Source: Klebsiella phage fENko-Kae01. Taken from it: a DNA stretch of 64,000 nt. The position numbers and the translations under genes are program-made. Positions 1-64,000 of the stretch are shown here, one piece after another. Numbering within the stretch: position 1 is the first letter of the stretch; every line of letters begins with the position of its first letter. The notes beneath the pieces are model-generated. The model was not told where the DNA came from. It saw only the letters and a program-made list of their open reading frames with translations, and did not search any database. Where the stretch lies: the sequence record OR228459.1. The stretch is one strand, 5' to 3'.

Positions 1-60
1 CTCCCGCAATAGAGTCGAAAAAGAAACTTCAGTTAGGTGATATTAAACTATAAATAAATT

Positions 61-177
61 TAGAATCTTACAGCAAATCTTATAAAATACATTTGACGTA
101 ATTAAAAAATAGATTCTAGTAAAACGAAATCCAACAGCAATTCAATTTTTTTCGGTATAAAAACAACAATGGATTTC
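61..177 (+). repeat. paired inverted repeats upstream of tRNA cluster (TAGAATCT/AGATTCTA and GAAATCCA/TGGATTTC); TTGACG inside first stem
   Basis: 8-bp inverted repeats read directly; a second copy of the AATCCAACAGCAATT...TGGATTCTA module lies upstream of tRNA-Leu at 6753-6807. Confidence 0.5.
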
Positions 178-182
178 AGTAT

Positions 183-257
183 CAGGGTGTGGGCAAGCGG
201 TATGCCATCTGTTTTGGGAACAGAAATTCGGGAGTTCGATCCTCTCCACCTTGACCA
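183..257 (+). tRNA. tRNA-Pro (anticodon TGG)
   Basis: Hand-folded cloverleaf: acceptor CAGGGTG/CACCTTG, D stem GGC/GCC, anticodon stem TCTGT/ACAGA with loop TTTGGGA, T arm GGGAG-TTCGATC-CTCTC, encoded CCA. Confidence 0.75.
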
Positions 258-261
258 ATTT

Positions 262-338
262 GGTTCGTTAGCTCAATAGGTTAGAGCAGGAAACTTTTAA
301 TTCTCAGGCTGGTGATTCGAGTTCACCACGATGTACCA
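262..338 (+). tRNA. tRNA-like, possibly degenerate tRNA-Lys (TTT)
   Basis: Canonical TA-GCTC-AATAGGTTA-GAGC D arm and GGTGA-TTCGAGT-TCACC T arm plus CCA, but acceptor pairs only 4-5 bp and anticodon stem has an A-C mismatch. Confidence 0.35.
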
Positions 339-339
339 T

Positions 340-414
340 ACTCCATTCGTCTATCGGTTAGGACGTTGGGTTTTCAACCCAAAAAGAACAGTTCAATTCT
401 GTTATGGAGTACCA
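340..414 (+). tRNA. tRNA-Glu (anticodon TTC)
   Basis: Acceptor ACTCCAT/ATGGAGT, anticodon stem TTGGG/CCCAA with loop TTTTCAA, T arm AACAG-TTCAATT-CTGTT, CCA encoded. Confidence 0.75.
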
Positions 415-477
415 CAATGTATAGAATCAACAATCTATATATAACGATATTAGAGCGTCTAGGAGCATAATATCTGC

Positions 478-549
478 ATATATAGTGAGTGGGATTGATA
501 AGAGGTTGATCGCTCTTTGATGTGGGTTCGATTCCTACTCTATATACCA
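478..549 (+). tRNA. tRNA-like element (T arm + CCA, unusual body)
   Basis: GTGGG-TTCGATT-CCTAC T arm, acceptor ATATATA/TCTATAT with 1 mismatch, CCA; perfect AAGAG/CTCTT stem encloses an 8-nt loop; no clean D arm. Confidence 0.3.
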
Positions 550-568
550 CACCTTATACGAGGTACTT

Positions 569-1066
569 ATGAAAGAACTAATTAAACAAAAATGTATGTT
601 CGAGTTATTAAGTACTGAAATCAATTCGGCTATAGTACTTGATGAACCAGAGTTTTGGATTCGTGATTACTATGACGTTCCAATGACCGTTCCCATCGAT
701 TCATACATGGATGATTATTGTACTACAATATTTCCAGATGAAGTCCATCTATTCACAAACAATTTTCATTTTATACATTATCCAAGTACTAAAGAAATCC
801 GCATATATCTTATGTTCCATTTCAATACTAGTGAATACGGTGTTCCACCTGAATACTATAGAGACGAATTACATGACAACATGGAATCATGTATTGCAAT
901 TAACTCGAATGGGTTTTGGTTCAGCGATGAGAATTACACATACAGTACTGAAGAAGAGATATTCCAACTATCCTGTACTGAATTGGGGTTCTACATTGAT
1001 ATAGTAGAACGTACTAAAGAATTCATTTATTCGGAGATTCAACGCCGTGAATGTAGAGAAGTATAG
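569..1066 (+). CDS. hypothetical protein
   Basis: 165-aa ORF, GAGG RBS before ATG, first gene after tRNA cluster. Confidence 0.6.
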   Translation: MKELIKQKCMFELLSTEINSAIVLDEPEFWIRDYYDVPMTVPIDSYMDDYCTTIFPDEVHLFTNNFHFIHYPSTKEIRIYLMFHFNTSEYGVPPEYYRDELHDNMESCIAINSNGFWFSDENYTYSTEEEIFQLSCTELGFYIDIVERTKEFIYSEIQRRECREV

Positions 1067-1454
1067 AGATTTTATAAAATACATGACTAACGCAGAGGAC
1101 TTGAAAATTTCAGTACTCGATGGTATTATGTACATTAATGTAGGAAGTATACGCTCTAACAGTATTGAGATTAACAATAACTATCATACTATTACTATGT
1201 ATGATTTGGATTGGGTTAGAGAAGAAACGAAAGAATCTACTAACAGTTCTGCATCTATGCTAGTAGCAGCGTTGAAAAATGCATCCCCTCCCAAATTGGA
1301 ATTCTATATTCCAATATCACAGGAAGATGAGTTCCAACAAAGTACTGCACGATTGGGATATATTCTACCGTATTCTTTAGTACCTTATGTTGATGAACTA
1401 GTAAAACGTGTTCATGATATAGTTGATGATTTTTATATTAAAGGAAGAGGTTAA
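1047..1454 (+). CDS. hypothetical protein
   Basis: 135-aa ORF overlapping previous stop; co-directional packing. Confidence 0.55.
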   Translation: MNVEKYRDFIKYMTNAEDLKISVLDGIMYINVGSIRSNSIEINNNYHTITMYDLDWVREETKESTNSSASMLVAALKNASPPKLEFYIPISQEDEFQQSTARLGYILPYSLVPYVDELVKRVHDIVDDFYIKGRG

Positions 1455-1455
1455 T

Positions 1456-1716
1456 ATGAAAGATATAAACGGTATTGAAATTACAGTTGGATGTACTTTA
1501 ATGTTTGCTGAACGTGAACCAGACAAGTGGAATCCACGTGATATGGTTTTCCATAAAGTTTCTAAAATCGATCCTGCTTTTGATGGTCGTATTATTTTTG
1601 AAGATCAAAATCAAAATAGTATCGCCTACAAGCAAAACATCACAACTTTACGTGTTGTTTCAGAAGGGTTTGTTGAGGCGTGGAAAAGTGGTGCGTTGTT
1701 TACGAGGGAATTCTAA
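1456..1716 (+). CDS. hypothetical protein
   Basis: Start trimmed to internal ATG (MKDING...) preceded by GGAAGAGG RBS. Confidence 0.55.
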   Translation: MKDINGIEITVGCTLMFAEREPDKWNPRDMVFHKVSKIDPAFDGRIIFEDQNQNSIAYKQNITTLRVVSEGFVEAWKSGALFTREF

Positions 1717-1955
1717 TGAGTAAGTACTTTGTACGCTATAGCTACGATGTAACCAATAAGGTTTCGCGTGGCGATGGTCTTGGATGGGGTTATGAAACAG
1801 AAAAAGTAACAGACTGTTGTGTTTGTGAAATTCCAGAAGAACGCATTGACATTTCTGAAGTACGTGATTACATACTTTCATACGAAGTAAATTATTTGGG
1901 TGATCGTAAGCCAGATGCTTATGATATTGACATTTTGGTGCTAAACAAACTATGA
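1716..1955 (+). CDS. hypothetical protein
   Basis: ATGA start/stop overlap with upstream gene (MSKYFVRY...); translational coupling. Confidence 0.5.
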   Translation: MSKYFVRYSYDVTNKVSRGDGLGWGYETEKVTDCCVCEIPEERIDISEVRDYILSYEVNYLGDRKPDAYDIDILVLNKL

Positions 1956-2164
1956 TTAACTATATTTTTTGTGTAAAGGGTGAAGGTATCGTTCCGGGTC
2001 TAACAGTTGTTCGTGCATATACAGAAACCGATGCTCTTGAAATGTTACGTGCTTAATTCACTAATCCTGATAACATTTCAATAAAACTTATTGAATGTAG
2101 TCAAGAGATATCATTTTTAAACTAGGATATATCACGAAATATTTTTAACGAAAAATGATAAAAT

Positions 2165-2197
2165 CTTGGGACAAAAACACATTCATGTGATATAATA
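2165..2197 (+). promoter_or_regulatory. class-G promoter: TTGGGACAAA -35-like box, TGTGATATAAT extended -10
   Basis: One of four near-identical copies (2165, 6597, 12910, 23900). Confidence 0.6.
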
Positions 2198-2219
2198 ATA
2201 TAGATACAAGAGGAACGAT

Positions 2220-2435
2220 ATGAAGATTAAAGATTTACGGTCTATGCTTGAACAGCACCCTGATGCAGAAATTGTCATTCAGACCACACCTTATGATGAT
2301 TATTCATTAGGAGATTGTGGGACAGCACATTTTTATAAAGCTGGGGATTTAGTCTTTGAACGTGGTGAAAGCCTAACGGAATTCATTGATGTTGAATTGA
2401 GTACAGCCCTTGTCGATATAATCGTTCTATCATAA
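2220..2435 (+). CDS. hypothetical protein
   Basis: 71-aa ORF with AGAGGAA RBS, immediately downstream of class-G promoter. Confidence 0.55.
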   Translation: MKIKDLRSMLEQHPDAEIVIQTTPYDDYSLGDCGTAHFYKAGDLVFERGESLTEFIDVELSTALVDIIVLS

Positions 2436-2468
2436 TTGTAAAATTGCTAATTGGAGAAACCAAAGAAT

Positions 2469-3050
2469 ATGAAGCTAAGTCTACGTAAAGCACACCGTCT
2501 AGTTAAAGATCTACAGAACCACCTAAGTGTTCGTGATCAACCTCAAACCATCCACCACAGTGCTGATGAGCAAGAGATTCTAGACACCATCGCTCTTGTT
2601 GAATCACGTAATGCAGAAGCAGTATATACTGCACTACACGTGGTTGAAGCTATCAGTGCAATTCGTGCTGGCGTTCAAGTATTGAATGCGAAAGAAGTAG
2701 ACGGTGATAGCGTTGATTCTTTGTTGAATCAAAAAGTTAAAATTGAATCCAAAATGCGTGTACTAGCAGCATTTGCGGTTGCACCAAAAGATACTCAGGA
2801 GAAGCGTGTACTTGCTATTAAACGTCAAGTACAAGACGCAGCATCTAATGCAGGACAGATGTACTCCAATAGTGATGTTGTTGTTCGTGGTCAGAGTATC
2901 AGTACTCAGCAACATCTAAACGATCTTTATGTTGCACTAAAGCAGGAACAAGAAGCAGTTAGTGATAAACTAGCTTATATCAACAATCTACTACAAGTAG
3001 AGATTGATGATAGCTACGCTGACTTGTTCAAGAAACTACAAGTTCTATAA
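2469..3050 (+). CDS. hypothetical protein
   Basis: ORF start moved to ATG (MKLSLRK...) after GGAGAAA RBS; ORF-track start is TTG. Confidence 0.6.
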   Translation: MKLSLRKAHRLVKDLQNHLSVRDQPQTIHHSADEQEILDTIALVESRNAEAVYTALHVVEAISAIRAGVQVLNAKEVDGDSVDSLLNQKVKIESKMRVLAAFAVAPKDTQEKRVLAIKRQVQDAASNAGQMYSNSDVVVRGQSISTQQHLNDLYVALKQEQEAVSDKLAYINNLLQVEIDDSYADLFKKLQVL

Positions 3051-3528
3051 GGTCGCTTAACCGCTGACCTCCTTACCGATAGAGCAATCGAAAAGCTATT
3101 TTTCGATACTACATGGTATGAAATGTTACTTTGAAAAAAAAGACATTTTATAAACAAAAGAGTTTGCTCCGTAATAGATGACAGATAATTAATCTTGCTT
3201 GGTTGTGGAAACGGTATAACTCGATTGCTCAGTTGAATGGTTGAAGTGTTGCATTGTTGCTTCGCTCTATCGGTACGTATTTTGGCTACGCTTTGATGTA
3301 AATAAAGTGTAGCACTTTTAAGTAAAATAAAATATTAAAACTGTGCGGTTGTAACCAGTACTGGAATTATACTTAGGGAAGTAGTGATCCAATAGTACCA
3401 GTAGTCTTAGGACTTTCACGAGGCCAGCACGAATAGGATCACAACCCATTCGTACACGTAGAGTTGGCAGAAAACGGGTAAGTAGTCATTTACTGGTTAA
3501 GGTGGCCTTACATTCAGGAACTAAAATT

Positions 3529-3604
3529 GCGTCTATCGTATAGTGGCCTAATATCACTGGTTTCCACCCAGTAGACCGGGATTCGAATTCCCGTAGACGC
3601 TCCA
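3529..3604 (+). tRNA. tRNA-Gly (anticodon TCC)
   Basis: Acceptor GCGTCTA/TAGACGC, D stem GTAT/ATAT, anticodon stem ACTGG/CCAGT with loop TTTCCAC, T arm CGGGA-TTCGAAT-TCCCG, CCA. Confidence 0.8.
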
Positions 3605-3637
3605 CACTAAATACTCATAGAATCCTAAGAGGACAAT

Positions 3638-4330
3638 ATGATGAATCTAAAAGAATTACAAGAATCAATCTCTTCTATAATGGAAGGGAAAATCGGAACC
3701 TTCTATCATGGAAGTACTTCAAACATTAAAAGTTTTGTTGATGACTTCGTAGGTAAAGGAAACGATGAATATGGCCCCGGAATATACTTCTCGAATAGAG
3801 AATGGATTGCGAGGGGTTATGCTGAACCTAACGGCTATATATATCGCTGTGATTTAGATTTTAGGAATGAATTAAGTGCTTACACTAAGTTCAATTTAGA
3901 TCACATTAAAACATTAATTGCTAAATCACCGGATGAATACGCAGCTACTAATTGGGATGAGGACGAGGCGAAAGCACATCGTATCGCATTGCAAAATTAT
4001 CTAGATTCGTATGATCATAATATGCTGGAGATTTTTATGCAAATTTGGGCAGATTGGTACATGGACTATCCGGTTGATTTTGTTCGCAATATAGTTGCTA
4101 TGGGGTATGATGGTTCGGTACACAATCTAGGTAATCCAGATGTGGATGGTATTACGGATGACACGTTGTATATTGTTGTCTATAATCCAAAATCAATTAA
4201 ATTAATTGAATCATATCCTTACCAACGAACGGTAGAAAAACCTAAAGAACCCGAAAAGGTTCAACCACATACATTTGTGACAAACTCACATGGTAGTGAT
4301 GATATCCCTCTCCAAACTACCAAATCTTAA
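3638..4330 (+). CDS. conserved phage protein with YHGST...GxGxYxxN motif (paralog of partial gene at 63532)
   Basis: 230 aa; FYHGSTSN...GPGIYFSNREW resembles IYHGSTRF...GVGLYCTNAYLW of the 63532 ORF. Confidence 0.65.
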   Translation: MMNLKELQESISSIMEGKIGTFYHGSTSNIKSFVDDFVGKGNDEYGPGIYFSNREWIARGYAEPNGYIYRCDLDFRNELSAYTKFNLDHIKTLIAKSPDEYAATNWDEDEAKAHRIALQNYLDSYDHNMLEIFMQIWADWYMDYPVDFVRNIVAMGYDGSVHNLGNPDVDGITDDTLYIVVYNPKSIKLIESYPYQRTVEKPKEPEKVQPHTFVTNSHGSDDIPLQTTKS

Positions 4331-4352
4331 TGCATACGCATTATGTCTTTTT

Positions 4353-4388
4353 GCCGATAGTATTATCATCTACTATCGGCTTTTTTTC
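4353..4388 (+). terminator. rho-independent terminator
   Basis: GCCGATAGTA-loop-TACTATCGGC stem followed by T7. Confidence 0.7.
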
Positions 4389-4412
4389 ATCCTAATTAAT
4401 AGGAGTACAAAA

Positions 4413-4904
4413 ATGACAACTGAAAAATTTGTTCAGTACTTTTTGAATATCATCAATGTAAATAAAACATTTGATTTAGATACTTGGTTAGATACTTCTG
4501 GCTATCCAAAACTGTATGAAGGGGGTGTAATCAAAAGTACTCTACCCTTGAAAAAAGGAGTATTACCACAATCCCTGTTCATTGCTGGCAAAAGAAATTT
4601 ATTCATGGGTATTATGGATTATGATGATGCACATGATCATGATGTTGATTTAAATTATGATTTCCAAACCCAAGTACTAACAATTAATTTCACTGATATT
4701 ACAACTCATAATGATGCATATGCAGAAGATGAGAACATGAATGACTATACTCTTAATGTGAAACTATTCGATGATGACGGTGAATTCTTTCAAGAGAATA
4801 CAGTAACTGATTTACCATTTGAATTTGAAGTACAAAAGAAAATGAAAGTATTCTTTGATGCTATGTATGATGGTTTCTGCAATAAGAAGGTATTAATAAA
4901 ATGA
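4413..4904 (+). CDS. hypothetical acidic protein
   Basis: Start trimmed to ATG (MTTEKF...) after TAGGAG RBS; ORF-track start lies inside terminator. Confidence 0.6.
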   Translation: MTTEKFVQYFLNIINVNKTFDLDTWLDTSGYPKLYEGGVIKSTLPLKKGVLPQSLFIAGKRNLFMGIMDYDDAHDHDVDLNYDFQTQVLTINFTDITTHNDAYAEDENMNDYTLNVKLFDDDGEFFQENTVTDLPFEFEVQKKMKVFFDAMYDGFCNKKVLIK

Positions 4905-5383
4905 ATAATAAAATATATGTCATGCCTGATAAAGTTATTGAATTAATTTGGGAAAAGGTTGAGTACTATAAGGCATTGGAAATACTTTCATATGACCAAG
5001 TTGTTTTTAACAATCGTGGGGTGAATAATGAGATTTATACTAGCAAGAAGTTCCACGACTTAGAATGTTTTCAGAATCCAAAAACAGGTGAATATAGCAT
5101 TACAATACTAAGTAATGCACTCATGGAACTATACTTCTTTGCAAATCAACTAACAGAAGAACCTGATAATGGTTATTATCTAGAAATAGAGTATAGATAT
5201 AATACAAATTGGGTACGAATGTCTACACACATTTATGAGTCAGAAGAAGAGTACTTTATGCAAAGTACTGTAGAAAATTTACAACTAAGTATCGACCGTA
5301 ATTTTAAAGTTGCTAGCTTTATGGCACAACTTAAAGAGTTGATCAGATTGAGGGCTATTGAACATGGAAAATCAACATCGTAA
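4901..5383 (+). CDS. hypothetical protein
   Basis: 160-aa ORF, ATGA overlap with upstream gene. Confidence 0.6.
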   Translation: MNNKIYVMPDKVIELIWEKVEYYKALEILSYDQVVFNNRGVNNEIYTSKKFHDLECFQNPKTGEYSITILSNALMELYFFANQLTEEPDNGYYLEIEYRYNTNWVRMSTHIYESEEEYFMQSTVENLQLSIDRNFKVASFMAQLKELIRLRAIEHGKSTS

Positions 5384-5588
5384 AATCAAAGGTTATCGAG
5401 AGCTAACCGAAGATGAAATTAAAAACATGAATGACGTTAAAGAGCTTGCTGCACAAGTTGGTGAACTAATTGAACGGCTAGGGGATTCCCCTGATATCGA
5501 CCGCCGCTGGTTGAATATCGCTAAGACCGATTTACAGAAAGGTTTTATGAGTGCTGTACGCAGCATTGCAAAACCAGATTCATTCTAA
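5358..5588 (+). CDS. hypothetical protein
   Basis: 76-aa ORF overlapping previous gene end. Confidence 0.45.
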   Translation: MNMENQHRKIKGYRELTEDEIKNMNDVKELAAQVGELIERLGDSPDIDRRWLNIAKTDLQKGFMSAVRSIAKPDSF

Positions 5589-5596
5589 AACAACAC

Positions 5597-5640
5597 TTGA
5601 CTTACATCCTTCACTAACGTATAATTAGTGAAGGTTTTTT
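5597..5640 (+). promoter_or_regulatory. terminator hairpin with embedded promoter (TTGACT-N17-TATAAT; -10 in hairpin loop)
   Basis: CTTCACTAA-CGTATAA-TTAGTGAAG stem-loop + T6; -10 hexamer sits in the loop. Confidence 0.55.
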
Positions 5641-5664
5641 AATTGAGAAATTGATGGAGGGGAA

Positions 5665-6150
5665 ATGAAATTTGATCCAGAAAGGTTATTACTGTTATTG
5701 CAAGTTCTATCGATCCCAACAAATACAAGTATGGTTAGTTTCAATCCAGTAAAGCCAATGAATCTTAAAAATGGAGATTCTGTTAAATATCCTAGTATGT
5801 CATTTGGCATCAACAAATCTCATAACTTTACTAGTACTGATATGTATTGCATGTTGATTGTAAAAAATGATTCAACATCAGATTATTGTTGTACTTGGTG
5901 GTTTACTAATGATAAGTTCATGTTATCTCTTATTGATAATGATGACAACGAAGATCCAGAAATGACAAGAAATATTTCTGATACTGTAGCTATGGGTAAT
6001 TTCCATAAATCAGAAGAAGAACATTTCCAAAAAGACTGTTTATCAGGAACTCCTATTACTTGGGAACTTGAGGTGACAGTAAAAGAATGTCTTTCTAATC
6101 TAAAATCTTTTTATAATGCAGCATTAGCCGAATGGAATGGTGTACTATGA
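5665..6150 (+). CDS. hypothetical protein
   Basis: 161-aa ORF, GGAGGGGAAATG RBS. Confidence 0.6.
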   Translation: MKFDPERLLLLLQVLSIPTNTSMVSFNPVKPMNLKNGDSVKYPSMSFGINKSHNFTSTDMYCMLIVKNDSTSDYCCTWWFTNDKFMLSLIDNDDNEDPEMTRNISDTVAMGNFHKSEEEHFQKDCLSGTPITWELEVTVKECLSNLKSFYNAALAEWNGVL

Positions 6151-6593
6151 ACACAACATTGATAAGACCTGAAGTACTGAAACATGTAAAGGGAAGATAT
6201 AAGGGAATTTCCAAAAATGATTTAAATTCATTTCCAGAAACCGAATTACTTGATAGTGAACAATTACTTTCTTACGGGGATCAAAATCACGGTTATTACT
6301 TTGACTTAGGTATTGATATGGGTAGTAACAAGGAAATTGGTTTTGAAGGTTCAATCACTCAATTTGAATTCAAACTTGTTGAGTACACGCAAATTGACAC
6401 TAAACCAAATTCGTTTAAGATTGATTTAACTTTATTTGATGGGGCATTAACCGAAGAAGTCTTTTTTCAATTCAGTACTATAGAAGATTTTTATGGCTTG
6501 ACATTCGAACAGCTTCGGGTTATCATAGAAATACGTGATGAAATTAAAAATCGCATTCCTCATTGGGGTATTAATCCTAAAGAAAAACTTTAA
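6147..6593 (+). CDS. hypothetical protein
   Basis: Start set to ATGA-overlap ATG (MNTTLIRP...). Confidence 0.55.
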   Translation: MNTTLIRPEVLKHVKGRYKGISKNDLNSFPETELLDSEQLLSYGDQNHGYYFDLGIDMGSNKEIGFEGSITQFEFKLVEYTQIDTKPNSFKIDLTLFDGALTEEVFFQFSTIEDFYGLTFEQLRVIIEIRDEIKNRIPHWGINPKEKL

Positions 6594-6596
6594 AAA

Positions 6597-6629
6597 GTTG
6601 GGACAAACTTAGAAAAATGTGATATAATA
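6597..6629 (+). promoter_or_regulatory. class-G promoter (TTGGGACAAA ... TGTGATATAAT) driving tRNA operon
   Basis: Near-identical to the 2165 copy. Confidence 0.6.
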
Positions 6630-6664
6630 TTATTATCAGGACGGTAAGATATTCTGGTAAAATT

Positions 6665-6747
6665 TAGTTGAGTAGCTTAAGGGAGAGCAGCAGGTAATAA
6701 CGATAAGATCACCTGTCAGTGTGGATTTAAACACCACCTCAACAACA
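6665..6747 (+). tRNA. tRNA-like element with enlarged anticodon loop (pseudo-tRNA?)
   Basis: AGTTGAG/CTCAACA acceptor, TA-GCTT-AAGGGA-GAGC D arm, GCAGG/CCTGT stem around a 17-nt loop, GTGG-9nt-CCAC T-like arm, CAC instead of CCA. Confidence 0.25.
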
Positions 6748-6752
6748 CAATT

Positions 6753-6807
6753 TAGAATCCAACAGCAATTTTATTCAATCGATTATATGAAAACAAAATG
6801 GATTCTA
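6753..6807 (+). repeat. conserved pre-tRNA leader hairpin (TAGAATCCA...TGGATTCTA)
   Basis: Second copy of module seen at 61-177, directly upstream of tRNA-Leu. Confidence 0.5.
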
Positions 6808-6812
6808 GCTTT

Positions 6813-6895
6813 GCGGGTATGGGGGAACTGGTAGACCCGACGTGCTTAAAACACGTTTCGCAAGAGTGAGGATTCGAATTCCTCTACCCGCACCA
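6813..6895 (+). tRNA. tRNA-Leu (anticodon TAA), long variable arm
   Basis: Acceptor GCGGGTA/TACCCGC, anticodon stem ACGTG/CACGT with loop CTTAAAA, 13-nt variable arm, T arm GAGGA-TTCGAAT-TCCTC, CCA. Confidence 0.8.
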
Positions 6896-6947
6896 CATTT
6901 TATAAGAAACCACCACGTGGTTATTGGATGAAAAAATGATAAGTTTT

Positions 6948-6976
6948 AGGGAAGCAAATGCTTCCCTTTTCTTTTG
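6948..6976 (+). terminator. rho-independent terminator after tRNA operon
   Basis: AGGGAAGC-AAAT-GCTTCCCT + TTTTCTTTT. Confidence 0.7.
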
Positions 6977-6986
6977 AGGATGAAGT

Positions 6987-7409
6987 ATGAAATTCAGTGA
7001 AAAAGAAATTGAATTCGTTCGTAAGTTAATTAAAACAATCAACAGGAACCCCGAAAGTGAATATTCACGAGGGGGTTATCGTTATAATTTTTGGACATGT
7101 ACAGGTGAACAAACAGAGAGAAAAAATTGTCATAATATAACATTATACAGCGAAGATGATTTATGGGGAGCTAATTTCGATATATACACAGATCGGATAG
7201 AAATCATTGTAGACTATGAAGATCATAGATGGGATCACACAATATATACTACGGAATTTAGTACTGTATCAGAAGAAGAATTATTCCAACAAAGCATTAT
7301 TCAAGATTTTTCTATGTTTGATGAATATCCTGATGTATTAGAACACTTATTAAAATACTCGGTTGAAGTGAGGTCTAATCTTGAAAAAGCCAATGCAATA
7401 CTCCAGTGA
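6987..7409 (+). CDS. hypothetical protein
   Basis: 140-aa ORF, GAGGATGAAGTATG RBS. Confidence 0.6.
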   Translation: MKFSEKEIEFVRKLIKTINRNPESEYSRGGYRYNFWTCTGEQTERKNCHNITLYSEDDLWGANFDIYTDRIEIIVDYEDHRWDHTIYTTEFSTVSEEELFQQSIIQDFSMFDEYPDVLEHLLKYSVEVRSNLEKANAILQ

Positions 7410-7896
7410 ATTAGATAAGAAGCAACGTGAGGTAATACTTCGGCAGTACTTTGATAATGCAATAAAAACTGCTGAGTACATGATTAGTACTGGAACTGAT
7501 GTAATGAATAATAATGAACAAACAACTTTAGAAGAAGCAAAGTTGTGGTGTTTATTACATAAGAATCATTATGCGATAACATTTTATGATAATGACATTG
7601 GAAGTCAAGATATAAGAAAAGCTACTAACTTTGCTATTGAGTTCCCAGAAGATGAAGTATTTGAACGTAGTGCTGCTGTTATTGATGTATTTCCTGACCG
7701 TATTCTTTTATGTAACGAACTATGTGATGATGTACCATTGTCAGAAATTGACATTTCGTTCAATGAACTTGATGAAGGGTATCATTTTCAGATGGAAGCA
7801 ACGCTTGAAATATTTCCATTTACATTTGAACAATTCAAGACGTTATTTGGTATAGCAAAAAAACTAAAACAGCCATTGACAAAATTGGAATCCTAG
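7393..7896 (+). CDS. hypothetical protein
   Basis: Start moved to first ATG (MQYSSEL...); overlaps upstream gene by 17 nt. Confidence 0.55.
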   Translation: MQYSSELDKKQREVILRQYFDNAIKTAEYMISTGTDVMNNNEQTTLEEAKLWCLLHKNHYAITFYDNDIGSQDIRKATNFAIEFPEDEVFERSAAVIDVFPDRILLCNELCDDVPLSEIDISFNELDEGYHFQMEATLEIFPFTFEQFKTLFGIAKKLKQPLTKLES

Positions 7897-7938
7897 TGTA
7901 TCATGGTATAAAATGATAAACATCAATAAGGAAAACGA

Positions 7939-8268
7939 ATGTCTAAACATATTGAACCACATGAATTAGCAATGCGTCTTGTAAAATCCATTGTCAAACG
8001 TGATTTAGGTGATCCAATTCTGGATGAGTACTACGAACATGGAATTGATAAATTCACGGAAATATTAAGCCGGATGCATAATAATAAAGAAGAAGATATT
8101 CGTGCGACTTTATATGATATGGTTAAATTCAATAAATTATTTGACATGCAAGAAGAATACGAAAAAGAAAATGTAATATATTGGATGTTAGTAATTACCT
8201 TTGGTAATGGATTTGATTTGGAATATTTTGATGAAGGTATTCTATGCAATTCTCGTGCAGAGGTATAA
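7939..8268 (+). CDS. hypothetical protein
   Basis: 109-aa ORF, AAGGAAAACGAATG RBS. Confidence 0.55.
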   Translation: MSKHIEPHELAMRLVKSIVKRDLGDPILDEYYEHGIDKFTEILSRMHNNKEEDIRATLYDMVKFNKLFDMQEEYEKENVIYWMLVITFGNGFDLEYFDEGILCNSRAEV

Positions 8269-8269
8269 T

Positions 8270-9202
8270 ATGATTACTAAAGATGATTTTTATGAATTTC
8301 TGAAAGCGTTTTATAATAAGTTCAGGTCAGCGGGTGAATATTTCAATGTTCACCCATATAATGAATTTCAAAGAAAAGAAAAGGAATATCATAACTTATG
8401 TGATGAATTGGGATTTTATGCTCGTGTTAGTTATAACACCTCCCCTCATGCACACAACATATATGGAATGTACGGAATTGATTTTCGTGATTTAATAACA
8501 TTAGGGTATATTCAAAATAAAGAATATTATTTAGAAATTCGCAATGATGAAGAAAATCCAACTTACTTAACACCAGACGACAGTACTTTTGAAAAGATAG
8601 CTAAAGCATTTATTTATGGTCAAGGAAAATTCACTATTCTTCCAGATGATGTTATTACAATTGGTGATGTGTCTTTAACAGTTTTTGAAATCCATAAAGC
8701 AATTGAAGAATATTCAGTACCACATCGTCTTAAAAAAATAGCAATCGATGATTTGTATGTTTTCCCATCAAAGGGTGACGATTACTCCTTTGGGGTTGGG
8801 GAACGTTACACGGAAGAATATTGTGATATGGTAGAAGATATTGATACACGTTTATCACCTTATTTCTTTTCTGCTGATGGAATAGTGAATGCTGATATTT
8901 CTCCTGAACATCAACGGTACTCATGGGATACATTCAAAGATAAAATAGTTGACGATATTACTGATATGGATGCCGTTTGGATTTGTAAAACAAAACCAGA
9001 TGTTCAATTTAATGTTAACATTGATACTTTAAAAAACTTGATTTCTTCTTTAGTAAAATCTAAAAATCCAGTAGCAGGATTATTAATGATACGTGTATTG
9101 ACACAAAACAAAATCACTATAAATTACACTGATGTTCCAGAATTCAAAGTATTTGTGGAACAACATGGTCAAATAATGCGTGAATTGAGAACAATGCACT
9201 AA
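8270..9202 (+). CDS. hypothetical protein
   Basis: Start trimmed to ATG (MITKDDF...) 2 nt after upstream stop, GAGGT RBS. Confidence 0.6.
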   Translation: MITKDDFYEFLKAFYNKFRSAGEYFNVHPYNEFQRKEKEYHNLCDELGFYARVSYNTSPHAHNIYGMYGIDFRDLITLGYIQNKEYYLEIRNDEENPTYLTPDDSTFEKIAKAFIYGQGKFTILPDDVITIGDVSLTVFEIHKAIEEYSVPHRLKKIAIDDLYVFPSKGDDYSFGVGERYTEEYCDMVEDIDTRLSPYFFSADGIVNADISPEHQRYSWDTFKDKIVDDITDMDAVWICKTKPDVQFNVNIDTLKNLISSLVKSKNPVAGLLMIRVLTQNKITINYTDVPEFKVFVEQHGQIMRELRTMH

Positions 9203-9205
9203 TAT

Positions 9206-9236
9206 ATGGGAAGCAATGCTTCCCATTTTCTTTAAG
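9206..9236 (+). terminator. rho-independent terminator
   Basis: TGGGAAGC-AAT-GCTTCCCA + TTTTCTTT; same stem family as terminator at 6948. Confidence 0.65.
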
Positions 9237-9244
9237 AGAATTTT

Positions 9245-9655
9245 ATGAATTTAGAAAAAACATTAAAATACATTGATGATAATTTTGAAAAACTGTATTC
9301 AGAAAAAAGTAAATCAAACACTAGAATTGATATTGAAAACAGTTTTATGGGTATTATTTTTGATTGGGATTTTTCTACTAAAGATACAGTACTGAAACTT
9401 GAATGGTTTCCGCATCAATATAAGTATTCTATTATCATTGAACTTTATAGTGAGACCGAATTTATATTAAACACATGGAATTCTAGAAGTTATTTGTGGT
9501 ATGAAGATTTTATTATAGATTTTGATATTGAACGTGGTTATTTTGATTGTTTAGATACTGTATATCCTATGGCATCTAACTTCAAATTTAAGTACTTAAA
9601 AATACTGAAAAGTATTTCTGTGAAATACATGATTAAGAAGGGTATAAACAAATGA
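9245..9655 (+). CDS. hypothetical protein
   Basis: 136-aa ORF. Confidence 0.55.
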   Translation: MNLEKTLKYIDDNFEKLYSEKSKSNTRIDIENSFMGIIFDWDFSTKDTVLKLEWFPHQYKYSIIIELYSETEFILNTWNSRSYLWYEDFIIDFDIERGYFDCLDTVYPMASNFKFKYLKILKSISVKYMIKKGINK

Positions 9656-9662
9656 GGTGAAT

Positions 9663-9905
9663 ATGAAAACCGATAAAGCTATTGAAAAGATGCGTCGTAA
9701 TAAGCGTAATTGGACTATCCCTAAACTGAAAGTAATCGCCGCACGTTGTGGTATTTCGTGCGTGTCGAATGGCAGTACTCATCACGTTTTCAGGTTAGAG
9801 GGTGTTGTAGAACATTTGTCAATTCCATTCAATGGTAAGGACATTCACCCTGATTATATAACTAAATTTCTACGCCTAATAGATAAGGCAACAGGAGAGA
9901 AGTAA
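9663..9905 (+). CDS. hypothetical protein
   Basis: ATG after GAGGTGA RBS (ORF-track start is GTG). Confidence 0.5.
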   Translation: MKTDKAIEKMRRNKRNWTIPKLKVIAARCGISCVSNGSTHHVFRLEGVVEHLSIPFNGKDIHPDYITKFLRLIDKATGEK

Positions 9906-11140
9906 TGATTTCTGAATACATGGCAATGTTTTCAAAAATGATGAATGACTATCCGTGGATGATGGGTCTTTATTCATTATATGGAATGGCAGTAATAACG
10001 TATCTAACAAAATTCATTCCTAAGATTTGGAACTTTATCTACAGTCAAAGTATTACAACATTAGAATTGAATAATGCTGGTTGGTCTGGAAATGAAGCTC
10101 ACTTTTTGGCATTTATGGAATGGTACTTAAAAAGTCCATATGCTAAGTGGTCACGCTATCTTTCACTAGATGGTAAATTTCACAGATGGGAAGATGATGA
10201 ACCTACGAATAAAACTTATGTAATTGGTGCTGGTTATGGTACACACTTCTTCTTTTACAAGAAGCGTCTATTTTGGTTCTCTAAAGGAACATTACAAAGT
10301 TCGGGTTCGGAGAAAGAAAAACAAAATATTGTAATTAAAACACTAGGACGCACACAGAAACCATTAGTAGATTTAGTTGCTGATTTTGCAGTTAAACCTA
10401 AAGAAACTGATATTAGTATCTTTAACTATAAAGATGATTGGGAACAGATTTCATCAGTAACTAAACGTCCACTATCATCAGTAATTCTACGTAAAGATAT
10501 TAAAGATGAATTGGTTGGAAATCTTGAGTACTTCTATGCTAATCGTGAATGGTACGTGTCACGTGGTCTAGCATATAAACAAACTTATATCCTACACGGT
10601 TTACCCGGTACAGGTAAAAGTAGTACTATCAAAGCACTAGCATCACACTTCAAAAAGAATATCTGTATCATTGATATTACTACAATGAGTAACATGGCAT
10701 TCGAAAAAGCAATGGCATCCGTTCCTCGTGGTTCAATCGTTCTAATCGAAGATTTTGATTCGTGTCGTGCATTACATTCACGTGAAGATAGTGAAGATAA
10801 TACAAATGGGATGGCTGAATTGGTCGAAGTACTCTCACTATCTAAAGTACTAAATGTTCTTGATGGTGTAGTTAGTCTAGATGATACTGTGGTATTTTTG
10901 ACCACCAACCACCTAGAGAAGATTGACGCTGCAATGACACGTAAAGGCCGGGTTGATTATTGCATCGAGATTCCACACCTAGAAGATGCAGAAGTGAAAG
11001 AATATATTCATCTTATGTATCCAGATAAAGAAATTCCACAAAAAACATTTGACACCATCGCGGGTTGTGATATACAATCTCTTTACCTCGAACATAAAGA
11101 AGATTTCAACAGCTTCATTGGAAGTCTAAAGGAGAAATAA
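9905..11140 (+). CDS. AAA+ ATPase with N-terminal membrane anchor (BCS1-like architecture)
   Basis: Walker A GLPGTGKSS, Walker B IVLIEDFD, sensor/arginine region TTNHLEKID...RKGRVD; N-terminal hydrophobic segment. Confidence 0.8.
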   Translation: MISEYMAMFSKMMNDYPWMMGLYSLYGMAVITYLTKFIPKIWNFIYSQSITTLELNNAGWSGNEAHFLAFMEWYLKSPYAKWSRYLSLDGKFHRWEDDEPTNKTYVIGAGYGTHFFFYKKRLFWFSKGTLQSSGSEKEKQNIVIKTLGRTQKPLVDLVADFAVKPKETDISIFNYKDDWEQISSVTKRPLSSVILRKDIKDELVGNLEYFYANREWYVSRGLAYKQTYILHGLPGTGKSSTIKALASHFKKNICIIDITTMSNMAFEKAMASVPRGSIVLIEDFDSCRALHSREDSEDNTNGMAELVEVLSLSKVLNVLDGVVSLDDTVVFLTTNHLEKIDAAMTRKGRVDYCIEIPHLEDAEVKEYIHLMYPDKEIPQKTFDTIAGCDIQSLYLEHKEDFNSFIGSLKEK

Positions 11141-11550
11141 TGGCTGAACTTAAACTCAAGTTGCGTGAGCGTTGGGTTAATGTTAGCGATAATACGGTAA
11201 TTCAAAGTCTCGTCACTGAGGAAACTATTCACATTGATGATGACTTAGATTTTGAAGAAATGGCACATTATTATATGTGCCTCCGTGTTGGGTCGAGTAT
11301 TGTAGATGGTGTCCGTCATGAAGTTTCAGTTTATGACGGTTCATTGACAAAAGAAGAAATGTTTGATTTCATTCTAAACAATACAGTAACATTATCTCCT
11401 GATGGATCTACTTGGAAGAAACATAATGAAGACGGTACTGAAGAAAAAGTAGTACTGAAATATAATGTATCAATTAATGGCTGTAGTATGAGTGGTTATG
11501 ATTTAGAAGATGCTATTAATCACTACGTTAAGGAGATTCAAAATAAATGA
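11140..11550 (+). CDS. hypothetical protein
   Basis: ATGG/TAA overlap with AAA+ gene; 136 aa. Confidence 0.55.
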   Translation: MAELKLKLRERWVNVSDNTVIQSLVTEETIHIDDDLDFEEMAHYYMCLRVGSSIVDGVRHEVSVYDGSLTKEEMFDFILNNTVTLSPDGSTWKKHNEDGTEEKVVLKYNVSINGCSMSGYDLEDAINHYVKEIQNK

Positions 11551-11870
11551 TTTCAGTAATGTGTGTAATTTGTGCTACTATCGTAATTTGTACTTTTATT
11601 AAGTACCGTTGCATTTGGAAATGTCAGCAACAAGAATACAAATTATATCGTGAGAAAAACAAGAAATCACCGTTTGTTATTCGTCCACATTTATATAAGC
11701 ATCCACATGATGCATCTAAACATTATTGGGGTTATGTAGTATTCAATACTGACACTGACCACCCATATACTGGCATTGATAAAAACAATACATCTTTTAC
11801 TGTATATCGCGAAAAGGCCGATGCAGATAAGCGTCGTAAAGAATTGGATGAATTATATGAATACAATTGA
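11547..11870 (+). CDS. hypothetical protein (N-terminal TM helix)
   Basis: 107-aa ORF, ATGA overlap. Confidence 0.5.
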   Translation: MISVMCVICATIVICTFIKYRCIWKCQQQEYKLYREKNKKSPFVIRPHLYKHPHDASKHYWGYVVFNTDTDHPYTGIDKNNTSFTVYREKADADKRRKELDELYEYN

Positions 11871-12048
11871 TTATAATGATGCCATAAAATTGATGGAGAA
11901 ATTCATCAATACTTACAAAGTAAAAGGAAAATTAAAAGGGTATTCTTATTCATTCAGTTCACGTAAGATAGAATTACGAGACAATAGTACTTCCGAATCT
12001 GTTATTATATGCAACGATCGTCTGATATATGTACAATCAATAACCTGA
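11848..12048 (+). CDS. hypothetical small protein
   Basis: Start chosen at internal ATG near upstream gene end; uncertain. Confidence 0.4.
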   Translation: MNYMNTIDYNDAIKLMEKFINTYKVKGKLKGYSYSFSSRKIELRDNSTSESVIICNDRLIYVQSIT

Positions 12049-12214
12049 TTCAAAACTACATCCTTTAAACGTTACTTATGTGAAGAAGAATGTTTTCAGG
12101 ATTCTTGTATTGGTGAAGTCGGTTGCGATGAAAAGATGGAGTTGCTTATCAAAGAATGTGTTGACGTGTACTACCAAAGTGTGATAAACTCGCTTAACAT
12201 AGGTGGTTGGGTTG

Positions 12215-12613
12215 ATGAGTGAAAATGTTGTTAATCGTAATAAACTATTAGAACGAGGTTTAATGTTGATAGTTGGTGCTACTATGTCATTAGAAGATAC
12301 TGGTAGTACTGGTCAATACCTCGTGAAAATGGGTACAATGAAGTTAGTACTATCTAGAAACTTTACAGAGGTTGCTATTTCAAAACACTATGTAACTATT
12401 AGATGGATGAGTGAAAGTATTGTATTAAGTCGGGCAACATCAGAAGAAGATTATTTTCAGAAGATGTGTCTTGATGATTCGTATTGTGATGAAGAGTACG
12501 AAAAAGGTATTAAAGAATTTTTTGATTTATATATGAAATCCTTGTATCGCAATTTTGCAATAGGGGGTTTCCTAGAAGGTGCTTATGCAGAAGATATCGA
12601 AAACGATCAGTAA
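12215..12613 (+). CDS. hypothetical protein
   Basis: ATG (MSENVVN...) after AGGTGG RBS. Confidence 0.5.
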   Translation: MSENVVNRNKLLERGLMLIVGATMSLEDTGSTGQYLVKMGTMKLVLSRNFTEVAISKHYVTIRWMSESIVLSRATSEEDYFQKMCLDDSYCDEEYEKGIKEFFDLYMKSLYRNFAIGGFLEGAYAEDIENDQ

Positions 12614-12914
12614 GTATCTCGCTGGTTTGAGTAAGTTTAAACAAGGCGAAGAATACGAAAGTAACAACATAAAATATAGGATTATGTTTGATCCACAATC
12701 CTATGATCAAGTACTATTATTTTTCAGTAAAGAGAATGGGCGAGAATCAATCCAATTTGCTTGTACTGAATTTGGTATTTACATTCGTGAAGAAGATAGT
12801 GATTCACCATCTCACTATTACTATCACACCCTTATGTACACACGTGATTTTGGATTTACCCTTTACGATCTAGCCAATGTGTATCACATTTTCAAAGAAA
12901 TGAAAAAATCTTGA
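12579..12914 (+). CDS. hypothetical protein
   Basis: 111-aa ORF; start uncertain (alternative ATG at ~12684). Confidence 0.45.
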   Translation: MLMQKISKTISKYLAGLSKFKQGEEYESNNIKYRIMFDPQSYDQVLLFFSKENGRESIQFACTEFGIYIREEDSDSPSHYYYHTLMYTRDFGFTLYDLANVYHIFKEMKKS

Positions 12915-12942
12915 GACAAATCTTAGCTTTTGTGATATAATA
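12910..12942 (+). promoter_or_regulatory. class-G promoter (TTGAGACAAA ... TGTGATATAAT)
   Basis: Third copy of class-G motif. Confidence 0.55.
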
Positions 12943-12969
12943 ACGAGAGTCAATCAATGGAGATAAAAT

Positions 12970-13830
12970 ATGTTTACTAAATTTCACAATGTAAGTTTCA
13001 TCACTTCAACTGTCACTGGTCTAGAGGTCGAAGGCAATCATCTAGTGATTCACACAACTGGTAGTTCTTACGAAGTTCCTTTCAAGAGTGGGGCTGAAGC
13101 AAAATCTGGTCTAGATGAACTAACTGATATTCTAAACAATAATAATATTAATACCAATAAAAAAGAAGAAACCGCATCCAAGACCGATGATATTCTAAAT
13201 CTTGCACAGGAAGCCGTAGAATCGCTTCAAGGCGTTCTAGGAACCCTACGTAGTGCTGCTACTTCTAAAGTGGCTGACGTAGCAGTTAAAAGCGTTTTAG
13301 ACCGTATTGATGGTCGTCTATCTTCTGTACTTGATGCAAAAGATGATCTTATTGCCAAAGCTAAGAGCATCTTTGAACATGCGGAACCAGAAAATAAACC
13401 AAAAGCACAACCAAAAACTAAAGAAAAGTCAGTAGTAAAAGAACCTAAGAACAGCGATGTATCAGTAGGTGATAACATTTTTGGTGATATTCTAAATGAT
13501 ATCTTCACTGGTACTTCTTGTGTGGATGTTTCACATGAGCATGGTGCTAAGAAAATCACAGTGGACGAATTCAAACAAGTATTTGGTACTGAGTCTGAAC
13601 CACTAATCGGTGATCTAACCGATAAACAATTACGTGAGTTCATTTCTGAGTTTGTTGATGGTGCACTAGAGAATGAGCGTGTACAAGTACTATTCAATAA
13701 TATCAAAGAACAATTTGGCGTTGAAGAAGCAGAAAAAGCAATTGAAGGATATAAGAAACTAATTCATACATTCTGTAACCAAAATGTTGAGATGACACTA
13801 TCTCAAGTAATTGCTCGTTACTTCTCCTAA
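12970..13830 (+). CDS. hypothetical protein
   Basis: 286-aa ORF, GGAGATAAAATATG RBS. Confidence 0.6.
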   Translation: MFTKFHNVSFITSTVTGLEVEGNHLVIHTTGSSYEVPFKSGAEAKSGLDELTDILNNNNINTNKKEETASKTDDILNLAQEAVESLQGVLGTLRSAATSKVADVAVKSVLDRIDGRLSSVLDAKDDLIAKAKSIFEHAEPENKPKAQPKTKEKSVVKEPKNSDVSVGDNIFGDILNDIFTGTSCVDVSHEHGAKKITVDEFKQVFGTESEPLIGDLTDKQLREFISEFVDGALENERVQVLFNNIKEQFGVEEAEKAIEGYKKLIHTFCNQNVEMTLSQVIARYFS

Positions 13831-13832
13831 TA

Positions 13833-13862
13833 AAAAAGGCGACCGAAAGGCCGCCTTTTTTG
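13833..13862. terminator. bidirectional rho-independent terminator
   Basis: A6-GGCGACC-GAAA-GGCCGCC-T9 between convergent genes. Confidence 0.75.
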
Positions 13863-13864
13863 TT

Positions 13865-15007
13865 TTAGTCTTTACCAACTATTACAATTTTACCAGTTAA
13901 TTCAATATTGCTATGTAGAATTATTTCTTCATCACTTTCTAAATCTACTTCAAGCATAACTACGTTATTACCTTCGTACACAGTAAAGGAAATATTCTTC
14001 TTACCATGTTCAGACGCTGCGATGTTCATCAAGAATTTTTCACCTGATGCAGTCCACGCTAGAGGTGCTACATATGGAGTTGTTTTGAGAGTTTTACCAA
14101 TAATTACAGCACGATATGGAGTATCATCGTATTTGGTTACTGTAATATTCCCATTCACTACTGATACGTCTGCATCATAAAGTACAAAATTAGTTTGATC
14201 TAATGATTGAAGTTGGATTACAATATCATTACCACGTCCATGAACAGAAGCAGGTATGGTTGATACGAATACATTACCAGATTGTTGTTGTTCTGAACTT
14301 GGAATTGAAATTGACGTAACATAATCTGAGTCTTGGTCATCCATGATAATTGGAACTGTTACTGACTTGTCATTATAGTTTGGAGAGGTTACTTTAATAG
14401 TAACTGTACCCGGCCCTACTATTGGGGTAACAGTGTCGATAACGAATGAACCATCTGGATTTACAATACCGGTTACTTCTCTACCATCTGGTAGTGTTGC
14501 TGTTATCACCATACCATTAGTGTTTACTGTTCCACTAGGAACTGTTATCACACCGGTAATACTGGTATCACCATTTTTAATTGGATTTGCTATGATATTA
14601 GAAATATCAATGGGTGGAATTCCACATTCAGGAATGTACATATCATAAAGTACTTTTCCGTTACTTAGAATCTTTTTATTAGTTAAGAATCTGATTACAA
14701 AACCTTCAATTGTGTGTTGCGGGTTATAGCCACGAACAAAGAAAGTATTTCTTGGAATCATATTAACTAATTGCGAATCGGATAACGAATAATCTAAAAA
14801 TACGCCTGTTACGTCTACGCCTGTTAGTAATAGCTTTTGGTATACAATTTCAGTACTTGGATCAATTAAGTCAAACATTACATCTGAACGTTGTTTGTAG
14901 ATGCGAAGGTTTGTAGTCTTAGTGTGATCGTGGAAGTGTACACCGTTAGCAATATACCCACAGACACCGTAAGGATATTCATTAATTCCAGCTATCGGTC
15001 TTGCCAT
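13865..15007 (-). CDS. Ig-like (Big-type) repeat structural/decoration-like protein
   Basis: 380 aa; repeated TVTxPxGxVTxxG beta-sandwich segments; strong AAGGGGGAAAAATG RBS; lone minus-strand gene in plus block. Confidence 0.7.
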   Translation of the reverse strand: MARPIAGINEYPYGVCGYIANGVHFHDHTKTTNLRIYKQRSDVMFDLIDPSTEIVYQKLLLTGVDVTGVFLDYSLSDSQLVNMIPRNTFFVRGYNPQHTIEGFVIRFLTNKKILSNGKVLYDMYIPECGIPPIDISNIIANPIKNGDTSITGVITVPSGTVNTNGMVITATLPDGREVTGIVNPDGSFVIDTVTPIVGPGTVTIKVTSPNYNDKSVTVPIIMDDQDSDYVTSISIPSSEQQQSGNVFVSTIPASVHGRGNDIVIQLQSLDQTNFVLYDADVSVVNGNITVTKYDDTPYRAVIIGKTLKTTPYVAPLAWTASGEKFLMNIAASEHGKKNISFTVYEGNNVVMLEVDLESDEEIILHSNIELTGKIVIVGKD

Positions 15008-15061
15008 TTTTCCCCCTTAAACATGAGTGTTATATCAATATTTACCTCAAAGAATAAAAAA

Positions 15062-15090
15062 TTGACACCATACATGATTTACGGTATAAT
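15062..15090 (+). promoter_or_regulatory. sigma70-type promoter TTGACA-N17-TATAAT
   Basis: Consensus hexamers, 17-bp spacer. Confidence 0.65.
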
Positions 15091-15146
15091 GTGTTTTGTT
15101 GATTGGGAGACCGATTGATCTCAAATTTATAAATTCAGGAGTTGTT

Positions 15147-15719
15147 ATGAGTCGTTTAATTATTAAGAATAACAAGATGACAGTTCGCTTGCACAATGAT
15201 GAGGCTGATTCGTTCATGGCTAAAGCTATTGCGAAATCAGAAAAATTTGAACGCATTGCGTCAGCAGCGAAGTCACCTTATGGTTTCAATCATCCACACG
15301 CTCATTTCGTTGGGATGGTTGCAGAACACGCTTCATGGATTCTGTTTAATAGTATTGAAGAACTAACCGGGAATGACCTGAAAATTGATCCTGCATATCG
15401 CGATGAGAACCGTGAGGCTGAATGTGACCTGTACGTTAACGGATTACGTATTGAAGTTAAAGGTATTAAGTATGGGTCGTGGTTAAACTTCGGGCCATGT
15501 ATTAGCTCTCGTCAATTGAAAAAAATTGAGAAAAAAGCTGACATTGTTTTGTGGGCGTTGTATAATGAACGTCGTCAGGAATTTTCATTCGAAGGATTTA
15601 ACTACGTTAAAGATATTCGTTCTATTCCTACTGTAGTTACAGGTGCAGTGGGTCGTCCACAAATCGAAAATCATCCAGTACTGGATATTCTTAAACCACT
15701 TCAGGAGCTTGCACTATGA
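15147..15719 (+). CDS. hypothetical protein, possible PD-(D/E)xK nuclease fold
   Basis: Start trimmed to ATG after CAGGAG; ECDLY...IEVKG resembles D-x(n)-E-x-K motif (weak). Confidence 0.55.
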   Translation: MSRLIIKNNKMTVRLHNDEADSFMAKAIAKSEKFERIASAAKSPYGFNHPHAHFVGMVAEHASWILFNSIEELTGNDLKIDPAYRDENREAECDLYVNGLRIEVKGIKYGSWLNFGPCISSRQLKKIEKKADIVLWALYNERRQEFSFEGFNYVKDIRSIPTVVTGAVGRPQIENHPVLDILKPLQELAL

Positions 15720-15925
15720 AAGCATGGGTATATGTTGATGGATATGCAAAAGTAGAAGCTGATTTCCCAGAACTACCACGGGTGGGAGATGAAATCTCTA
15801 TTAAAAGCATGACCGACTCATTTGGAACTAAGTACATTGTTGATTATGTACAGCATGAAATTCGCCACGGCGATCTAACAACTAAAGTAACTATTAATAT
15901 CTACACAAAGGAGGTTCCACTATGA
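15716..15925 (+). CDS. hypothetical protein
   Basis: ATGA overlap, 69 aa. Confidence 0.5.
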   Translation: MKAWVYVDGYAKVEADFPELPRVGDEISIKSMTDSFGTKYIVDYVQHEIRHGDLTTKVTINIYTKEVPL

Positions 15926-16395
15926 TTCTCTCGTGTATTGCAATTTTAATTCTATTCTGTGTGATTCTTTCTTGGACTGATTTACATTCACACGTAGGGT
16001 ATGCTTTCTATGTAGCAAAGAATGAAGGATGGCATCTATTTCCAATTGTTTGGTTTCAATCATTCTTTCTACCTACAGCATTTTTACGTAGTGGTAAGTC
16101 TGCTTTTGATTATACTGAATTGTCCAAATTGGAACGTACACTAAGGGCGTACTTTAGTAACGAGGAAGGAATCGAAGCAGAATGGGAATCACGGCGTGGA
16201 CAGTATTTTGAAATCAGTCGTAAGGGATTTAAAGGAATTCGTTTCCATATACCAAAAGATGATAGTGTTTCAATCAATGGTTATGATCGCTTAGTTCCAC
16301 CACGCCTAGCATTTTTGATGCTAGCATGTGCTAAACAGATTGTAAACGATCATAAAAAGAAAAAAAATACGAGTGAAAAACCACTTTTCAGTTGA
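15922..16395 (+). CDS. hypothetical membrane protein
   Basis: N-terminal TM helix; ATGA overlap. Confidence 0.55.
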   Translation: MILSCIAILILFCVILSWTDLHSHVGYAFYVAKNEGWHLFPIVWFQSFFLPTAFLRSGKSAFDYTELSKLERTLRAYFSNEEGIEAEWESRRGQYFEISRKGFKGIRFHIPKDDSVSINGYDRLVPPRLAFLMLACAKQIVNDHKKKKNTSEKPLFS

Positions 16396-16420
16396 CAGAT
16401 TGGTAATACCTAGATATAAT
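16392..16420 (+). promoter_or_regulatory. sigma70-type promoter TTGACA-N17-TATAAT
   Basis: Consensus hexamers. Confidence 0.65.
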
Positions 16421-16448
16421 ACTTTCACTAACTAAGGAGATAATTTGT

Positions 16449-16931
16449 ATGAATATCGTAGCAACTAAACTCTCAAGTTCAATGAGTAAACGTCAAGGTT
16501 ATCTTTCAATCTCTGATGCAATGGAACCAAATCTAAAAAGCTATACATTCAGCCATTGCCTTAAACTCAAAAAAGATGCACTCGGATTTACAAAATGGGT
16601 TCTATATTGGGATGATACCGATTTCGTAGTAGTATTCACTGTTATTACCACTGTTCTCAGTACTGGTTATATCAAAGCAACTATAATTGATCGTGAATTG
16701 ACTGATGTGCAAACTGTTGGTGCTTACACTGGTAAAAACTCATTCACTGAAGTTCATCTTGTACAAGGAAAATATCTAAGTACTAAAGAACGTGCGAACG
16801 CTATAAGTACTGCTCTTAGTACTCATGATTTCCGTGGGAATAACACTTCAACAAAAGAAGATCCCGAAAAACTACAAGCACAGATTGACGCCATTGCTGA
16901 ATCTTGGGGAATTAAACCCAAAAAATCATAA
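16449..16931 (+). CDS. hypothetical protein
   Basis: 160 aa, AAGGAGATAATTTGTATG RBS. Confidence 0.55.
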   Translation: MNIVATKLSSSMSKRQGYLSISDAMEPNLKSYTFSHCLKLKKDALGFTKWVLYWDDTDFVVVFTVITTVLSTGYIKATIIDRELTDVQTVGAYTGKNSFTEVHLVQGKYLSTKERANAISTALSTHDFRGNNTSTKEDPEKLQAQIDAIAESWGIKPKKS

Positions 16932-16937
16932 CCAGTT

Positions 16938-16960
16938 CAGGCCACTCAGTGGCCTTCTTT
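16938..16960 (+). terminator. rho-independent terminator
   Basis: AGGCCAC-TCA-GTGGCCT + TCTTT. Confidence 0.55.
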
Positions 16961-16975
16961 AAGGAGTTGATAAAA

Positions 16976-17419
16976 ATGATTACTTCAAAATTTTTCAAAT
17001 ATTATGTAGCATTTTATTTTTGTCTTTTATATTTGTTTGTAGGGTATTATACTAATATCATTACATGGGAAACTCCGTCACATTTACGGATTCTTATGAG
17101 TATTATTCTTAGTCTTGGAACATGTTTCTTTGCTGCAATGGTATTATCTTGTATGGCAGAAGATATGATGGCTGCTAAAGAATCATTCAGTATTTTTGGA
17201 AAGAAAAAACTATTTCGCATTTGGCAATACTTAGCAGCACCAATTTTCATTTGGGAAATTTATAAATGGGAACATTTCGGAATTATTATTCCATCATTAT
17301 TGATGTACATGGGTATGAAAGCACTAATCACTAATCACAATAATCATGTTGAAGCATTCAACGAAGAAGAACTTAAACGTAAAGCACGTCAGGAACAAGC
17401 GGAACAGGTGACATTATGA
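16976..17419 (+). CDS. hypothetical multi-TM membrane protein
   Basis: ATG after AAGGAG; ORF-track start inside terminator. Confidence 0.55.
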   Translation: MITSKFFKYYVAFYFCLLYLFVGYYTNIITWETPSHLRILMSIILSLGTCFFAAMVLSCMAEDMMAAKESFSIFGKKKLFRIWQYLAAPIFIWEIYKWEHFGIIIPSLLMYMGMKALITNHNNHVEAFNEEELKRKARQEQAEQVTL

Positions 17420-17829
17420 TCAAAGGTCTTTATATTTTCTTTTCAGTACTGATCGGTATTAAAGTACTAGAAGGAATTCCATTTCTAGATGTATTATCAG
17501 GTTCGTGGCATATTGTAAGTACTGTTGCATTACGTTCTTTTATGTTTTTAGCACTTTTTCTGGTTGCTTTTAACACCGCAGCGTTTATGGAAGAAAAAGA
17601 TAACCATGACAGTTCTTTTGTGCAATTTTATCTACGCCAGTTCATAGGTCTTAAATTATTACCATTATGGCCTTTGTACTTTTGGTTTGGGGCAGCAGCA
17701 TTTCAAGTACAAGTGAATAACGTTATCGATGCAGTAGCAATTTTCATTATTACTTTACTAGCAACAAGCGTTGTTCTTGTTCAGAATGGCTTGTATAAGC
17801 GGTTCCTAATGGAAGAAGTAAAAAAGTAA
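17416..17829 (+). CDS. hypothetical multi-TM membrane protein
   Basis: ATGA overlap; hydrophobic. Confidence 0.55.
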   Translation: MIKGLYIFFSVLIGIKVLEGIPFLDVLSGSWHIVSTVALRSFMFLALFLVAFNTAAFMEEKDNHDSSFVQFYLRQFIGLKLLPLWPLYFWFGAAAFQVQVNNVIDAVAIFIITLLATSVVLVQNGLYKRFLMEEVKK

Positions 17830-17835
17830 ACATAA

Positions 17836-17870
17836 TCATTGACCGCCTAGGCGGTCATTGTTATAATATA
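17836..17870 (+). promoter_or_regulatory. hairpin-embedded promoter (TTGACC in perfect 16-bp palindrome GACCGCCTAGGCGGTC, then TATAAT)
   Basis: -35 inside stem, 18-bp spacer to TATAAT; relative of the UUCG-hairpin promoter family. Confidence 0.55.
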
Positions 17871-17897
17871 TGCATACAAACAAAAGAGGAAATAAGA

Positions 17898-18320
17898 ATG
17901 TCTTGGAAACATGTTGACCGTGCTGAACTGAACCAATTTGATATCTTTGCTTTTGTAAATCTCAAACAAAATGTAGTGATGAAAGGTCGTGTTTTCACAG
18001 GTTCCGATTTAGTTACTAAAGTGCTAGTAATGGATAGTGAAGGTGAAATTCAAGGCGTACTCGATCTCCCTGATTGGGCCTATTACAGTACTGAAGATGC
18101 CATGCTTAAAGCATTCTATGAAGAAGTTGGAGCACTTCCTGGGGGTGACTTCAAGAATAAAGTATGGAACATGACGCATAATAATTATCGCATGGAACAA
18201 CTTTCGGCAATGATTCAGCGTCTTACTGACATTGCATTTGAAACACCAGAAGCAATCATTTTAAAATACGTTCCCGATTTGACCATTACTGATTCAATGC
18301 TTGAGCAATTCAAGTTCTAA
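17898..18320 (+). CDS. hypothetical protein
   Basis: 140 aa, AAGAGGAAATAAGAATG RBS. Confidence 0.55.
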   Translation: MSWKHVDRAELNQFDIFAFVNLKQNVVMKGRVFTGSDLVTKVLVMDSEGEIQGVLDLPDWAYYSTEDAMLKAFYEEVGALPGGDFKNKVWNMTHNNYRMEQLSAMIQRLTDIAFETPEAIILKYVPDLTITDSMLEQFKF

Positions 18321-18334
18321 TAGAAAAAAAGCAG

Positions 18335-18363
18335 TTGACGTTTAATACGTTGGCTGCTATAAT
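18335..18363 (+). promoter_or_regulatory. sigma70-type promoter TTGACG-N17-TATAAT
   Basis: Consensus spacing. Confidence 0.6.
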
Positions 18364-18393
18364 TTCTATACTTAATCAAAGGAGAATAATATC

Positions 18394-18750
18394 ATGAGAC
18401 ACCGTTCCGAATTCATTCGCAACCGTACTGAATATCTAATGAATAAAGGCATAGATGTAGATACTGCTTCCAAGCAAGCAAATCTTGATTTCCGTAGTAT
18501 GACTGAGTTGGCGGCTGAATGTGTAATGACTTGTGCTGATGAAGAACTTCCCGGTAAAGGTAATACTCGTTGTAATCGTACAGCTTGTCAAAGTGATAAG
18601 CATGTGTTATTTTATAATTTCGTTATGGGAAAGAATTATTGCGTCAATTGTGCAACTGATATTCGTTTCTGTAACAATCTTAACAAATTAGATTTATACC
18701 CTGAGTACAATAAATCTTTGGATAAACTGTTAGAGGACAATGCAAAATGA
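18394..18750 (+). CDS. Cys-rich putative zinc-binding protein
   Basis: 118 aa; CVMTCAD...CNRTAC...CVNC cysteine clusters. Confidence 0.55.
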   Translation: MRHRSEFIRNRTEYLMNKGIDVDTASKQANLDFRSMTELAAECVMTCADEELPGKGNTRCNRTACQSDKHVLFYNFVMGKNYCVNCATDIRFCNNLNKLDLYPEYNKSLDKLLEDNAK

Positions 18751-18995
18751 GTCAAGCTGAAATCACCGCAGACATTATCATCACTGAACAGCAACACATT
18801 GAAGAACTCCGTATGCACATCAAAGACCTGTACCAGCAAGTTTCTGATGGTCTAATGGAAAGTGGTAATGTAGTTACTAAGGCTATTGAAAATCTGTACA
18901 AAGAGATCGATGCATCCTTTAATAAAAAAAGTAAGTACGAACAGAACGTACTAGCACTTAAACGTCAAATCTTCAAAGAATTGGGAGTACTGTAA
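18747..18995 (+). CDS. hypothetical protein
   Basis: ATGA overlap, 82 aa. Confidence 0.5.
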   Translation: MSQAEITADIIITEQQHIEELRMHIKDLYQQVSDGLMESGNVVTKAIENLYKEIDASFNKKSKYEQNVLALKRQIFKELGVL

Positions 18996-19286
18996 ATGTT
19001 CAAGAGCTTTGCCCCTTGGGATAAAAAACCAGAAGAAAATGGTGCATACATCGTTGTGGTCTATTCTCGTGATGGTGTACCAGTGATGCGTATTGCATTT
19101 TATGATGTTGAGTCAAATACGTGGACACAGCAGCATATTGAAGAATATGGGTATTCCACTACTTCCAAACTTAACGACAACATTATTTCTTATTATAAGA
19201 AAATTGATGGTGTTTCTTTTGAGGTAATCCCTGAATCCTATAAGATCAAAATGGATGGGGTTAAACTTAACGAAGATGACGAATGA
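18996..19286 (+). CDS. hypothetical protein
   Basis: TAAATG junction, 96 aa. Confidence 0.5.
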   Translation: MFKSFAPWDKKPEENGAYIVVVYSRDGVPVMRIAFYDVESNTWTQQHIEEYGYSTTSKLNDNIISYYKKIDGVSFEVIPESYKIKMDGVKLNEDDE

Positions 19287-19786
19287 CAACAATCTACGTT
19301 AACCACAAATTGGGTGTCGTAATGACCGACACCCGTACTACAACTACAGTACAAGAAACATTTCTAGGTATCCCAATAGCAACGTATGATACATTCAATG
19401 ATGATGGTGTAAAAGCTATTAATGTACATGATCGTATCTTTGTTGAAAGTGGTTCATGTGAAGAGAGTACTAAAATTCTTCAGTACTTAGCACATGGAAC
19501 ACCGATTAAACCTGCACCAAAAAAGTATAAACTTCTAAGTAATTGTTTTCTAGTGGATAAGAATTGGCTACTCCAAATTTATATCCAGAAAGGTAAGGTA
19601 CATAAGCGTTTCCACGTTGTAAAAGAAGACTCTTGGTATTGCACTGGAAGCGGTAGCAATGCGTTGTATGAAGCATTAAAGGTTTATGACTTTAAGCCAA
19701 CGTTAGAAGAAGCTATATCGGCCTTTAAGACCGTTCATTTCAGTGATCGTTTTACAAGCAATCAGGTACTGATTTACAAAATCTGA
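19283..19786 (+). CDS. hypothetical protein
   Basis: ATGA overlap, 167 aa. Confidence 0.55.
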   Translation: MTTIYVNHKLGVVMTDTRTTTTVQETFLGIPIATYDTFNDDGVKAINVHDRIFVESGSCEESTKILQYLAHGTPIKPAPKKYKLLSNCFLVDKNWLLQIYIQKGKVHKRFHVVKEDSWYCTGSGSNALYEALKVYDFKPTLEEAISAFKTVHFSDRFTSNQVLIYKI

Positions 19787-19845
19787 TTGACACAAATTTT
19801 AAATATTAGTATTATAGATGCCAGCAACAAAGCTGGCATTTTTTT
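19787..19845 (+). promoter_or_regulatory. promoter (TTGACA-N17-TATTAT) immediately followed by GC hairpin + U7 (terminator/attenuator-like leader)
   Basis: GCCAGC-AACAAA-GCTGGC + T7 located at predicted +1..+25 of the transcript feeding the sigma-factor gene. Confidence 0.5.
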
Positions 19846-19864
19846 ATCAAATTAGGAGTTATGC

Positions 19865-20833
19865 GTGAAAAAACTAAATCTAGAATCTATCCACGATGAA
19901 GTACTAGACGAATGTTTCCACAATGAGAACAATACTGTAAAAAGTTTGCTTCAAAGTTCGGCTGATGATATTGATGATGAAAGCACCGCAGTTGTAAGCA
20001 GTGAAGCATACAATACAAAAGAACGTTTGCCAGCAGGTTTGACCAACGAAATTCTTATTGACCGCATTAACAGCGGTATTGATGTGGCTAAAAACATGGA
20101 CATGCTAGTACGTTGCAACAGTGGTTTAGTTTATGCAATTGCTCGTAAATGTACTTGTAACATTCAATTCCAAGATAAAGTACAATATGGTTTCGAAGGA
20201 TTGATACATGCAATCCGCAAATTCGATACTTCTAAAAAAACCAGCTTTAGTACTTATGCTACTACTGCAATCAGGCAGACTATGTATAACTACGGTAACG
20301 AAGAGTCTCGTATGGTAGCACTACCCAAGTATCAATCAGTTAACAACGTAACGATTCAGAACTTCATTGAGCGTTTCATTGCAAACAACGGTCGTAACCC
20401 AACGCATGAGCAGATTTCAGAAGGTACTGGTATTGACCTAACTTCAGTATCTCGTGTAATGAAATACACAAGCAATGCAATCAGTCTTGATACACCAGTT
20501 AATGAAGATGGGTCTGTAATGCTTCAGGACGTGATTAAAGGTGAAAGCGAAGACTTCCATTTAGATCCGGGTCTAATCACCGATGAGAGCATTATGAACG
20601 AACTTTTGGAAGTAATTTTTCATGACCTATCGCCAGATGATCGTGCATTAGTTGAAGCAGTACACGGCTTGAATCACGAAGATGAAAAATCTTTTTGGAC
20701 TCTAGCATCGGAAGGTTTTGTTTACACTGATAGTAAAGGGCGTCAATATTCTTCACGTACCTCTTTACATCGCTGCTACAATGATGTAGTATCACGTATT
20801 CGTCGTCATATGAATGAGCGTGGTATCAAATGA
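19865..20833 (+). CDS. sigma-70 family RNA polymerase sigma factor
   Basis: Region 2 FEGLIHAIRKFDTSKKTSFSTYATTAIRQTM matches sigma70 2.2-2.4; region 3/4-like C-terminus; GTG start after AGGAG. Confidence 0.8.
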   Translation: MKKLNLESIHDEVLDECFHNENNTVKSLLQSSADDIDDESTAVVSSEAYNTKERLPAGLTNEILIDRINSGIDVAKNMDMLVRCNSGLVYAIARKCTCNIQFQDKVQYGFEGLIHAIRKFDTSKKTSFSTYATTAIRQTMYNYGNEESRMVALPKYQSVNNVTIQNFIERFIANNGRNPTHEQISEGTGIDLTSVSRVMKYTSNAISLDTPVNEDGSVMLQDVIKGESEDFHLDPGLITDESIMNELLEVIFHDLSPDDRALVEAVHGLNHEDEKSFWTLASEGFVYTDSKGRQYSSRTSLHRCYNDVVSRIRRHMNERGIK

Positions 20834-21159
20834 AAATAGATGCGTTGGGTGTTGGTATTGTGTTAGCAGTGGTAGGAATACTTTCCATGCCATTCTGGAA
20901 GCCACCACTTGATAAGATTGTGTTGAATGCACTTGATAATCCATATAAGTGCAATATGATTGTTGCGAAAACCGATGGTGAAGTAGTTAGTTCTCATGAA
21001 ATCATAAAACGTTCGACATTGGTTGAATATAAATCCAAAAAGAGTGTATTAGATGGTGTGAATCTATATCCTTATTTGGAATTTAATGACACATTTAGTA
21101 CTAATGCAGTACCGAATGCGTCTATTCAATCAGCGTTGGTATTGTGTTCAAAGGTTTAA
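20830..21159 (+). CDS. hypothetical protein with N-terminal TM helix
   Basis: ATGA overlap. Confidence 0.5.
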   Translation: MKIDALGVGIVLAVVGILSMPFWKPPLDKIVLNALDNPYKCNMIVAKTDGEVVSSHEIIKRSTLVEYKSKKSVLDGVNLYPYLEFNDTFSTNAVPNASIQSALVLCSKV

Positions 21160-21163
21160 AAAT

Positions 21164-21200
21164 AAAGGGTTGACTTCGGTCAGCCCTTTTGTTATTATAT
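21164..21200 (+). promoter_or_regulatory. UUCG-tetraloop hairpin terminator fused to promoter (TTGACT inside stem, 17 bp, TATTAT)
   Basis: AAAGGGTTGAC-TTCG-GTCAGCCC-TTTT-G-TTATTATAT; family of 9 copies. Confidence 0.65.
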
Positions 21201-21229
21201 GTCTACACCAACTGATGAGGATTAATTAA

Positions 21230-21556
21230 ATGAAACATTCGACTTTTGACAAACAAGAAATTATGTCTCTTTTGTTCAACAATGAACAAGTCTATATCGA
21301 GCTACCATTCAATGACCATAGTGGTATGATGATCTCACGTACCATCTCTCACTTCCACGGATATAAGAAGCAACCAAATATTGAAGTTCGTTTTTATGAA
21401 AAAGACGGGAATTATATGTCATATGCAACAGAATACTTCAATGTATATAATATTGAAAACGCCACTGATGCAGTTCTTTCTCGCTATTACAGTGAAGATC
21501 CATTAGTGTATTCAAAATATAGTACTGATTTCGAATCAACCTTTGTGAAAGAATAA
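21230..21556 (+). CDS. hypothetical protein
   Basis: 108 aa. Confidence 0.55.
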   Translation: MKHSTFDKQEIMSLLFNNEQVYIELPFNDHSGMMISRTISHFHGYKKQPNIEVRFYEKDGNYMSYATEYFNVYNIENATDAVLSRYYSEDPLVYSKYSTDFESTFVKE

Positions 21557-21576
21557 CACGACAAGGAATCATAATA

Positions 21577-21852
21577 ATGCAAGTAATAAAAATTGAATAT
21601 GAAGTAACTGACCATAAACTTGGTGGCAATTATCATTTCACTGAAATTGCAGCGAATGTTGATGCGGCGGTCACATACTTAGAAAAGAACTTCACTGGAC
21701 TAGTAGATGTTACTACTAATATGGTAGATTATAGTGATAATCCACCAGTAAGAGTATACCATCATACAAAAGAACGTGTAGATGAAGACGGTGATTGGGA
21801 TTACCCACGCGAAACAAAAATCGAATTATACTTTGAAGAGGTTATCGAATAA
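21577..21852 (+). CDS. hypothetical protein
   Basis: 91 aa, AAGGAATCATAATAATG RBS. Confidence 0.5.
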   Translation: MQVIKIEYEVTDHKLGGNYHFTEIAANVDAAVTYLEKNFTGLVDVTTNMVDYSDNPPVRVYHHTKERVDEDGDWDYPRETKIELYFEEVIE

Positions 21853-22139
21853 TGAAAGGTATCAAAGAAGATGACCAATTACGTTCAGTACTAGAAAAAG
21901 ATTATAATGATATTGTAAACTTTAAGTACTGTGGTGATGAGTACAAAAAGAATACAAAAATACGTGATTTCTTGAATAATATCTTTACAGCTAATATCAA
22001 AGCGGTGTATACTGTCAATTCCAAGACTAACATTGATAATGGATGGGATTGGAGCGGGGAAATCGTTATCATAGTTAATGGTAAAGGTAAAGTAATTATC
22101 ATGTCTAATTCTGAATGGTCTTCTATCCGCTTACTTTAA
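21852..22139 (+). CDS. hypothetical protein
   Basis: TAATG overlap. Confidence 0.5.
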   Translation: MKGIKEDDQLRSVLEKDYNDIVNFKYCGDEYKKNTKIRDFLNNIFTANIKAVYTVNSKTNIDNGWDWSGEIVIIVNGKGKVIIMSNSEWSSIRLL

Positions 22140-22148
22140 GGAATTAAA

Positions 22149-22460
22149 ATGAAAGGTACTACAATCATAATCAGCATTTTATTTGTATTATTCGGAATTG
22201 GTGTTAAAACTGTTGTACAGAAAGCAATGGTTCAAGATTTAAATTGTGAAGTGCGTGTAATCTACGATGATTATCGTATTAATGTAAACACCGGAACATT
22301 CCAGTCAGATGAACTTGATAAAATTGTTGAATATGGTGGTGCTATGCTCGGTGAACACATCAATGATTTGAAGAAAGTCAATAAAGGTTTGTATGCTGGA
22401 TCAGGTAAGAAACATGATGATGTATTGGCATCGGTCGTAACATGTAAAAAAGTAGAATAA
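22149..22460 (+). CDS. hypothetical protein (signal/TM N-terminus)
   Basis: 103 aa. Confidence 0.5.
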   Translation: MKGTTIIISILFVLFGIGVKTVVQKAMVQDLNCEVRVIYDDYRINVNTGTFQSDELDKIVEYGGAMLGEHINDLKKVNKGLYAGSGKKHDDVLASVVTCKKVE

Positions 22461-22467
22461 ATTAAAG

Positions 22468-22506
22468 CAAAGGGTTGACTTCGGTCAGCCCTTTTGTTAT
22501 TATATC
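22468..22506 (+). promoter_or_regulatory. UUCG-hairpin terminator/promoter element (copy 2)
   Basis: Identical core AAAGGGTTGACTTCGGTCAGCCCTTTTGTTATTATAT. Confidence 0.65.
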
Positions 22507-22535
22507 TACAACGAAACGAATATTAAGAGGAAATC

Positions 22536-22961
22536 ATGTCAGCCCTTAAAACTAAAGATGGCATTGCACCCGGTAAAATTATGTACCACGTATACGGTAC
22601 AGTACTTGCAAAAAGAAGACATAAACTTACTGAAGATAATATCGACGTTCACATTGAACGTTGTATTATTACGTCTTTCCCGAAATATTATCATTACAGC
22701 TTAAGTACTCGTACTGATAGTTTGTTCGTTGATTGTATTATGTTTGGGACGATGGGAGAGTTTCGGAGTGGGTTTAGTCTTAAAGATTGTGGTATTGGTA
22801 ATAAAAAGAATTACAACCTAAATCGGCTGTTCACTTCAATTGGTGATGCACGTGAATTCATTGGTGAAATCATGGAGGGAAAGTTCTTTGACGTTGAAGA
22901 ACAAATGTTGTATAATGAAGAAAAATACTATTATGACATTTGTAATAGCATTACACTTTAA
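22536..22961 (+). CDS. hypothetical protein
   Basis: 141 aa, AAGAGGAAATCATG RBS. Confidence 0.55.
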   Translation: MSALKTKDGIAPGKIMYHVYGTVLAKRRHKLTEDNIDVHIERCIITSFPKYYHYSLSTRTDSLFVDCIMFGTMGEFRSGFSLKDCGIGNKKNYNLNRLFTSIGDAREFIGEIMEGKFFDVEEQMLYNEEKYYYDICNSITL

Positions 22962-22970
22962 GGAGAAATT

Positions 22971-23264
22971 ATGAAATATGATGTTATCATTCGTACTGAA
23001 CAGACTATCCCATCTTTGAAGTACATCCATAAAGATGACCAATTTGATGAAGAACGTAGTCAAGAATTAGAACGCAGTATTCTACGTATTTTCAATAAGG
23101 CATATCGCCCACATGGTATCGAATTAGTACCACATGAGGTTGAGTACTTGCACTTTACTATTCGTACTCTAAACTATGATGGTGAATGTAAGACGGATGA
23201 ACTACGTATAGCGTATCATTTCTTCACTGGTATCTGTGAAGCCTTAGAACTTAAAGTTGCATAA
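22971..23264 (+). CDS. hypothetical protein
   Basis: 97 aa, AAGGAGAAATTATG RBS. Confidence 0.5.
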   Translation: MKYDVIIRTEQTIPSLKYIHKDDQFDEERSQELERSILRIFNKAYRPHGIELVPHEVEYLHFTIRTLNYDGECKTDELRIAYHFFTGICEALELKVA

Positions 23265-23286
23265 ACCAGATAAATGAGGATTTAAT

Positions 23287-23616
23287 ATGCCTATTCCATT
23301 ATTCCATGAAACAAATACATTCACCGTATATAAAAAGAATGAAGAACTAAAGAGAATCAACTTCACTGGTCACAAAGTTGGTTTGTATTATAAATTATAT
23401 TCAGTACTAAAAAAGAAGCATGACTACCATTTACAAACATCAACAGTGCGTGATATTACCGGACGTGTATTAATGAATGGTAATTTCATAGATATCTTAA
23501 TGCGGTTGATTGAAGAACTTAAGAAAAAATATAAGTACTCAATCATTAGTTACAAAGGGAAGGTATTGAAGTCTATCATTGGTATGATGACGAAGAAGGT
23601 GTTGCCTCACAACTAA
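23287..23616 (+). CDS. hypothetical protein
   Basis: 109 aa, GAGGATTTAATATG RBS. Confidence 0.5.
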   Translation: MPIPLFHETNTFTVYKKNEELKRINFTGHKVGLYYKLYSVLKKKHDYHLQTSTVRDITGRVLMNGNFIDILMRLIEELKKKYKYSIISYKGKVLKSIIGMMTKKVLPHN

Positions 23617-23900
23617 TGAATTTAAAAGAGAAGTATACTAAAAGTGGTGATCCACGTTTATTCCGCAAAGTACAAGTACTTGACAACGAATCCCAACGTA
23701 GTACGTATGAAAGTCTTGATGATCTAATTGATATGTTCCGAACTACCAAAGATGCTAAAGAACCAGAATTTGGTGTATACCTTAGCTTTGAAGAAGTACT
23801 AGAAGATATGCGTCCATTTATTGTTAATGGTTCAGACAAAGAAAAGATTGAAGCTAAAGCAATCTTGGCTTATGTTGCTGCTAAACTAGCGGAGAAATAG
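23616..23900 (+). CDS. hypothetical protein
   Basis: ATGA overlap, 94 aa. Confidence 0.5.
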   Translation: MNLKEKYTKSGDPRLFRKVQVLDNESQRSTYESLDDLIDMFRTTKDAKEPEFGVYLSFEEVLEDMRPFIVNGSDKEKIEAKAILAYVAAKLAEK

Positions 23901-23932
23901 TTGGGACAAACATGAATTAATGTCCTATAATA
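23900..23932 (+). promoter_or_regulatory. class-G promoter (TTGGGACAAA ... TGTCCTATAAT)
   Basis: Fourth copy; drives GC-rich island transcript. Confidence 0.55.
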
Positions 23933-24033
23933 AGATATAAACCGATTACGGGGAGTCCAATGGACTCCCTGATGTTGTTATTCCTGATCCACTTGAAAAT
24001 GTAAAGGGCAGATGAGTTGATAATCGCAACGAA

Positions 24034-24327
24034 GTGCAGATGAAACCCGCTCGGCGGCAATGCGGCACTATAAACGAGAACGTAAGGCACGTAACCTCGC
24101 TAGATAGACATATGAGAGTACTCACCAGATTGCTAAGGGAGTTTATTAAAGGGTTAGTCACACCCATAATAAACACATTCTATCGTGGACTGTATCGCGT
24201 TAGAATGAGTGTAGTAGGACTACGACCGTTGCATAGAACAGAGATAGGGAGAAACAGGGCAACTCGCTTCCGTGTCATTGACAATTCTCTATACAGTAAA
24301 GCCGATGCCACCAGCGTCAAGTTTTAA
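24034..24327 (+). CDS. possible Arg-rich small basic protein (or non-coding structured RNA region)
   Basis: 97-aa ORF in ~50% GC island, no good RBS, 100-nt structured leader. Confidence 0.3.
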   Translation: MQMKPARRQCGTINENVRHVTSLDRHMRVLTRLLREFIKGLVTPIINTFYRGLYRVRMSVVGLRPLHRTEIGRNRATRFRVIDNSLYSKADATSVKF

Positions 24328-24475
24328 TTCTTCCTCCCCAGCGGGGGGATGAAATTGCCTCTACAAACCTCGTCAATATAAAAGGTTGACATAATCAAAT
24401 AAATGAATTACACTGAACGAAGTGAAGAGTAATTCCGTTGCTATCGAAGATAGTAACGTTTGATAGGAGTTCAAA

Positions 24476-25342
24476 ATGATCCACCTAAAATTATCAATTC
24501 CAGATATGGATTATGCCAATCTCAATCCTGATTTTTATCCATACATTGACTGGAATAAATTGCGAGATACAGAAATCTCATTAATGCCGAAAGATGTAAT
24601 TCTATATGCACCAATTCGTAAAATCATTTCCCATTTAGGTACACAAGAAAAATCAGGTACAAGTGATATCCAAGTACTAGAAGTAATCGCACGTTGCTTT
24701 AATGAATTGAATGAAAAAAAACATTTATTTTCACGCGATGTAGATTTGTTCAACTTCATTAATGAATTTTGTAGTTTTGAATTTCGTAAGAAATATCATA
24801 GACAATTACTTGCTAAACGCCACCCAGAACATACATATCAGTTTGTCTGTACATTGGTCGCAGATTATATTGTTGGTTTGGAGTTTTTAGATAAACTACC
24901 TTACCATAAAATGACAATTGATGTATTCAACAAACTAAAACTGGAAGATATGAGAAAATTAATCTTCAATACTAATTACATTCAAAATACATTAACATAT
25001 CAAGTACCGATGGATGAAGCCGCTTTTGCATTACCATCGTCTGATTTAGAAAAATTAAAAATGCCAGTTCCCCGAAATGTTATGTTTACAAAAACACTAC
25101 AGAAATTATGCACGAGTGAACAGTTTTCGGTAGTTGTAAAACAACAAGAAGAAATTAATTGGGATGAAATGGTTAACTTATACCATAAATGTGAAATAGT
25201 ATACAGTGACTTATTTCTAGTTTGGAAAAAGTTTATTGAAGAAAGTAATGAGGATTATATTCGCGATTCTGAAGAATTTGTAAGAGAATCTTTCAACAAC
25301 AACTTTGATAGAAGTTACTTTAATATTAAGGATTACTTATGA
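24476..25342 (+). CDS. hypothetical protein
   Basis: 288 aa, TAGGAGTTCAAAATG RBS. Confidence 0.6.
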   Translation: MIHLKLSIPDMDYANLNPDFYPYIDWNKLRDTEISLMPKDVILYAPIRKIISHLGTQEKSGTSDIQVLEVIARCFNELNEKKHLFSRDVDLFNFINEFCSFEFRKKYHRQLLAKRHPEHTYQFVCTLVADYIVGLEFLDKLPYHKMTIDVFNKLKLEDMRKLIFNTNYIQNTLTYQVPMDEAAFALPSSDLEKLKMPVPRNVMFTKTLQKLCTSEQFSVVVKQQEEINWDEMVNLYHKCEIVYSDLFLVWKKFIEESNEDYIRDSEEFVRESFNNNFDRSYFNIKDYL

Positions 25343-25635
25343 TTCTAAACATTTTTGTACTAATGATTGTTTTCATCCCTTTTTGGACTTCACTAGTCTA
25401 TAAACACTCAACTTGGATTACTAAAGTAATGGTGTTCATTTGGTGTTCGTTGGTTGCATTTGTATTGTTCATGGTACGGGATGCTTCTATATCACTTGAA
25501 CAGTACGGATATCCAATTGATTGGTTCCCAATAACGTTAATATGTTCTTGGTTTATATTTGGACAATTTATTGGTTTAAAGGCAGTATTATCTGAATTAC
25601 CCCGGTACAATTCTCTAAATAGTACTAATGATTAA
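25339..25635 (+). CDS. hypothetical multi-TM membrane protein
   Basis: ATGA overlap; hydrophobic. Confidence 0.5.
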   Translation: MILNIFVLMIVFIPFWTSLVYKHSTWITKVMVFIWCSLVAFVLFMVRDASISLEQYGYPIDWFPITLICSWFIFGQFIGLKAVLSELPRYNSLNSTND

Positions 25636-25655
25636 ATCTTTTTAGGAGAATTTAT

Positions 25656-26036
25656 ATGGCACACGACCAATGGGATCGCAAAGATCCGTCACATGATGTA
25701 GATGCATCGAAACTAGACGACAAACACAAAACCAAGTACTTTGATGAATTGGGGCTATTGAAGCCAGATCAATCTCTTTCGCATGATCGTCCTTCACGTG
25801 AGAAGTCTTTCAGTCTAGAATCATTAGGCCATGAGCTACGTGAAGTTTTCAGTAATCACCCAATCTATGTGCGTGACATTATTGAAAAACTCAAGGTAAC
25901 ACCAAAAGAACACTTTAAAGCCACAGTACACGCCGCTTTCAAAGCACTACACGAAGCACGTGGCAGTGAGCGTAAGATCCATGCTGCAATCATTGACGCG
26001 ATTGAGTCAGTGAAGCACAAATTTAGTAAGAAATAA
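25656..26036 (+). CDS. hypothetical protein
   Basis: 126 aa, TAGGAGAATTTATATG RBS. Confidence 0.55.
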   Translation: MAHDQWDRKDPSHDVDASKLDDKHKTKYFDELGLLKPDQSLSHDRPSREKSFSLESLGHELREVFSNHPIYVRDIIEKLKVTPKEHFKATVHAAFKALHEARGSERKIHAAIIDAIESVKHKFSKK

Positions 26037-26040
26037 CACA

Positions 26041-26078
26041 AAAGGGTTGACGAGAGTCAGCCCTTTTTCGTATAATAA
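26041..26078 (+). promoter_or_regulatory. GNRA-type hairpin terminator/promoter element (AAAGGGTTGAC-GAGA-GTCAGCCC-T5 ... TATAAT)
   Basis: Same stem as UUCG family with different tetraloop. Confidence 0.6.
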
Positions 26079-26111
26079 GAGTATCGAAACAAAACTATTA
26101 AGGAAATCATA

Positions 26112-27071
26112 ATGCCACATTTCACTTTTGCAGAACCAACACAAACCAGTACTAAAAAGACAAAGGTTAAAACCGACAATGCTGCTGGTTTAATCTACAC
26201 TGCAATGAAGAAATCCAAGGTTCGTAATCCTAAATTTAAACCAGCATTTGTTGCTAGTTTACCACGTCAGCACAACTACTCTAAAACAGTACTTGTACTG
26301 TTGAATATGTATAAATCATCGGGTTCTTTGAAATGTTCCTGCTGTAATTCATCTGAAGCATACTTTGTAATACATGTCGAATGTGGTCGTGCAACATTTC
26401 GTGCTATGGTAGATACTAATAGTGGTCGTCAAGTCCTGACCGTTGACCATGATGTACTGAAATCGTTAGGCGGTAAAGATGAAGAACAAAACTACAATCC
26501 GTTGTGCTATAAATGCAATCAGATTCGTGGTTCTCGTTTCGCTGGATTTAAAGAATTCAAAGAATGGTATGATTCACAAGAAGTAATTGATACCATCAGT
26601 GGTTTACCATCAGCAAACTTCTGTCATATAGATTTTAAAAGTAATCTTAACAATAATATCCATTGTGAAACCATTAATGGTGCAACTGCGTTGCCACCAA
26701 ATATGATGAATGAACTTAAGAAAGAAATGCGTCGTGACCAATATGACATTTTCTCTAAACTATCGATAAAGATTTGGTTGAAGATGGATCGTGATAGTGC
26801 TAATACTATCTTAAATGAATTAGTACTCGAACGTATACAAAAACGTCACAACAAGAAACATATTAAATTACAAAATCATAACTTTTTTAACTACCAGAAG
26901 AATATTACTGATCATCGTAAAATAAAGATGCATATCGAAGAACAATTACGTGCACAGGTTCGCAAGTTACGTAATACACCAGTACATGTCAGTACTGAAG
27001 AAGTTAAAAAAGTCAATACTGCATTTAGTTTTAAAAATATTTGGTCAGCCTTGAAAAATATCTTTGCCTAA
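26112..27071 (+). CDS. HNH endonuclease-domain protein
   Basis: VDHDVLKSLGG...NYNPLCYKCNQIRG HNH motif; Cys-rich N-terminal region. Confidence 0.65.
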   Translation: MPHFTFAEPTQTSTKKTKVKTDNAAGLIYTAMKKSKVRNPKFKPAFVASLPRQHNYSKTVLVLLNMYKSSGSLKCSCCNSSEAYFVIHVECGRATFRAMVDTNSGRQVLTVDHDVLKSLGGKDEEQNYNPLCYKCNQIRGSRFAGFKEFKEWYDSQEVIDTISGLPSANFCHIDFKSNLNNNIHCETINGATALPPNMMNELKKEMRRDQYDIFSKLSIKIWLKMDRDSANTILNELVLERIQKRHNKKHIKLQNHNFFNYQKNITDHRKIKMHIEEQLRAQVRKLRNTPVHVSTEEVKKVNTAFSFKNIWSALKNIFA

Positions 27072-27074
27072 GTA

Positions 27075-27108
27075 TTGACACGATCAGGGAGTATGTTATA
27101 ATACTCCC
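27075..27108 (+). promoter_or_regulatory. promoter TTGACA-N16-TGTTATAAT with -10 in loop of GGGAGTAT/ATACTCCC hairpin
   Basis: Near-identical copy at 28381. Confidence 0.6.
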
Positions 27109-27131
27109 ATAGAAAATAAAGAGGACATATC

Positions 27132-27458
27132 ATGAATTATCAACTAGTACTTGCTGCATTAAATGAACTTAAATCTGGTCATATTGAAGACACCAGTAAA
27201 GGTATTTGTTTCAATCTAGCATGGAAACTTGATATGGATCGTAACAATCCATTGAACATGAGTACTCATTTCATTGAGGAAGCATTTACTTCAATTTTTG
27301 GTTCAGTACTGACTTCTCCAGTTGAAGGTGATATTATTTCGTATTTGAACAACAAAAATAAATGGGATAAAGAAACAGAAATGGGCTTGCGTCGTTTTGA
27401 TTTACTTGATAAAATGATTGCATACGCTGAAGAACAACTCAACAAAGAGGAAGCATAA
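27132..27458 (+). CDS. hypothetical protein
   Basis: 108 aa, AAGAGGACATATCATG RBS. Confidence 0.55.
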   Translation: MNYQLVLAALNELKSGHIEDTSKGICFNLAWKLDMDRNNPLNMSTHFIEEAFTSIFGSVLTSPVEGDIISYLNNKNKWDKETEMGLRRFDLLDKMIAYAEEQLNKEEA

Positions 27459-27459
27459 G

Positions 27460-27624
27460 ATGAAATACTTAATCGCATTTGCACTGATTATTGGTTTGGC
27501 TGGTGGTTTCTGGATTGGTAAAGCAACTTATCAGGTCAAACTCACTGCTGGTTCTTGTCTCGATGCAACTACTCAAAGCATTGGAGAAAGTATCGATAAC
27601 TTTATTAGCAACATTAAGGGGTAA
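27460..27624 (+). CDS. small single-TM protein
   Basis: ATG (MKYLIAFALIIG...) after AGAGGAAG RBS. Confidence 0.45.
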   Translation: MKYLIAFALIIGLAGGFWIGKATYQVKLTAGSCLDATTQSIGESIDNFISNIKG

Positions 27625-27627
27625 CAT

Positions 27628-27915
27628 ATGATTCAATACTTCCAAACTCGTCGTATTTCTGACATGACTGAAGGCTGTGGTCACATGGTTAATGACCGTG
27701 CTTTTACGGAATGGCAATATGCAGCAGATTATATTAACTCCCAACCGGGCGTAATGGGTCGTCGTGTGAAATGGACAGAAGAAAAATATGCTGGTGATTG
27801 GGATATCCAAACCATTAATGTATATGATTCTCCATTTGATCCAGAAGCAGAAGCACGTGCAAACGCACTTGCTAAACTAACACCACAAGAACGCAAACTA
27901 TTGGGGCTTGAATAA
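27628..27915 (+). CDS. hypothetical protein
   Basis: 95 aa, AAGGGGTAACATATG RBS. Confidence 0.55.
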   Translation: MIQYFQTRRISDMTEGCGHMVNDRAFTEWQYAADYINSQPGVMGRRVKWTEEKYAGDWDIQTINVYDSPFDPEAEARANALAKLTPQERKLLGLE

Positions 27916-28127
27916 TGAGTGTAGAACTTACTACCTTCAATGAAGGTAATAAAACTTACTTAGCTGTCGGTTTCATTGAAGATCGTGGTTTTGATGATTC
28001 TAATGTATGTCAGTACCGTTGTGTTGATGCTCAAGGTTATGAGTTTTACACTGATGATCACGGTGAAGCAATGGAATTTATCAGTAATGGTCTAACACAG
28101 CCTAAGAACACATGGACGCTTCCATGA
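27915..28127 (+). CDS. hypothetical protein
   Basis: TAATG overlap. Confidence 0.5.
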   Translation: MSVELTTFNEGNKTYLAVGFIEDRGFDDSNVCQYRCVDAQGYEFYTDDHGEAMEFISNGLTQPKNTWTLP

Positions 28128-28384
28128 AGTACATAATGATTGTACTGGCTATGCTTTTCCTAAGTGCATGTGATGATGAACCAGTGATCGATGCCAAGTA
28201 TTTGGCTATGCATGAGTGCGTCTACACTGGTAAATCATTTCAAACTGATGAAAAGACGTGGATTTCTAACGGGCGTGGTGGTTCATGGAAAGATGTAACT
28301 AATCGTTACTATGTCTATGATTGTCCACCGGGAAAGCAAAAAACTTTATCAACTGTTAGGCTTGTTATTGATACTGAGCATTGA
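28112..28384 (+). CDS. putative lipoprotein
   Basis: Signal peptide with lipobox LSAC (MKYIMIVLAMLFLSACDD). Confidence 0.55.
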   Translation: MDASMKYIMIVLAMLFLSACDDEPVIDAKYLAMHECVYTGKSFQTDEKTWISNGRGGSWKDVTNRYYVYDCPPGKQKTLSTVRLVIDTEH

Positions 28385-28414
28385 CAACATTCGGGAGTAT
28401 GTTATAATACTCCC
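28381..28414 (+). promoter_or_regulatory. promoter TTGACA-N16-TGTTATAAT with -10 in hairpin loop (copy 2)
   Basis: GGGAGTATGTTATAATACTCCC identical to the 27087 copy. Confidence 0.6.
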
Positions 28415-28437
28415 ATATTAAGAAAACAGGAGCTACA

Positions 28438-28596
28438 ATGGAAAATATTTACGTTAATGCATTTAATGGTTTAGTTCGTAAGTTCGTTGGTGGTAAAGGT
28501 TTCAATTTGCAAGATGATGGAACATGGGTTAAAACCGGCATATCTGAGAAATTGATTAAAAATCTTCCTTACTATAAGTTACAGGAAAACAAATAA
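28438..28596 (+). CDS. small hypothetical protein (52 aa)
   Basis: ATG after AACAGGAG RBS directly downstream of promoter; below ORF-track cutoff. Confidence 0.4.
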   Translation: MENIYVNAFNGLVRKFVGGKGFNLQDDGTWVKTGISEKLIKNLPYYKLQENK

Positions 28597-28886
28597 TGAA
28601 AGTAGATATCCATTATACTAGTTTTAATATGCGTAAAGATACTGAAAGTATTGTGGCTACTTCTGGTGCAATTGCATTTTTTAATGATCACGACATTCCT
28701 TATGTTCTTGAAGAACATGATAGGTTCGGCGGCGGTAAGAAAGAAATGATAACTTGGCATGAAAGTGCAACACCAATCGAACTTGTTGATTTCTCTATTG
28801 ATGTTATGCATGAATACGCTCAACGCTATAATCTCATTTTCCAGATTGGTAAAGAAACCGTAGTTATTAAATTCGATGAAAAATAA
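28596..28886 (+). CDS. hypothetical protein
   Basis: TAATG overlap, 96 aa. Confidence 0.5.
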   Translation: MKVDIHYTSFNMRKDTESIVATSGAIAFFNDHDIPYVLEEHDRFGGGKKEMITWHESATPIELVDFSIDVMHEYAQRYNLIFQIGKETVVIKFDEK

Positions 28887-28895
28887 GGAATTCTT

Positions 28896-29543
28896 ATGTT
28901 AAAAGATCCTAACTTTGAACCAATGGATTTATTTTTTAAGAATAAAGATCACGGTTTGTATTTCTCTTACATTATGGTTAAGAGTCCTATTGATGGACGT
29001 ATTATCCCTGCCATGAGTGGATACACTGATCCTTCTCATGAACGCTGGGAAGGTGAAAAGAAATCTATTAAGGTATTTTTAACAGCACGTCATGCACCGG
29101 GAATCTATTTGGGTTTTCCAATGGAAGACATGCTCGCATTGAGTCCCACCCGCCATATTGAAAGTGTTGGAAATTTCGACTTGAGTACTGGTATGTACTA
29201 TACATATGAAGAAATGAAAGAACAATTCAATCGTGGTTATCATTTACAGAATGAACCATTAAGTACTGGAAAACCAGCAGCACATATGAATTCAATAGCC
29301 AATCCATATGGGTTAGCTGATAACATCTCTCAAGTACTAAAATATTACCGGAAGGTTGTGACTAATCCCAATGTTAATGTCGTCCTGCATGTACAGCAGC
29401 ACGATAAGACTAAAAATACAGTGGGGATGCGTTGGCATAAATCCGGTAAGTATATCGGTAATCATAATCCAAAGCATGAATATATTAATGATGAAGAAGG
29501 GTTTGATCGCTTTATTTCTTACCATTTCTATGTTATAGAGTAG
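28896..29543 (+). CDS. hypothetical protein
   Basis: 215 aa, AAGGAATTCTTATG RBS. Confidence 0.6.
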   Translation: MLKDPNFEPMDLFFKNKDHGLYFSYIMVKSPIDGRIIPAMSGYTDPSHERWEGEKKSIKVFLTARHAPGIYLGFPMEDMLALSPTRHIESVGNFDLSTGMYYTYEEMKEQFNRGYHLQNEPLSTGKPAAHMNSIANPYGLADNISQVLKYYRKVVTNPNVNVVLHVQQHDKTKNTVGMRWHKSGKYIGNHNPKHEYINDEEGFDRFISYHFYVIE

Positions 29544-29549
29544 GTGTGT

Positions 29550-29753
29550 ATGGGTAAATTTCTAGTAATTGGATTTGTAATAGGATTTCTAGTAATATTA
29601 GGTATTTTTGGGGCTGTCTTTATGATTACATATTGGGATTCATTGTATCCTGAATGGGATCGCATTGGAACAGATGAAATCGCGAACACCTGTTTAATAT
29701 CATCATTTGGTGGACTAATAGGTATGTTTATAACTCTTTGGATAATTGATTAA
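29550..29753 (+). CDS. small membrane protein
   Basis: ATG after GAGTAGGTG; two TM segments. Confidence 0.45.
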   Translation: MGKFLVIGFVIGFLVILGIFGAVFMITYWDSLYPEWDRIGTDEIANTCLISSFGGLIGMFITLWIID

Positions 29754-30133
29754 TGCATAAAATAATTATTGTAGTACTTCTAATGTTTGGTGTATCATAT
29801 TCTGCATTAGCTGAAAAGATTCTTTGTGTTGATGTGAAGCATAAAGCTCACGTTATTGAATTTGTCACCGATAGTATTGACTTTGTGTATCTAGATGGTG
29901 TAGAATATCAACGTCAACCACATATGGCAAAAATAAGTACTGAGTACTTTACAAGTGATAAGAAAATGTTAACATTTTTCTTTGATCCAAATCCAGAAAA
30001 ACGTGATTGGTTTAATATTTTGTTAACATCAATCCCAAAGAAAAATGAAAAAGTACTTGAAGATTTCTTCGCATTGTGCGATAATGTAAACCTTCTCGAA
30101 GAAGAACAACAACCTCAACTCGTTAAACAATAA
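29753..30133 (+). CDS. secreted/periplasmic protein
   Basis: Signal peptide MHKIIIVVLLMFGVSYSALA. Confidence 0.55.
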   Translation: MHKIIIVVLLMFGVSYSALAEKILCVDVKHKAHVIEFVTDSIDFVYLDGVEYQRQPHMAKISTEYFTSDKKMLTFFFDPNPEKRDWFNILLTSIPKKNEKVLEDFFALCDNVNLLEEEQQPQLVKQ

Positions 30134-30142
30134 GGAAACTAC

Positions 30143-30475
30143 ATGTTTATTCTATCTCTAGGTTATATTATTTTTGTCGCTACTATGATTATTTCTATCT
30201 TCCGTGTTCACGTTAATAAAGAAGATTTTGATGTAATTGGCTCTTATTTCAATAATACCCCAGAACACAGTAATTTCGCAAAATATGTATATTACTGTCT
30301 TTATGCTTGGGTGATTGCTTGGGGACTATCTCTTATTCTACCAGTACTTGCTATCGTATGTATGGTAATTAATCTAGTACTTTACATTGCAGCTTGGATT
30401 TGGATTTACGAATGTTATAAAGATGGTCACATGGTACGTTGGTTCAACGACATTAAAGCTAAATTAAATCCATAA
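30143..30475 (+). CDS. multi-TM membrane protein
   Basis: Hydrophobic 110 aa. Confidence 0.5.
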   Translation: MFILSLGYIIFVATMIISIFRVHVNKEDFDVIGSYFNNTPEHSNFAKYVYYCLYAWVIAWGLSLILPVLAIVCMVINLVLYIAAWIWIYECYKDGHMVRWFNDIKAKLNP

Positions 30476-30482
30476 GATGAAA

Positions 30483-30522
30483 AAAAGGGTTGACGAAAGT
30501 CAGCCCTTTTTGTTATAATAAT
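30483..30522 (+). promoter_or_regulatory. GAAA-tetraloop hairpin terminator/promoter element
   Basis: AAAAAAGGGTTGAC-GAAA-GTCAGCCC-T5-G-TTATAAT. Confidence 0.6.
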
Positions 30523-30545
30523 TTCATCAACTAAAGGAGAACTAT

Positions 30546-30968
30546 ATGCCTCGTGCTTCATTTAAAGTAACTGATTGTGATGTAAATCTTATTAGGCGTG
30601 ATATGTTTGAAACAAAAAAATCCTATGAATATTTTCTCATTGGTTTCCACGCAGCACGTGAATTGCAGATGTTGAAAGATTCTGGAAATATTATCATGGA
30701 TTCTGGAACCCCACTTGAATCTAATTGTGATTTTTATATTGCATTTGACCAGTGGAAAGATGAACTATCAATGCCTCGGCTTGGGCCATCGGTAGATGGT
30801 AAGAGTATGACTATGTGGTTTGGTGCAACAATGGGTAACATTCCAAATACCACTTTTGTATATAAACGCGAATTGAAAGATGCGTTTGGTAAGATCACAT
30901 ATGTAGTACCAACAAATCAAAAAAAATTTGAAATAAAAGAGTTGACTGACTACAATTCTATGGTATAA
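30546..30968 (+). CDS. hypothetical protein
   Basis: 140 aa, AAAGGAGAACTATATG RBS. Confidence 0.55.
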   Translation: MPRASFKVTDCDVNLIRRDMFETKKSYEYFLIGFHAARELQMLKDSGNIIMDSGTPLESNCDFYIAFDQWKDELSMPRLGPSVDGKSMTMWFGATMGNIPNTTFVYKRELKDAFGKITYVVPTNQKKFEIKELTDYNSMV

Positions 30969-30998
30969 TAGTAGTACTTAATTGGAGAGAACTCTAAA

Positions 30999-31229
30999 AT
31001 GTTCGATGAAGATATGTCGGAATTACCACCAGTACTAGAAGAAACGCTTGAAGAAATTAACAAAATGGGTAAGAAAGATCTACGTGAGTTTGCCTGTAGT
31101 ATTCTTTTAAACTTAGTAGATCTTCAAGAAAAGCATTTAGAACTTCAACGTCGTTACAATCGTAATCGTGCAGACTATCTTTCACGTTGCACCAGTTCGG
31201 GTGGGATTACTATCCCTCCACGTTTTTAA
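30999..31229 (+). CDS. hypothetical protein
   Basis: 76 aa, GGAGAGAACTCTAAAATG RBS. Confidence 0.5.
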   Translation: MFDEDMSELPPVLEETLEEINKMGKKDLREFACSILLNLVDLQEKHLELQRRYNRNRADYLSRCTSSGGITIPPRF

Positions 31230-31239
31230 GGAGTTGTAT

Positions 31240-31569
31240 ATGGTTATTGTACTTAATTCTATTTCTCAAATACTTTGGTTTTTTGTCTCGGTATTCGGAT
31301 TAGTTTCTTTGATCCTTATGTTCTTTAAAAAGAAATCATGGCTAAGACGTATTAATATGGACGAATGGGATTCTCCTTTTTTGGCGTGGGTTTCATTTAT
31401 TGGGGGTATGTTCATTTTTGGTATGCATTTAGTGATGGATGAAAGTGGTGTTTCATTGAATGGTTTTAGTGTCGGTTTTATGATTTCAATAATGCTTATT
31501 GGGTTTTGTTTAGTAGAGTTTTTATTTTCATTAATCTCAGATTGGCGTAAAAATATACCGGAGTCCTAA
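31240..31569 (+). CDS. multi-TM membrane protein
   Basis: ATG after AGGAG; hydrophobic. Confidence 0.5.
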   Translation: MVIVLNSISQILWFFVSVFGLVSLILMFFKKKSWLRRINMDEWDSPFLAWVSFIGGMFIFGMHLVMDESGVSLNGFSVGFMISIMLIGFCLVEFLFSLISDWRKNIPES

Positions 31570-31902
31570 ATGAAACTAGCATTGCAAAATATTTTACTAC
31601 TAATCATCACTGTAAGTATTGCATTTGGCTTTTATTATGTGTATAATAATGCTATGCAAAAACGTTTGGAAAAGCCATACCATTGTTATCTGATTGTTAA
31701 ACCGAAAAATGATTATGGAATAACTGAACGTTTCAATACAACCAGAAAAGAATTGAGTACTCTCTCTGTTGGACAGGTATATCATGGTTACACCGTATCA
31801 AGTATCAATTCAACAATGAGTAAAAGTGTGTACACAATTCGCTACAATCCTGATAATAATTCTGAACTAATTGAAGGTTCAGTGTCATGTTTTGAAGATT
31901 AG
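31570..31902 (+). CDS. protein with N-terminal TM anchor
   Basis: TAAATG junction. Confidence 0.5.
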   Translation: MKLALQNILLLIITVSIAFGFYYVYNNAMQKRLEKPYHCYLIVKPKNDYGITERFNTTRKELSTLSVGQVYHGYTVSSINSTMSKSVYTIRYNPDNNSELIEGSVSCFED

Positions 31903-31910
31903 AGGTTTAA

Positions 31911-32228
31911 ATGAATTTCAGTACTACAACGAAGTCGGGTATGATTCAATACGCTAAAATCGACCCAACTAAAAACATCAACGTCTTAGAAGTCGAGCAG
32001 AATATTATTGAAAAATTTAATAAGAAATGGAAAAATAAAAATATTGAAGTTCAAAAATATTCTGAACATTTACCATTTGCTTTTGTAATTTCTGCTACAA
32101 CAACATATAGTACTGTAACTGGTGTTAAAGAACAACATCCAGAATATAGTGAGTTTGTTCTATGTGCTGGTTATCTCGATGGTTGTGCAGACAATTTTGG
32201 GTTGAAGTGTACACGTTCTGGATTGTAA
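31911..32228 (+). CDS. hypothetical protein
   Basis: 105 aa. Confidence 0.5.
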   Translation: MNFSTTTKSGMIQYAKIDPTKNINVLEVEQNIIEKFNKKWKNKNIEVQKYSEHLPFAFVISATTTYSTVTGVKEQHPEYSEFVLCAGYLDGCADNFGLKCTRSGL

Positions 32229-32232
32229 TGAA

Positions 32233-32272
32233 AAAAGGGATTGACTTCGGTCATCCCTTTTAATATAATAAA
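32233..32272 (+). promoter_or_regulatory. UUCG-hairpin terminator/promoter element (variant GGGATTGAC-TTCG-GTCATCCC, TATAAT)
   Basis: Compensatory T/A change keeps stem paired. Confidence 0.6.
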
Positions 32273-32281
32273 GGAAATAAT

Positions 32282-32464
32282 ATGAGAACTTGTCTAACAT
32301 TTCTTATTATTTTTGTATTAAGTTGCACCTTTATGTATGGCATACCTATATATAAAGAATGGAATGAACTTGGTAAGTATGTTGATAGTTTGGACACACT
32401 AAACAAGTTTGCTCCTGTATTAATTTCTGCATGTATTGCAACTTTTTTTTACATTAATGAATGA
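32282..32464 (+). CDS. small TM protein
   Basis: 60 aa, AAGGAAATAATATG RBS. Confidence 0.4.
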   Translation: MRTCLTFLIIFVLSCTFMYGIPIYKEWNELGKYVDSLDTLNKFAPVLISACIATFFYINE

Positions 32465-32485
32465 AATCTTTTTGGAGATTAATTA

Positions 32486-32809
32486 ATGACTATGAATAAA
32501 TTAATATTTCTTGTAATTCTTACTATTGTTGTAGTTGGCTTATCCTCCCAATCACATGCTGATGAATTGGACGAACCAATCTGTAAAGTACGGGTATGTA
32601 ATAAGATTGAACGCTTCTCTTTAGACTTGTTTGCTCATGTGAAAGATTCAATGGGTGAAGTATGTGACACTATTATTATTCCACAATCACAATTAGGTCA
32701 AGGTGTAGGTCAAGTACTGAACTCCGAATCAAGATGGTATCAAGGTTCTAGTATTAACCCTACTAAGAAATCAGTTACTCGTATTCAAGAAATTATTCGT
32801 TGCAAATAG
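32486..32809 (+). CDS. secreted protein
   Basis: Signal peptide MTMNKLIFLVILTIVVVGLSSQSHA. Confidence 0.5.
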   Translation: MTMNKLIFLVILTIVVVGLSSQSHADELDEPICKVRVCNKIERFSLDLFAHVKDSMGEVCDTIIIPQSQLGQGVGQVLNSESRWYQGSSINPTKKSVTRIQEIIRCK

Positions 32810-32823
32810 TATGTGAGGAAAGT

Positions 32824-33030
32824 ATGATTAAAGAATTTCCAGATGGTGTAAGTGTTCGTGTTCTAAAAGAACTAATCAAAGATTGGCCTGAAGTAAGAGA
32901 AAATGGCGAAGATACGATGGTATACTTGGGTGATGGAAATGGCTACAGTAACCAAGCAATTGAGGTTAGTACTATTGATCAAGATGAACATGGAGTAAGT
33001 GATTTATTCATTGCTCATAATTCCAAATAA
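32824..33030 (+). CDS. hypothetical protein
   Basis: ATG after GAGGAAAG. Confidence 0.45.
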   Translation: MIKEFPDGVSVRVLKELIKDWPEVRENGEDTMVYLGDGNGYSNQAIEVSTIDQDEHGVSDLFIAHNSK

Positions 33031-33047
33031 AACAATTGGAGGAAGAA

Positions 33048-33242
33048 GTGACCAGTACTATTCATTCTACTTTAACGTTTATTGTGTCACAAATAATCCT
33101 TGTGTGTTTGATGCTGTTAGGGTATAATGTATATCAAAGTACAGGAAAGTTCTGGCACTTCTTAGCATTAGGAATGGTAGCCGTCTGTACTGCATTATTG
33201 TTTATTGAGTTGATGAACAGATACATCAAGGTGAAGCAATGA
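33048..33242 (+). CDS. small TM protein (GTG start)
   Basis: GTG 4 nt after GGAGGAAG; ORF-track start is TTG. Confidence 0.4.
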   Translation: MTSTIHSTLTFIVSQIILVCLMLLGYNVYQSTGKFWHFLALGMVAVCTALLFIELMNRYIKVKQ

Positions 33243-33880
33243 CTAAACAAGAAATCTTTAAGCACATTATTACGATCCTACGTCCCGAAACCCTCCGTCG
33301 CCAAATGGAGTTTGATATTGTTCAAGCAGAACGTATCATCAAAGAGAAAGTACAAGAAGTTGGCCTGACCTTTATTGGTATTGGGATGTATGCTGTCGTA
33401 GTCGAACATCCTGACTATCCTGAACGTGTATTCAAAGTAACTACTTCTCGCTGGGATGGTTATCGTGAATATGTAAAGTACTGTATAGCTAACAAGGGTA
33501 AAAAGTTTCTACCTGTTATCCATAGTGCTAATGAGAAAGGAAACTTCGGATGGTATGAACTTGATAAGTACTACCCCATCCTAGACCCAAACGGTGGCTA
33601 TGAGGCGTTCGTTAGTATCTATGTAGAGGATATGTATGCCTATGCTCATGCGGGGCAGTACAGTGATTCTGTTAAGGATTTAGAGGGTAGACCAGAAGCT
33701 ATTGAGATTTATAAACGTGCAAAAGAGATTGCTGATTTATACAAAAATAGCTTTACATTGGATATTCACACTGGTAATATAATGCTTAGTAAAGATGGTG
33801 AAGTAATTATTACTGATCCACTAGCGGCTGATGTACGCAGGGAAATCCCTGTATCAGAAGCTGATCCCGAATTCGATTAG
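33239..33880 (+). CDS. protein-kinase-fold protein (eukaryotic-like Ser/Thr kinase signature)
   Basis: Gly-loop IGIGMYAVVV, VFKV lysine, catalytic loop LDIHTGNIML (D-x4-N), IITDP metal-binding Asp. Confidence 0.6.
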   Translation: MTKQEIFKHIITILRPETLRRQMEFDIVQAERIIKEKVQEVGLTFIGIGMYAVVVEHPDYPERVFKVTTSRWDGYREYVKYCIANKGKKFLPVIHSANEKGNFGWYELDKYYPILDPNGGYEAFVSIYVEDMYAYAHAGQYSDSVKDLEGRPEAIEIYKRAKEIADLYKNSFTLDIHTGNIMLSKDGEVIITDPLAADVRREIPVSEADPEFD

Positions 33881-33888
33881 GAGCTATT

Positions 33889-34059
33889 ATGAACTCAAAT
33901 AACCTCATTCTGAAAGAAGCAATTCATACTCTGTGTGTTCTTCGTTGTCAAAATCTTCAGATGATTTATGAAGGAAACGATAACACTTCAAAAGAAAAAG
34001 AAATCGAAGCACAGGAGAAATTCATCAAAGAGTTAATTGATGAACATGTGCCTAACTAA
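33889..34059 (+). CDS. small hypothetical protein (56 aa)
   Basis: ATG after TAGGAGCTATT; below ORF-track cutoff. Confidence 0.35.
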   Translation: MNSNNLILKEAIHTLCVLRCQNLQMIYEGNDNTSKEKEIEAQEKFIKELIDEHVPN

Positions 34060-34069
34060 TGGTGAATGT

Positions 34070-34648
34070 ATGAGAAAAATAGTTCTTGCACTTGCATTAA
34101 CACTATTCAGTACTACAGCTTTTAGTACTCAATACCAATGCAGTGTATCAAGAAGTACAGGACAATTCACAAAAGGTATCATCACTGAACGTGGTGATGC
34201 CGTATCCTTTACGACCTTTGACAATAAAGAAACTTATACGTCTGGTTCCTTATTTGAACTACAGACGAATAACATCATGCTAAAGCATAAAGCAAAGGAT
34301 AACGTAGCTTTCTGTACTAACGTCATGACTACTGCTACTGAAGATAACTTTGGTAATAAGTCTTTCAAGTTCAAAAATACTGGTAGTGGTGAAAGTTTAA
34401 CCTTCTATGATTGTGAAGAGTTTCAGCAACCAGAAGGGGAAGAAGCATGTGATATACCCCTCCCAGAACCATCTGTATGCCACGCTACTGAGCCTAAAAA
34501 ACTAGCTGATAAGCTAGATGGTAATGGTGACAAACCCCCTGAGAAGAAGTCTGGTAAGCCACATAAACCTAAGAATCCATTCAACAAAGCTAACAAACCG
34601 AAGCCAAAATCGAAGATGCCAACACCAGATAATATGTGTCCTACTTAA
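34070..34648 (+). CDS. secreted Pro/Lys-rich protein
   Basis: Signal peptide MRKIVLALALTLFSTTAFS; C-terminal PEKKSGKPHKPKNPFNKANKPKPKSK. Confidence 0.55.
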   Translation: MRKIVLALALTLFSTTAFSTQYQCSVSRSTGQFTKGIITERGDAVSFTTFDNKETYTSGSLFELQTNNIMLKHKAKDNVAFCTNVMTTATEDNFGNKSFKFKNTGSGESLTFYDCEEFQQPEGEEACDIPLPEPSVCHATEPKKLADKLDGNGDKPPEKKSGKPHKPKNPFNKANKPKPKSKMPTPDNMCPT

Positions 34649-34663
34649 AAATAAAGGGTTGAC

Positions 34664-34702
34664 TTTGGTCATCCCTTTTGATATTATATATGCATACCAA
34701 CA
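34664..34702 (+). promoter_or_regulatory. hairpin terminator/promoter element (GGGTTGAC-TTTG-GTCATCCC, TATTAT)
   Basis: Family member. Confidence 0.6.
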
Positions 34703-34716
34703 AAGGGGATTACGTG

Positions 34717-34887
34717 ATGAAAATCGAACTAACTACTCATGATAAAAAACCAGCATTCAAAATCCTTACTGGTTATCGTGCTGGTAACTACATTGAAAGT
34801 AAAGAAGGTTGTGTTCAACACTTTCAAAGTACTGAATCAGCTATCAAATGGGCTGAAGAAATTGGTTATAAAATAATTATTAAGTGA
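34717..34887 (+). CDS. hypothetical protein
   Basis: ATG after AAAGGGGA. Confidence 0.5.
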   Translation: MKIELTTHDKKPAFKILTGYRAGNYIESKEGCVQHFQSTESAIKWAEEIGYKIIIK

Positions 34888-34894
34888 GGATAAT

Positions 34895-35122
34895 ATGAAA
34901 ATTGCATACGTAGGTAGCCATAAATTTATTACACGTAATGAACGTCTGTACTTTATTTGTGAGCGTACAAAAGACGCTGCTGTACAGGCTGAATGGGCTG
35001 ATGATGTATTGAAACGTGCTAACGTACAATTTGATAATGGTCGTTGGTCACATGAAGCTGCTGGTGAAATACTAGAGAAAGCGGAAGATGTACTTTCTAA
35101 CTATCTTGTTGTTACTGCTTAA
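34895..35122 (+). CDS. hypothetical protein
   Basis: 75 aa, GAGGATAATATG RBS. Confidence 0.5.
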   Translation: MKIAYVGSHKFITRNERLYFICERTKDAAVQAEWADDVLKRANVQFDNGRWSHEAAGEILEKAEDVLSNYLVVTA

Positions 35123-35133
35123 GAGGAAATATT

Positions 35134-35328
35134 ATGAAACTTAAACGTTATGAACGCAATCGTATTATGGATGCACTGTACCGTGAAGAAACTTCAATCA
35201 AAGCGGTGAAACAACATTTTGTTTTGGGATTCCGTATGCCAGCACGTAAAGCAAAGCAGACCGCAGTTGACCTTTTGAATGAAGGAATTGAGTACTGGAA
35301 CTCTGATGTGATGGATGACATTTACTGA
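35134..35328 (+). CDS. hypothetical protein
   Basis: 64 aa, AGAGGAAATATTATG RBS. Confidence 0.5.
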   Translation: MKLKRYERNRIMDALYREETSIKAVKQHFVLGFRMPARKAKQTAVDLLNEGIEYWNSDVMDDIY

Positions 35329-35483
35329 TGAGTGGATTTATATTCACGGTAGTAGTAACATGCATTGTTTGTGCAATATCTTACTATTATCTTCATATAC
35401 ATCCAGAAGGTGCATTTTCTAAAAAGAAATCGCCATCAAAACCAGTCGTGGATGAAGATTATGTAAATAATTTTTGGAAGTAG
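35328..35483 (+). CDS. small TM protein (51 aa)
   Basis: ATGA overlap; below ORF-track cutoff. Confidence 0.35.
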   Translation: MSGFIFTVVVTCIVCAISYYYLHIHPEGAFSKKKSPSKPVVDEDYVNNFWK

Positions 35484-35497
35484 ACATTTATCTGTAT

Positions 35498-35536
35498 AAA
35501 AGGGTTGACTTAGGTCAGCCTTTTTTGCTATTATAT
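35498..35536 (+). promoter_or_regulatory. hairpin terminator/promoter element (GGGTTGAC-TTAG-GTCAGCC, TATTAT)
   Basis: Family member. Confidence 0.6.
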
Positions 35537-35564
35537 ATGCATACCAACGAAGGAGATTAAGTAA

Positions 35565-36332
35565 ATGACCCGCGAAGAGAAAGCAATCCAAATTGAGAAA
35601 AACTTCAATAGCATGATGGATGCATTGGAATGTCTTCTGTCTCCTGAGAGCACCGTAAACAGCATGATCGTTAGCGGTAAAGGCGGCGTCGGGAAAACAT
35701 ATAACATTGAGCAACGCCTTATGCAAGCTGACAGTAACCTTGAATGCACATACAAAAGCATTTCTGGTAAAATCACTACTATGGGTCTGTTCAAAGCTCT
35801 CTACGAATCACGTCACAGTACTGATGTGCTTCTGCTTGACGATGTTGATGTATTCGCAAATGAAACAACTATCGATTTATTGAAAGCAGTACTTGACACT
35901 ACTGATGTTCGTACTGTATCATACATCACAAGCTCAAAAGCACTAGCTGAATCTGGCATCCCACAGCAATTTGATTTCCGTGGCAAAGTAATCTTTATCA
36001 CTAACAAAAATTTAGCTCGTATGGCTAAAGCTGAGAATGCCTTGTCACCACACGTTGATGCATTGCTTACTCGTAGTATCTTTATTGATCTTCAACTCTT
36101 CACAAACGAAGAAGTGATGATCCACATAGAAAACCTTATGCGTAAGCATAACATGCTTGTTAAGCATGGTATTAACAAACAAGGTTCTGATATGATCCTG
36201 AATTGGATGCTTAAACATGAATCTAAACTTCGTTCACCTTCATTGCGTATGCCAGTACTAATCGCTGGTATGTACAATAAATTCCCATTTGATTGGGAAG
36301 AAAAATGTGAAAACATGTTCCTTGAAAAATAA
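35565..36332 (+). CDS. P-loop NTPase with ParA/MinD-like deviant Walker A
   Basis: IVSGKGGVGKTYN Walker A, VLLLDDVDVF Walker B-like. Confidence 0.65.
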   Translation: MTREEKAIQIEKNFNSMMDALECLLSPESTVNSMIVSGKGGVGKTYNIEQRLMQADSNLECTYKSISGKITTMGLFKALYESRHSTDVLLLDDVDVFANETTIDLLKAVLDTTDVRTVSYITSSKALAESGIPQQFDFRGKVIFITNKNLARMAKAENALSPHVDALLTRSIFIDLQLFTNEEVMIHIENLMRKHNMLVKHGINKQGSDMILNWMLKHESKLRSPSLRMPVLIAGMYNKFPFDWEEKCENMFLEK

Positions 36333-36342
36333 TGGAGAATCC

Positions 36343-36660
36343 ATGATTACTTTAAACGTCATTCTAGCTCTACTCGGTGCAGTATTTCTTGTTGTTGGTT
36401 GGTATTCAATTTGGAAAGAAACAGTATTCACTGACTTCTTTGAATTCTATATTGAAAAAAATAACATTTGGGCTGTTGTTCTACAATCATTCAACCACTC
36501 TCTAATTCTAATTGGTTATGCTTGTGGTATTCTACGCGAAACAACAGGAGAAACATTACTGCTACTAGCATATCTAGTACTATCACTTGTATTAATGCTA
36601 GGTACAGCATTTTTCTTTGCACCCGGTCGTTTCAAGAAGTTAAAAGGTAAACAGAAATGA
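36343..36660 (+). CDS. small multi-TM membrane protein
   Basis: ATG after ATGGAGAATCC; first of four tandem ~110-aa TM proteins. Confidence 0.5.
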   Translation: MITLNVILALLGAVFLVVGWYSIWKETVFTDFFEFYIEKNNIWAVVLQSFNHSLILIGYACGILRETTGETLLLLAYLVLSLVLMLGTAFFFAPGRFKKLKGKQK

Positions 36661-37016
36661 ATTGGCACAACGTTAATATTGTGGTAAGCATTTACACTAT
36701 ACTAGTAGTGATGTTATCATTGCTAGCGTTAGGTAAGTTCTTTTGTGTAAAAGTACTGTACGATTTATATGACCGAATTAATAATTATATTGACGAAACA
36801 CTTCCCGGTATATTTTGTATAGGTCTAGTCGTTGAAATAGCAACATTAATATGTTATCATTATGAGTGGAAACCGGGATTGATGTTATTATTATTTGCTA
36901 TTTCGATTATAACACTCATCGGTATTGTATTTTTAGTACTTGGGTTATTTTTCATTACATCAAAGTTTTTATCTGATTATCATCGTAAACTTAAAGAACG
37001 TAAAAACATTTACTAG
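36657..37016 (+). CDS. small multi-TM membrane protein
   Basis: ATGA overlap. Confidence 0.5.
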   Translation: MNWHNVNIVVSIYTILVVMLSLLALGKFFCVKVLYDLYDRINNYIDETLPGIFCIGLVVEIATLICYHYEWKPGLMLLLFAISIITLIGIVFLVLGLFFITSKFLSDYHRKLKERKNIY

Positions 37017-37025
37017 GAGATTATT

Positions 37026-37355
37026 ATGTTTCTACAATATTATGGCATGATTGGTTTTGCTATTGGTATTATAATCTGCTTAGTTTTTCTTTACCAATGG
37101 TATTTCAATGTAAAAGAATTTAAAGAACTAAAATACTTTGGTTCTTTCTTTTGTGTAATTGGTACTATTATGTCAGTGGTTGGTTATGTAGTATTGGTTA
37201 TTTTTGATGTTGGTGGTGATAATCCCGAACAGATGTTGCGTTTCTGGAACAGATGTGGTATTATATATTCAACAATTACGATATTATTCGTGATTGAGAT
37301 GCTATTACATTATCGTTCCAAGTATATTATTGGAGATAAGAACAATGAAACCTGA
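37026..37355 (+). CDS. small multi-TM membrane protein
   Basis: TAGGAGATTATTATG RBS. Confidence 0.5.
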   Translation: MFLQYYGMIGFAIGIIICLVFLYQWYFNVKEFKELKYFGSFFCVIGTIMSVVGYVVLVIFDVGGDNPEQMLRFWNRCGIIYSTITILFVIEMLLHYRSKYIIGDKNNET

Positions 37356-37473
37356 TTCATGGGTTATTGAAGATATTCGCAGAATGCGGCAAACAAAAAC
37401 CCGTACACAAATCGAAGAATCATATTTAGAACTTCTATTGTGGTATGTGAAAGTACTTAATTCTAAGGAGTAA
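37345..37473 (+). CDS. small basic protein (42 aa)
   Basis: ATG after GGAGATAAG; overlaps neighbours; speculative. Confidence 0.3.
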   Translation: MKPDSWVIEDIRRMRQTKTRTQIEESYLELLLWYVKVLNSKE

Positions 37474-37476
37474 TAT

Positions 37477-37815
37477 ATGTTCGGAACTACTAGTGATTTT
37501 ATTGTTATTATCAGCCTAACATTAATGGTTATGTTATTCCTTGATTATGTCTTCGGTGCTGACAAACTTGAATTTGCCCGGACATTACTTGTAAAGAATC
37601 AGGAATGGATTTTTGCACTAGGTTGGATTGGTGTTGGAACTATATTCAAATGTATTGGAATCTTCACTGATAGTGAAACACTATATGGTTTAGGAACTTT
37701 TTATGTTTGGATTATTATTGGTGCTTTCGGTATATATTATGGTTCCTTATATGTGGTAAAATTTATTTTAAATCTACGTTCTGCTAATATTGCAAAACGC
37801 AAAAAGCCCCGCTAA
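37477..37815 (+). CDS. small multi-TM membrane protein
   Basis: AAGGAGTAATATATG RBS. Confidence 0.5.
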   Translation: MFGTTSDFIVIISLTLMVMLFLDYVFGADKLEFARTLLVKNQEWIFALGWIGVGTIFKCIGIFTDSETLYGLGTFYVWIIIGAFGIYYGSLYVVKFILNLRSANIAKRKKPR

Positions 37816-37827
37816 GGGGCTTTTTTA
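37805..37827. terminator. bidirectional terminator between plus block and minus fibre array
   Basis: A5-GCCCC-GCTAA-GGGGC-T6 overlapping both stop codons. Confidence 0.75.
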
Positions 37828-38472
37828 TTCAAATGGATATGTTGGTGGAGTTATGGATGATTCTGTATACAACGCAGAATTGCTTATTCTGATTTGGTCA
37901 TAGTAAGCATTAGCAGAAGTTTCATACCCACCAATTCGTAATGGTGTGTTATAAACACCCCATCGATCACCATTAAGAATCATTTTCAAAGAACCACTGA
38001 TATATAAACGAACATCGGTTCCGCTCTGTACTAATGCTACATGTGTCCATACATTAAGTGGTATATTACTTGAAATTAGGCTAGTACCTTTCGTTCTACC
38101 CTGTAAGTACAAATTACTTGTATAGATTTTTACACCACCAGTAACACCAGTACCATTACTGATATACCAGTTATTGGTATTTCTACCAACAGCATACATG
38201 TAAAATTCAATAGTATAATCACCTTCTTGTTTAGATACGTTAAGATCTTTCATTTGATCCACAGCTAAACTGATAAAACCAGAAGTGAATCTAAATGATT
38301 TCTCTTGTTCGGGTAATACTATAGTACTGTCTATAGAAGGAGTACTGTTTAATGTAATAACCCTTCCCGGATTCCAAACATCTTTGAATCCATCTTTAGC
38401 TCTCATGAGCATACCATATTTTTTATCTGGTGCTGTATTAGCATATGTTAATAATCTTGAAAATGGTATCAT
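37825..38472 (-). CDS. MIPF-family fibre-like paralog 1 (short; lectin/ConA-like C-terminal domain)
   Basis: N-terminus MIPFSRLLTYAN shared with 12 downstream paralogs; 215 aa. Confidence 0.8.
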   Translation of the reverse strand: MIPFSRLLTYANTAPDKKYGMLMRAKDGFKDVWNPGRVITLNSTPSIDSTIVLPEQEKSFRFTSGFISLAVDQMKDLNVSKQEGDYTIEFYMYAVGRNTNNWYISNGTGVTGGVKIYTSNLYLQGRTKGTSLISSNIPLNVWTHVALVQSGTDVRLYISGSLKMILNGDRWGVYNTPLRIGGYETSANAYYDQIRISNSALYTESSITPPTYPFE

Positions 38473-38545
38473 TTTATTTTCCTTAATTTTGCAGACATAT
38501 ATTTAATTAGAAAAATCCCCTAACTTTGACAGTACATGGATACAT

Positions 38546-39676
38546 TTAAAAAGGTAAATCCGTCTGTTCAGAAATAATATAACTCAATGGTGTTTGGCAT
38601 ATCGAATAATTTTTACCAGCCATACTACTAGGTGGATATCCACTCATCCAAATTTTATTACCTGACCAGAAATAATTAATATACGTTCCACCACTATATG
38701 ACATATTCGTATTATAAGAACTGAAATCTACTTCTTTCCATGATTCAAAATATGGTAAATTATTGCTGGACTGACTATTAATAGGACTATACCCTGTACT
38801 AACAAGTTTATTTGTATCAGAATTGTGTAGATATAATCTACTAGGAGATGGAGATATATTGTCATTATAAAATTTACTCATGTCACCTATATTGAATCCA
38901 ACATTAATACTTTTTTGACTTAAACCTGAAACCCCTGTATTTGATGTACCGGTAACATGGATAATATTATCAGTACTTATAACAATTATACCATTATTAT
39001 AATAAATGGTATTAGGTGTGAAAGATATATCTTTAAGTACTTCGGTAAACGTAACTTTATCTCCCGGTTGGTCATTTATTTGCAGGGAGTTATTATTTCC
39101 AGCACCCCAAATAGTATTATCATTTTTTACAATAAAACATGTGTCTCCGCCAGCATCACCAAAAACACTTTTAACATTTTCAGACATTAATACCCAATCA
39201 CTAACAAATGTTTTAGTTCCATTTCCAATAGAACCATTGCGATTATATCCTCTACCATAAAGTTTACCATCATTTAACAAAACAAAGACAGTGTATCCAG
39301 CGATAATATTTTTAATATTAGATATATCGAAAGCTGAAAAGTACTGACTTACATCTGTAAATCCCTGCTGGATTGTATTCGCATTATGAAAGCAATATAA
39401 TGATCCAGTAGCATACATTTTACCATCAGTCTTATGAGCAAAAGTAACATACCCTGTCCAGAAGTTTACAACATCTTGTGCAGACAAGACAATATCTCCT
39501 GTTATATTCAAAGCTGTACTTCCACCCCATAGGTAATCATTATCAACACCATGTGCATATAAATCCCCGTTTTCTAAGAGGATCAGACCACGGGTGTTAT
39601 ATGACAAAATTTTTTTAATACTTGGTAATCCGGGTGCTATATTAGCATAATTTAATATACGAGTGAATGGTATCAT
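38546..39676 (-). CDS. MIPF-family fibre-like paralog 2 (RCC1-like repeats)
   Basis: Start set to MIPFTRILNYAN; GRGYNRNGSIGNG / GAGNNNSLQIND repeats. Confidence 0.8.
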   Translation of the reverse strand: MIPFTRILNYANIAPGLPSIKKILSYNTRGLILLENGDLYAHGVDNDYLWGGSTALNITGDIVLSAQDVVNFWTGYVTFAHKTDGKMYATGSLYCFHNANTIQQGFTDVSQYFSAFDISNIKNIIAGYTVFVLLNDGKLYGRGYNRNGSIGNGTKTFVSDWVLMSENVKSVFGDAGGDTCFIVKNDNTIWGAGNNNSLQINDQPGDKVTFTEVLKDISFTPNTIYYNNGIIVISTDNIIHVTGTSNTGVSGLSQKSINVGFNIGDMSKFYNDNISPSPSRLYLHNSDTNKLVSTGYSPINSQSSNNLPYFESWKEVDFSSYNTNMSYSGGTYINYFWSGNKIWMSGYPPSSMAGKNYSICQTPLSYIISEQTDLPF

Positions 39677-39687
39677 TTTATTTCTCC

Positions 39688-40866
39688 TTACGTGTTCCAC
39701 GGTAATTTTATTGGTGTGAATTTTGGATACAAAATAGTTGCTTCTAAACCGGGTAAGTACTTACCTTGTCCAGCACCATAAACATTCCCATTAACATCAC
39801 ACAGTATTGTTGAATAATTTCCACATGCAGTTATTGTTTTTATTTCTGAACCTTTTACTTGTACATCCCCTCCACCAAAAATAGTTGGTAGGTAATTAAC
39901 AATAGTTGCCACAGTAGAACCAGTACCAGATGAATACGAACTCGCATTATTATATCCATTAACCATCAATCTATCATAACCATCAACAATATATGTAAGA
40001 ACATTAAATGTAGTGAATGATGATTTTGCAGGTAATGACAATGTATTAGTAACTAATGTTGGTTTTTGAACCGGGGCAGGTGAAGCAGTACTTCCCGGTG
40101 TTGCAGTACTATAATAATTTGTACCCCATGAATATACATTACCATCAATTGTGATACATTTATAGGATAATGCATCGCTTGATAACGATTTACACTTTTG
40201 ATTATTTGGTAACACCAATCTTGTAAATGATAAAAGTGTAACCCCGTTATTGGCAATGCCAGAATTATTATCATTTCCACATCGGTATAGTTCTCCGGTT
40301 TTAGTAAGGAGCCATGTTGCAATATTTCCATTAACATCAAGTACTTCCTCTACTGGCCCACCAGTATGCTGTAACATAGTCCATGTTAATGGTGCGGTAC
40401 TTAATCCAAATGATGGATAATTAGTTGGACTAATTACTTTTACAACCCCAGAACTATCAATTTTATATAATCCATGTCTAGTAGTAAATAACTTATGAAT
40501 ATCATTGCCATCTGATAGCATTAGATCAGTGAAATCAGTAAATGTATTTGTATTCGATGCATTTGGTATAACAGACGCAATCCAACCCGTATAAAACCAT
40601 TTTCCATCTACTGTTTTGATTATACATCCCGGAGTCATATCTTCTATCCAAAAGTCTTCTACGTCATCGCGAAGAATATGCCATCCATCTAAAAAATTAT
40701 TAATGTCTTGACCATTGCCAAATTCACCATTACTACTTTCACCGAATGCATATAATATATTATTATTATCTAACAGATAAAGTGCTTTTTGCCATCCTGC
40801 TATTTTCTTTACAAATTTGTTTTGTACGGTATTTCCATACGTTAATATCCTTGCGAATGGTATCAT
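39688..40866 (-). CDS. MIPF-family fibre-like paralog 3 (RCC1-like beta-propeller repeats)
   Basis: MIPFARILTYGN; GESSNGEFGNGQD repeat. Confidence 0.85.
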   Translation of the reverse strand: MIPFARILTYGNTVQNKFVKKIAGWQKALYLLDNNNILYAFGESSNGEFGNGQDINNFLDGWHILRDDVEDFWIEDMTPGCIIKTVDGKWFYTGWIASVIPNASNTNTFTDFTDLMLSDGNDIHKLFTTRHGLYKIDSSGVVKVISPTNYPSFGLSTAPLTWTMLQHTGGPVEEVLDVNGNIATWLLTKTGELYRCGNDNNSGIANNGVTLLSFTRLVLPNNQKCKSLSSDALSYKCITIDGNVYSWGTNYYSTATPGSTASPAPVQKPTLVTNTLSLPAKSSFTTFNVLTYIVDGYDRLMVNGYNNASSYSSGTGSTVATIVNYLPTIFGGGDVQVKGSEIKTITACGNYSTILCDVNGNVYGAGQGKYLPGLEATILYPKFTPIKLPWNT

Positions 40867-42059
40867 TTTATATCTCCTTGATTTACATTCAATCCATGTT
40901 TCATTGATTCTTTCGTTAAATCTTTTGGGAATTTACCAAATTTGTCTGATATATTAGTATAAGTATCATATGTAATTATTTCTGTTTTAGTATTAAATCT
41001 ACCACACATATATATTGAACCATCTTTCAAGTATACATAAGTTGCTGAGTTACCTAAATCAAGATACACAATATCATTAGTATTAAATGGAACTTGAACT
41101 TTTACTGGAGATACTCTAACGGTTCCATCATTTAATCCTCTAAATGAAGTATTTCCGGTAACATACATACCTTCATTTGTGTAATACATAGTTGTATTAC
41201 AGTTTGAAAATGAATTATCAGCAAGACCTATAATACTGGTTCTCATAGGCCATGAATTACTTATTATAGTGGTTGACGTTAGATTATTAGTAGAACCATT
41301 ACCAAATACACCATTAAAACCAAATCCTCTTCCATACCACGTTTTATCAACATAAGAAGGAAAAATTATTGCATATTGATGATCCTGTAGTGATTTACCA
41401 TATATCTCATCAGTACTAGCATTTCCAATTAATACTGGATATGAATAAAAAGTACTTTCAGGGGCTGATGAAAATATACTAGCTATATTTTGACCACCAC
41501 CATGTACTTGACCCGATGTATTAATTGTCCACCAGTTTGTACCACTATTACCTATAGCTATAATATTTGTACTTACTAAATTCCAATTTGTATATGGCAC
41601 TGTACTAGAGTTTAAACCCCTTTGTGAACCAATCACTCTGAAAAAATTATTATTATCTATGAAACCAATACTAGGGGAACCTGTATTAAATGAAACTGTA
41701 TCAATAATAATAGAGCCTGAAGAAAAGAAAATATCTTCTTTGAAAGTTGTTTCCATTGTATTGTCATTACTAGTACGATAAACTCTAGAACCCGTATAAT
41801 AGACTTTATTATTAGTTTCTTGAAGCATCAAAGAGTTCCCAAATTGATCCATCCAGAAATTTTTTACGTTATTTCTTATAAGTGTCCAATCTTCATGCCA
41901 TACTTTTGCTTGACCATCACCAAAAGCACCATTGCCTCTACCATGCAATTCCCCATTACTTAATAAAATCATCCAAGATGCTGTACTGAATTGTATTTTA
42001 ACAATCTTAGAATCTTCCGCTATATTGCCATAATTTAACATTCTTGTGAACGGTATCAT
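40863..42059 (-). CDS. MIPF-family fibre-like paralog 4
   Basis: MIPFTRMLNYGN; GRGNGAFGDGQ repeat; ATGA-coupled to paralog 3. Confidence 0.85.
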   Translation of the reverse strand: MIPFTRMLNYGNIAEDSKIVKIQFSTASWMILLSNGELHGRGNGAFGDGQAKVWHEDWTLIRNNVKNFWMDQFGNSLMLQETNNKVYYTGSRVYRTSNDNTMETTFKEDIFFSSGSIIIDTVSFNTGSPSIGFIDNNNFFRVIGSQRGLNSSTVPYTNWNLVSTNIIAIGNSGTNWWTINTSGQVHGGGQNIASIFSSAPESTFYSYPVLIGNASTDEIYGKSLQDHQYAIIFPSYVDKTWYGRGFGFNGVFGNGSTNNLTSTTIISNSWPMRTSIIGLADNSFSNCNTTMYYTNEGMYVTGNTSFRGLNDGTVRVSPVKVQVPFNTNDIVYLDLGNSATYVYLKDGSIYMCGRFNTKTEIITYDTYTNISDKFGKFPKDLTKESMKHGLNVNQGDIK

Positions 42060-42069
42060 CCCCTTCTCC

Positions 42070-43236
42070 TTATATTATTCTTGGTTGCATTGGAACTTTA
42101 TTCCATTTGGTAAAATCTTCAGTTGACCCCGGTATCCATCTTGAATTACCCACTGCATATACCGTATTTTCATGCCAATAATACACGTAATAACCACCTT
42201 GAACAACATGTGTTGGATCGAAGATAATATCTTGAAGAAAACCATTTTGCACTAAGGTTGAATATATTATTGTTGATGTATTACCTATTCCAAATCTACC
42301 ATAGTAATCAGAACCAGAACTATATATAGATTCTGAAGTACAAAGATAAATTGCTCCTTCACTGCAAAAACTATTTGTGTACTGAACAAATTTACTGGCT
42401 AATTCAGAATCAATTAATGTATTTTTTGTTAGTGTCGTGTAATAAGAAGATGCAGTAGTCCCATCAGCACATAAACCATTACCACGAAACCCGCTCATAT
42501 ATACATCATTGCTTTCTGTAATAATCAAGACATTATTAGCACTTAAAATAATGGTTTTTATTGGCAATGTAAACGGTACTTTATAGAATATAGGTTGCTC
42601 ACTTGAAAATCCTAGACCTAAAGTTCCATATAAATTTCTTCCAGTACCGAAAAGTTCACCTGATGTACTAATATAAAATGAGGCATCACTTGATGAACTT
42701 AATGAACTATAAATTTCTTTCACTCCACTAGCTACACGTTTAAATGATGCTGAAGGTGTAGTACCTAAACCAATATTACCGTACTGATTATTTGATGCAT
42801 ATGTTCCTTGACCAATAGCATAAAGCTGTTCATCTTGTAATAAAAATAATCCTCTACTTCCAAACATTAATTTGGCTTTGTTTAAATCAAAGTTATTGAA
42901 AGTTGATGTTATTTCAGTAAATGTATTTAAATATCCAGATGATGCTCCCAATGATGCTCGATAACCAGTAAAAAACACTTTATTATTTTCAGTAATAATT
43001 AAAGTACAGTCAACACCAACATATATATCTTTTATATTTTCGATTGGACATTTTACCCATGTATTTTTGTTTACTAATGTTCCATCACCTAATTGACCAC
43101 TTGTATTATCACCAGTACCAAATGCTTGACCATCATCAAATAGTACAAAAATAAATCCATAATACGAAACAACTTTTTTAATTTTAGTTTTTGGTAAAAT
43201 ATTACCATATGATATAATTCTTGCAAATGGAATCAT
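42070..43236 (-). CDS. MIPF-family fibre-like paralog 5
   Basis: MIPFARIISYGN; GDNTSGQLGDGTLVN RCC1 signature. Confidence 0.85.
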   Translation of the reverse strand: MIPFARIISYGNILPKTKIKKVVSYYGFIFVLFDDGQAFGTGDNTSGQLGDGTLVNKNTWVKCPIENIKDIYVGVDCTLIITENNKVFFTGYRASLGASSGYLNTFTEITSTFNNFDLNKAKLMFGSRGLFLLQDEQLYAIGQGTYASNNQYGNIGLGTTPSASFKRVASGVKEIYSSLSSSSDASFYISTSGELFGTGRNLYGTLGLGFSSEQPIFYKVPFTLPIKTIILSANNVLIITESNDVYMSGFRGNGLCADGTTASSYYTTLTKNTLIDSELASKFVQYTNSFCSEGAIYLCTSESIYSSGSDYYGRFGIGNTSTIIYSTLVQNGFLQDIIFDPTHVVQGGYYVYYWHENTVYAVGNSRWIPGSTEDFTKWNKVPMQPRII

Positions 43237-43312
43237 AATCCCCTCATAATTCTTGTAATTATATTATATTTAATTAAAAAAGGTCAGTACTGGTATTGTA
43301 CTGACCTTTTTA
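43237..43312 (-). promoter_or_regulatory. intra-array terminator + late-type promoter cassette
   Basis: Hairpin GGTCAGTAC-TGGTATT-GTACTGACC + T-run, then TTAATTAAATATAATATAATTACAAGAATTATGAGGGGATT-ATG (minus strand). Confidence 0.6.
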
Positions 43313-44434
43313 TTATTTCCAAGGCATTTTTTCATCGGCAAGTCGAGTAAGCCTATTAAAAAATGAAATTCCATTTATTGGTGTATTACCACATACAAAC
43401 ATATCATCGTTATTATCAATAACCATTGAAAATAAATTATCACCACCAAATGAAACAATATTAGATACTGTACCGAATATCATTGGTGTTAGTGTAGCTT
43501 GTGCTGATGAAGATGCACCATTACCACATTGTCCATAGCTATTAAATCCACAACGCCATATTTGATTGTTAATCCATATCATCGGTGACATACCCAAACT
43601 GTTTGTTAAAGAACCAATTACTCTTAATGGTACAGAAGGATCAAATTGAGTACTGATCTGTACTGAATTAAGTACTGGATTTGTATTACCAACCGAACCT
43701 TGACCTTGTGTGTTAATTGATGCAGTTCGTATAGAACCATCTTTCATAAAATAATATGTTGTATAAAACGTATTAGCAGTGTACAATACATCATCCAATG
43801 TTTTCGTAAATGTAGGTACTGAGGTTGGTGTAGTACCAGATAACATCATCATTCCTGCATAATAACAACTTCCATCACTTAATATTAAACAGGTTGTATT
43901 GAATGAACAGGACATGTACTGAACGTTTTCGATTGAACTATATGTGAATTTAGTAACACTAGCAGAACTACCAGTACCGAAACACCCAGCACTATTGCTT
44001 CCATAAAAGAACCATTTTCCATTATTCAATAATACTCTAATACCTTCAGCAATGTAAACACTTTTTATATCATCTGGCGATACCCCAAAATCTGAAAAGT
44101 ACTTCGTTACATTAACAAAGGATCTTGTATTTTGTGCTATTGGCATACCATATGTACTTCCAGTGTACCACATTATATTATCTTCATCTATAGCCAGTGT
44201 TCCATGTACACCACCGAAATATCTTTTCACTCTGGTTAATACCTTAGTCCACGATGATAGGTTCGTTGTATCACCAGTTCCTAATTGACCCAAGTTATTC
44301 TGTCCAATTGCATATAGATCACCATTACGGTGTAAATACCATGCTGCACTGTAATTTACCTGAACTCGTTCACCCAATATAGTCGGTGCTTTAACTTCAT
44401 TGCCATAACTTAATATTCTTGTAAATGGTATCAT
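43313..44434 (-). CDS. MIPF-family fibre-like paralog 6
   Basis: MIPFTRILSYGN; GQNNLGQLGTGDTTN. Confidence 0.85.
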   Translation of the reverse strand: MIPFTRILSYGNEVKAPTILGERVQVNYSAAWYLHRNGDLYAIGQNNLGQLGTGDTTNLSSWTKVLTRVKRYFGGVHGTLAIDEDNIMWYTGSTYGMPIAQNTRSFVNVTKYFSDFGVSPDDIKSVYIAEGIRVLLNNGKWFFYGSNSAGCFGTGSSASVTKFTYSSIENVQYMSCSFNTTCLILSDGSCYYAGMMMLSGTTPTSVPTFTKTLDDVLYTANTFYTTYYFMKDGSIRTASINTQGQGSVGNTNPVLNSVQISTQFDPSVPLRVIGSLTNSLGMSPMIWINNQIWRCGFNSYGQCGNGASSSAQATLTPMIFGTVSNIVSFGGDNLFSMVIDNNDDMFVCGNTPINGISFFNRLTRLADEKMPWK

Positions 44435-44456
44435 TATTATTCCTCGATTATTTTAA

Positions 44457-45626
44457 TTACATTGGCAATACCAACGGAAGTACTGAACCAATACCATATG
44501 TTGGAACATTACTTTGTATTGTTGGTGCTGTATTTTTTGGTGAAGATGTGGCTATATTAGGAAAAGATGAAGATGGATTAAACAATACTATATTACCAGA
44601 ACCACTCATAAGCATCAACCCATCGTATTTCTCATTTTGTGCACATTTCTCGAATGTTCCAATGTCAACTGTAGAATTCACATAGTTTTTACTTCTATGT
44701 CCACAACCATATATTTCATTATCAACTGTCATGTAATATGATACGCTTCCTGAACTCGTATTAATAAATTTAAAATAGCTACGGAAATTAGCTGGTAGAA
44801 TTGGTAATGTTCCTGATACGAATCCATAAAACCCACTATTAGTATTACCATTACCCAACGAACCATATGATCCCCATCCAGTTCCGTAATATGTCCCATC
44901 AGATAAAAAAATTATACAATTGTTATTGCACATTTTAATTTGATTGATTTTTTGAACATCCACACCCGGAAATGATTCAGTAAATGTTAATACATTAGAA
45001 ACACTACTTGCATTACATTGGTTTTGTGTATTACGTCCAGATGATAGTACTGTGCCATCTTCTAAGATAATTCTTGCTGCTCCAGTACCAGACATACATG
45101 CTACCGCATTTGATGAATTAAACAATTTCTTTAACGAAAAAAAACCAACATTGGCTTTCCCTTGACCTGACCAACCTTCTGTATCAGTACCAATACCCCA
45201 CACCGAACCATCATTATGAATAAGCATAAGACCATTTCTATCAATATTAATGTATTTTATCTCATTAATATCTATTCCGACAAAACTAGATGTAACGTCA
45301 ATCCATGTATTCGAAACTGTTACAGAACTTTTCAATACGTTGTGACCCGTTAACATAACTTTACCAGTACTTGTAATATATATTGTTTGTGAAAAACCAG
45401 TACTACATAACCTAACTTCATCAACTTCGGGAACCATAATCCACTCATTAAATGAATTTGTGTTATTTCCAGTACCCAATTGACCATTGGCATTACTACC
45501 AGACAAATATAACTTTTCATTGTAAATCAATGAATACGTTTCACTATATTCTGAAGTACTCAATAAAATTGATTTTGGTATTGGTGGTGTATTTCCATAT
45601 AACATGATTCTAGCAAATGGTATCAT
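44457..45626 (-). CDS. MIPF-family fibre-like paralog 7
   Basis: Start set to MIPFARIMLYGN; GSNANGQLGTGNNTN. Confidence 0.85.
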   Translation of the reverse strand: MIPFARIMLYGNTPPIPKSILLSTSEYSETYSLIYNEKLYLSGSNANGQLGTGNNTNSFNEWIMVPEVDEVRLCSTGFSQTIYITSTGKVMLTGHNVLKSSVTVSNTWIDVTSSFVGIDINEIKYINIDRNGLMLIHNDGSVWGIGTDTEGWSGQGKANVGFFSLKKLFNSSNAVACMSGTGAARIILEDGTVLSSGRNTQNQCNASSVSNVLTFTESFPGVDVQKINQIKMCNNNCIIFLSDGTYYGTGWGSYGSLGNGNTNSGFYGFVSGTLPILPANFRSYFKFINTSSGSVSYYMTVDNEIYGCGHRSKNYVNSTVDIGTFEKCAQNEKYDGLMLMSGSGNIVLFNPSSSFPNIATSSPKNTAPTIQSNVPTYGIGSVLPLVLPM

Positions 45627-46325
45627 ATTTGAACCTCCCACATCTTAACATATTGTATCCTACCTTTGAATAAAACTGGATTAGCATTATTATCTCCAGC
45701 AACATATGAGCCAAATAAACTAAAATACTGATTATCTGGTGATAATATTTGATACCAAGGAAATGTTTGTGTTTCATTAAAAAGTTCAGAATGTACAGTA
45801 ACAGAAATACCTTTTCTAAACTCCATTTTTATAGTATCCCATGCATTGGGGTTAGACCATGTTGGAAGTATTCGGGCAAAATTATTTCCCCAATCTATGA
45901 ATACTTGATTATATGTAGCACTATATTGGTTGAATGCATTAACAAATCCCGATATTCTTCTGCTATTATAATTACCAGTTTCAAATAACGTTTGCCCCCC
46001 CAAGTGGTGAACATTTCATTCTATATTCTATGGCAAATGCATTATACAGACTGAAGTCTAATTTGATTCCTTTTACTGGATTTATAGTTCTAAAATAAAC
46101 ACTACTATTTGTACAATCCAATACATTAGACCCTATTTCATCATCATATACCACAGTTCCGGCGATGGGATTAGTTATACCTATTTGTGAACGTTGTAAA
46201 AATGCATTACCTGCTCTATCAGGAATACCAGTACTACCAATTTTTTGAGTACTGTAATCTACATCAAGTATCATTTTTTCGGGTGCAATATTCCCGTATT
46301 TTAATATCATTGAAAATGGTATCAT
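45623..46325 (-). pseudogene. MIPF-family paralog 8 (lectin-like), split by frameshift at G7 homopolymer; phase-variable or slippage-dependent
   Basis: ORF 45981-46325 (MIPFSMILKYGN...) and ORF 45623-46003 overlap at CTTGGGGGGGCAAAC; deleting one G fuses frames into ~238-aa protein. Confidence 0.6.
45995..46001 (-). repeat. poly-G(7)/poly-C(7) homopolymeric tract at frameshift site
   Basis: Read directly: TTTGCCCCCCCAAGTGG on plus strand. Confidence 0.9.
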
Positions 46326-46412
46326 AATCCCCTCATAATTCTTGTAATTATATTATATTTAACCAAAAAAAGCCAGTACACCATTTTTAGTACTACACGA
46401 AATTTAAGTTTA
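46326..46412 (-). promoter_or_regulatory. intra-array promoter cassette (copy 2)
   Basis: Conserved ATAATTCTTGTAATTATATTATATTTAA sequence upstream of paralog 8. Confidence 0.55.
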
Positions 46413-47597
46413 CTATAATTTCCACGGTAATTGCATTAGAGATTGAAAATATCCATTGAAAATATCATTTGTTAAACAAGTTGGGTTCGTGTTTTTCCCG
46501 CAGCCCAAAATAATATTTTCATCCCTGCATATATATCCATTATAATAATTACATATAATAATATCATGTTCTTTGCAAATTATATCAGGAACTATAGTAT
46601 ATGTACCTATATATTGGGGTGATGTTCCTAAACCCAACGCATAATTATAATTATTTCCAGTACTATATAATCTATTATTAATATCAACATACATGGAAAC
46701 GCCACTATGCATTGTATATACTTTACCAAAATAATTATAATCATTACATGAATTCGGTAATTCCACGGTGATCATATTACCTGATGTATTTTGATTCGTA
46801 TTCGTTGTATTTCCATCACCGAATGCCCCGGCTGAATTCGTACCAATACAATATGCTGTTGACTTAGTATACGCAATCGTATTGTTAGTAGACATCCTAA
46901 CCTGAAGTATAGGTTCACTTACAGTACTAAACATTCGATGAAAACGAACAATATTCTCATTATTAATGCCACCCTCAGTACTGGTTTTTATACAATATGA
47001 TGCATTCCTACCAGCACCCCACACTGTCCCGTCTTTTTTAATATATACACTATTTTGTGAAGTAATAGAACAATCTTCAACATCAGTATCTATCAATGTC
47101 AATGGGAAATATCCAGTACTACCAACACCTAATTCACCATAACGATTAAGTCCAATACCATAAAGTTCACCATTGTTTAATAATACAAATGTATTATTCT
47201 CAGGAACTATTTTTTTAATATCTGATATATTAATAGAACTAAACAAGTTAGAGATATCAGTAAATGTCGTATACCCTGATGCTGTACCACTGTTATTCTG
47301 AATTGCTCGATCGCCTGATAAAAATATTTTATCATCATGCGAAATATATATAGTACTTCCAATCCCATTAGTACATAACTTAATATCCGATTCTGGTATT
47401 TTAAATAAAGATCTAGGTCTATCTGATTTATGACCCAACCCCAATTGACCATATGCGTTATACCCACCAACATAGGCATCGCCGGTGCTTAATAAAATAC
47501 TATAAGAAACATTAGAACTAAAACTTAAATTCATTTGTTTGATATATGGTATTTCTCTTATATTACCGTATGTCAATATCCTAGCAAATGGTATCAT
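46413..47597 (-). CDS. MIPF-family fibre-like paralog 9
   Basis: MIPFARILTYGN; GYNAYGQLGLGHKSD. Confidence 0.85.
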   Translation of the reverse strand: MIPFARILTYGNIREIPYIKQMNLSFSSNVSYSILLSTGDAYVGGYNAYGQLGLGHKSDRPRSLFKIPESDIKLCTNGIGSTIYISHDDKIFLSGDRAIQNNSGTASGYTTFTDISNLFSSINISDIKKIVPENNTFVLLNNGELYGIGLNRYGELGVGSTGYFPLTLIDTDVEDCSITSQNSVYIKKDGTVWGAGRNASYCIKTSTEGGINNENIVRFHRMFSTVSEPILQVRMSTNNTIAYTKSTAYCIGTNSAGAFGDGNTTNTNQNTSGNMITVELPNSCNDYNYFGKVYTMHSGVSMYVDINNRLYSTGNNYNYALGLGTSPQYIGTYTIVPDIICKEHDIIICNYYNGYICRDENIILGCGKNTNPTCLTNDIFNGYFQSLMQLPWKL

Positions 47598-47674
47598 ACA
47601 TTCTCCTTATTTGTACAATTATATTATATTTAATTAAAAATGACAGTACTTATGTAGTACTGTCATTTTTCTTA
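47598..47674 (-). promoter_or_regulatory. intra-array terminator + promoter cassette (copy 3)
   Basis: AATGACAGTAC-TTATGTA-GTACTGTCATT hairpin + T-run; conserved promoter block. Confidence 0.6.
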
Positions 47675-48478
47675 TTATGTAGTTGGGCCTACATTACTTG
47701 TGGGAAATCTACGACCACCTCCCCAAATAATACGCACACCACCCAATCCTTCATCAGTACTTGTATTACCAGCACCACGATATATGGTTGTACCCGGAAC
47801 CGCACTACCTGAACTACCACGATAATGTGCAGCAGAACCACTTCCAGATTCACCCATACCAAATAAACCAACTGCACCACCTGAAGCAGCTATACCGCCC
47901 CCTCCGCCAGCACCACCAGCACCAGAACTGCCAGATGAACTACTTGCACCATTACCACCATTACCTTCATAGCCACCAGCACCACCTGAGCCGCCTCTTT
48001 CATATCGATAAGTACCAGAAGTCGGCCCACTACCACCTCTACCACCATCGCCGCCGCCATCGTTTATTTGACTGGCATTCTTTCCACCAACACCTCCTGA
48101 CCCTCCGGCACCACTAGACATTGTAGTACCATAACTGCCCATTTTTCCACCACCAGCAATGCAAGCATTTGAGTTATTTTGTAATACATAAGAATTTCCA
48201 CCATCAGAATTGGCTGTATAACCATTTACACCAACTGTAACTGATAGTACTTCACCGGGAGTTACCACTACATCATTCCTATAACTTAAACCACCGCCAC
48301 CGCCACCACCACCAGTACTTCCAGTGCCAACCCTACCACCACCGCCAACACATAATATACATATAGATTCAACATCATCTGGTACTATAAACTCAAATGT
48401 TCCAGATTGAACCCAGACCATTTCCCCTTTTGGTGGTAATTTATTTCCGTATGTTAGCATTTTTGTAAATGGTATCAC
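47675..48478 (-). CDS. MIPF-family paralog 10 with glycine-rich C-terminal domain
   Basis: MIPFTKMLTYGN then FEFIVPDDVESICILCVGGGG and long GGxGG tracts. Confidence 0.8.
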   Translation of the reverse strand: MIPFTKMLTYGNKLPPKGEMVWVQSGTFEFIVPDDVESICILCVGGGGRVGTGSTGGGGGGGGLSYRNDVVVTPGEVLSVTVGVNGYTANSDGGNSYVLQNNSNACIAGGGKMGSYGTTMSSGAGGSGGVGGKNASQINDGGGDGGRGGSGPTSGTYRYERGGSGGAGGYEGNGGNGASSSSGSSGAGGAGGGGGIAASGGAVGLFGMGESGSGSAAHYRGSSGSAVPGTTIYRGAGNTSTDEGLGGVRIIWGGGRRFPTSNVGPTT

Positions 48479-48488
48479 GATTGTCTCC

Positions 48489-49622
48489 TTAATTAATTCT
48501 TATTTTAGTAAAAATATTATTTTCTGAACCATCAGATTTTTTTCCCGGTAAAACACTAATACTTCCAACTCCCCAAATATCATTTCCATCAAATATTAAA
48601 GAATAAAAAGTTCCACCCAAAATCTGTACTTTTTTGTTATCTTGTACTGTTGTAAATTTAGGAATTTCTTTAAAAATAGAGGATGCCTGTGGTAAGCCAC
48701 TATATTCAACTAGACCCGTTGCATAAAATGTACCGTTAGTACCTAAAAATATATTTCTGTTTGGTGTACCCTTTAACTTTCCTCCAATAACCATTTGGGA
48801 TGGCATGTTTATTTTGGTTGACCAAGATTTAAGCTGAGTATTTGAATTTACACCGTCACCTAATATCCCATTAATTTGCCAACCAGAACCTGCTATTGTC
48901 GTTGGTGTCCAATATGATAATGTACTAGCACGTGTTGCCATAAAGGATGATGTGCCACCATTAAGTATTATCCCCCACGTATACTTATTTTCTGAATTAC
49001 CAGAACCAAATTGACCATAAGGCTGTTGTCCCGCTCCATACAAATATACGGAAGTGGGTGAAATTCCACGAGCTATCATAGAATAGTCTCCAACATATAA
49101 TTCTTGATGGTAAGTAGTACCAACTCGCGTAAATGAACTTATCCGATTTGTAGATCCTAGACCACACGCCCCATTACTATTCCAACCTCTTGAATATAAT
49201 TGATTGTCGATATCAATATATCCCATAGTGTATAAACCAATATCTAATTCTTTCACCGAATCATAAGATGGCATAGTATTAGTTATATCATCACCTTCTA
49301 TTGGAGATAATCCACCAGTAGTATTCTTGGTTCCTAATACATCATAGTTTCCATTAAAAATCCATTTTCCATCCTTAGTATATATTAATGTACTCTTAGA
49401 ACCACACCAAACATCTTCTGCATTTCTATCCAGTACTACAAACTCGTAGTACTGATATGTTGCTGTGCAATCCTTTAACTGATTAGAATTGTTATAACCA
49501 ATACCATATAGTAATCCACTTTCCATTAATACCACATAATGTGTATCACCACATGATATTTTCTTTATATTACTTGGTACAACTACATTACCATATCCCA
49601 ATATCCTCGCAAATGGTATCAT
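48489..49622 (-). CDS. MIPF-family fibre-like paralog 11
   Basis: Start set to MIPFARILGYGN; GWNSNGACGLGSTNR. Confidence 0.85.
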   Translation of the reverse strand: MIPFARILGYGNVVVPSNIKKISCGDTHYVVLMESGLLYGIGYNNSNQLKDCTATYQYYEFVVLDRNAEDVWCGSKSTLIYTKDGKWIFNGNYDVLGTKNTTGGLSPIEGDDITNTMPSYDSVKELDIGLYTMGYIDIDNQLYSRGWNSNGACGLGSTNRISSFTRVGTTYHQELYVGDYSMIARGISPTSVYLYGAGQQPYGQFGSGNSENKYTWGIILNGGTSSFMATRASTLSYWTPTTIAGSGWQINGILGDGVNSNTQLKSWSTKINMPSQMVIGGKLKGTPNRNIFLGTNGTFYATGLVEYSGLPQASSIFKEIPKFTTVQDNKKVQILGGTFYSLIFDGNDIWGVGSISVLPGKKSDGSENNIFTKIRIN

Positions 49623-49640
49623 ATATCCCCCATAATTCAT

Positions 49641-49696
49641 GTAATTATACTATATTTAATTAAAAAAGGCTAGTACGCACTTGTACTAGCCATCTC
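49641..49696 (-). promoter_or_regulatory. intra-array terminator + promoter cassette (copy 4)
   Basis: GGCTAGTAC-GCACTT-GTACTAGCC hairpin; conserved promoter block. Confidence 0.6.
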
Positions 49697-50842
49697 TCAA
49701 TTAATAGATTTAATATCAACTTCTGCACCCAATGACAATTTAGTAAAGGTAGTTGTATCTTGACTTAAGGAAGGAAAAGAAGAACCACTATACCAAATTG
49801 TATTTCTAGTTATTATCATAGTATTAGTTGAATTAGCACATATTCCAATTATATCATTAAGTACTAACTCATCTGGCAAATTAATAATTGTCTTATTTTG
49901 GGGCGTAACCTTATTACCTAAACCCAATTGTCCACTTGTATTATTTCCAGTACAATATAAATCATTATTCACACTAAAAAATGTACCATAACGTGTTAAT
50001 ATAGAATATGGATGATTGAAAAACTTATTAGCACCAACCATACTATACAAACCCGTAATACCAATTTGGGCTGTACTTCCATTACCCATACAATAATAAG
50101 TACCTAATCCCGCTCCATATATCCAACTTTGATTAATAGACATAACCGCCGATGGCATTAAACTCCATGAAATGTTAGAAGTTCTAGGAGCAGAAGCAAC
50201 TTGTACTTCATTCGGCGTAGGTGATGTTCCAAGCATCGATGGTGCATTACCAAAACCACAGATAACATCATATGCACTGAACCATTTTCGATAAGCCGTT
50301 ATGCCATTATAAAGCTGTACATCTTTAACCCTAGAAACCATTAAAGTAGGTACTGATAACATTCCATTTAAGGCAACCTTATTACTTAAACTATAAGTAC
50401 TATTCCTACCAACCATATATAAATCACCATATGTGCGATCAGTCGAATTCGGTATTAAATAAGCCATGTTGTTTAAAGTAGCTGTAATGTTATAAGCATC
50501 ACTAGGAATAGTAAAGGGAAGTTTGGTAAAACTATATACATTACTATTAAGCCCTAAACATGTGCGGTTGCCAGATATATAGTACTGACCATCATTTCCT
50601 TGAATGATCACACTCATATCAGTAGCACATACCACTTTTTTAATATTACCTGCAATCAATCTCCATTCAGATAATGGTGCAGAATCACCAGTACCCAATT
50701 GACCCTGACTATTATCCCCTAATGCAAATAAATTACCAATAGAATCTATATATAATGCAAAATAATTCAATCCACAGAATTGAACTATTTTTGCATCCGG
50801 TAATGTGTTCCCATAATCCAATATCCTAGCAAACGGTATCAT
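49697..50842 (-). CDS. MIPF-family fibre-like paralog 12
   Basis: MIPFARILDYGN; GDNSQGQLGTGDSAP. Confidence 0.85.
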   Translation of the reverse strand: MIPFARILDYGNTLPDAKIVQFCGLNYFALYIDSIGNLFALGDNSQGQLGTGDSAPLSEWRLIAGNIKKVVCATDMSVIIQGNDGQYYISGNRTCLGLNSNVYSFTKLPFTIPSDAYNITATLNNMAYLIPNSTDRTYGDLYMVGRNSTYSLSNKVALNGMLSVPTLMVSRVKDVQLYNGITAYRKWFSAYDVICGFGNAPSMLGTSPTPNEVQVASAPRTSNISWSLMPSAVMSINQSWIYGAGLGTYYCMGNGSTAQIGITGLYSMVGANKFFNHPYSILTRYGTFFSVNNDLYCTGNNTSGQLGLGNKVTPQNKTIINLPDELVLNDIIGICANSTNTMIITRNTIWYSGSSFPSLSQDTTTFTKLSLGAEVDIKSIN

Positions 50843-52038
50843 ATATTATCCTCTCTTAAATTAAAATCTGTTATTAATGTAAAATTCTCAGATAATGGTG
50901 TACTTAATGGCGTAAATCCAACACCAGCACTTGTTGTTAACCCCGAACCCTTTGCATATAGTAACGGGGCCATATTCAATGCACAAAGAGCAAACATCCT
51001 CGTATTTGTATAAGCCCTATATGTGTTCCCATTGCCCTGTACTGTATATCTTGGCGTGAATGTGAGAAGACGATCTCCACCACCTCCATCCATATAACCC
51101 GCAAAATATAGTACACCATTAGTATCAGATAGGATATTCGTCCAATACGTCTGGATGGATGTCCCAAATAGTGATAATAAATTACCCGGCTTAAATGCTA
51201 ATTGTGCAGTATATAACCGAACATTCGCATCTACACTAATATTACCTATCCCCCACGCACCAGCATAATTTCTTCCTGAACAATAATATTTTCCGTCCGT
51301 CCTAAAAAGCATAAAATGTGTTTGACTTATACGAAATGCATTATATTCATAATCTACCTCAGATGTAGCCTCAGAAAATAATTGTGTCCATGTAGTATAT
51401 ACAGTACTTTGAGATGTAGTCTGCATCTGTTGATAAGTGTTATCTCCAGTACCCCAAAATGTTCCATCCAAATCCTGATATACTCCATTAATATTCGTTA
51501 TCCAACAATCCTGTACTGACGATTTTAATAGTACTGGCGTGAAACTAGGAGTTTTATTAGCACTACCAAAGTAACCATAATCGTTTTTTCCATGTGCATA
51601 TAATGAACCATCATTCAACAAAATATAAACTGTGTTGTAATTCATTGTTATTTTCTTAATCTTTAATATATCAAAATACGTAGAATAAAATGAAGTCTTA
51701 TCAACCCATGTGGCTGTATTACTAGTACCATCATATATCGTCTGACGACCTGTATAAAATAATTTATCATCATTCGATAATACAAACGTTCCATATGTAC
51801 TACCCCATGCAGTCTTTACATCCCTCTTAACTAAATGCATCTCACCATAGTAATTTACACCAACTGGAAAACCCAAAACATATCCATAATTCTTATCACA
51901 GGTTCCCCATAACTCTCCATTATTCAAATGCATCCACATCGTCGCGGCGGTATTATCCGAATCCAAAAAGAAGTCAATCACTTTTGCGGGTGCTGCTACC
52001 TTATTCCCATACTCTAATATCCTAGTAAATGGTATCAT
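50839..52038 (-). CDS. MIPF-family fibre-like paralog 13 (first gene of array)
   Basis: MIPFTRILEYGN; GKNDYGYFGSANKTP, GRNYAGAWGIGN. Confidence 0.85.
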   Translation of the reverse strand: MIPFTRILEYGNKVAAPAKVIDFFLDSDNTAATMWMHLNNGELWGTCDKNYGYVLGFPVGVNYYGEMHLVKRDVKTAWGSTYGTFVLSNDDKLFYTGRQTIYDGTSNTATWVDKTSFYSTYFDILKIKKITMNYNTVYILLNDGSLYAHGKNDYGYFGSANKTPSFTPVLLKSSVQDCWITNINGVYQDLDGTFWGTGDNTYQQMQTTSQSTVYTTWTQLFSEATSEVDYEYNAFRISQTHFMLFRTDGKYYCSGRNYAGAWGIGNISVDANVRLYTAQLAFKPGNLLSLFGTSIQTYWTNILSDTNGVLYFAGYMDGGGGDRLLTFTPRYTVQGNGNTYRAYTNTRMFALCALNMAPLLYAKGSGLTTSAGVGFTPLSTPLSENFTLITDFNLREDNI

Positions 52039-52181
52039 ATTATCCCCCTATAATTATCATTATATCATATTTACCCATATATATACCCTTTTTAATATAT
52101 TAGAAAACTCTATAGTACTACCATATATACACCATATAAACGCATAGAAAGCCATAAGAGAAGACTTCTCCAATATTATAC

Positions 52182-52242
52182 ACAGGTGTAGCTCCTGTAG
52201 ATAGCGGCTCTTAGACGCTTATCGAAAGGATTCAACACCTGT
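52182..52242. repeat. large inverted repeat ACAGGTGT...ACACCTGT enclosing 45 nt
   Basis: 8-bp perfect arms read directly in non-coding control region. Confidence 0.5.
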
Positions 52243-52394
52243 AAAAATACCCAATTGTTAATATGTACAGTACTTTTACTTTTAAAATTATTCAGGAAAT
52301 AGTTACACATTGAACTATATTAGTAAGTACTAATGGAAGCTACTATTCAGTACTTACCCCCTTCCGCTATATCTTCTCTGTATAAGAAGATAGA

Positions 52395-52580
52395 AAAGTA
52401 CTAAAAAGTACTACACACCTTTTTTACAAAGTACCATTCAACCTTTTTCCCGAAAGTACTCCATCCTAAATCCCAATCCTAGAAATTTTGGAGTACCCTC
52501 CAACCTCCAGCTAAAATCTCAAAAGTACTCCATCCTAAATCTGAATCAACAAAATGCTGGACAACCATTCAGTACTAAAT
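52395..52580. repeat. iteron-like AGTACT-containing direct repeats (two exact copies of AAAGTACTCCATCCTAAATC 69 bp apart)
   Basis: 52453-52472 and 52522-52541 identical; additional AAAGTACT/GAGTACC units at ~25-35 bp spacing. Confidence 0.6.
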
Positions 52581-52699
52581 TATAATGTTATTAGTGGGAA
52601 TCTACCCTCGTATATATGATGCTGTATATAATATCAGTACTGAACGAATTAACAGTATTAGTAGATATACCAGTACTGAAAATATTTTGAAAATAGTTG

Positions 52700-52728
52700 T
52701 TGACACCGTGGGAATATTTTGACATAAT
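52700..52728 (+). promoter_or_regulatory. promoter TTGACA-N17-CATAAT in control region
   Basis: Consensus spacing; only a 22-codon ORF downstream. Confidence 0.45.
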
Positions 52729-53064
52729 ACACGGCATGGAAGATGTGGTGAGTTATCATCCTGACTTCTGTCTTGTTTATGAAAATAGATTGAAACAGTA
52801 CTAACACGTTTATAACAACGTAACAGTACTGATATGAAGTGAAAAGTATTACCCACCAGCTTAAGCTGGTGGATGTGGTTAGAATAATAAGAAGGGGAAT
52901 CCCCAATCATACGATGAACTATATTCAATTCTACCAGTACTGCGAATAGTTACTCCACAAGAATGAGAAGACTGTTGTAGTACTGAACTTTTTATGACGA
53001 GAAAATTTGAATAGATTTTGGGTGTACTTATCCTGTACTCTGGACGGATTAAGGGCGTGTTTGA

Positions 53065-53150
53065 TTCTCATTCGCATATAAGAATGATAAACTTTCTCAA
53101 CATGAGAATGGTTCTCAGTTGCAAATAAGAATAGTTCTCAAATGAGAATA
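53065..53150. promoter_or_regulatory. four operator-like TTCTCA...(G/A)AGAAT inverted-repeat sites at ~25-bp spacing
   Basis: TTCTCAacaTGAGAA and TTCTCAaaTGAGAA palindromes plus two longer-spacer versions. Confidence 0.5.
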
Positions 53151-53314
53151 ATAATGATTATCGTTTTCAGTACTAGACTAATTTTTCCATTGGCTAGCCT
53201 ACCGCGACGGAATATAATATTCCGGCAGTATCACGAATCAGCTTGTTTTAAATCTGCCGTTATTATCTCAATATCTGGGTAGAATGTCAAGCTAATATTT
53301 TAAAAAATAAATGC

Positions 53315-53343
53315 TTGACACGTTGGCAGTACTTTGCTATTAT
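53315..53343 (+). promoter_or_regulatory. promoter TTGACA-N17-TATTAT driving non-coding IR-element transcript
   Basis: Perfect -35; no protein-size ORF before next promoter. Confidence 0.6.
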
Positions 53344-53370
53344 ATACACATAGCAAGAACAATGCTCAAG

Positions 53371-53458
53371 CCCACAGGGTGCGGAGGTGTATTCGTTAAA
53401 AGCTAAATGCGAATGATTATCATTTCGCTCATATGATACATTTCCGCACCCTCTAGGG
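53371..53458 (+). ncRNA. IR-element (CCCACAGGGTGCGG ... AATGATTATCATT ... CCGCACCCTCTAGGG), putative structured sRNA
   Basis: Homologous copy in inverted orientation at 59647-59726; flanked by convergent promoters. Confidence 0.45.
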
Positions 53459-53485
53459 TCTCCGCTTTCTCGCGTCTATATAGTA

Positions 53486-53514
53486 ATTATACGGTAATGC
53501 GGTTTATGCGTCAA
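53486..53514 (-). promoter_or_regulatory. minus-strand promoter (AAAAGTACTTGACG-N17-TATAAT) converging on IR element
   Basis: Reverse complement of 53486-53526 gives consensus promoter. Confidence 0.55.
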
Positions 53515-53591
53515 GTACTTTTTTAAAGAAAATCGAAAATAATTTAGTACTATATGTATATAAGGAAGGAAAAAGAATTTTCAAAAAGTAC

Positions 53592-53620
53592 TTGCATTCT
53601 AATTTAACCTATTGCATAAT
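53592..53620 (+). promoter_or_regulatory. early promoter AAAAAGTACTTGCAT-N17-CATAAT
   Basis: First of ~22 early promoters sharing AAAAGTACTTG(A/C)(C/A)(A/T) upstream box. Confidence 0.6.
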
Positions 53621-53664
53621 AGCTACATCGAAACGAGATACACAAACACATTAAGGAAAACGAT

Positions 53665-53898
53665 ATGATTCGCATTGTTCGCATTAATTACTCTACCGGT
53701 GAAGCTGATAAAGTAGCGGTTATTGTATCAGAAAAGAATGATGATCATCTACACAATACGCTGATGCGTTTTGTTAGTGCGGTTGACCGTTGGGCTAGTA
53801 TTGAGTACTTAGAAACGTTTAAAGTCCCTGCCGTCCAGCTTAACGGGCATGATATTAAAGCAATTTGGAATGCTGACGAAATGATCGCGAACATGTAA
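53665..53898 (+). CDS. hypothetical early protein
   Basis: 77 aa, TTAAGGAAAACGATATG leader. Confidence 0.55.
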   Translation: MIRIVRINYSTGEADKVAVIVSEKNDDHLHNTLMRFVSAVDRWASIEYLETFKVPAVQLNGHDIKAIWNADEMIANM

Positions 53899-53924
53899 TT
53901 ATTTCAAGTACTATCAAAATTTAC

Positions 53925-53952
53925 TTGACTTACTTTGATAGTACTTTATAAT
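53925..53952 (+). promoter_or_regulatory. early promoter, class B UTR (ACTTACATACAAACGAAGTACTATTAAGGAAA)
   Basis: TTGACT-N16-TATAAT. Confidence 0.6.
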
Positions 53953-53989
53953 ACTTACATACAAACGAAGTACTATTAAGGAAAGCATT

Positions 53990-54121
53990 ATGATCACTAT
54001 CGAGAAAATCCGTTTAGCAGTAGAAGAACTGATCGCGGCTGGCTGGATTGTCGCAGAAAGTGAAGAAGAAATTAACATTGTAGTAAATGGTATGTATTCA
54101 GTTATGACAAACGTGGAGTAA
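53990..54121 (+). CDS. small hypothetical early protein (43 aa)
   Basis: ATG after conserved TTAAGGAAAGCATT leader; below ORF-track cutoff. Confidence 0.4.
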   Translation: MITIEKIRLAVEELIAAGWIVAESEEEINIVVNGMYSVMTNVE

Positions 54122-54138
54122 GTTAGTATTAAAAGTAC

Positions 54139-54167
54139 TTGCATTTACTTAGCGAGTACTTTATAAT
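54139..54167 (+). promoter_or_regulatory. early promoter, class B UTR
   Basis: TTGCAT-N17-TATAAT. Confidence 0.6.
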
Positions 54168-54203
54168 ACTTACATACAAACGAAACACTATTAAGGAAAT
54201 ATC

Positions 54204-54821
54204 ATGGAAAACATTATCGACGTTATCAAGTCTGTTTCTTATGCTGATCTGAATGAAGCACAAAAAGAAAAAGCTATTGAGATCATGCGAGAGTTAGAGA
54301 ATCAAGAAATGACTCCGTTTTGGTCTGTAGATATTACTGATCAATGGAAAGAAACTTTAGACACTGAATACGGCATTACTGATGCAGTGATTTATTGGTC
54401 TGGTTTTTGTTCACAAGGTGACGGTGCATCGATTAGTACTGAATACTATATTGATATTGAGAAGTTTTTACGTAAATGTAAAGCGTGGTCAAAATTCCGT
54501 GTACTGCACAAAATTATTGACCGTGAAGAAATTCATGCTAAGATTGATCGTAGCTCAAGCCGTTACAATCATGAAAACACTGTAAGCGGTAGCGTAGAGC
54601 TTGATTATAACATTGATTGGACGGCGAAGCAGGAAAGCGAAGCTGAACGCTTAGAAGAATTTTTGACCGAAACTATTCGCGAACTTTCTTGTAAGCTGTA
54701 TAAAGAACTTGATAATGAGAATGATTATCAAAACAGCGATGATGCCCTTTGGTCTACCATTGAAGCAAATGAATATGATTTTGCTGTAAACTCAAACGGC
54801 GACGTTTTGCGTATCGCCTAA
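54204..54821 (+). CDS. acidic early protein
   Basis: 205 aa, very D/E-rich. Confidence 0.6.
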   Translation: MENIIDVIKSVSYADLNEAQKEKAIEIMRELENQEMTPFWSVDITDQWKETLDTEYGITDAVIYWSGFCSQGDGASISTEYYIDIEKFLRKCKAWSKFRVLHKIIDREEIHAKIDRSSSRYNHENTVSGSVELDYNIDWTAKQESEAERLEEFLTETIRELSCKLYKELDNENDYQNSDDALWSTIEANEYDFAVNSNGDVLRIA

Positions 54822-54837
54822 AGTACTGACATACTGT

Positions 54838-54869
54838 AAAACGCTCTATAACGCATTGTAGGGCGTTTT
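54838..54869 (+). terminator. rho-independent terminator
   Basis: AAAACGC...GGGCGTTTT. Confidence 0.5.
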
Positions 54870-54926
54870 AAGGAATAGCAGTATCATTTATCATCTTAAT
54901 TAATTAAACGGCGTAGACGGCGATTT

Positions 54927-55097
54927 ATGAGCAAACAAGATATATTGAAAGGGGATGTTTTATACTGGTTAGATCCTGATGATGGGATCTGTTCTGGATG
55001 GGTAACAGTATTAGACGTTAATACTACAGTACTGGTAAAAGGTGCAACGGCAGAATTTGAAGTGCTACCCGAAGAACTTTATTCGCATGAAGTTTAA
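54927..55097 (+). CDS. small hypothetical protein (56 aa)
   Basis: ATG ORF between terminator and next promoter; weak RBS. Confidence 0.4.
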   Translation: MSKQDILKGDVLYWLDPDDGICSGWVTVLDVNTTVLVKGATAEFEVLPEELYSHEV

Positions 55098-55104
55098 AAA
55101 GTAC

Positions 55105-55162
55105 TTGCAAAGTAAATCTAAAAGCGTATAATGATTTGCATAGGGGGAAACATCTTCCCCCC
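55105..55162 (+). promoter_or_regulatory. early promoter + class A 5'UTR hairpin (GGGGGAA-ACATC-TTCCCCC)
   Basis: TTGCAA-N16-TATAAT; hairpin starts ~+10, followed by ACTATTAAGAGAAACGATT-ATG. Confidence 0.65.
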
Positions 55163-55181
55163 ACTATTAAGAGAAACGATT

Positions 55182-55622
55182 ATGACTATCTACTATCTGA
55201 CTTATAAAACCGCCGACAATGTAACTGATGCTAATGTGACCGCAAACACGGTACAGGAAGCAATGGAAGTACTGAAAGCGGAACTACCTGATATTCAGAT
55301 CGTTTGTGTAGTTGATACCGAAACGAATCTTAAAACTATTATTGACCACTATGATTATTTCCGTGGGCGTAAGTTACAGGACTGGTATCATATCGAAATA
55401 GAAACACGTGAACTACCAGAAGAACAACAGCACTTTGAGCAGGGTACTAGCATTTGGGTTACTACCGATAAACGCATATATTTCTGTTCACGCATACACG
55501 TTAACAAGCGTGTTAAAATTGGGGCAGATTCATATAGTGGACTGTTTACAAATAGTAACCTACTAAATGACAAGTACATAAAAGTTTATGAGCGTTTTGG
55601 AACTGATATTTACGCTTCATAA
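55182..55622 (+). CDS. hypothetical early protein
   Basis: Start set to ATG after class A leader (MTIYYLTYK...). Confidence 0.6.
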   Translation: MTIYYLTYKTADNVTDANVTANTVQEAMEVLKAELPDIQIVCVVDTETNLKTIIDHYDYFRGRKLQDWYHIEIETRELPEEQQHFEQGTSIWVTTDKRIYFCSRIHVNKRVKIGADSYSGLFTNSNLLNDKYIKVYERFGTDIYAS

Positions 55623-55630
55623 TATCACAA

Positions 55631-55660
55631 AGGGGAAGCAATTGCTTCCCTGTTTATTTG
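55631..55660. terminator. bidirectional terminator
   Basis: AGGGGAAGC-AATT-GCTTCCCCT + TTTATTT. Confidence 0.7.
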
Positions 55661-55703
55661 TACAGTACTATAATCTATAGATACAATACCGCACCCCGTG
55701 GGC

Positions 55704-55754
55704 TAATGTGTTTTCATGGGTATTATTATGCCAGTACTACAAACATTTGTCAAT
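55704..55754 (-). ncRNA. leaderless mini-ORF (MKTH*) small transcription unit with own promoter
   Basis: Minus strand: TTGACA-N18-ATAATA, TSS at ATG, ATGAAAACACATTAG, then CCCACGGGGTGCGG arm and the bidirectional terminator. Confidence 0.45.
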
Positions 55755-55931
55755 CATTATTTTCAATTAATTTAAACGCACTGTAACACTGTATAAGGCG
55801 TTTTGTTATTAAGGTAAGCAAACGTATTGAGTACTATCTAAAAGGCCGTTGTGGGCTTGCTGGTGGCGTTGTGTTGTAGTATTGAAATATAAGGAAAATA
55901 TAAAAAAGGCTGTCAATGATTAAAAAAGTAC

Positions 55932-55960
55932 TTGACGGATTGATTTAGTACTGTCATAAT
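55932..55960 (+). promoter_or_regulatory. early promoter without downstream ORF (possible sRNA promoter)
   Basis: AAAAAAGTACTTGACG-N17-CATAAT; next promoter 140 bp downstream. Confidence 0.5.
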
Positions 55961-56072
55961 GTATCACATAGAGCGGCGGGATGGATAAACATTCCTAAGT
56001 AGACAGCCAGTAAGTCATACGAAAGACTGGTGCCGAACTGAAAGAAAGATTGAAAAGAGTTTTAAAAAGTAC

Positions 56073-56101
56073 TTGACAAGCTGGTGGGAAATTGAGATAA
56101 T
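56073..56101 (+). promoter_or_regulatory. early promoter
   Basis: AAAAAGTACTTGACA-N17-GATAAT. Confidence 0.6.
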
Positions 56102-56151
56102 GACCCCGTAGACAGCAAACAACCTAATTAAACTTTAAGAGGAAATATACA

Positions 56152-56739
56152 ATGACTACTACTACTGAAAATGCACGTGTTACCCTGAAATCTGCACTGG
56201 AAGCTGGCGACGTTAAAACCCTTGCTGTTATCCTTGCGAAAGTTGGTCATGATAAAGACGGCGTATCTAAATTGGGCTTGACTTTCTCACTGGCGGTTAA
56301 GGAAGCGAAGGAAGTACTTAAAGAGCAAGCCAAAGCAGCAGAAGAAGCTGCACGTCAGGCAGCAGAACGCCGCGAAGCTAAAAAGGCTGCACGTCAAGCC
56401 GAAGAAGAAAAGCGTCAGGCTGAGATCAAGGCAGAAAAAGAAAATATGCTCAAGTTCCTCATGGATACGGTTAACGGTATGGGCTTAGACCTTGAGGCGG
56501 CAGAAGCGGCAGCAGAAGCGGCAATTGTTAAAAAGTACGGCGATGTTAACAAAGTACCTAAGTATACTTTTAACCGTGTAGCGGTGATTGTAGACGGTAA
56601 AGAATACAACATGCCAACTTCTGGGAACATGGTAGAAGTACTTAAAAATGCACTTGAAGCAAGCGGTAAATCGCGTAAAGAGTTTATCATCGAACACGCG
56701 AAAGACAAGGCAGAAGCGGAAGCGGCATTCGCTGAATAA
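56152..56739 (+). CDS. Ala/Glu/Lys-rich coiled-coil early protein
   Basis: 195 aa; AKAAEEAARQAAERREAKKAARQAEEEKRQAEIKAEKE. Confidence 0.6.
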   Translation: MTTTTENARVTLKSALEAGDVKTLAVILAKVGHDKDGVSKLGLTFSLAVKEAKEVLKEQAKAAEEAARQAAERREAKKAARQAEEEKRQAEIKAEKENMLKFLMDTVNGMGLDLEAAEAAAEAAIVKKYGDVNKVPKYTFNRVAVIVDGKEYNMPTSGNMVEVLKNALEASGKSRKEFIIEHAKDKAEAEAAFAE

Positions 56740-56757
56740 TAACAGTACTAAACTATA

Positions 56758-56784
56758 GGCGGCCTAAGTGGTCGCCTTTTTTTA
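56758..56784 (+). terminator. rho-independent terminator
   Basis: GGCGGCC-TAAGT-GGTCGCC + T7. Confidence 0.65.
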
Positions 56785-56797
56785 ATTGGGGGATTAT

Positions 56798-57058
56798 ATG
56801 GCTGTAGGATTCGCGAAAGACGGGGCAGAACAAGACGAGATTTTAGCGGTCATAAACGCCGCTGTAAGCCACGCAAGGAATCAGATAGGGGATAGTACTA
56901 TTACAAGTAGAACGCACTGCCTAGACTGTTCTAGGACTATTCCTGAGCGTAGACGGGAAGTAGTAAAGGGTGTTAAGTACTGCGTAGAGTGTCAGGCTGA
57001 TCATGATAGTATATTTAAAAGAGATCCGCGTAATTGTTGGCACAGATCTATGAGATAG
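56798..57058 (+). CDS. TraR/DksA-family C4 zinc-finger protein
   Basis: CLDCSRTIPERRREVVKGVKYCVECQ matches TraR/DksA C4 finger; start set at ATG after GGGGGA. Confidence 0.7.
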   Translation: MAVGFAKDGAEQDEILAVINAAVSHARNQIGDSTITSRTHCLDCSRTIPERRREVVKGVKYCVECQADHDSIFKRDPRNCWHRSMR

Positions 57059-57061
57059 TAC

Positions 57062-57118
57062 TTGACATACTTTCTGATTAAAGTATAATGATTTGCATAG
57101 AGGGAAACATCTTCCTTC
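57062..57118 (+). promoter_or_regulatory. early promoter + class A UTR hairpin (variant GAGGGAAACATCTTCCTTC)
   Basis: TTGACA-N16-TATAAT. Confidence 0.65.
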
Positions 57119-57139
57119 ACTAATTAAGGAAATAGAATC

Positions 57140-57412
57140 ATGCGTACACCAATGACCCGCGAAGAAATACACACAGTACTGACAACTAACATTCAGGACT
57201 GGAAGAAATACGCAGATATTAACGAAGCTCAAGACTTGAACAATGAGCTAGATGGTGAAGATCTGGACGTAATTTGTTCCCCTGAGTTTTATGATGATAT
57301 TCATTCCGATGATGATGTTTGGAATGTACTGGAAAAGCATTTCCTCGATACTGATTTAAGTATCTACTCGCGTGATACTTTTATTTTAATTCACAACATT
57401 TATAACAAATAA
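57140..57412 (+). CDS. acidic early protein
   Basis: 90 aa, D/E-rich. Confidence 0.55.
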   Translation: MRTPMTREEIHTVLTTNIQDWKKYADINEAQDLNNELDGEDLDVICSPEFYDDIHSDDDVWNVLEKHFLDTDLSIYSRDTFILIHNIYNK

Positions 57413-57415
57413 TTG

Positions 57416-57472
57416 TTGACTTACTTATATAGTACTGTATAATGGTTTGCATAGGGGGAAACATCTTCCCCC
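57416..57472 (+). promoter_or_regulatory. early promoter + class A UTR hairpin
   Basis: TTGACT-N16-TATAAT; GGGGGAAACATCTTCCCCC. Confidence 0.65.
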
Positions 57473-57491
57473 ATCAATTAAGGAAAAGAAA

Positions 57492-57701
57492 ATGACTCGA
57501 TACACTGTAGAAGTACGTACTACTAAAAACATTGCTACTGATGTGATTCGTTATTATAAGATGGTTTGTGGTGTTGCTCGCCGTATTAGTAAAGCGGATT
57601 ATGACAAGCTGGATCGCGAAGCTGATGGTATGGATTGTTTTTATACAGTAAACACAAAAACGCATACAAAGCAATTTAAAACATTGTCTTATTACATGTA
57701 A
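57492..57701 (+). CDS. hypothetical early protein
   Basis: ATG after AAGGAAAAGAAA leader. Confidence 0.55.
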   Translation: MTRYTVEVRTTKNIATDVIRYYKMVCGVARRISKADYDKLDREADGMDCFYTVNTKTHTKQFKTLSYYM

Positions 57702-57719
57702 AAAGTTTTACTCCAGTAC

Positions 57720-57748
57720 TTGACAATAGATGCGAGTACTGGCATAAT
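57720..57748 (+). promoter_or_regulatory. early promoter, class B UTR
   Basis: TTGACA-N17-CATAAT. Confidence 0.6.
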
Positions 57749-57784
57749 AACTTTATTGAAACGAAATACTATTAAGGAAATATC

Positions 57785-57832
57785 ATGGCTAATCTCATTG
57801 TTCGATTGTATGAAGATTGTTTCTACTTTTAG
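57785..57832 (+). CDS. 15-codon mini-ORF (MANLIVRLYEDCFYF) at consensus early start site
   Basis: Occupies position of a normal early gene start after ATTAAGGAAATATC; shares MAN start with gene at 58259. Confidence 0.3.
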   Translation: MANLIVRLYEDCFYF

Positions 57833-57862
57833 TATTGTGGGAAACCTATATCCGTTAAAGAG

Positions 57863-58174
57863 ATGATCGCATCGGGCTATATGTTATCTAAGCATGATCA
57901 CACTGGATTCATGGCTGAAATGGTTGCGGCTAGTTATAAGTTTGGTGAAGAATGGGAAGCACAATATTTTCCGGCTGTCAATGCAATGATTAAGCGGTTG
58001 GCAGAACACACTGAGTTTATGGAATTTTGGACTGTTTTAAAAATGGTTGACGTGAATCAGAATGGGGAAACGTGTCAGCCATACGCACATTTTGACGCTG
58101 GGGAAGATATTAGCACAATTTGGAAATGGTTGGAAGATAAATTTACAACAATTAAAATTGCAGATTACTTGTAA
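57863..58174 (+). CDS. hypothetical early protein
   Basis: 103 aa, AAAGAG RBS. Confidence 0.5.
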   Translation: MIASGYMLSKHDHTGFMAEMVAASYKFGEEWEAQYFPAVNAMIKRLAEHTEFMEFWTVLKMVDVNQNGETCQPYAHFDAGEDISTIWKWLEDKFTTIKIADYL

Positions 58175-58180
58175 AAGTAC

Positions 58181-58239
58181 TTGCATTACTATCTGAAAAG
58201 CGTATAATGGTTTGCATAGGGGGAAACATCTTCCCCCAC
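58181..58239 (+). promoter_or_regulatory. early promoter + class A UTR hairpin
   Basis: TTGCAT-N16-TATAAT; GGGGGAAACATCTTCCCCC. Confidence 0.65.
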
Positions 58240-58258
58240 TAACTAAGAGAAGAATATC

Positions 58259-58639
58259 ATGGCTAATCAAATCACTCCAGCACAGACCTTCAATAAATTC
58301 AGTACTGAAATCGTATTGAAAGAGTATGTGCCAGATTATGGTTGGACTGATGCATGTGTATGCACTGATGTAGCAGATGCAAAGCAACGCATTAAAGATT
58401 ATCGTGCGGAGGGTTTACAGGTTAAAACTGCCCGTCGCCGTGTACTTAACAAAGATGCTTTCTTATGTCAAGCTCTTTTAAACTTCTGCCGTGACTACTA
58501 TCGCCGTACTGGTGGATTATGGCCTAATGAGGTTGAAGTACTGAAATCTAACGGTAAAGTAAAATTTACCTTGACTTTAAAAGAAATTGAGGAAGTACTT
58601 GGTGATGATTGTTTTTTAGTAACTTCACAGCCAGCATAA
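58259..58639 (+). CDS. hypothetical early protein
   Basis: 126 aa. Confidence 0.6.
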   Translation: MANQITPAQTFNKFSTEIVLKEYVPDYGWTDACVCTDVADAKQRIKDYRAEGLQVKTARRRVLNKDAFLCQALLNFCRDYYRRTGGLWPNEVEVLKSNGKVKFTLTLKEIEEVLGDDCFLVTSQPA

Positions 58640-58647
58640 AAAAGTAC

Positions 58648-58681
58648 TTGACACATAACGGGGATATGATACAATATCCCC
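58648..58681 (+). promoter_or_regulatory. early promoter with -10 (TACAAT) in loop of GGGGATAT/ATATCCCC hairpin
   Basis: TTGACA-N16-TACAAT; 8-bp perfect stem. Confidence 0.55.
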
Positions 58682-58708
58682 ATATTGAAAAGTAATGGAA
58701 GTACTGAA

Positions 58709-58900
58709 ATGAATTATCAAAAGGTTAGCAAGCGAGTAGTTGAACTCTCTAAGAAAGCACGTAAAGAGTATACCTTAGAACGTTCAATTAACAACTATCA
58801 TTTAAAGCAAGGTGATAAGTTTATTGTTATTGACGAACCTTTGGAAATCGTGTATATTGTAGTTAATGCGATGATTCGTGATAAAACGAGGATTAAGTAA
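58709..58900 (+). CDS. hypothetical early protein
   Basis: Start set to ATG (MNYQKVSK...); ORF-track start is TTG. Confidence 0.5.
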   Translation: MNYQKVSKRVVELSKKARKEYTLERSINNYHLKQGDKFIVIDEPLEIVYIVVNAMIRDKTRIK

Positions 58901-59155
58901 ATGCGTACATTAGACCAACTTATTGACCCTAATACGTCAGCACGTCGATCAATGGTTACTATCGGCGGTAATGGTAAACAACACTGGAGTGGTTACATTT
59001 GCTTTATTGTTGGTGGAAAAATGTATGAGCGGGTAGTATATCACAAAGAGATTAATTATATACTATTCCGTAAAGAAGTCATAGCAGTCGATCCTACCGC
59101 CCTAAAACCGATTGCAGGGGCATGGAACAAAGAATCGCTGTACCTTACAGCTTAA
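58901..59155 (+). CDS. hypothetical protein
   Basis: TAAATG junction, 84 aa. Confidence 0.5.
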   Translation: MRTLDQLIDPNTSARRSMVTIGGNGKQHWSGYICFIVGGKMYERVVYHKEINYILFRKEVIAVDPTALKPIAGAWNKESLYLTA

Positions 59156-59204
59156 CCAATAAAAGGCCGCTACGTGCGGCCTATCGCGTTCTAGAGGGTA
59201 TATT

Positions 59205-59393
59205 ATGAATACTGTACAAGTACTAGATGAGATTGAAAAAATTGTTGACAGTACTAACAAACGTGATATACTGTTATCAAGAAATAAGGCTAACCAGTAC
59301 GAAAAGAATTGCGTACAATCTGCACTAGGGGGTAACTTTGAATCGCTACACTCAACCATACTTCAAGGGAATAACAACCGCCCACCAGCGTAA
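59205..59393 (+). CDS. hypothetical protein
   Basis: 62 aa, GAGGGTATATTATG RBS. Confidence 0.4.
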   Translation: MNTVQVLDEIEKIVDSTNKRDILLSRNKANQYEKNCVQSALGGNFESLHSTILQGNNNRPPA

Positions 59394-59595
59394 AAAGAAA
59401 CTACACATAGTACAGAAACGAAAGCGTAAAGTACTTAAACTTAAACCAACATATAGTTGGGGATTGTCGTGGGATGAAATCAATCACGGACTATCATGGA
59501 ATCAATTATATGTTATTGGCTCAAGTGTTGGACGCTTTCATTTTAGTACTATATCACGACAAGAAACACGTGTAAACCCATATAAAAGTACTTGA
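59338..59595 (+). CDS. very basic small protein, +1-frame overlap with upstream ORF
   Basis: 85 aa, K/R-rich; 56-nt overlap around CTAGGGGGTAAC. Confidence 0.3.
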   Translation: MNRYTQPYFKGITTAHQRKKKLHIVQKRKRKVLKLKPTYSWGLSWDEINHGLSWNQLYVIGSSVGRFHFSTISRQETRVNPYKST

Positions 59596-59633
59596 CATAT
59601 ATCCGGCTTAGTGAGATAATACTTACAAGCCGG
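59592..59633 (+). promoter_or_regulatory. early promoter with -10 (GATAAT) in loop of CCGGCTT/AAGCCGG hairpin
   Basis: TTGACA-N17-GATAAT; no ORF downstream. Confidence 0.55.
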
Positions 59634-59646
59634 AGAAACGGCGTGA

Positions 59647-59726
59647 CCCATAGGGTGCGAAGAAGTAATCAGTACTTGAGAATGATAATCATTTACAACA
59701 CTAGACAGATTTATGCACCCGATGGG
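59647..59726 (-). ncRNA. IR-element (minus orientation): CCCATCGGGTGCA ... AATGATTATCATT ... CGCACCCTATGGG
   Basis: Homolog of 53371-53458; downstream of leaderless mini-ORF on minus strand. Confidence 0.45.
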
Positions 59727-59776
59727 TTAGATTGTTTTCATGCATATATAATATCAAAGTACTGTTATAGTGTCAA
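59727..59776 (-). ncRNA. leaderless mini-ORF (MKTI*) unit with own promoter
   Basis: Minus strand TTGACA-N17-TATTAT, TSS at ATG, ATGAAAACAATCTAA. Confidence 0.45.
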
Positions 59777-59810
59777 GCATTTTTATTTGATAATTATTTT
59801 AAAAAAAGTC

Positions 59811-59838
59811 TTGCATTACTTTCTGAATAACGTATAAT
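59811..59838 (+). promoter_or_regulatory. early promoter, class B UTR
   Basis: TTGCAT-N16-TATAAT. Confidence 0.6.
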
Positions 59839-59869
59839 ACTTACATCAACCACTGAGAGGAAAGAAACA

Positions 59870-60241
59870 ATGTCTATTAAGCGTATTGTATTTGGTCGCG
59901 GTGCAAGTGAAGAAGTAGTACCTGTTGAACTGATCGCGATGTTAAATGAAATGATTCGCCGTGGTGATATTAATTTTAGTCCTGATGTAATGCCTTATGC
60001 GATTTCGTATGAGGTGCGTAAAAGTCCTAAGTACTGGAAGATTGACCGTGTAGAATTGGACAAAGAAACCGGAGAGATTCGCGAGTTTGGGCGTAGTTCT
60101 GTTGGTGCTGTAGATTTTGAAGGGAACGTGTTTAAATCTGCCAGCTATAAAGCCGTTGCTAAGGGTATCCGTGGAAACATCTTTGTTAACAATGGTTTTA
60201 GTGCAATTACTGGTGACGGATATATTCGTTATTTAAATTAA
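59870..60241 (+). CDS. hypothetical early protein
   Basis: 123 aa. Confidence 0.6.
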   Translation: MSIKRIVFGRGASEEVVPVELIAMLNEMIRRGDINFSPDVMPYAISYEVRKSPKYWKIDRVELDKETGEIREFGRSSVGAVDFEGNVFKSASYKAVAKGIRGNIFVNNGFSAITGDGYIRYLN

Positions 60242-60247
60242 AAAGTA

Positions 60248-60308
60248 CTTGCAAAGTAATCTGATTAGCGTATAATGTTTTACATAGAGAGGGGAAATAG
60301 TTTCCCCT
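60248..60308 (+). promoter_or_regulatory. early promoter + class A UTR hairpin (covariant GAGGGGAAA-TAG-TTTCCCCTC)
   Basis: TTGCAA-N16-TATAAT; compensatory base changes preserve stem. Confidence 0.65.
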
Positions 60309-60328
60309 CCATATTAAGGAAAAGTATC

Positions 60329-60565
60329 ATGGCACAGAAAATCACTCGCGATAACGTAGAATTTTACATTGATATCCTGAATACTAAACTTGAAAAGATG
60401 GGTGCTCCACTACGTTACAAAATGATCCCTGTTGCTGGTGGTTATGAGTTGCAAAAGTACAAGGGTGATATTCAGGTTGATTATTGTGTATCTGGTCAAA
60501 AACTCCGTGAAGTTTATGAGATTGTACGTTTTGCAGCTAACATGATTTCGGATAACGTGAAGTAA
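60329..60565 (+). CDS. hypothetical early protein
   Basis: Start set to ATG after leader (MAQKITRDNV...). Confidence 0.55.
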   Translation: MAQKITRDNVEFYIDILNTKLEKMGAPLRYKMIPVAGGYELQKYKGDIQVDYCVSGQKLREVYEIVRFAANMISDNVK

Positions 60566-60584
60566 TTATTATCAAAAAGTACTA

Positions 60585-60613
60585 TTGACAGAAACATGAT
60601 AGTACTTTATAAT
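60585..60613 (+). promoter_or_regulatory. early promoter, class B UTR
   Basis: TTGACA-N17-TATAAT. Confidence 0.6.
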
Positions 60614-60645
60614 ACTTACATCAATTAAGCAAAGAGGAAAACAAA

Positions 60646-60951
60646 ATGCAAATGTCTAACCTGTATGTAGCTCACATCACTATGCGTCATGGTGAATATG
60701 AAACACTGGTTAAACGTCTGATTATTGCTAAGAGTTTAGCAGAGGCAGAATTATACGCCTATGAAGAAGGGATGGCAACATTTGACGGTAGCGAATTAGA
60801 AGATAAATCCAGCTATCAAGAAGCGGATCAACCTCATACGTGGTATTTCTCAGGCGGGGATTGGTGCGTTACTCTTAATGCAGTTACATGGATTGAGGAT
60901 CGCGAAACAGCTAAAGTAATTGCTAAATCTGATTTACTGTCTTATCTGTAA
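60646..60951 (+). CDS. hypothetical early protein
   Basis: 101 aa. Confidence 0.55.
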   Translation: MQMSNLYVAHITMRHGEYETLVKRLIIAKSLAEAELYAYEEGMATFDGSELEDKSSYQEADQPHTWYFSGGDWCVTLNAVTWIEDRETAKVIAKSDLLSYL

Positions 60952-60957
60952 AAGTAC

Positions 60958-60990
60958 TTGACAACCTTTCGGGGGTAGGATATACTATCC
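60958..60990 (+). promoter_or_regulatory. early promoter with -10 (TATACT) inside GGATA/TATCC hairpin
   Basis: TTGACA-N17-TATACT. Confidence 0.55.
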
Positions 60991-61018
60991 CCATCAATTA
61001 AGCAAAGAGAGAAACAAA

Positions 61019-61429
61019 ATGTTTAAAATTACTAGCGTAGAAAAAAGCGGCGATTCCATGATTGTAAGTGCTTTCTGGAATGATGCTTGTCAAGTATCTA
61101 TTAGCTTTAATCAAATGGGCGTAGTACAATCCTGTACTTTCGCAGAGGATACCAAAGAGCGAGCACAATTAGAAGATCATGCACGTTCGGTAATTAAATT
61201 CAATATTCCTATTGAAATGGAACCTAATATCATTTATACTGATGATCAGGTCGAGCAAATGAAACGTTGGTATGAATCTTTGATTAAAGCGGAAAAGGTC
61301 ATTGCAGAAATGGATCAATGTATCGTTGAAGCTGATTGGTTATCTGATATGTTCGGGCAAACATCCGGTAGCATTATTGATGCCCTGTTTAATGTTCGTG
61401 CGGCGTTAGATCCTCGCATCAATCAATAA
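61019..61429 (+). CDS. hypothetical early protein
   Basis: 136 aa. Confidence 0.6.
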   Translation: MFKITSVEKSGDSMIVSAFWNDACQVSISFNQMGVVQSCTFAEDTKERAQLEDHARSVIKFNIPIEMEPNIIYTDDQVEQMKRWYESLIKAEKVIAEMDQCIVEADWLSDMFGQTSGSIIDALFNVRAALDPRINQ

Positions 61430-61432
61430 AGA

Positions 61433-61472
61433 AAAAAGGGGTTGACTTCGGTCGCCCCTTTTGTTATTATAT
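61433..61472 (+). promoter_or_regulatory. UUCG-hairpin terminator/promoter element (GGGGTTGAC-TTCG-GTCGCCCC, TATTAT)
   Basis: Only copy in the early region; stem has compensatory changes. Confidence 0.6.
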
Positions 61473-61548
61473 AGTCATTGGCAGATAAGCTACTAACCCA
61501 TAGGGTGCAATAGTCTGTCTGTAGTATTTTAGTACTGAAAAATAGTTC

Positions 61549-61576
61549 TTGCTTTTATGTGCTGGTGGTGTATAAT
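61549..61576 (+). promoter_or_regulatory. promoter with weak -35 (TTGCTT) and TATAAT
   Basis: UTR ACTTGTATTGAAAC... shared with promoter at 63471. Confidence 0.45.
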
Positions 61577-61606
61577 ACTTGTATTGAAACAAACGAGGGT
61601 TCAATT

Positions 61607-61768
61607 ATGGAACATGATTTTGATTCATCGGATTTTGAGTTGGCTAGTGATTATGCATGGCATCTTATGCAAAAAGAAGGTAAATCCGAAACTGATGCAT
61701 TAATGCAGGCGGCTAACCAATATAATATTAATTACGTATCATTACAAGGATATTGGGATCAAGCATAA
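61607..61768 (+). CDS. small hypothetical protein
   Basis: Start set to ATG after GAGGGTTCAATT. Confidence 0.5.
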   Translation: MEHDFDSSDFELASDYAWHLMQKEGKSETDALMQAANQYNINYVSLQGYWDQA

Positions 61769-61775
61769 AAAGTAC

Positions 61776-61832
61776 TTGCATTACATATTCAGTACTGTAT
61801 AATGGTTTGCATAGGGAAAAACAACTTCCCCC
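61776..61832 (+). promoter_or_regulatory. early promoter + class A UTR hairpin (variant GGGAAAAACAACTTCCC)
   Basis: TTGCAT-N16-TATAAT. Confidence 0.65.
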
Positions 61833-61852
61833 ACTAATTAAGGAAATGAATT

Positions 61853-62317
61853 ATGAATAGCATCCAGTTCGTAGAAGCCATTGAAAAAGAATTCCTGTCA
61901 GTATTTCCTAACGGTTTCTTTATTGCCCGACCTTTACCGTTGGGCGGTGATGTAGGGATCACTATGGGACTGACTCGCGAACAGGCCGATTGTCCTCATA
62001 ATATCCGTGATAATGATCGTATGCGTATGACCTTCGCGATCCACGGTATGAAGTTTGGGGATAGTGAAGATTATAACGACAAGTTAATTATGGAACCGTA
62101 CTATTCAGCGATTAGCACGATTCCACGCAAGCCATACTACGCTATGGGACACGATAAGATCAAGACACGCAAAACCACTAACACGCCGGAAAAATTGATT
62201 GTAACGCTTTCTAAGTACATTAAAACCGCAGGGCAGCAAGTAAAAGAGCTAGCAGAAGTAAACGAGATTTATCAGCAGGAACAGATTAAACCTCAGTACT
62301 TAGAAATTAACGTGTAA
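61853..62317 (+). CDS. hypothetical early protein
   Basis: 154 aa. Confidence 0.6.
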   Translation: MNSIQFVEAIEKEFLSVFPNGFFIARPLPLGGDVGITMGLTREQADCPHNIRDNDRMRMTFAIHGMKFGDSEDYNDKLIMEPYYSAISTIPRKPYYAMGHDKIKTRKTTNTPEKLIVTLSKYIKTAGQQVKELAEVNEIYQQEQIKPQYLEINV

Positions 62318-62333
62318 TTATTATCAAAAGTAC

Positions 62334-62362
62334 TTTACAAATACAGTAGAGTACTTTATAAT
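62334..62362 (+). promoter_or_regulatory. early promoter, class B UTR
   Basis: TTTACA-N17-TATAAT. Confidence 0.55.
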
Positions 62363-62394
62363 ACTTACATCAATTAAGCAAAGAGGGTTACAAA

Positions 62395-62619
62395 ATGGCG
62401 GCTAAAACTTTTGAACAGTTAAAATGGGTTGCTGGTCAAATCACTGATGATCTGATGTATTCCCGAATGAATGAAGCAGTACTAAAAACCGTTTTCAATC
62501 GCCGGACTAAATCTACTGAAATGGCTACCTTATGCGGCCTTGTATGTGCTAGTGCAATGGAACGTAAAATTAATACAGAAGTAATTGAGCGTTATTTACG
62601 CAACGTACATACTGAGTAA
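62395..62619 (+). CDS. hypothetical early protein
   Basis: 74 aa. Confidence 0.55.
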   Translation: MAAKTFEQLKWVAGQITDDLMYSRMNEAVLKTVFNRRTKSTEMATLCGLVCASAMERKINTEVIERYLRNVHTE

Positions 62620-62635
62620 TTATTATCAAAAGTAC

Positions 62636-62664
62636 TTTACAAATATAGTAGAGTACTTTATAAT
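62636..62664 (+). promoter_or_regulatory. early promoter, class B UTR
   Basis: TTTACA-N17-TATAAT; whole 62320-62395 block duplicated at 62620-62697. Confidence 0.55.
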
Positions 62665-62696
62665 ACTTACATCAATTAAGCAACGGGATTTATACT

Positions 62697-62927
62697 ATGG
62701 ATAATCGTGAAATCATTGCTCAAGTACTGACACGTATTTTAATGTCAACTCGACTTTCACAGGTACGCAACATCACAGCCGCACATGAAAATACATGGCG
62801 TGAAGCCTTAAATGGTAGTAATGCAAGTCAGCTAGCGGCGGATAATAAGCTGAAAGAAGTTATCAAGTCTGCTATGGCAGAATTGAATGATGATGCAGTA
62901 AATTATGTTTTAAATTCTTTCAAATAG
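62697..62927 (+). CDS. hypothetical early protein
   Basis: 76 aa. Confidence 0.55.
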   Translation: MDNREIIAQVLTRILMSTRLSQVRNITAAHENTWREALNGSNASQLAADNKLKEVIKSAMAELNDDAVNYVLNSFK

Positions 62928-62930
62928 TAA

Positions 62931-62987
62931 TTGCATTACTTCTGAAATAACGTATAATGGTTTGCATAGGGGGAAACAACTTCCCCC
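62931..62987 (+). promoter_or_regulatory. early promoter + class A UTR hairpin
   Basis: TTGCAT-N16-TATAAT; GGGGGAAACAACTTCCCCC. Confidence 0.65.
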
Positions 62988-63007
62988 ACTAATTAAGGAA
63001 ATATAAT

Positions 63008-63316
63008 ATGATTGCTAACGTTCAAGCCAACTTTGAAAACCAATTCATCAATGAAATATTGCGACTGGATGATGGGGTCGCACGTATTAACTACGGTTTT
63101 AACTCCGGTGGTTATGAAAGTAACGTGTACTTTTATACTGCTGACGGTGGTACACTGGCAATCGATACGGTAATTGTTGAAATACAAAAAGTAAACTTCA
63201 ATGATGAAAATGATCCACAGTGGTATATCATCGGCTATGACGTGAACTATGAAGATCAAGATCTTTATGACTCACATACAGGCCAGCAAATCATTCCCGC
63301 TTATGGGGATGAATAA
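63008..63316 (+). CDS. hypothetical early protein
   Basis: 102 aa. Confidence 0.55.
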   Translation: MIANVQANFENQFINEILRLDDGVARINYGFNSGGYESNVYFYTADGGTLAIDTVIVEIQKVNFNDENDPQWYIIGYDVNYEDQDLYDSHTGQQIIPAYGDE

Positions 63317-63323
63317 TAACACA

Positions 63324-63353
63324 AAGGGGAGCTAACACTCCCCTGTTTATTTG
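63324..63353. terminator. bidirectional terminator
   Basis: GGGGAG-CTAACA-CTCCCC + TGTTTATTT. Confidence 0.65.
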
Positions 63354-63395
63354 TACAGTACTAAATCATATAGATACAATTCCGCACCCTGTGGG

Positions 63396-63446
63396 TTAGA
63401 TTGTTTTCATGACAATAATTATACTTAAAATCGGGTGACGTGTCAA
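63396..63446 (-). ncRNA. leaderless mini-ORF (MKTI*) unit with own promoter
   Basis: Minus strand TTGACA-N17-TATAAT, ATGAAAACAATCTAA at TSS, CCCACAGGGTGCGG arm, ends at bidirectional terminator. Confidence 0.45.
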
Positions 63447-63470
63447 GCATTTATTTTATTAAAAACGTAC

Positions 63471-63498
63471 TTGCAATTTTTCAGTACTGTAGTATAAT
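63471..63498 (+). promoter_or_regulatory. early promoter
   Basis: TTGCAA-N16-TATAAT; back-to-back with minus promoter at 63441. Confidence 0.6.
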
Positions 63499-63531
63499 AC
63501 TTGTATTGAAACGAGATAAGGGAAACACAAA

Positions 63532-64000
63532 ATGATTACACAAATCTATCACGGCAGCACCCGTTTTGATACTGCTGGTGGATATAAAGGCGGCAAGCCT
63601 AACAGCTTTCAATATGGTGTAGGTCTGTATTGTACTAATGCTTACTTGTGGGCTGAGAAGTACGGTCGAAGTGTTTATGTATTAGATGTGGAACTCAAAC
63701 CAGAACACCACGCCGACAATGTAGAAATTACAATTGAAAACTTGCAATATTGGGTTAACTGCTATTGCTCGCAAAAAGTAGCAAAGATCTTTAAAAAGGA
63801 ATTCAGCCAGCGTAAAACTATGACTGCAAATCGCTTTGAATTGTGGTTGTACTGGAATGTAAGACGCTTTAAACCAATCGCCGTACAATTAGCTGCTTTC
63901 TTTGCTGCACAAGGTGTAACCCATAATAGCGAGGTTGGCAATTATGGTGGTAAACTCATTCGTATCTATGACTTTGATATTATCAAAGGTTACACAAAGG
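63532..64000 (+). CDS. YHGST-motif protein, partial (paralog of 3638-4330), runs off window
   Basis: MITQIYHGSTRFDTAGGYKGG...GVGLYCTNAYLWAEKYG; no stop before 64000. Confidence 0.6.
   Translation, partial: MITQIYHGSTRFDTAGGYKGGKPNSFQYGVGLYCTNAYLWAEKYGRSVYVLDVELKPEHHADNVEITIENLQYWVNCYCSQKVAKIFKKEFSQRKTMTANRFELWLYWNVRRFKPIAVQLAAFFAAQGVTHNSEVGNYGGKLIRIYDFDIIKGYTK

Follow-up and report, generated by a model that had tools for sequence, protein, structure and literature searches.

A gene-free leader with promoter–hairpin modules, Chi sites and Fur-box-like sites at the probable left genome end of a RaK2-like jumbo phage

The segment described here (52039–53664) lies in a window of 64,000 nt, by which we mean the whole stretch of DNA that was analysed, and the window belongs to a RaK2-like jumbo phage with 99.4–99.5% identity to the Salmonella phages 7t3, SE_PL, PHA46 and Munch. 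The first-pass annotation had placed the segment at the boundary between a late fibre array and early genes. A boundary was indeed observed, a block of leftward genes giving way there to the rightward early genes, with a probable genome-end junction at 52370 that had been missed, and the flanking genes are RCC1-like paralogues instead of fibre genes, as indicated by a PHROG match and by the Munch paper. The features detected are shown in Table 1, and they bear out the earlier view that the stretch is a non-coding control region, rich in promoters of divergent and convergent orientation and in palindromes of operator type.

Table 1. Positions, strands and details of the elements found in and beside the leader (window coordinates)
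Feature	Coordinates	Strand	Details
End of unique DNA	52039–52369	.	Predicted final 331 bp before the right-hand repeat copy in the virion
5′ region of leftward RCC1-like gene	within 52039–52369		Start codon 52038
Predicted left physical end, repeat base 1	52370–52392	+	Munch nucleotide 1; CBB and Muenster starts colinear
Conserved terminal element AGTACTCCATCCTAAATC...TTTTGGAGTACC	52453–52541	.	Arms 52456–63 / 52489–96; partial second copy 52522–41
Sigma-70-type promoter TGGACA-17-TATAAT	52558–52586	+	L015 equivalent TTGACA-17-TAACAT
P1, TTGACA-17-CATAAT with TG	52700–52728	+	Predicted promoter
Chi hairpin	52853–52872	.	8-nt arms are Chi in both orientations: CCACCAGC ttaa GCTGGTGG
Conserved block CTGGACGGATTAAGGGCGTG	53040–53059	+	Left edge of the array
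Fur-box-like array of alternating GAGAAT/ATTCTC-type hexamers	53061–53162	.	e.g. TGAGAATgGTTCTCA
Structured element	53182–53232	+	TTTTTCCATTGG..CCTACCGCG, hairpin CGGAATAT a ATATTCCG (53207–53224), then GCAGTATC
Leftward promoter TTGACA-17-GATAAT	53262–53290	-	Back to back with P2; conserved in L015, vB_Ec-M-J and fEgEco12
P2 and two-hairpin leader	53315–53396	+	TTGACA-17-TATTAT 53315–43; HP1 53352–66; CCCACAGGGTGC 53371–82
Fur-box-like site GCGAATGATTATCATTTCG	53409–53427	.	14/19; midway between convergent promoters
Leftward module copy	53432–53514	-	Promoter TTGACG-17-TATAAT 53486–514; HP1 53463–74; HP2 53446–58 (reverse complement)
Conserved motif TATATGTATATAAGGAAGG	53551–53569	+	Upstream of the first early-gene promoter
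P3 region	53587–53667	+	AGTAC-TTGCAT-17-CATAAT 53587–620; 5′ untranslated region; ribosome-binding site; early-gene ATG 53665

The earlier statement that no ORF above 60 aa with a ribosome-binding site is present needs a caveat: minus-strand ORFs of 108 aa and 82 aa, both beginning with TTG, were found. Neither PHROG nor a translated comparison with relatives yielded a match for the internal ORFs, although a genuine early gene that served as control was likewise without a translated match. In the curated Munch record the stretch is unannotated and in that of SE_PL it is nearly empty, while 7t3 carries nine tiny annotated ORFs (29–84 aa). The 7t3 annotation and the availability of the 108- and 82-aa frames are what speak for small proteins being encoded here, which we regard as very improbable: the candidate ORFs have TTG starts, are PHROG-negative and lack translated similarity in relatives, the curated Munch record and SE_PL are almost without genes in the stretch, and conservation tracks promoters, hairpins and palindromes that cross ORF boundaries.

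Sequence alignment places nucleotide 1 of Munch at window position 52370. For Munch, PhageTerm predicted a direct terminal repeat of 21,296 bp at 12.4x coverage, and the genome was reopened there (PMC8273493); terminal repeats of 20,030 bp, 22,456 bp and 20,993 bp have been given for Muenster, CBB (on read depth and pulsed-field gels) and fEgEco12 (on PhageTerm and restriction digests), respectively. In all four phages the repeat opens with 1.3–1.8 kb of gene-free DNA, next to which lie small early genes. The record starts of Munch, CBB and Muenster are colinear from base 1 in the alignment, and the records of vB_Ec-M-J and fEgEco12 begin within the homologous leader. The BF record start is probably a copy of that of CBB. 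The boundary is homologous in relatives with independently determined ends. An inverted repeat, TATCTTCT (52370–77) and AGAAGATA (52385–92), marks the start of the repeat, and GCCTTAGC(C)AC is common to the right repeat boundaries of Munch and Muenster.

Judging from the near-identical Munch sequenced at 12.4x, position 52370 would be the left end of the packaged linear DNA. The best explanation as a whole, to which we assign a probability of roughly 0.7, is that 52039–53664 is a collapsed junction between the unique right end and the left end of an early-gene repeat of ~21 kb in a non-permuted genome, with 52370–53664 as the non-coding repeat leader ahead of the early genes. The repeats of Munch, Muenster, CBB and fEgEco12 appear to be the same object, that is, ~20–22 kb in length, non-permuted, with a gene-free start and then small early genes. 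The block skeleton of the leader is common to RaK2-like phages of Salmonella, Escherichia, Klebsiella, Serratia, Erwinia and Pectobacterium. The published descriptions of RaK2-like repeats that were searched give only length and boundary, with no mention of Chi, Fur-like boxes, hairpin modules or AGTACT, and the leader is a real, largely undescribed control region. What was observed is the elements themselves, how far they exceed chance, how they are conserved and covary, and that the terminus position is homologous; it is from these that we infer every function.

At the start of the leader, a fixed genome end would be placed for the packaging cut. It might also be supposed that the conserved near-end blocks (terminal inverted repeats and arrays) serve mainly as packaging signals for the terminase, comparable to the arrays of short repeats that flank the terminal repeat of T7, a reading that we consider doubtful. 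Conserved elements do lie 85–130 bp and 690–790 bp from the fixed end, and the ends are fixed although the large terminase is T4-like. However, no obvious motif is common to the left and right cut sites, and Fur-like boxes were also located deep in the repeat, at 54711 and 59678, distant from the ends.

The exact 20-mer AAAGTACTCCATCCTAAATC was found, as reported before, at 52453–52472 and 52522–52541, separated by 69 bp, and these two copies are a terminal inverted-repeat element and its partial duplicate. L015 and the E. coli phages vB_Ec-M-J and fEgEco12 conserve the first copy, and BF and CBB do so in part, whereas the second is missing from L015, a relative with 78% identity. The inverted repeat with 8-bp arms was likewise recovered, ACAGGTGT (52182–52189) pairing with ACACCTGT (52235–52242); it is individually unremarkable because perfect 8-bp inverted repeats are abundant in the region (19, against 3.5 in shuffles with a maximum of 13). 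In addition, 20 AGTACT sites (12.3 per kb) were detected in the region. This hexamer is enriched 10–28-fold across the whole genome and the phage family, inside genes too, and other 6-bp palindromes are purged; the AGTAC run is thus a local maximum of a family-wide enriched hexamer. The possibility that AGTACT forms the core of an SlmA site (GTGAGTACTCAC) was rejected, since position -1 is poor in G and positions -3/-2 show no enrichment of GT. Literature searches on AGTACT returned nothing relevant.

Sigma-70 matches of at least 11/12 are concentrated in the 1,295-bp leader, which contains five, compared with 0.08 in shuffles and 0.49 per leader-sized piece of the unique region. A promoter at the P1 position was also observed in L015, vB_Ec-M-J, fEgEco12, Muenster, BF and CBB, and P1 would drive rightward transcription across the non-coding leader. 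The 60-bp core of the P2 module maintains 88–93% identity in RaK2, K64-1, Muenster, GAP32 and Hallingskeid, and the block of the leftward copy maintains 94–96% in E. coli jumbo phages. The P3 region is near-fully conserved in L015, and motifs like TATATGTATATAAGGAAGG, of the GTATAAAGGAA type, are present in BF and CBB. With five near-consensus promoters in both directions and the first early-gene promoter, the leader would act as the first hub for the host sigma-70 RNA polymerase. Literature searches for transcriptomes of these phage genera yielded nothing relevant.

Comparison of the promoter regions points to a repeated module of a promoter, a small covarying 5′ hairpin and then CCC-N3-4-GGGTGC, which is probably specific to the terminal repeat. 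A total of 31 copies were obtained from nine phages, and the seven of the window all fall within the terminal repeat. Since MAFFT did not bring the first hairpin of the 31 leaders into register, the covariation tests were scripted instead, and the 15 distinct HP1 stems gave 83 pairs, where 2000 permutations averaged 54.5 and reached 70 at most, indicating that this promoter-proximal hairpin is maintained by compensatory change (0 of 2000 permutations). The 22-nt inverted repeat formed by 53371–92 and 53436–57, at first considered as one structured small RNA (-45.5 kcal/mol, z = -4.0), was reinterpreted, as it is made of two convergent module copies that face each other at 53315–53514. An Rfam covariance scan of 51000–55000 (E up to 1) returned no match within the region and only three weak ones elsewhere in the scanned stretch. 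Promoter-proximal RNA signals are known from lambda nut and HK022 put, and the modules are similar to these: small hairpins, their loops rich in purines (GAGAAA, GCGAAA), closely follow early promoters and recur at several operon starts, and terminators lie further downstream. They differ in that the 31 leaders, when aligned, showed no boxA-like sequence and the 18 early proteins scanned included no recognisable N-like protein, that the stems are only 3–5 bp, and that some module copies are stand-alone units of ~90 nt ending at a terminator.

The near-palindrome listed in the first-pass annotation, GGAATATAATATTCC, is present at 53209–53223, and it is best read as a hairpin supported by compensatory changes. 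RNAalifold on nine homologues gave 10 pairs for 53207–53224, six of them with compensatory changes, and a plus-strand U-G pair was seen in seven of the nine.

The perfect palindrome CCACCAGCTTAAGCTGGTGG, which had been noted before, was confirmed, and it is two back-to-back Chi sites, an identity that had been missed. Exact copies of GCTGGTGG number 13 in the window against 0.57 expected, with none of 100 shuffles reaching 13, and their strand ratio is 6:2 in the repeat of the window, 7:1 in the first 29 kb of Muenster and 6:1 in L015. The octamer is hence both over-represented and strand-biased, as in enterobacterial chromosomes. Unlike chromosomal Chi, a hairpin built of two copies lies 483 bp from the genome end, some others are contained in promoter spacers, and a hairpin without the Chi sequence is retained in one relative, L015, in which pairing at this position is kept, the sequence is changed and the Chi arms are lost. 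Hairpins with Chi arms were also found in vB_Ec-M-J and fEgEco12, with different loops (ACAA, TTGT), and no Chi was found in the leaders of Muenster, BF and CBB. A role of the palindrome as a minus-strand terminator was rejected, the U-tract not being conserved in the E. coli phages. Most Chi sites of the repeat are oriented toward RecBCD arriving from the right and not from the left end. The double-Chi hairpin and the many Chi sites further inside the repeat probably blunt RecBCD attack on DNA ends, and Chi sites may also feed recombination between the terminal repeats.

The operator-like sites described earlier as four TTCTCA...GAGAAT units at 25-bp spacing are real, with TTCTCA at 53065, 53094, 53112 and 53135 and GAGAAT or AAGAAT at 53080, 53104, 53127 and 53144, but the spacing is approximate only (29, 18 and 23 bp). 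Inverted hexamers make up the units of the array, which has a period of ~23 nt in 2.2 copies, and the array is kept in L015 with one additional 23-nt unit, a similar array being present in the Muenster leader. When compared with the Fur consensus GATAATGATAATCATTATC (PMC4506495), the best 19-mer of the array, GAGAATAATAATGATTATC (53144–62), matches at 16/19, and further sites agreeing with the consensus and the hexamer layout were observed at 59678 (16/19), 54711 (17/19) and 53409 (14/19). Fur-like sites of at least 15/19 number three in the repeat of the window against 0.13 expected and six in the Muenster repeat against 0.20, as compared with one in the 52-kb unique part, for which 0.89 are expected. 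A block of 49 nt around the site between the convergent promoters is 100% conserved in L015, and better Fur-like boxes occupy the equivalent position in Muenster, Hallingskeid and BF.

None of the Fur-like sites overlaps an obvious -35 or -10 element; the array lies 100–200 bp from the nearest near-consensus promoters, and the boxes of convergent pairs lie ~55–75 nt downstream of both starts. The likeness to Fur operator arrays such as that of the aerobactin iucA promoter is apparent in the 15–17/19 matches, in the GATAAT/GAGAAT forward-forward-x-reverse layout and in the contiguous extent of ~100 bp. In contrast to such operators, the present sites occur in a virulent phage, off the promoters and in some cases between convergent promoters, and the relatives that infect E. 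coli lack them. Segment 53040–53520 showed no similarity to 5,426 E. coli genomes, so at the DNA level it does not mimic host sequence. Literature searches for Fur boxes in jumbo phages produced nothing relevant. We propose that the GAGAAT/ATTCTC array and the convergent-promoter box are probably bound by host Fur, which could make the yield of early RNA depend on iron status or sequester Fur.

No Fur-like sites were obtained from the leaders of the E. coli phages (Asteriusvirus) and CBB, which hold a different array with an 8-bp period (CTAGACGG) at the same position, so the partner of the array could be a phage protein. The array and boxes would then be operators of a phage-encoded regulator and form a phage-specific early switch, a possibility that we take seriously though we lean against it. 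A wholly different array at the same skeleton position in phages of E. coli, Serratia and Pectobacterium is what co-evolution of site and protein predicts, and the boxes are distributed by phage lineage and not by host. However, in the lineages that carry them, more than 10 sites match the Fur consensus at 15–17/19, including the forward-forward-x-reverse layout, and the only candidate recognised among the early ORFs is a DksA/TraR-type zinc finger, a family known to bind RNA polymerase and not DNA. When 18 early proteins were scanned with Pfam, domains of unknown function were the only finding besides this zinc finger, and neither a regulator nor an initiator stood out.

The region had also been proposed as a replication origin with iterons, the array serving as iterons and promoter transcripts opening or priming the DNA in a T4/T7-like manner, and we consider this unlikely, though it is compatible with a terminal leader. 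Strong promoters are directed into AT-rich, repeat-rich non-coding DNA, the copy number of the array varies between relatives as in iteron origins of plasmids and lambda ori, and the region coincides with a switch in gene strand, in GC skew and in Chi polarity. None of the tests was positive for an origin, however. DnaA boxes, rejected as an origin signal, amount to 22 in the window against 27 expected, with a single one-mismatch site in the region. The GC-skew minimum was also rejected because the skew tracks gene strand: the flip at ~52.4 kb is mirrored by one at ~37 kb, the minus-strand gene block covers 37.8–52.0 kb only, and no switch in strand composition independent of transcription was found. 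In contrast to iteron origins, the array consists of inverted hexamers and not of direct iterons of 17–22 bp, it is wholly different between genera, and no set of three or more direct repeats of ~17–22 bp was found in the region. The AGTAC run that had been taken for iterons belongs to a genome-wide motif, the 20-mer has only two copies, of which the second is unconserved, and no initiator-like gene was detected among the first 18 early ORFs.

The leader reading recalls two known systems. In T7, gene 0.3 is preceded by a gene-free leader that carries strong host promoters, and T5 has a terminal repeat of ~10 kb bearing pre-early host-takeover genes. The shared features are a fixed end with a repeat-rich non-coding leader, promoters for the host polymerase that fire first, and early host-takeover genes next to or inside the terminal repeat. 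However, the repeat is 21 kb here and 160 bp in T7, and the present phage differs from both in its bidirectional promoters, including convergent pairs, and in its T4-like terminase.

Beyond the leader itself, the whole repeat might be a platform for host factors that combines Fur-operator mimics, Chi placement, two-hairpin units and the AGTACT mark, which as a joint proposal is speculative. Under it, the Fur-mimic arrays would sense iron or titrate Fur during genome replication, Chi would be deliberately sited in hairpins and promoter spacers to tame RecBCD, a paralogous family of units, each a promoter with two hairpins, would give rise from convergent promoters to small RNAs or to antitermination signals that act on themselves, and the AGTACT mark would be read by some phage or host protein.

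RaK2-like jumbo phages are under development against Klebsiella, Salmonella and E. coli, and the analysis supplies an element-by-element map of their genome-end DNA. It also supplies testable claims on the first-firing promoters, a possible recruitment of Fur, a possible use of the host Chi signal against RecBCD and a family of structured small RNAs that may control early transcription, and the enrichment of AGTACT suggests an unrecognised DNA-reading factor throughout the phage family.

The region of 1,626 bp at 52039-53664 shares 99.4-99.5% identity with the Salmonella jumbo phages 7t3, SE_PL, PHA46 and Munch, which are RaK2-like myoviruses of ~350 kb, and it holds nine tiny annotated ORFs in 7t3, one in SE_PL and none in the curated Munch record. 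Position 52370 corresponds to the start of the Munch record, whose genome was reopened by its authors at the edge of a PhageTerm-predicted direct terminal repeat of 21,296 bp (PMC8273493). The terminal repeats of Muenster, CBB, vB_Ec-M-J and fEgEco12 each open with 1.3-1.8 kb of gene-free DNA, and the first 20 nt are colinear from base 1 in Munch (TATCTTCTCTGTATAAGAAG), CBB (TATCCGTTCCTGAAGTCGAA) and Muenster (AGTCCGTTTATAAAGTCGCA), while the right boundary GCCTTAGC(C)AC is common to Munch and Muenster. Given the Munch start at 52370 and the matching layout of its relatives, the unique DNA ends with 52039-52369, and the repeat opens with its leader, 52370-53664. The boundary inside the region is the predicted physical end of the genome, its position being carried over from the relatives and from the Munch record (sequencing depth only 12.4x) rather than from reads of this isolate; for BF, CBB probably served as the guide from which the start of the record was chosen. 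Earlier papers already report what the terminal repeat is and where it lies; the literature searched contained no description of the anatomy of the leader.

Features of the terminal repeat and its leader in the window and in relatives
Feature	Genome	Position or length	Details
Direct terminal repeat	Muenster	20,030 bp	
Direct terminal repeat	CBB	22,456 bp	read depth and pulsed-field gels
Direct terminal repeat	vB_Ec-M-J	21,525 bp	
Direct terminal repeat	fEgEco12	20,993 bp	confirmed by restriction digests
Skeleton block AGTACTCCATCCTAAATC...TTTTGGAGTACC	leaders aligned	85-130 bp from end	
Skeleton block, rightward promoter P1	window	52700-52728	
Skeleton block, hairpin at Chi-palindrome position	window	52853-52872	
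Skeleton block GGATTTTGGG(C/T)GTA	leaders aligned		
Skeleton block, repeat array	leaders aligned		variable
Skeleton block TTTTCCAnTAG..CCTwCCGCG, then hairpin, then GCAGwATC	leaders aligned		
Skeleton block, promoters back to back	leaders aligned		
Skeleton block, convergent promoter pair	window	53315-53514	
Skeleton block, promoter of first early gene	leaders aligned		
Module copies, plus strand	window	53371, 59647, 61497	
Module copies, minus strand	window	53458, 55702, 59726, 63395	
Fur-like box	window	53144	16/19
Fur-like box	window	53409	14/19
Fur-like box GATAATGAGAATGATTATC	window	54711-54729	17/19, best match of window; within early ORF 54204-54821
Fur-like box	window	59678	16/19
8-bp repeat array	L005	809-917	
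8-bp repeat array	L006	660-800	
8-bp repeat array	L007	660-800	
8-bp repeat array	L014	780-920	

All the sequence elements listed in the first-pass annotation were recovered in place, though the TTCTCA sites are spaced by 29, 18 and 23 bp and not by a regular 25 bp. Perfect 8-bp inverted repeats are unusually frequent across the region (19 versus 3.5 in shuffles), so that the one at 52182/52235 is unremarkable by itself. Two ORFs of 108 and 82 aa, both starting with TTG, are present where none above 60 aa with an RBS had been reported, and neither matched PHROG or a translated search of the relatives. The genes to the left, described as a late fibre array, are RCC1-like paralogues and not recognisable as fibres; their tandem copy number is given as 13 in the Munch paper (PMC8273493). 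These tandem paralogues of ~380-400 aa form a 14-kb island of negative GC skew (37825-52038), the sole large minus-strand block within the window.

The region had been proposed as a candidate replication origin, a possible but unlikely reading that no test supports: DnaA boxes are not enriched, no initiator-like protein was recognised among the early proteins, and GC skew, which flips at ~52.4 kb and again at ~37 kb, tracks gene strand, since the minus-strand block extends only over 37.8-52.0 kb. The AGTAC run, read as an iteron set, is instead a local peak of a motif common to the whole family. AGTACT is the top over-represented hexamer of the window (222 versus 17.5 expected, reached by 0/100 shuffles), at 3.0 per kb in genes, in all frames, 5.1 between genes and 12.3 in the region, and it is enriched 16-28x in each RaK2-like genus sampled (window plus L004-L012, L014-L018, L025, L027 and L028). 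Its flanks show no context except a tendency towards CAGTACTG. AGTACT often overlaps promoter elements (AGTAC-TTGACA, cAGTACTGnTATAAT), which is insufficient as its cause because copies also lie within genes. The second 20-mer of the supposed iterons is a lineage-specific duplicate, not found in L015, a 78%-identical IMG/VR relative. In sharp contrast to the AGTACT excess, the window has few or no copies of many 6-bp palindromes, with AAGCTT at 0 versus 21.8 expected and ACGCGT, AGCGCT, AGGCCT, CAGCTG, CCATGG, CCCGGG and CCGCGG also at 0, consistent with restriction-site avoidance.

Similarity searches placed pieces of 53300-53520 at 151 places in 68 jumbo-phage records, and the alignment of the leaders of five genera and L015 revealed the shared blocks listed in the table. 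Five sigma-70 promoters in 1,295 bp match at 11/12 or better; shuffled sequence yields 0.08, and a piece of the unique region of equal length 0.49. The motif TATATGTATATAAGGAAGG (53551-53569) precedes the first early promoter; L015 conserves the stretch around it almost completely, and BF and CBB echo the motif as GTATAAAGGAA.

A promoter-leader module was found in 31 copies of one layout in nine phages: a near-consensus promoter; ~8 nt past the -10, a hairpin of 3-5 bp with a purine-rich loop (GAGAAA, AGAACAA, AGATAA, GCGAAA); 4 nt; and CCC-N3-4-GGGTGC. The first hairpin has 15 distinct stems at a constant position and forms 83 pairs, where 2000 permutations averaged 54.5 and reached 70 at most, its pairing being checked by a shuffle control as well. 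All seven copies of the window lie inside the repeat. The 22-nt inverted repeat 53371-92/53436-57, which folds strongly as a single RNA, is simply two module copies face to face, and a second convergent pair of the same design stands at 59592-59776 with a central Fur-like box (59678-59696, 16/19). Two of the copies on the minus strand, 55691-55753 and 63384-63446, are paralogous units with a promoter, two hairpins and the common sequence GTATCTATA..AGTACTGTACAAATAAACAGGG, and they reach intrinsic terminators ~50 nt past GGGTGC and ~80 nt from the predicted start; this distance would give RNAs of roughly 90 nt, and the units are candidate small RNAs. Their intrinsic terminator at 63318-63344 also serves the upstream plus-strand gene.

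The near-palindrome, as part of the hairpin at 53207-53224, formed 10 pairs in RNAalifold on nine homologues, with compensatory changes in six; its stems include CGGAATAT/ATATTCCG, GGGGA/TCCCC, CTAGT/ACTAG and CTGGT/ACCAG, and an outer helix shows T(A/T)C..G(T/A)A covariation. A plus-strand U-G pair in 7/9 points tentatively to an RNA read from the plus strand, for which P1 could be the source.

The arms of the palindrome at 52853-52872 are exactly GCTGGTGG and its complement, a double Chi. The window contains 13 Chi sites versus 0.57 expected, eight of them within 11.6 kb of repeat; three further sites are minus-strand matches in a Gly-rich coding repeat (47900-48160, minus strand, G+C ~42%, 'PE-PGRS family protein' in 7t3). 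The terminal repeat has the highest density of Chi, with a strong bias to the coding strand (window 55859, 56080, 59382, 60434, 61561 and 63574; L004; L015): the plus:minus ratio is 6:2 for the repeat in the window, 7:1 over the first 29 kb of Muenster and 6:1 in L015 (window's orientation). Promoter spacers hold Chi at 56080, 61561 and in P1 of L015. The E. coli phages have identical Chi arms with different loops, and L015 keeps a hairpin (CCTCTAG/CTAGAGG) at this position with Chi lost, so that both the structure and the Chi content may be important; the leaders of Muenster, BF and CBB contain no Chi. The polarity of RecBCD at Chi is well established. By it, the left arm (CCACCAGC, plus strand) is oriented so as to stop, as predicted, RecBCD that enters at 52370, and plus-strand sites would face RecBCD arriving from the right.

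The TTCTCA/GAGAAT sites resemble Fur boxes when compared with the consensus GATAATGATAATCATTATC (PMC4506495). Sites of at least 15/19 number three in the window's repeat versus 0.13 in dinucleotide shuffles (maximum 2) and six in Muenster's versus 0.20, against one versus 0.89 in the 52-kb unique part. Each of the two convergent pairs of the window is centred on a Fur-like box, and central boxes also occur in Muenster, Hallingskeid and BF. L015 keeps the array (53061-53162) plus one additional 23-nt unit, and the 49 nt about the central box are 100% conserved there, with variable flanks. Fur-like sites are missing from the E. coli phages and CBB, and the place of the array is taken in related phages of E. 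coli, Serratia and Pectobacterium by an 8-bp repeat (CTAGACGG, GGCTAAAC, GGCTAGAT) of ~12 units; because the E. coli phages and CBB carry a different array there, a phage-encoded protein stays a serious rival to Fur as its partner.

Further into the early region, an 86-aa protein (56798-57058, plus strand) whose C4 zinc finger is of the DksA/TraR type (Pfam PF01258, E = 3e-8) is probably a modulator binding host RNA polymerase. A long palindromic hairpin at 54826-54881, right after the ORF ending at 54821 and with weak Rfam 'rox1' matches on both strands, is probably a bidirectional terminator.

We infer the functions of all the leader elements, and the best-supported reading of the region is a genome end followed by a conserved leader for early control, which relies on host RNA polymerase and probably on host RecBCD/Chi and Fur as well.

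What the first reader, a model, noticed from the sequence alone, without database searches (positions are those of the whole stretch)
53315..53514. Convergent promoters flanking a conserved ~90-bp IR element, which recurs in inverted orientation at 59647-59726
Plus promoter 53315 and minus promoter 53486 face each other across CCCACAGGGTGCGG...AATGATTATCATT...CCGCACCCTCTAGGG. The homolog at 59647-59726 is likewise bracketed by plus promoter 59592 and minus promoter 59771. Sense/antisense transcription of a long hairpin could yield a dsRNA or sRNA pair, or the element could be a recombination/packaging site kept accessible by transcription. Partial arms also occur at 55691, 61491 and 63382.
Basis: seen in the sequence. 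Interest (0 to 1): 0.55.

Follow-up and report, generated by a model that had tools for sequence, protein, structure and literature searches.

The report
Head-to-head early small-RNA promoter cassettes
The "inverted repeat" is two copies, facing each other, of a short promoter-plus-leader cassette that a group of giant (about 350 kb) enterobacterial phages carry about ten times in their terminal early region. The cassette most likely makes a family of small non-coding RNAs that share an invariant core of about 30 nt and have not been described before.

Summary
Two strong sigma-70 promoters converge on 53371-53458, and a homologous pair lies inverted at 59647-59726.

The repeat arms are not one hairpin element. 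Each arm is an independent copy of a cassette:
- a promoter;
- an inferred start about 7 nt after the -10;
- a 5' stem-loop with a freely covarying stem and a G(A/C)GAAA-type loop, replaced in some copies by an A-rich leader;
- an invariant core, rCCC-Ayn-GGGU-GCrG-ArnUgUAUCUAU.

The window holds seven cassettes, all between 53.3 and 63.4 kb, each 21-28 nt past a promoter -10. Munch has ten in its first 20.3 kb and none in the next 41.7 kb. I collected 93 distinct copies from RaK2-like jumbo phages. None turned up in a full-core scan of bacterial genomes, in Rfam, or in the papers I searched.

Three contexts recur: convergent pairs, sense copies ahead of early genes, and antisense copies that reach a terminator at a fixed +51 to +53. 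That last context looks like small-RNA genes of about 90-105 nt.

Pair centres here and in several genera carry Fur-box-like palindromes.

Best reading: a new family of immediate-early small RNAs or leaders. Function is unresolved. A packaging or recombination site is not supported.

The parts
53315..53343 (+). Sigma-70 promoter of cassette A (TTGACA-17-TATTAT). The start is inferred at about 53350.
   Evidence: The -10 and leader stretch is 87-93% identical over about 60 bp in several other genera, while the flanks are not alignable.
53350..53398 (+). Cassette A leader. 5' hairpin 1 (stem 53352-53355 / 53363-53366, loop AGAACAA), invariant core CCCACAGGGTGCGG at 53371-53384, and a semi-conserved tail to 53398.
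   Evidence: Covariance-model hit of 48.5 bits, E = 3.5e-10.
53409..53427 (.). Fur-box-like palindrome at the centre of pair 1 (CGAAATGATAATCATTCGC, 14/19 to GATAATGATAATCATTATC).
   Evidence: The same position carries boxes with 15-17 of 19 matches in Munch pair 2, a Hallingskeid pair, Eneladusvirus BF/SNUABM_50 and the Muenster +2386 copy.
53430..53479 (-). Cassette B leader. 5' hairpin 1 (CGC-GAGAAA-GCG, 53463-53474), core CCTAGAGGGTGCGG at 53444-53457 (minus strand), then the tail.
   Evidence: Covariance-model hit of 37.8 bits, E = 2.3e-7. The leader and -10 stretch is 94-96% identical over 52 bp in Asteriusvirus coliphages.
53486..53514 (-). Sigma-70 promoter of cassette B (TTGACG-17-TATAAT).
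59592..59776 (.). Second convergent pair, the inverted homologue of pair 1. Plus promoter 59592-59620; plus core 59647-59660; Fur-like box 59678-59696 (GAGAATGATAATCATTTAC, 16/19); minus core 59713-59726; minus promoter 59748-59776.
   Evidence: Covariance-model hits with E = 1.8e-8 and 3.6e-8.
55625..55753 (-). Stand-alone antisense cassette, a candidate sRNA gene of about 90 nt. Promoter 55725-55753, short A-rich leader, core 55689-55702, terminator 55632-55651.
   Evidence: (D9). The terminator stem starts at +52 from the core.
61442..61524 (+). Sense cassette. The promoter (61442-61470) has its -35 inside the upstream terminator hairpin. Hairpin 1 follows, then the core at 61497-61510. There is no terminator, so transcription runs into the next gene's promoter.
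63318..63446 (-). Stand-alone antisense cassette, a candidate sRNA gene of about 90 nt. Promoter 63418-63446 (12/12), core 63382-63395, terminator 63325-63344.
   Evidence: (D9). Best covariance-model hit, 51 bits, E = 8e-11.
53060..53168 (.). Array of overlapping Fur-box-like hexamer repeats (16/19 at 53144 and at 53150). It lies in the path of leftward transcription from cassette B and from the minus promoter at 53290-53262.
   Evidence: An equivalent cluster lies in the first 2.5 kb of Klebsiella phage Muenster.

Best explanation
Each arm of the inverted repeat is one copy of a self-contained early transcription cassette. The cassette belongs to RaK2-like jumbo phages (Munch/7t3-like, Eneladusvirus, Alcyoneusvirus, Asteriusvirus, Mimasvirus).

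**What the cassette makes.** Host sigma-70 RNA polymerase starts about 7 nt after the -10. The resulting RNA has three parts:
- a 5'-terminal stem-loop (or an A-rich leader);
- a mini-hairpin, rCCC-Ayn-GGGU;
- a single-stranded stretch, GCrGArnUgUAUCUAU.

The invariant core of about 30 nt is the functional part. It is most likely a binding platform for a protein or RNA partner that is conserved across Enterobacterales hosts or across these phages. The cassettes sit only in the roughly 20-kb terminal-repeat early region. They would therefore be made at once and in many copies after infection.

**Three deployments.**
1. Antisense copies with a terminator at a fixed distance. These are discrete small RNAs of about 90-105 nt.
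2. Sense copies placed just after a terminator and ahead of an early gene's own promoter. Here the core is a 5' leader.
3. Convergent pairs such as the one reported. Here the two RNAs overlap by about 115-130 nt, and each carries the complement of its partner's core. The pair should therefore limit itself through polymerase collision, and through masking of the core in a long hairpin or an RNA duplex.

**Possible iron gate.** In this phage and several other genera a Fur-box-like operator sits midway between the two starts. Fur bound there could act as a roadblock that decides whether the anti-core is transcribed at all.

**Shown:** the anatomy, copy number, restriction to the early region, conservation, RNA-type covariation, and the fixed terminator distance.

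**Inferred:** transcription itself, the RNA as the active species, Fur binding, and any target.
For: **Coupling to promoters.** Seven of seven window copies, and all but one of the copies listed, lie 21-29 nt after a sigma-70 -10 in the promoter's orientation (further copies shown in the same context). The exception is a promoter-less copy 29 nt from the Muenster terminus; a coding-region pattern match in XbC2 was discarded.

**RNA-type structure.**
- Hairpin 1 has 40 distinct stems. All four Watson-Crick pair types occur at each stem position, while the loops stay conserved (GCGAAA 20 copies, GAGAAA 13, AGATAA 10, AGAACAA 9). 63 of 93 copies have a stem of at least 4 bp, against a mean of 37 and a maximum of 50 in shuffles.
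- On an unselected, ungapped alignment the covariation score is 0.275 against 0.149 for shuffles (0 of 500 reach it) and at most 0.11 for slid controls. Each helix-1 pair has 15-22 double-sided changes.
- In the mini-hairpin, C-G alternates with U-G and once with U-A, and position -1 is G or A opposite an invariant U. These changes preserve pairing only on the sense strand.

**Selective conservation.** Pieces of 52-63 bp covering the -10, leader and core are 87-96% identical between genera whose flanks do not align.

**Restriction to the early region.**
- No copies in 53 kb of the window upstream of 53.3 kb.
- Munch has 9 pattern-matching copies plus one degenerate copy in its first 20.3 kb, and none in the next 41.7 kb.
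- In IMG/VR the full pattern hits only contigs of about 350 kb or shorter contigs carrying the same cassettes.
- Relatives have terminal repeats of about 20-22 kb (PMC13070987).

**sRNA-gene architecture.** Nine of eleven antisense single copies, in six records from five genus-level lineages, have a terminator stem that starts at +51 to +53. The terminator sequences themselves are unrelated. Only 3 of 21 sense copies show any terminator-like hairpin.

**Pair transcripts.** They fold at -35 to -48 kcal/mol with z about -5.

**Fur-like sites.** Four sites with at least 16/19 matches against 0.07 expected, all between 53.1 and 59.7 kb. They recur at pair centres and left ends in Munch, Hallingskeid, BF/SNUABM and Muenster.

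**Precedent.** The distant relative PA5oct has highly transcribed non-coding RNAs in its terminal repeat (PMC7318152).
Against: - No expression data exist for any phage of this group in the library I could search. Transcription is inferred from consensus promoters only.
- No target or partner was found. blastn found no match to the core in E. coli genomes. That search could not detect short seed matches.
- Sense copies lack terminators and would be leaders rather than free sRNAs.
- The convergent pairs themselves have no canonical terminator, so their 3' ends are undefined.
- The invariance of the core stem (no covariation at two of its pairs) fits sequence-specific recognition equally well on RNA, on the non-template DNA strand, or on duplex DNA.
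- Fur boxes are absent from the pairs of Asteriusvirus and CBB. Fur gating therefore cannot be the general function of pairs.
Confidence: 0.45

Rival explanations
1. The cassette is a cis-acting leader that reprogrammes the polymerase transcribing it, in the manner of lambda nut or HK022 put. The nascent stem-loop plus conserved core would bind RNA polymerase, alone or with a phage factor, and make it resistant to terminators. Transcription that starts at cassette promoters would then read through the many intrinsic terminators of the early region.
For: - The cassette keeps a strict, fixed position at about +15 to +45 of the transcript, in the promoter's orientation.
- Its layout is a hairpin with a conserved A-rich, GNRA-like loop and a covarying stem (reminiscent of boxB), followed by a conserved linear element.
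- Sense copies sit immediately after a terminator and ahead of early genes, in a region dense with terminators.
Against: - There is no boxA. The only YGCTCTTWA in the window lies inside a gene.
- The loops are 6-7 nt, not boxB pentaloops.
- About a fifth of the copies lack the hairpin altogether.
- More than half the copies are either antisense copies that end at a terminator at a fixed distance or members of convergent pairs. Neither fits an element whose job is read-through.
- No N-, Q- or NusG-like gene was identified among the ten neighbouring early proteins scanned.
Confidence: 0.2
2. The core is a duplex-DNA operator. A phage early or middle protein (or a host protein) would bind at +15 to +45 and switch off this particular subclass of very strong promoters. 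The RNA would have no function of its own.
For: - The core keeps a fixed spacing and orientation relative to the promoter.
- Eight core positions are invariant and show no covariation.
- The early region encodes many small unknown proteins and a DksA/TraR-type zinc-finger protein.
Against: - This does not explain why promoters exist that drive nothing except the motif: the antisense copies with fixed terminators and the pairs.
- Hairpin 1 covaries in the way an RNA does.
- The C-to-T and G/A substitutions in the mini-hairpin preserve pairing only on the sense strand.
- The core has no dyad symmetry.
Confidence: 0.15
3. The cassettes are PeSL-type mobile terminator-promoter modules. Their repetition would serve, or result from, recombinational shuffling of early genes. 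The inverted repeat would be an accident of two modules landing head to head.
For: - In many copies the -35 lies inside the upstream terminator hairpin, as in the composite terminator/promoter PeSLs of T4-like phages (PMC4122927).
- The region is a block of small genes, almost all without functional annotation.
- In Munch one degenerate copy directly drives an HNH endonuclease gene.
Against: - PeSLs end in a Shine-Dalgarno sequence and a start codon. These cassettes end in a non-coding core.
- Homology kept only for recombination would not hold 8 invariant positions next to freely varying neighbours across genera.
- It would not hold terminators at +51 to +53.
- It would not place a convergent pair at about 1.0 kb from the start of the Munch, BF/SNUABM and CBB records.
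Confidence: 0.1
4. Convergent cassettes are transcription-primed (R-loop) replication origins of the T4 oriF/oriG type. The G-rich RNA would stay hybridised to its template and prime bidirectional synthesis.
For: - A strong promoter is followed by a G-rich non-template stretch and then an AT-rich centre.
- From general knowledge, these phages have T4-like replication genes and T4 origins work in this way.
- Pairs lie near the genome end.
Against: - About ten copies per repeat is far more than origins need.
- Single copies end at terminators.
- No origin-specific feature was tested or found.
- GC skew changes in the window simply follow gene orientation.
Confidence: 0.05
5. The inverted repeat is a packaging, terminase or site-specific recombination site that transcription keeps accessible.
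For: It lies about 1 kb inside the start of the Munch record and inside the terminal repeat of relatives. One promoter-less copy lies 29 nt from the Muenster terminus.
Against: - The repeat boundaries in Muenster, vB_Ec-M-J and CBB share their own sequences (left AGTCCGTT..GAAGTCG; right ..GGTAACnCT|TAGCGA). Except for that one Muenster copy, they do not coincide with a cassette.
- There is no dif/Xer-like site.
- Copies are spread over 20 kb.
Confidence: 0.03

Closest known systems
PeSL (promoter-early stem-loop) cassettes of T4-like phages (Arbiol et al. 2010, PMC2839356; Comeau et al. 2014, PMC4122927)
   Same: Both are short, repeated, composite terminator-plus-sigma-70-promoter modules scattered through the plastic early-gene regions of large myoviruses. 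In many copies here the -35 lies inside the upstream terminator hairpin.
   Different: PeSLs end in a Shine-Dalgarno sequence and the start codon of the next gene, and their conservation lies in the promoter and stem-loop. Here the conserved part is a transcribed, structured, non-coding core of about 30 nt. Many copies face away from any gene or face each other.
Hfq-type bacterial and phage small RNA genes (own promoter, conserved 5' single-stranded region, intrinsic terminator)
   Same: The antisense single copies have a strong promoter, a conserved 5' region, an A/U-rich spacer and a terminator at a fixed distance, which gives RNAs of about 90-105 nt. They form a multi-copy family with a shared core, as Qrr and PrrF do.
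   Different: No target, chaperone dependence or expression is known. The same core also occurs as an mRNA leader and in convergent pairs without terminators. Part of the core is a mini-hairpin, not a linear seed.
Lambda nut (boxA/boxB) and HK022 put antitermination RNAs
   Same: All are promoter-proximal RNA elements. Here a hairpin with a conserved A-rich, GNRA-like loop and a covarying stem sits next to a conserved linear sequence, just downstream of early promoters.
   Different: There is no boxA. The loop is 6-7 nt, not a GNRNA pentaloop, and about a fifth of the copies lack the hairpin. There are about ten copies per repeat instead of two per genome. Many copies point at a nearby terminator where the transcript apparently ends.
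Fur box / Fur-repressed loci (consensus GATAATGATAATCATTATC)
   Same: The centres of both pairs match 14/19 and 16/19, and a neighbouring array matches 16-17/19. These arrays have the overlapping hexamer structure typical of real Fur sites.
   Different: The boxes do not overlap the -35 or -10, as they do in classical Fur repression. They lie 45-75 nt downstream of two converging starts, so any effect would be by roadblock. They are also absent from the pairs of some genera.
Highly transcribed non-coding RNAs in the terminal repeat of Pseudomonas jumbo phage PA5oct (PMC7318152)
   Same: Both are non-coding loci inside the long direct terminal repeat of a distantly related jumbo phage that depends on host RNA polymerase.
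   Different: There is no sequence or structural similarity. The covariance model finds nothing in the PA5oct repeat.

Membership tests
PeSL (T4-type promoter-early stem-loop cassette) | A stem-loop/terminator immediately upstream of, or overlapping, a sigma-70-like early promoter. | tested here: inconclusive
   Met for many copies, for example window 61442 (aaaggggTTGACTtcggtcgcccctttTGtTATTAT) and most sense copies in relatives. Not met for the focal promoters at 53315 and 53514, which have A-rich upstream regions and no hairpin.
PeSL (T4-type promoter-early stem-loop cassette) | The 3' end of the element is the Shine-Dalgarno sequence and start codon of the downstream gene. | tested here: not met
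   The cassettes end in the non-coding core and tail. No conserved SD or ATG follows. The 5'-proximal AUG codons that occur are not conserved between copies.
Trans-acting sRNA gene with intrinsic terminator | Own promoter and a Rho-independent terminator that define a discrete short transcript. | tested here: inconclusive
   Met for the antisense single copies: 9 of 11 have a terminator stem starting at +51 to +53, including window 55702- and 63395-. Not met for the two convergent pairs in the finding, which have no terminator within 150 nt.
Trans-acting sRNA gene with intrinsic terminator | Demonstrated expression and a base-pairing target or protein partner. | not testable with these tools
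   No RNA-seq for this phage group is in the searchable library. The host-genome search was too insensitive to detect seed matches.
Lambda-type nut site | A boxA sequence (CGCUCUUA / UGCUCUUUA) next to the hairpin. | tested here: not met
   YGCTCTTWA gives one hit in the window, at 56319(-), inside a gene and not near any cassette. The expected number is 1.6.
Lambda-type nut site | A boxB hairpin: a 5-bp stem with a GNRNA pentaloop. | tested here: inconclusive
   The stem is 3-5 bp and covaries. The loops are G(A/C)GAAA, AGAUAA or AGAACAA, that is 6-7 nt with GNRA-like starts. About a fifth of the copies have no hairpin.
Fur box | Close match to the 19-bp consensus GATAATGATAATCATTATC, or overlapping NATWAT hexamers. 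| tested here: met
   59678 matches 16/19, 53409 matches 14/19, 53144 and 53150 match 16/19, and 54711 matches 17/19. There are 4 sites with at least 16/19 against 0.07 expected. Similar sites recur in relatives.
Fur box | Binding by Fur-Fe2+ and iron-dependent regulation. | not testable with these tools
   Needs EMSA or footprinting, or infection of a fur mutant.
Xer/dif-type site (including CTX-phage-like inverted attP pairs) | An 11-bp XerC arm (GGTGCGnnnAA), a 6-8 bp centre and an 11-bp XerD arm (TTATGTTAAAT). | tested here: not met
   Only the hexamer GGTGCG is shared. The full pattern gives 0 hits with up to 3 mismatches.
Any Rfam family | A covariance-model match at or near the gathering score. 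| tested here: not met
   Only tRNAs reach the gathering score in the window. In 52-64 kb at E up to 5 there are only spurious eukaryotic families at about 20 bits.
RfaH ops / JUMPstart | The 12-nt GGCGGTAGnnTG element in the non-template strand of the leader. | tested here: not met
   Comparison by eye with the alignment: the core reads GCGG-AR-n-TG. It lacks the flipped-out T and is 2 nt shorter.

The most novel reading that the evidence does not exclude
The invariant core is an RNA handle that acts on a conserved piece of host machinery. It might, for example, load onto or sponge RNA polymerase or an RNA-binding factor. It would be produced in a burst from about 20 promoters (about ten per terminal repeat, two repeats per genome) as the first DNA enters the cell.

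On this reading the convergent pairs are built-in antidotes that make the anti-core. The Fur operator between the two starts would decide, according to the cell's iron status, whether the anti-core is transcribed. The genome's leading end would then work as an iron-sensing switch for early host take-over.
Probability: 0.12. Interest if true: 0.8.

Novelty: new variant of a known kind. Interest (0 to 1): 0.55.

Why it matters
RaK2-like jumbo phages are being developed against Klebsiella, E. coli, Salmonella and Erwinia, yet their 20-kb terminal early region is almost entirely uncharacterised.

This work points to a structured RNA (or leader) family in that region that is conserved across genera. 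It has about ten copies per repeat and does not appear in Rfam or in the papers I could search. That gives a concrete entry point into how these phages start infection.

Because the core is invariant, a single antisense oligomer or a single pull-down bait would address every copy at once. That makes the function directly testable.

The co-located Fur-box arrays and the Chi-site enrichment suggest that the leading end of the genome is tuned to host iron status and to RecBCD. This has not been described for virulent jumbo phages in the literature I could search.

Tried and rejected
**Leads that gave nothing.**
- Rfam at gathering and at permissive thresholds: nothing relevant.
- blastn of the core against 5,426 E. 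coli genomes: no match, but the search is insensitive for short seeds.
- Scan of 185,579 bacterial and archaeal genomes for the full core: 0 hits.
- PA5oct terminal repeat, including its RNA-seq-defined ncRNAs: no motif by pattern or by covariance model.
- Literature on CBB, fEgEco12, the Eneladusvirus/Asteriusvirus genera, PeSLs and Fur boxes in lytic phages: no description of this element.
- Pfam and PHROGs on ten neighbouring early proteins, looking for an RNA- or DNA-binding partner: only DUFs and a DksA/TraR zinc finger.
- Klebsiella phage fENko-Kae01, which has a determined terminal repeat: not in the collection.

**Ideas considered and rejected.**
- dif/XerC arm or a CTX-phage-like folded attP: not present.
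- Lambda boxA: not present.
- By eye only: RfaH ops, DnaA box, CsrA GGA motif, CRISPR-repeat mimic, guanidine-II and preQ1 aptamers, a T3/T7-type promoter on the opposite strand, and a type I toxin. The 5'-proximal AUG codons that occur (for example MLKPTGCGGVFVKS in copy A, or MKTI in the short class) are not conserved.
- A 9-10 nt identity of the core to RNase P RNA (AGGGUGCGG) and a looser one to tmRNA were recalled from memory. I could not test them and treat them as chance.
- Terminus or packaging role: rejected after reading the repeat boundaries of three relatives.
- The 48-aa minus-strand ORF at 52931-53077, in the leftward transcript: it has no ribosome-binding site and looks spurious.
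Full report
**Context**

The window is 99.6-99.8% identical to Salmonella phages 7t3, SE_PL, Munch and PHA46. These are genomes of about 350 kb from the RaK2-like jumbo group.

- Window coordinate is roughly Munch coordinate plus 52,368. The Munch record therefore begins at about window 52,369, and the finding lies about 1 kb into it.
- Genes up to 52,038 are on the minus strand.
- From 53,665 onward there is a long run of small plus-strand genes, almost all without functional annotation. Many have their own sigma-70 promoter.
- Between these blocks lies a stretch of about 1.6 kb in which Munch annotates no gene.
- In relatives with mapped ends the homologous region is the left part of a 20-22 kb direct terminal repeat: Muenster 20,030 bp, vB_Ec-M-J 21,525 bp, CBB 22,456 bp. 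PMC13070987 reports repeats of about 20 kb for this group, including 19,736 bp for a close relative of Munch.

**Checking the observation**

- Pair 1: promoters 53315-53343(+) and 53514-53486(-), both 11/12 to consensus, converge on CCCACAGGGTGCGG...AATGATTATCATT...CCGCACCCTCTAGGG.
- Pair 2: promoters 59592-59620(+) and 59776-59748(-) bracket 59647-59726.
- The cores of the two loci align at 65-67% identity in either orientation. Observed scores were +26 and +19 against shuffle means of about -14 (sd about 4.5).
- With promoters included, the reverse-complement alignment wins (69% identity, score 65, against 60% and score 31). The second locus really is the inverted homologue of the first.
- CCCNNNGGGTGCR with up to 1 mismatch occurs 7 times in the window against 1.03 expected. 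All seven lie between 53.3 and 63.4 kb.

**What the unit really is**

All seven motif copies lie 21-28 nt downstream of the -10 of a strong promoter, in the promoter's orientation. Two pairs converge and three copies stand alone (55702-, 61497+, 63395-).

I collected the same arrangement from 25 further loci. These cover Hallingskeid, Eneladusvirus SNUABM_50/BF/Yen9-04, Alcyoneusvirus Muenster/RaK2, Asteriusvirus vB_Ec-M-J, Mimasvirus CBB/GAP32 and IMG/VR contigs. That gave 93 non-redundant copies.

The anatomy of one cassette, in order:

1. **Promoter.** The -35 often lies inside the terminator hairpin of the upstream gene.
2. **Inferred start**, about 7 nt after the -10.
3. **Long class: hairpin 1.** This is a 5'-terminal hairpin of 3-5 bp.
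   - It has 40 different stem sequences, with all four Watson-Crick pair types at each position.
   - Its loops are conserved: GCGAAA, GAGAAA, AGATAA, AGAACAA.
   - **Short class** (about a fifth of the copies): an unstructured A-rich leader such as AUGAAAACAAUCUAA replaces the hairpin.
4. **Linker**, nUA.
5. **Core.** A mini-hairpin rCCC-Ayn-GGGU, followed by GCrG-ArnUgUAUCUAU. Eight positions are invariant in 68 aligned copies.

**Evidence that the structure is RNA-like**

- On an unselected, ungapped alignment the proposed pairs give a covariation score of 0.275. Shuffles give 0.149 (0 of 500 reach the observed value) and slid controls give at most 0.11. Every helix-1 pair has 15-22 double-sided changes.
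- In the mini-hairpin, C-G alternates with U-G (8-10 copies) and once with U-A. Position -1 is G or A opposite an invariant U. These substitutions keep pairing only on the sense strand. This favours RNA, or single-stranded non-template DNA, over duplex DNA as the thing being read.
- The two arms of a pair differ at the variable loop positions without compensating each other. The long inverted repeat is therefore a consequence of placing two cassettes head to head. It is not itself the selected structure.

**Distribution**

- A covariance model built from the alignment finds exactly the seven copies in the window (E from 8e-11 to 2e-7; the window copies are in its seed alignment) and nothing else at E up to 1.
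- In Munch 13-62 kb it finds three more, at 15.4, 18.7 and 20.3 kb, and none beyond. It finds none in the PA5oct repeat.
- Munch therefore has ten copies in its first 20.3 kb and none in the following 41.7 kb. The 53 kb upstream in the window also has none.
- A pattern scan of IMG/VR hits only contigs of about 350 kb or shorter contigs carrying the same cassettes.
- A scan of 185,579 bacterial and archaeal genomes for the full core finds nothing.
- Between genera, BLAST similarity is confined to pieces of 52-63 bp (the -10, leader and core) at 87-96% identity, with flanks that do not align.

**Three deployments (seven records, with the early genes on the plus strand)**

| Context | Copies | Terminator within 150 nt |
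|---|---|---|
| Convergent pairs (12 pairs) | 24 | 2 weak hairpins |
| Sense single copies | 21 | 3 dubious cases |
| Antisense single copies | 11 | 9, stem starting at +51 to +53 |

- **Pairs.** Core starts are 68-86 nt apart. A pair sits at about 1.0 kb from the start of the Munch, BF, SNUABM_50 and CBB records.
- **Sense copies.** These typically sit right after a terminator and 40-150 nt ahead of the next gene's own promoter. They read into that gene.
- **Antisense copies.** The nine with terminators include 55702- and 63395- in the window. The terminator stem begins at the same distance even though the terminator sequences are unrelated across genera. That fixed geometry is what one expects of discrete sRNA genes of about 90-105 nt.
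- **Predicted folds.** The pair transcripts form long hairpins (-35.5 to -48.1 kcal/mol, z from -4.9 to -5.5). The two stand-alone RNAs fold into a core-proximal hairpin plus a terminator.

**The centre of the pairs**

AATGATTATCATT and AATGATAATCATT are Fur-box-like.

- Against GATAATGATAATCATTATC the two centres score 14/19 (53409) and 16/19 (59678).
- An array of about 110 bp at 53060-53168 contains overlapping 16/19 sites. A 17/19 site lies at 54711.
- Sites with at least 16/19 number 4 against 0.07 expected, and all lie in the early region.
- The same holds in relatives:
  - Muenster has 7 sites with at least 15/19 in its first 2.5 kb, two of them just downstream of its +2386 copy.
  - Hallingskeid, BF and SNUABM_50 carry boxes at or next to their leftmost pairs.
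  - vB_Ec-M-J and XbC2 have none, and CBB has only a single 15/19 site at 21.7 kb, away from its pairs.
- The boxes do not overlap promoter hexamers. They lie 45-75 nt downstream of both converging starts, and in the path of leftward transcription towards the genome end. Any Fur effect would therefore be as a roadblock.

**Interpretation**

What is shown:
- a conserved, promoter-coupled element with RNA-type structure;
- its restriction to the terminal early region;
- its three genomic contexts;
- the Fur-like sites.

What is inferred:
- that the promoters fire;
- that the RNA is the active species;
- that Fur binds.

My best reading (confidence about 0.45) is a multi-copy family of immediate-early small RNAs and leaders. 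The invariant core would be a binding platform for a conserved partner. Convergent pairs would be self-limiting versions in which each RNA carries the anti-core of its partner. In some lineages Fur would gate those pairs.

The main rival (0.2) is a nut/put-like cis-acting element that modifies the transcribing polymerase.
- For it: the fixed promoter-proximal position and the boxB-like hairpin.
- Against it: there is no boxA, some copies lack the hairpin, and many copies point at a nearby terminator or at each other.

Other rivals are less likely:
- A duplex-DNA operator (0.15) fits the invariance. It does not fit the covariation, or the existence of promoters that drive nothing else.
- PeSL-type shuffling cassettes (0.1; PMC4122927) resemble the terminator-promoter part. 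However, PeSLs end in an SD and ATG, and they would not maintain this core or this terminator geometry.
- R-loop origins (0.05) and a packaging or recombination site (0.03) have little support. The repeat termini of three relatives have their own conserved sequences, and there is no Xer-type site.

**Known or new**

Nothing in Rfam describes this element. Neither do the CBB or fEgEco12 genome papers, the PeSL papers or the other literature I searched. The nearest precedent for non-coding RNAs in a jumbo-phage terminal repeat is PA5oct (PMC7318152), and it is unrelated in sequence.

I rate it a new variant of a known kind. It is a PeSL-like early promoter cassette whose payload is a structured non-coding RNA core. 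Equivalently, it is a new phage RNA family of unknown function.

Interest is moderate to good. The conservation pattern is striking and easy to test experimentally, because one probe or one antisense oligomer covers every copy. The function remains open.

Noticed in passing
window 52853-63581; Munch 1-21 kb (L001, L034): The Chi sequence GCTGGTGG is strongly enriched: 13 in the window against 0.57 expected, 8 of them in 52.8-63.6 kb. In Munch, 11 top-strand Chi sites lie in the first 21 kb and 1 in the next 41 kb. Chi or its complement also sits in the promoter spacers of cassettes in relatives, and in both arms of the terminator at 52851-52874. This may protect the terminal repeat from RecBCD.
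   Followed up: partly
window 53060-53168, 54711-54729; Muenster 787-2446 (L009): Fur-box-like arrays (16-17 of 19 matches to consensus) lie in the left-terminal region of a virulent jumbo phage. They recur in Klebsiella phage Muenster, Hallingskeid and Eneladusvirus BF/SNUABM_50, and are absent from Asteriusvirus and XbC2 (CBB has a single 15/19 site elsewhere). The 54711 site lies inside ORF 54204-54821.
   Followed up: partly
whole window, for example 52635, 52671, 52824, 52935; promoters AAAAGTACTTGACA: CAGTACTG occurs 21 times against 0.78 expected. AGTACT flanks the -35 or sits in the spacer of most early promoters and in several terminators. It may be a recognition or modification motif.
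   Followed up: no
window 61435-61470; L010, L011, L009 (many sites): Terminator and promoter overlap. The -35 hexamer lies in the terminator stem and the -10 follows the T-tract (aaaggggTTGACTtcggtcgcccctttTGtTATTAT). This compact design is conserved across genera.
   Followed up: partly
L034 2350-2950 (Munch 15350-15950): A degenerate cassette (core CCCACAGGGCGGGG) is followed directly by the ribosome-binding site and start codon of an HNH endonuclease gene. This suggests a mobile gene that inserted behind a cassette.
   Followed up: no
L009 1-30 and 20031; L010 1-30 and 21526; L011 1-30 and 22457: The terminal-repeat boundaries share sequence across three genera: left end AGTCCGTT..GAAGTCG, right boundary ..GGTAACnCT|TAGCGA. 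These are probably the terminase cut sites. A similar TTAGACGCTTATCGAAAGG lies at window 52207.
   Followed up: partly
window 55100-63025 (repeat families D1-D6): Six or more early genes share a leader of about 100 nt. It consists of a promoter, a 5' hairpin GGGGGAAACAUCUUCCCCC, and then ACUAAUUAAGGAAA plus ATG. This is a second, PeSL-like cassette family, distinct from the one studied here.
   Followed up: no
window 52448-52571: A tandem pair of 55-nt direct repeats (75% identical, 69 nt apart) lies in the 1.6-kb non-coding stretch near the start of the Munch record.
   Followed up: no
window 183-414, 3529-3604, 6813-6895: Five tRNA genes (Pro, Lys, Glu, Gly, Leu) lie at the far end of the window.
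   Followed up: no
window 56786-57058: An early gene encodes a DksA/TraR-type C4 zinc-finger protein (Pfam E = 3e-8). Proteins of this type bind the secondary channel of RNA polymerase, so it is a candidate early transcription modulator.
   Followed up: no
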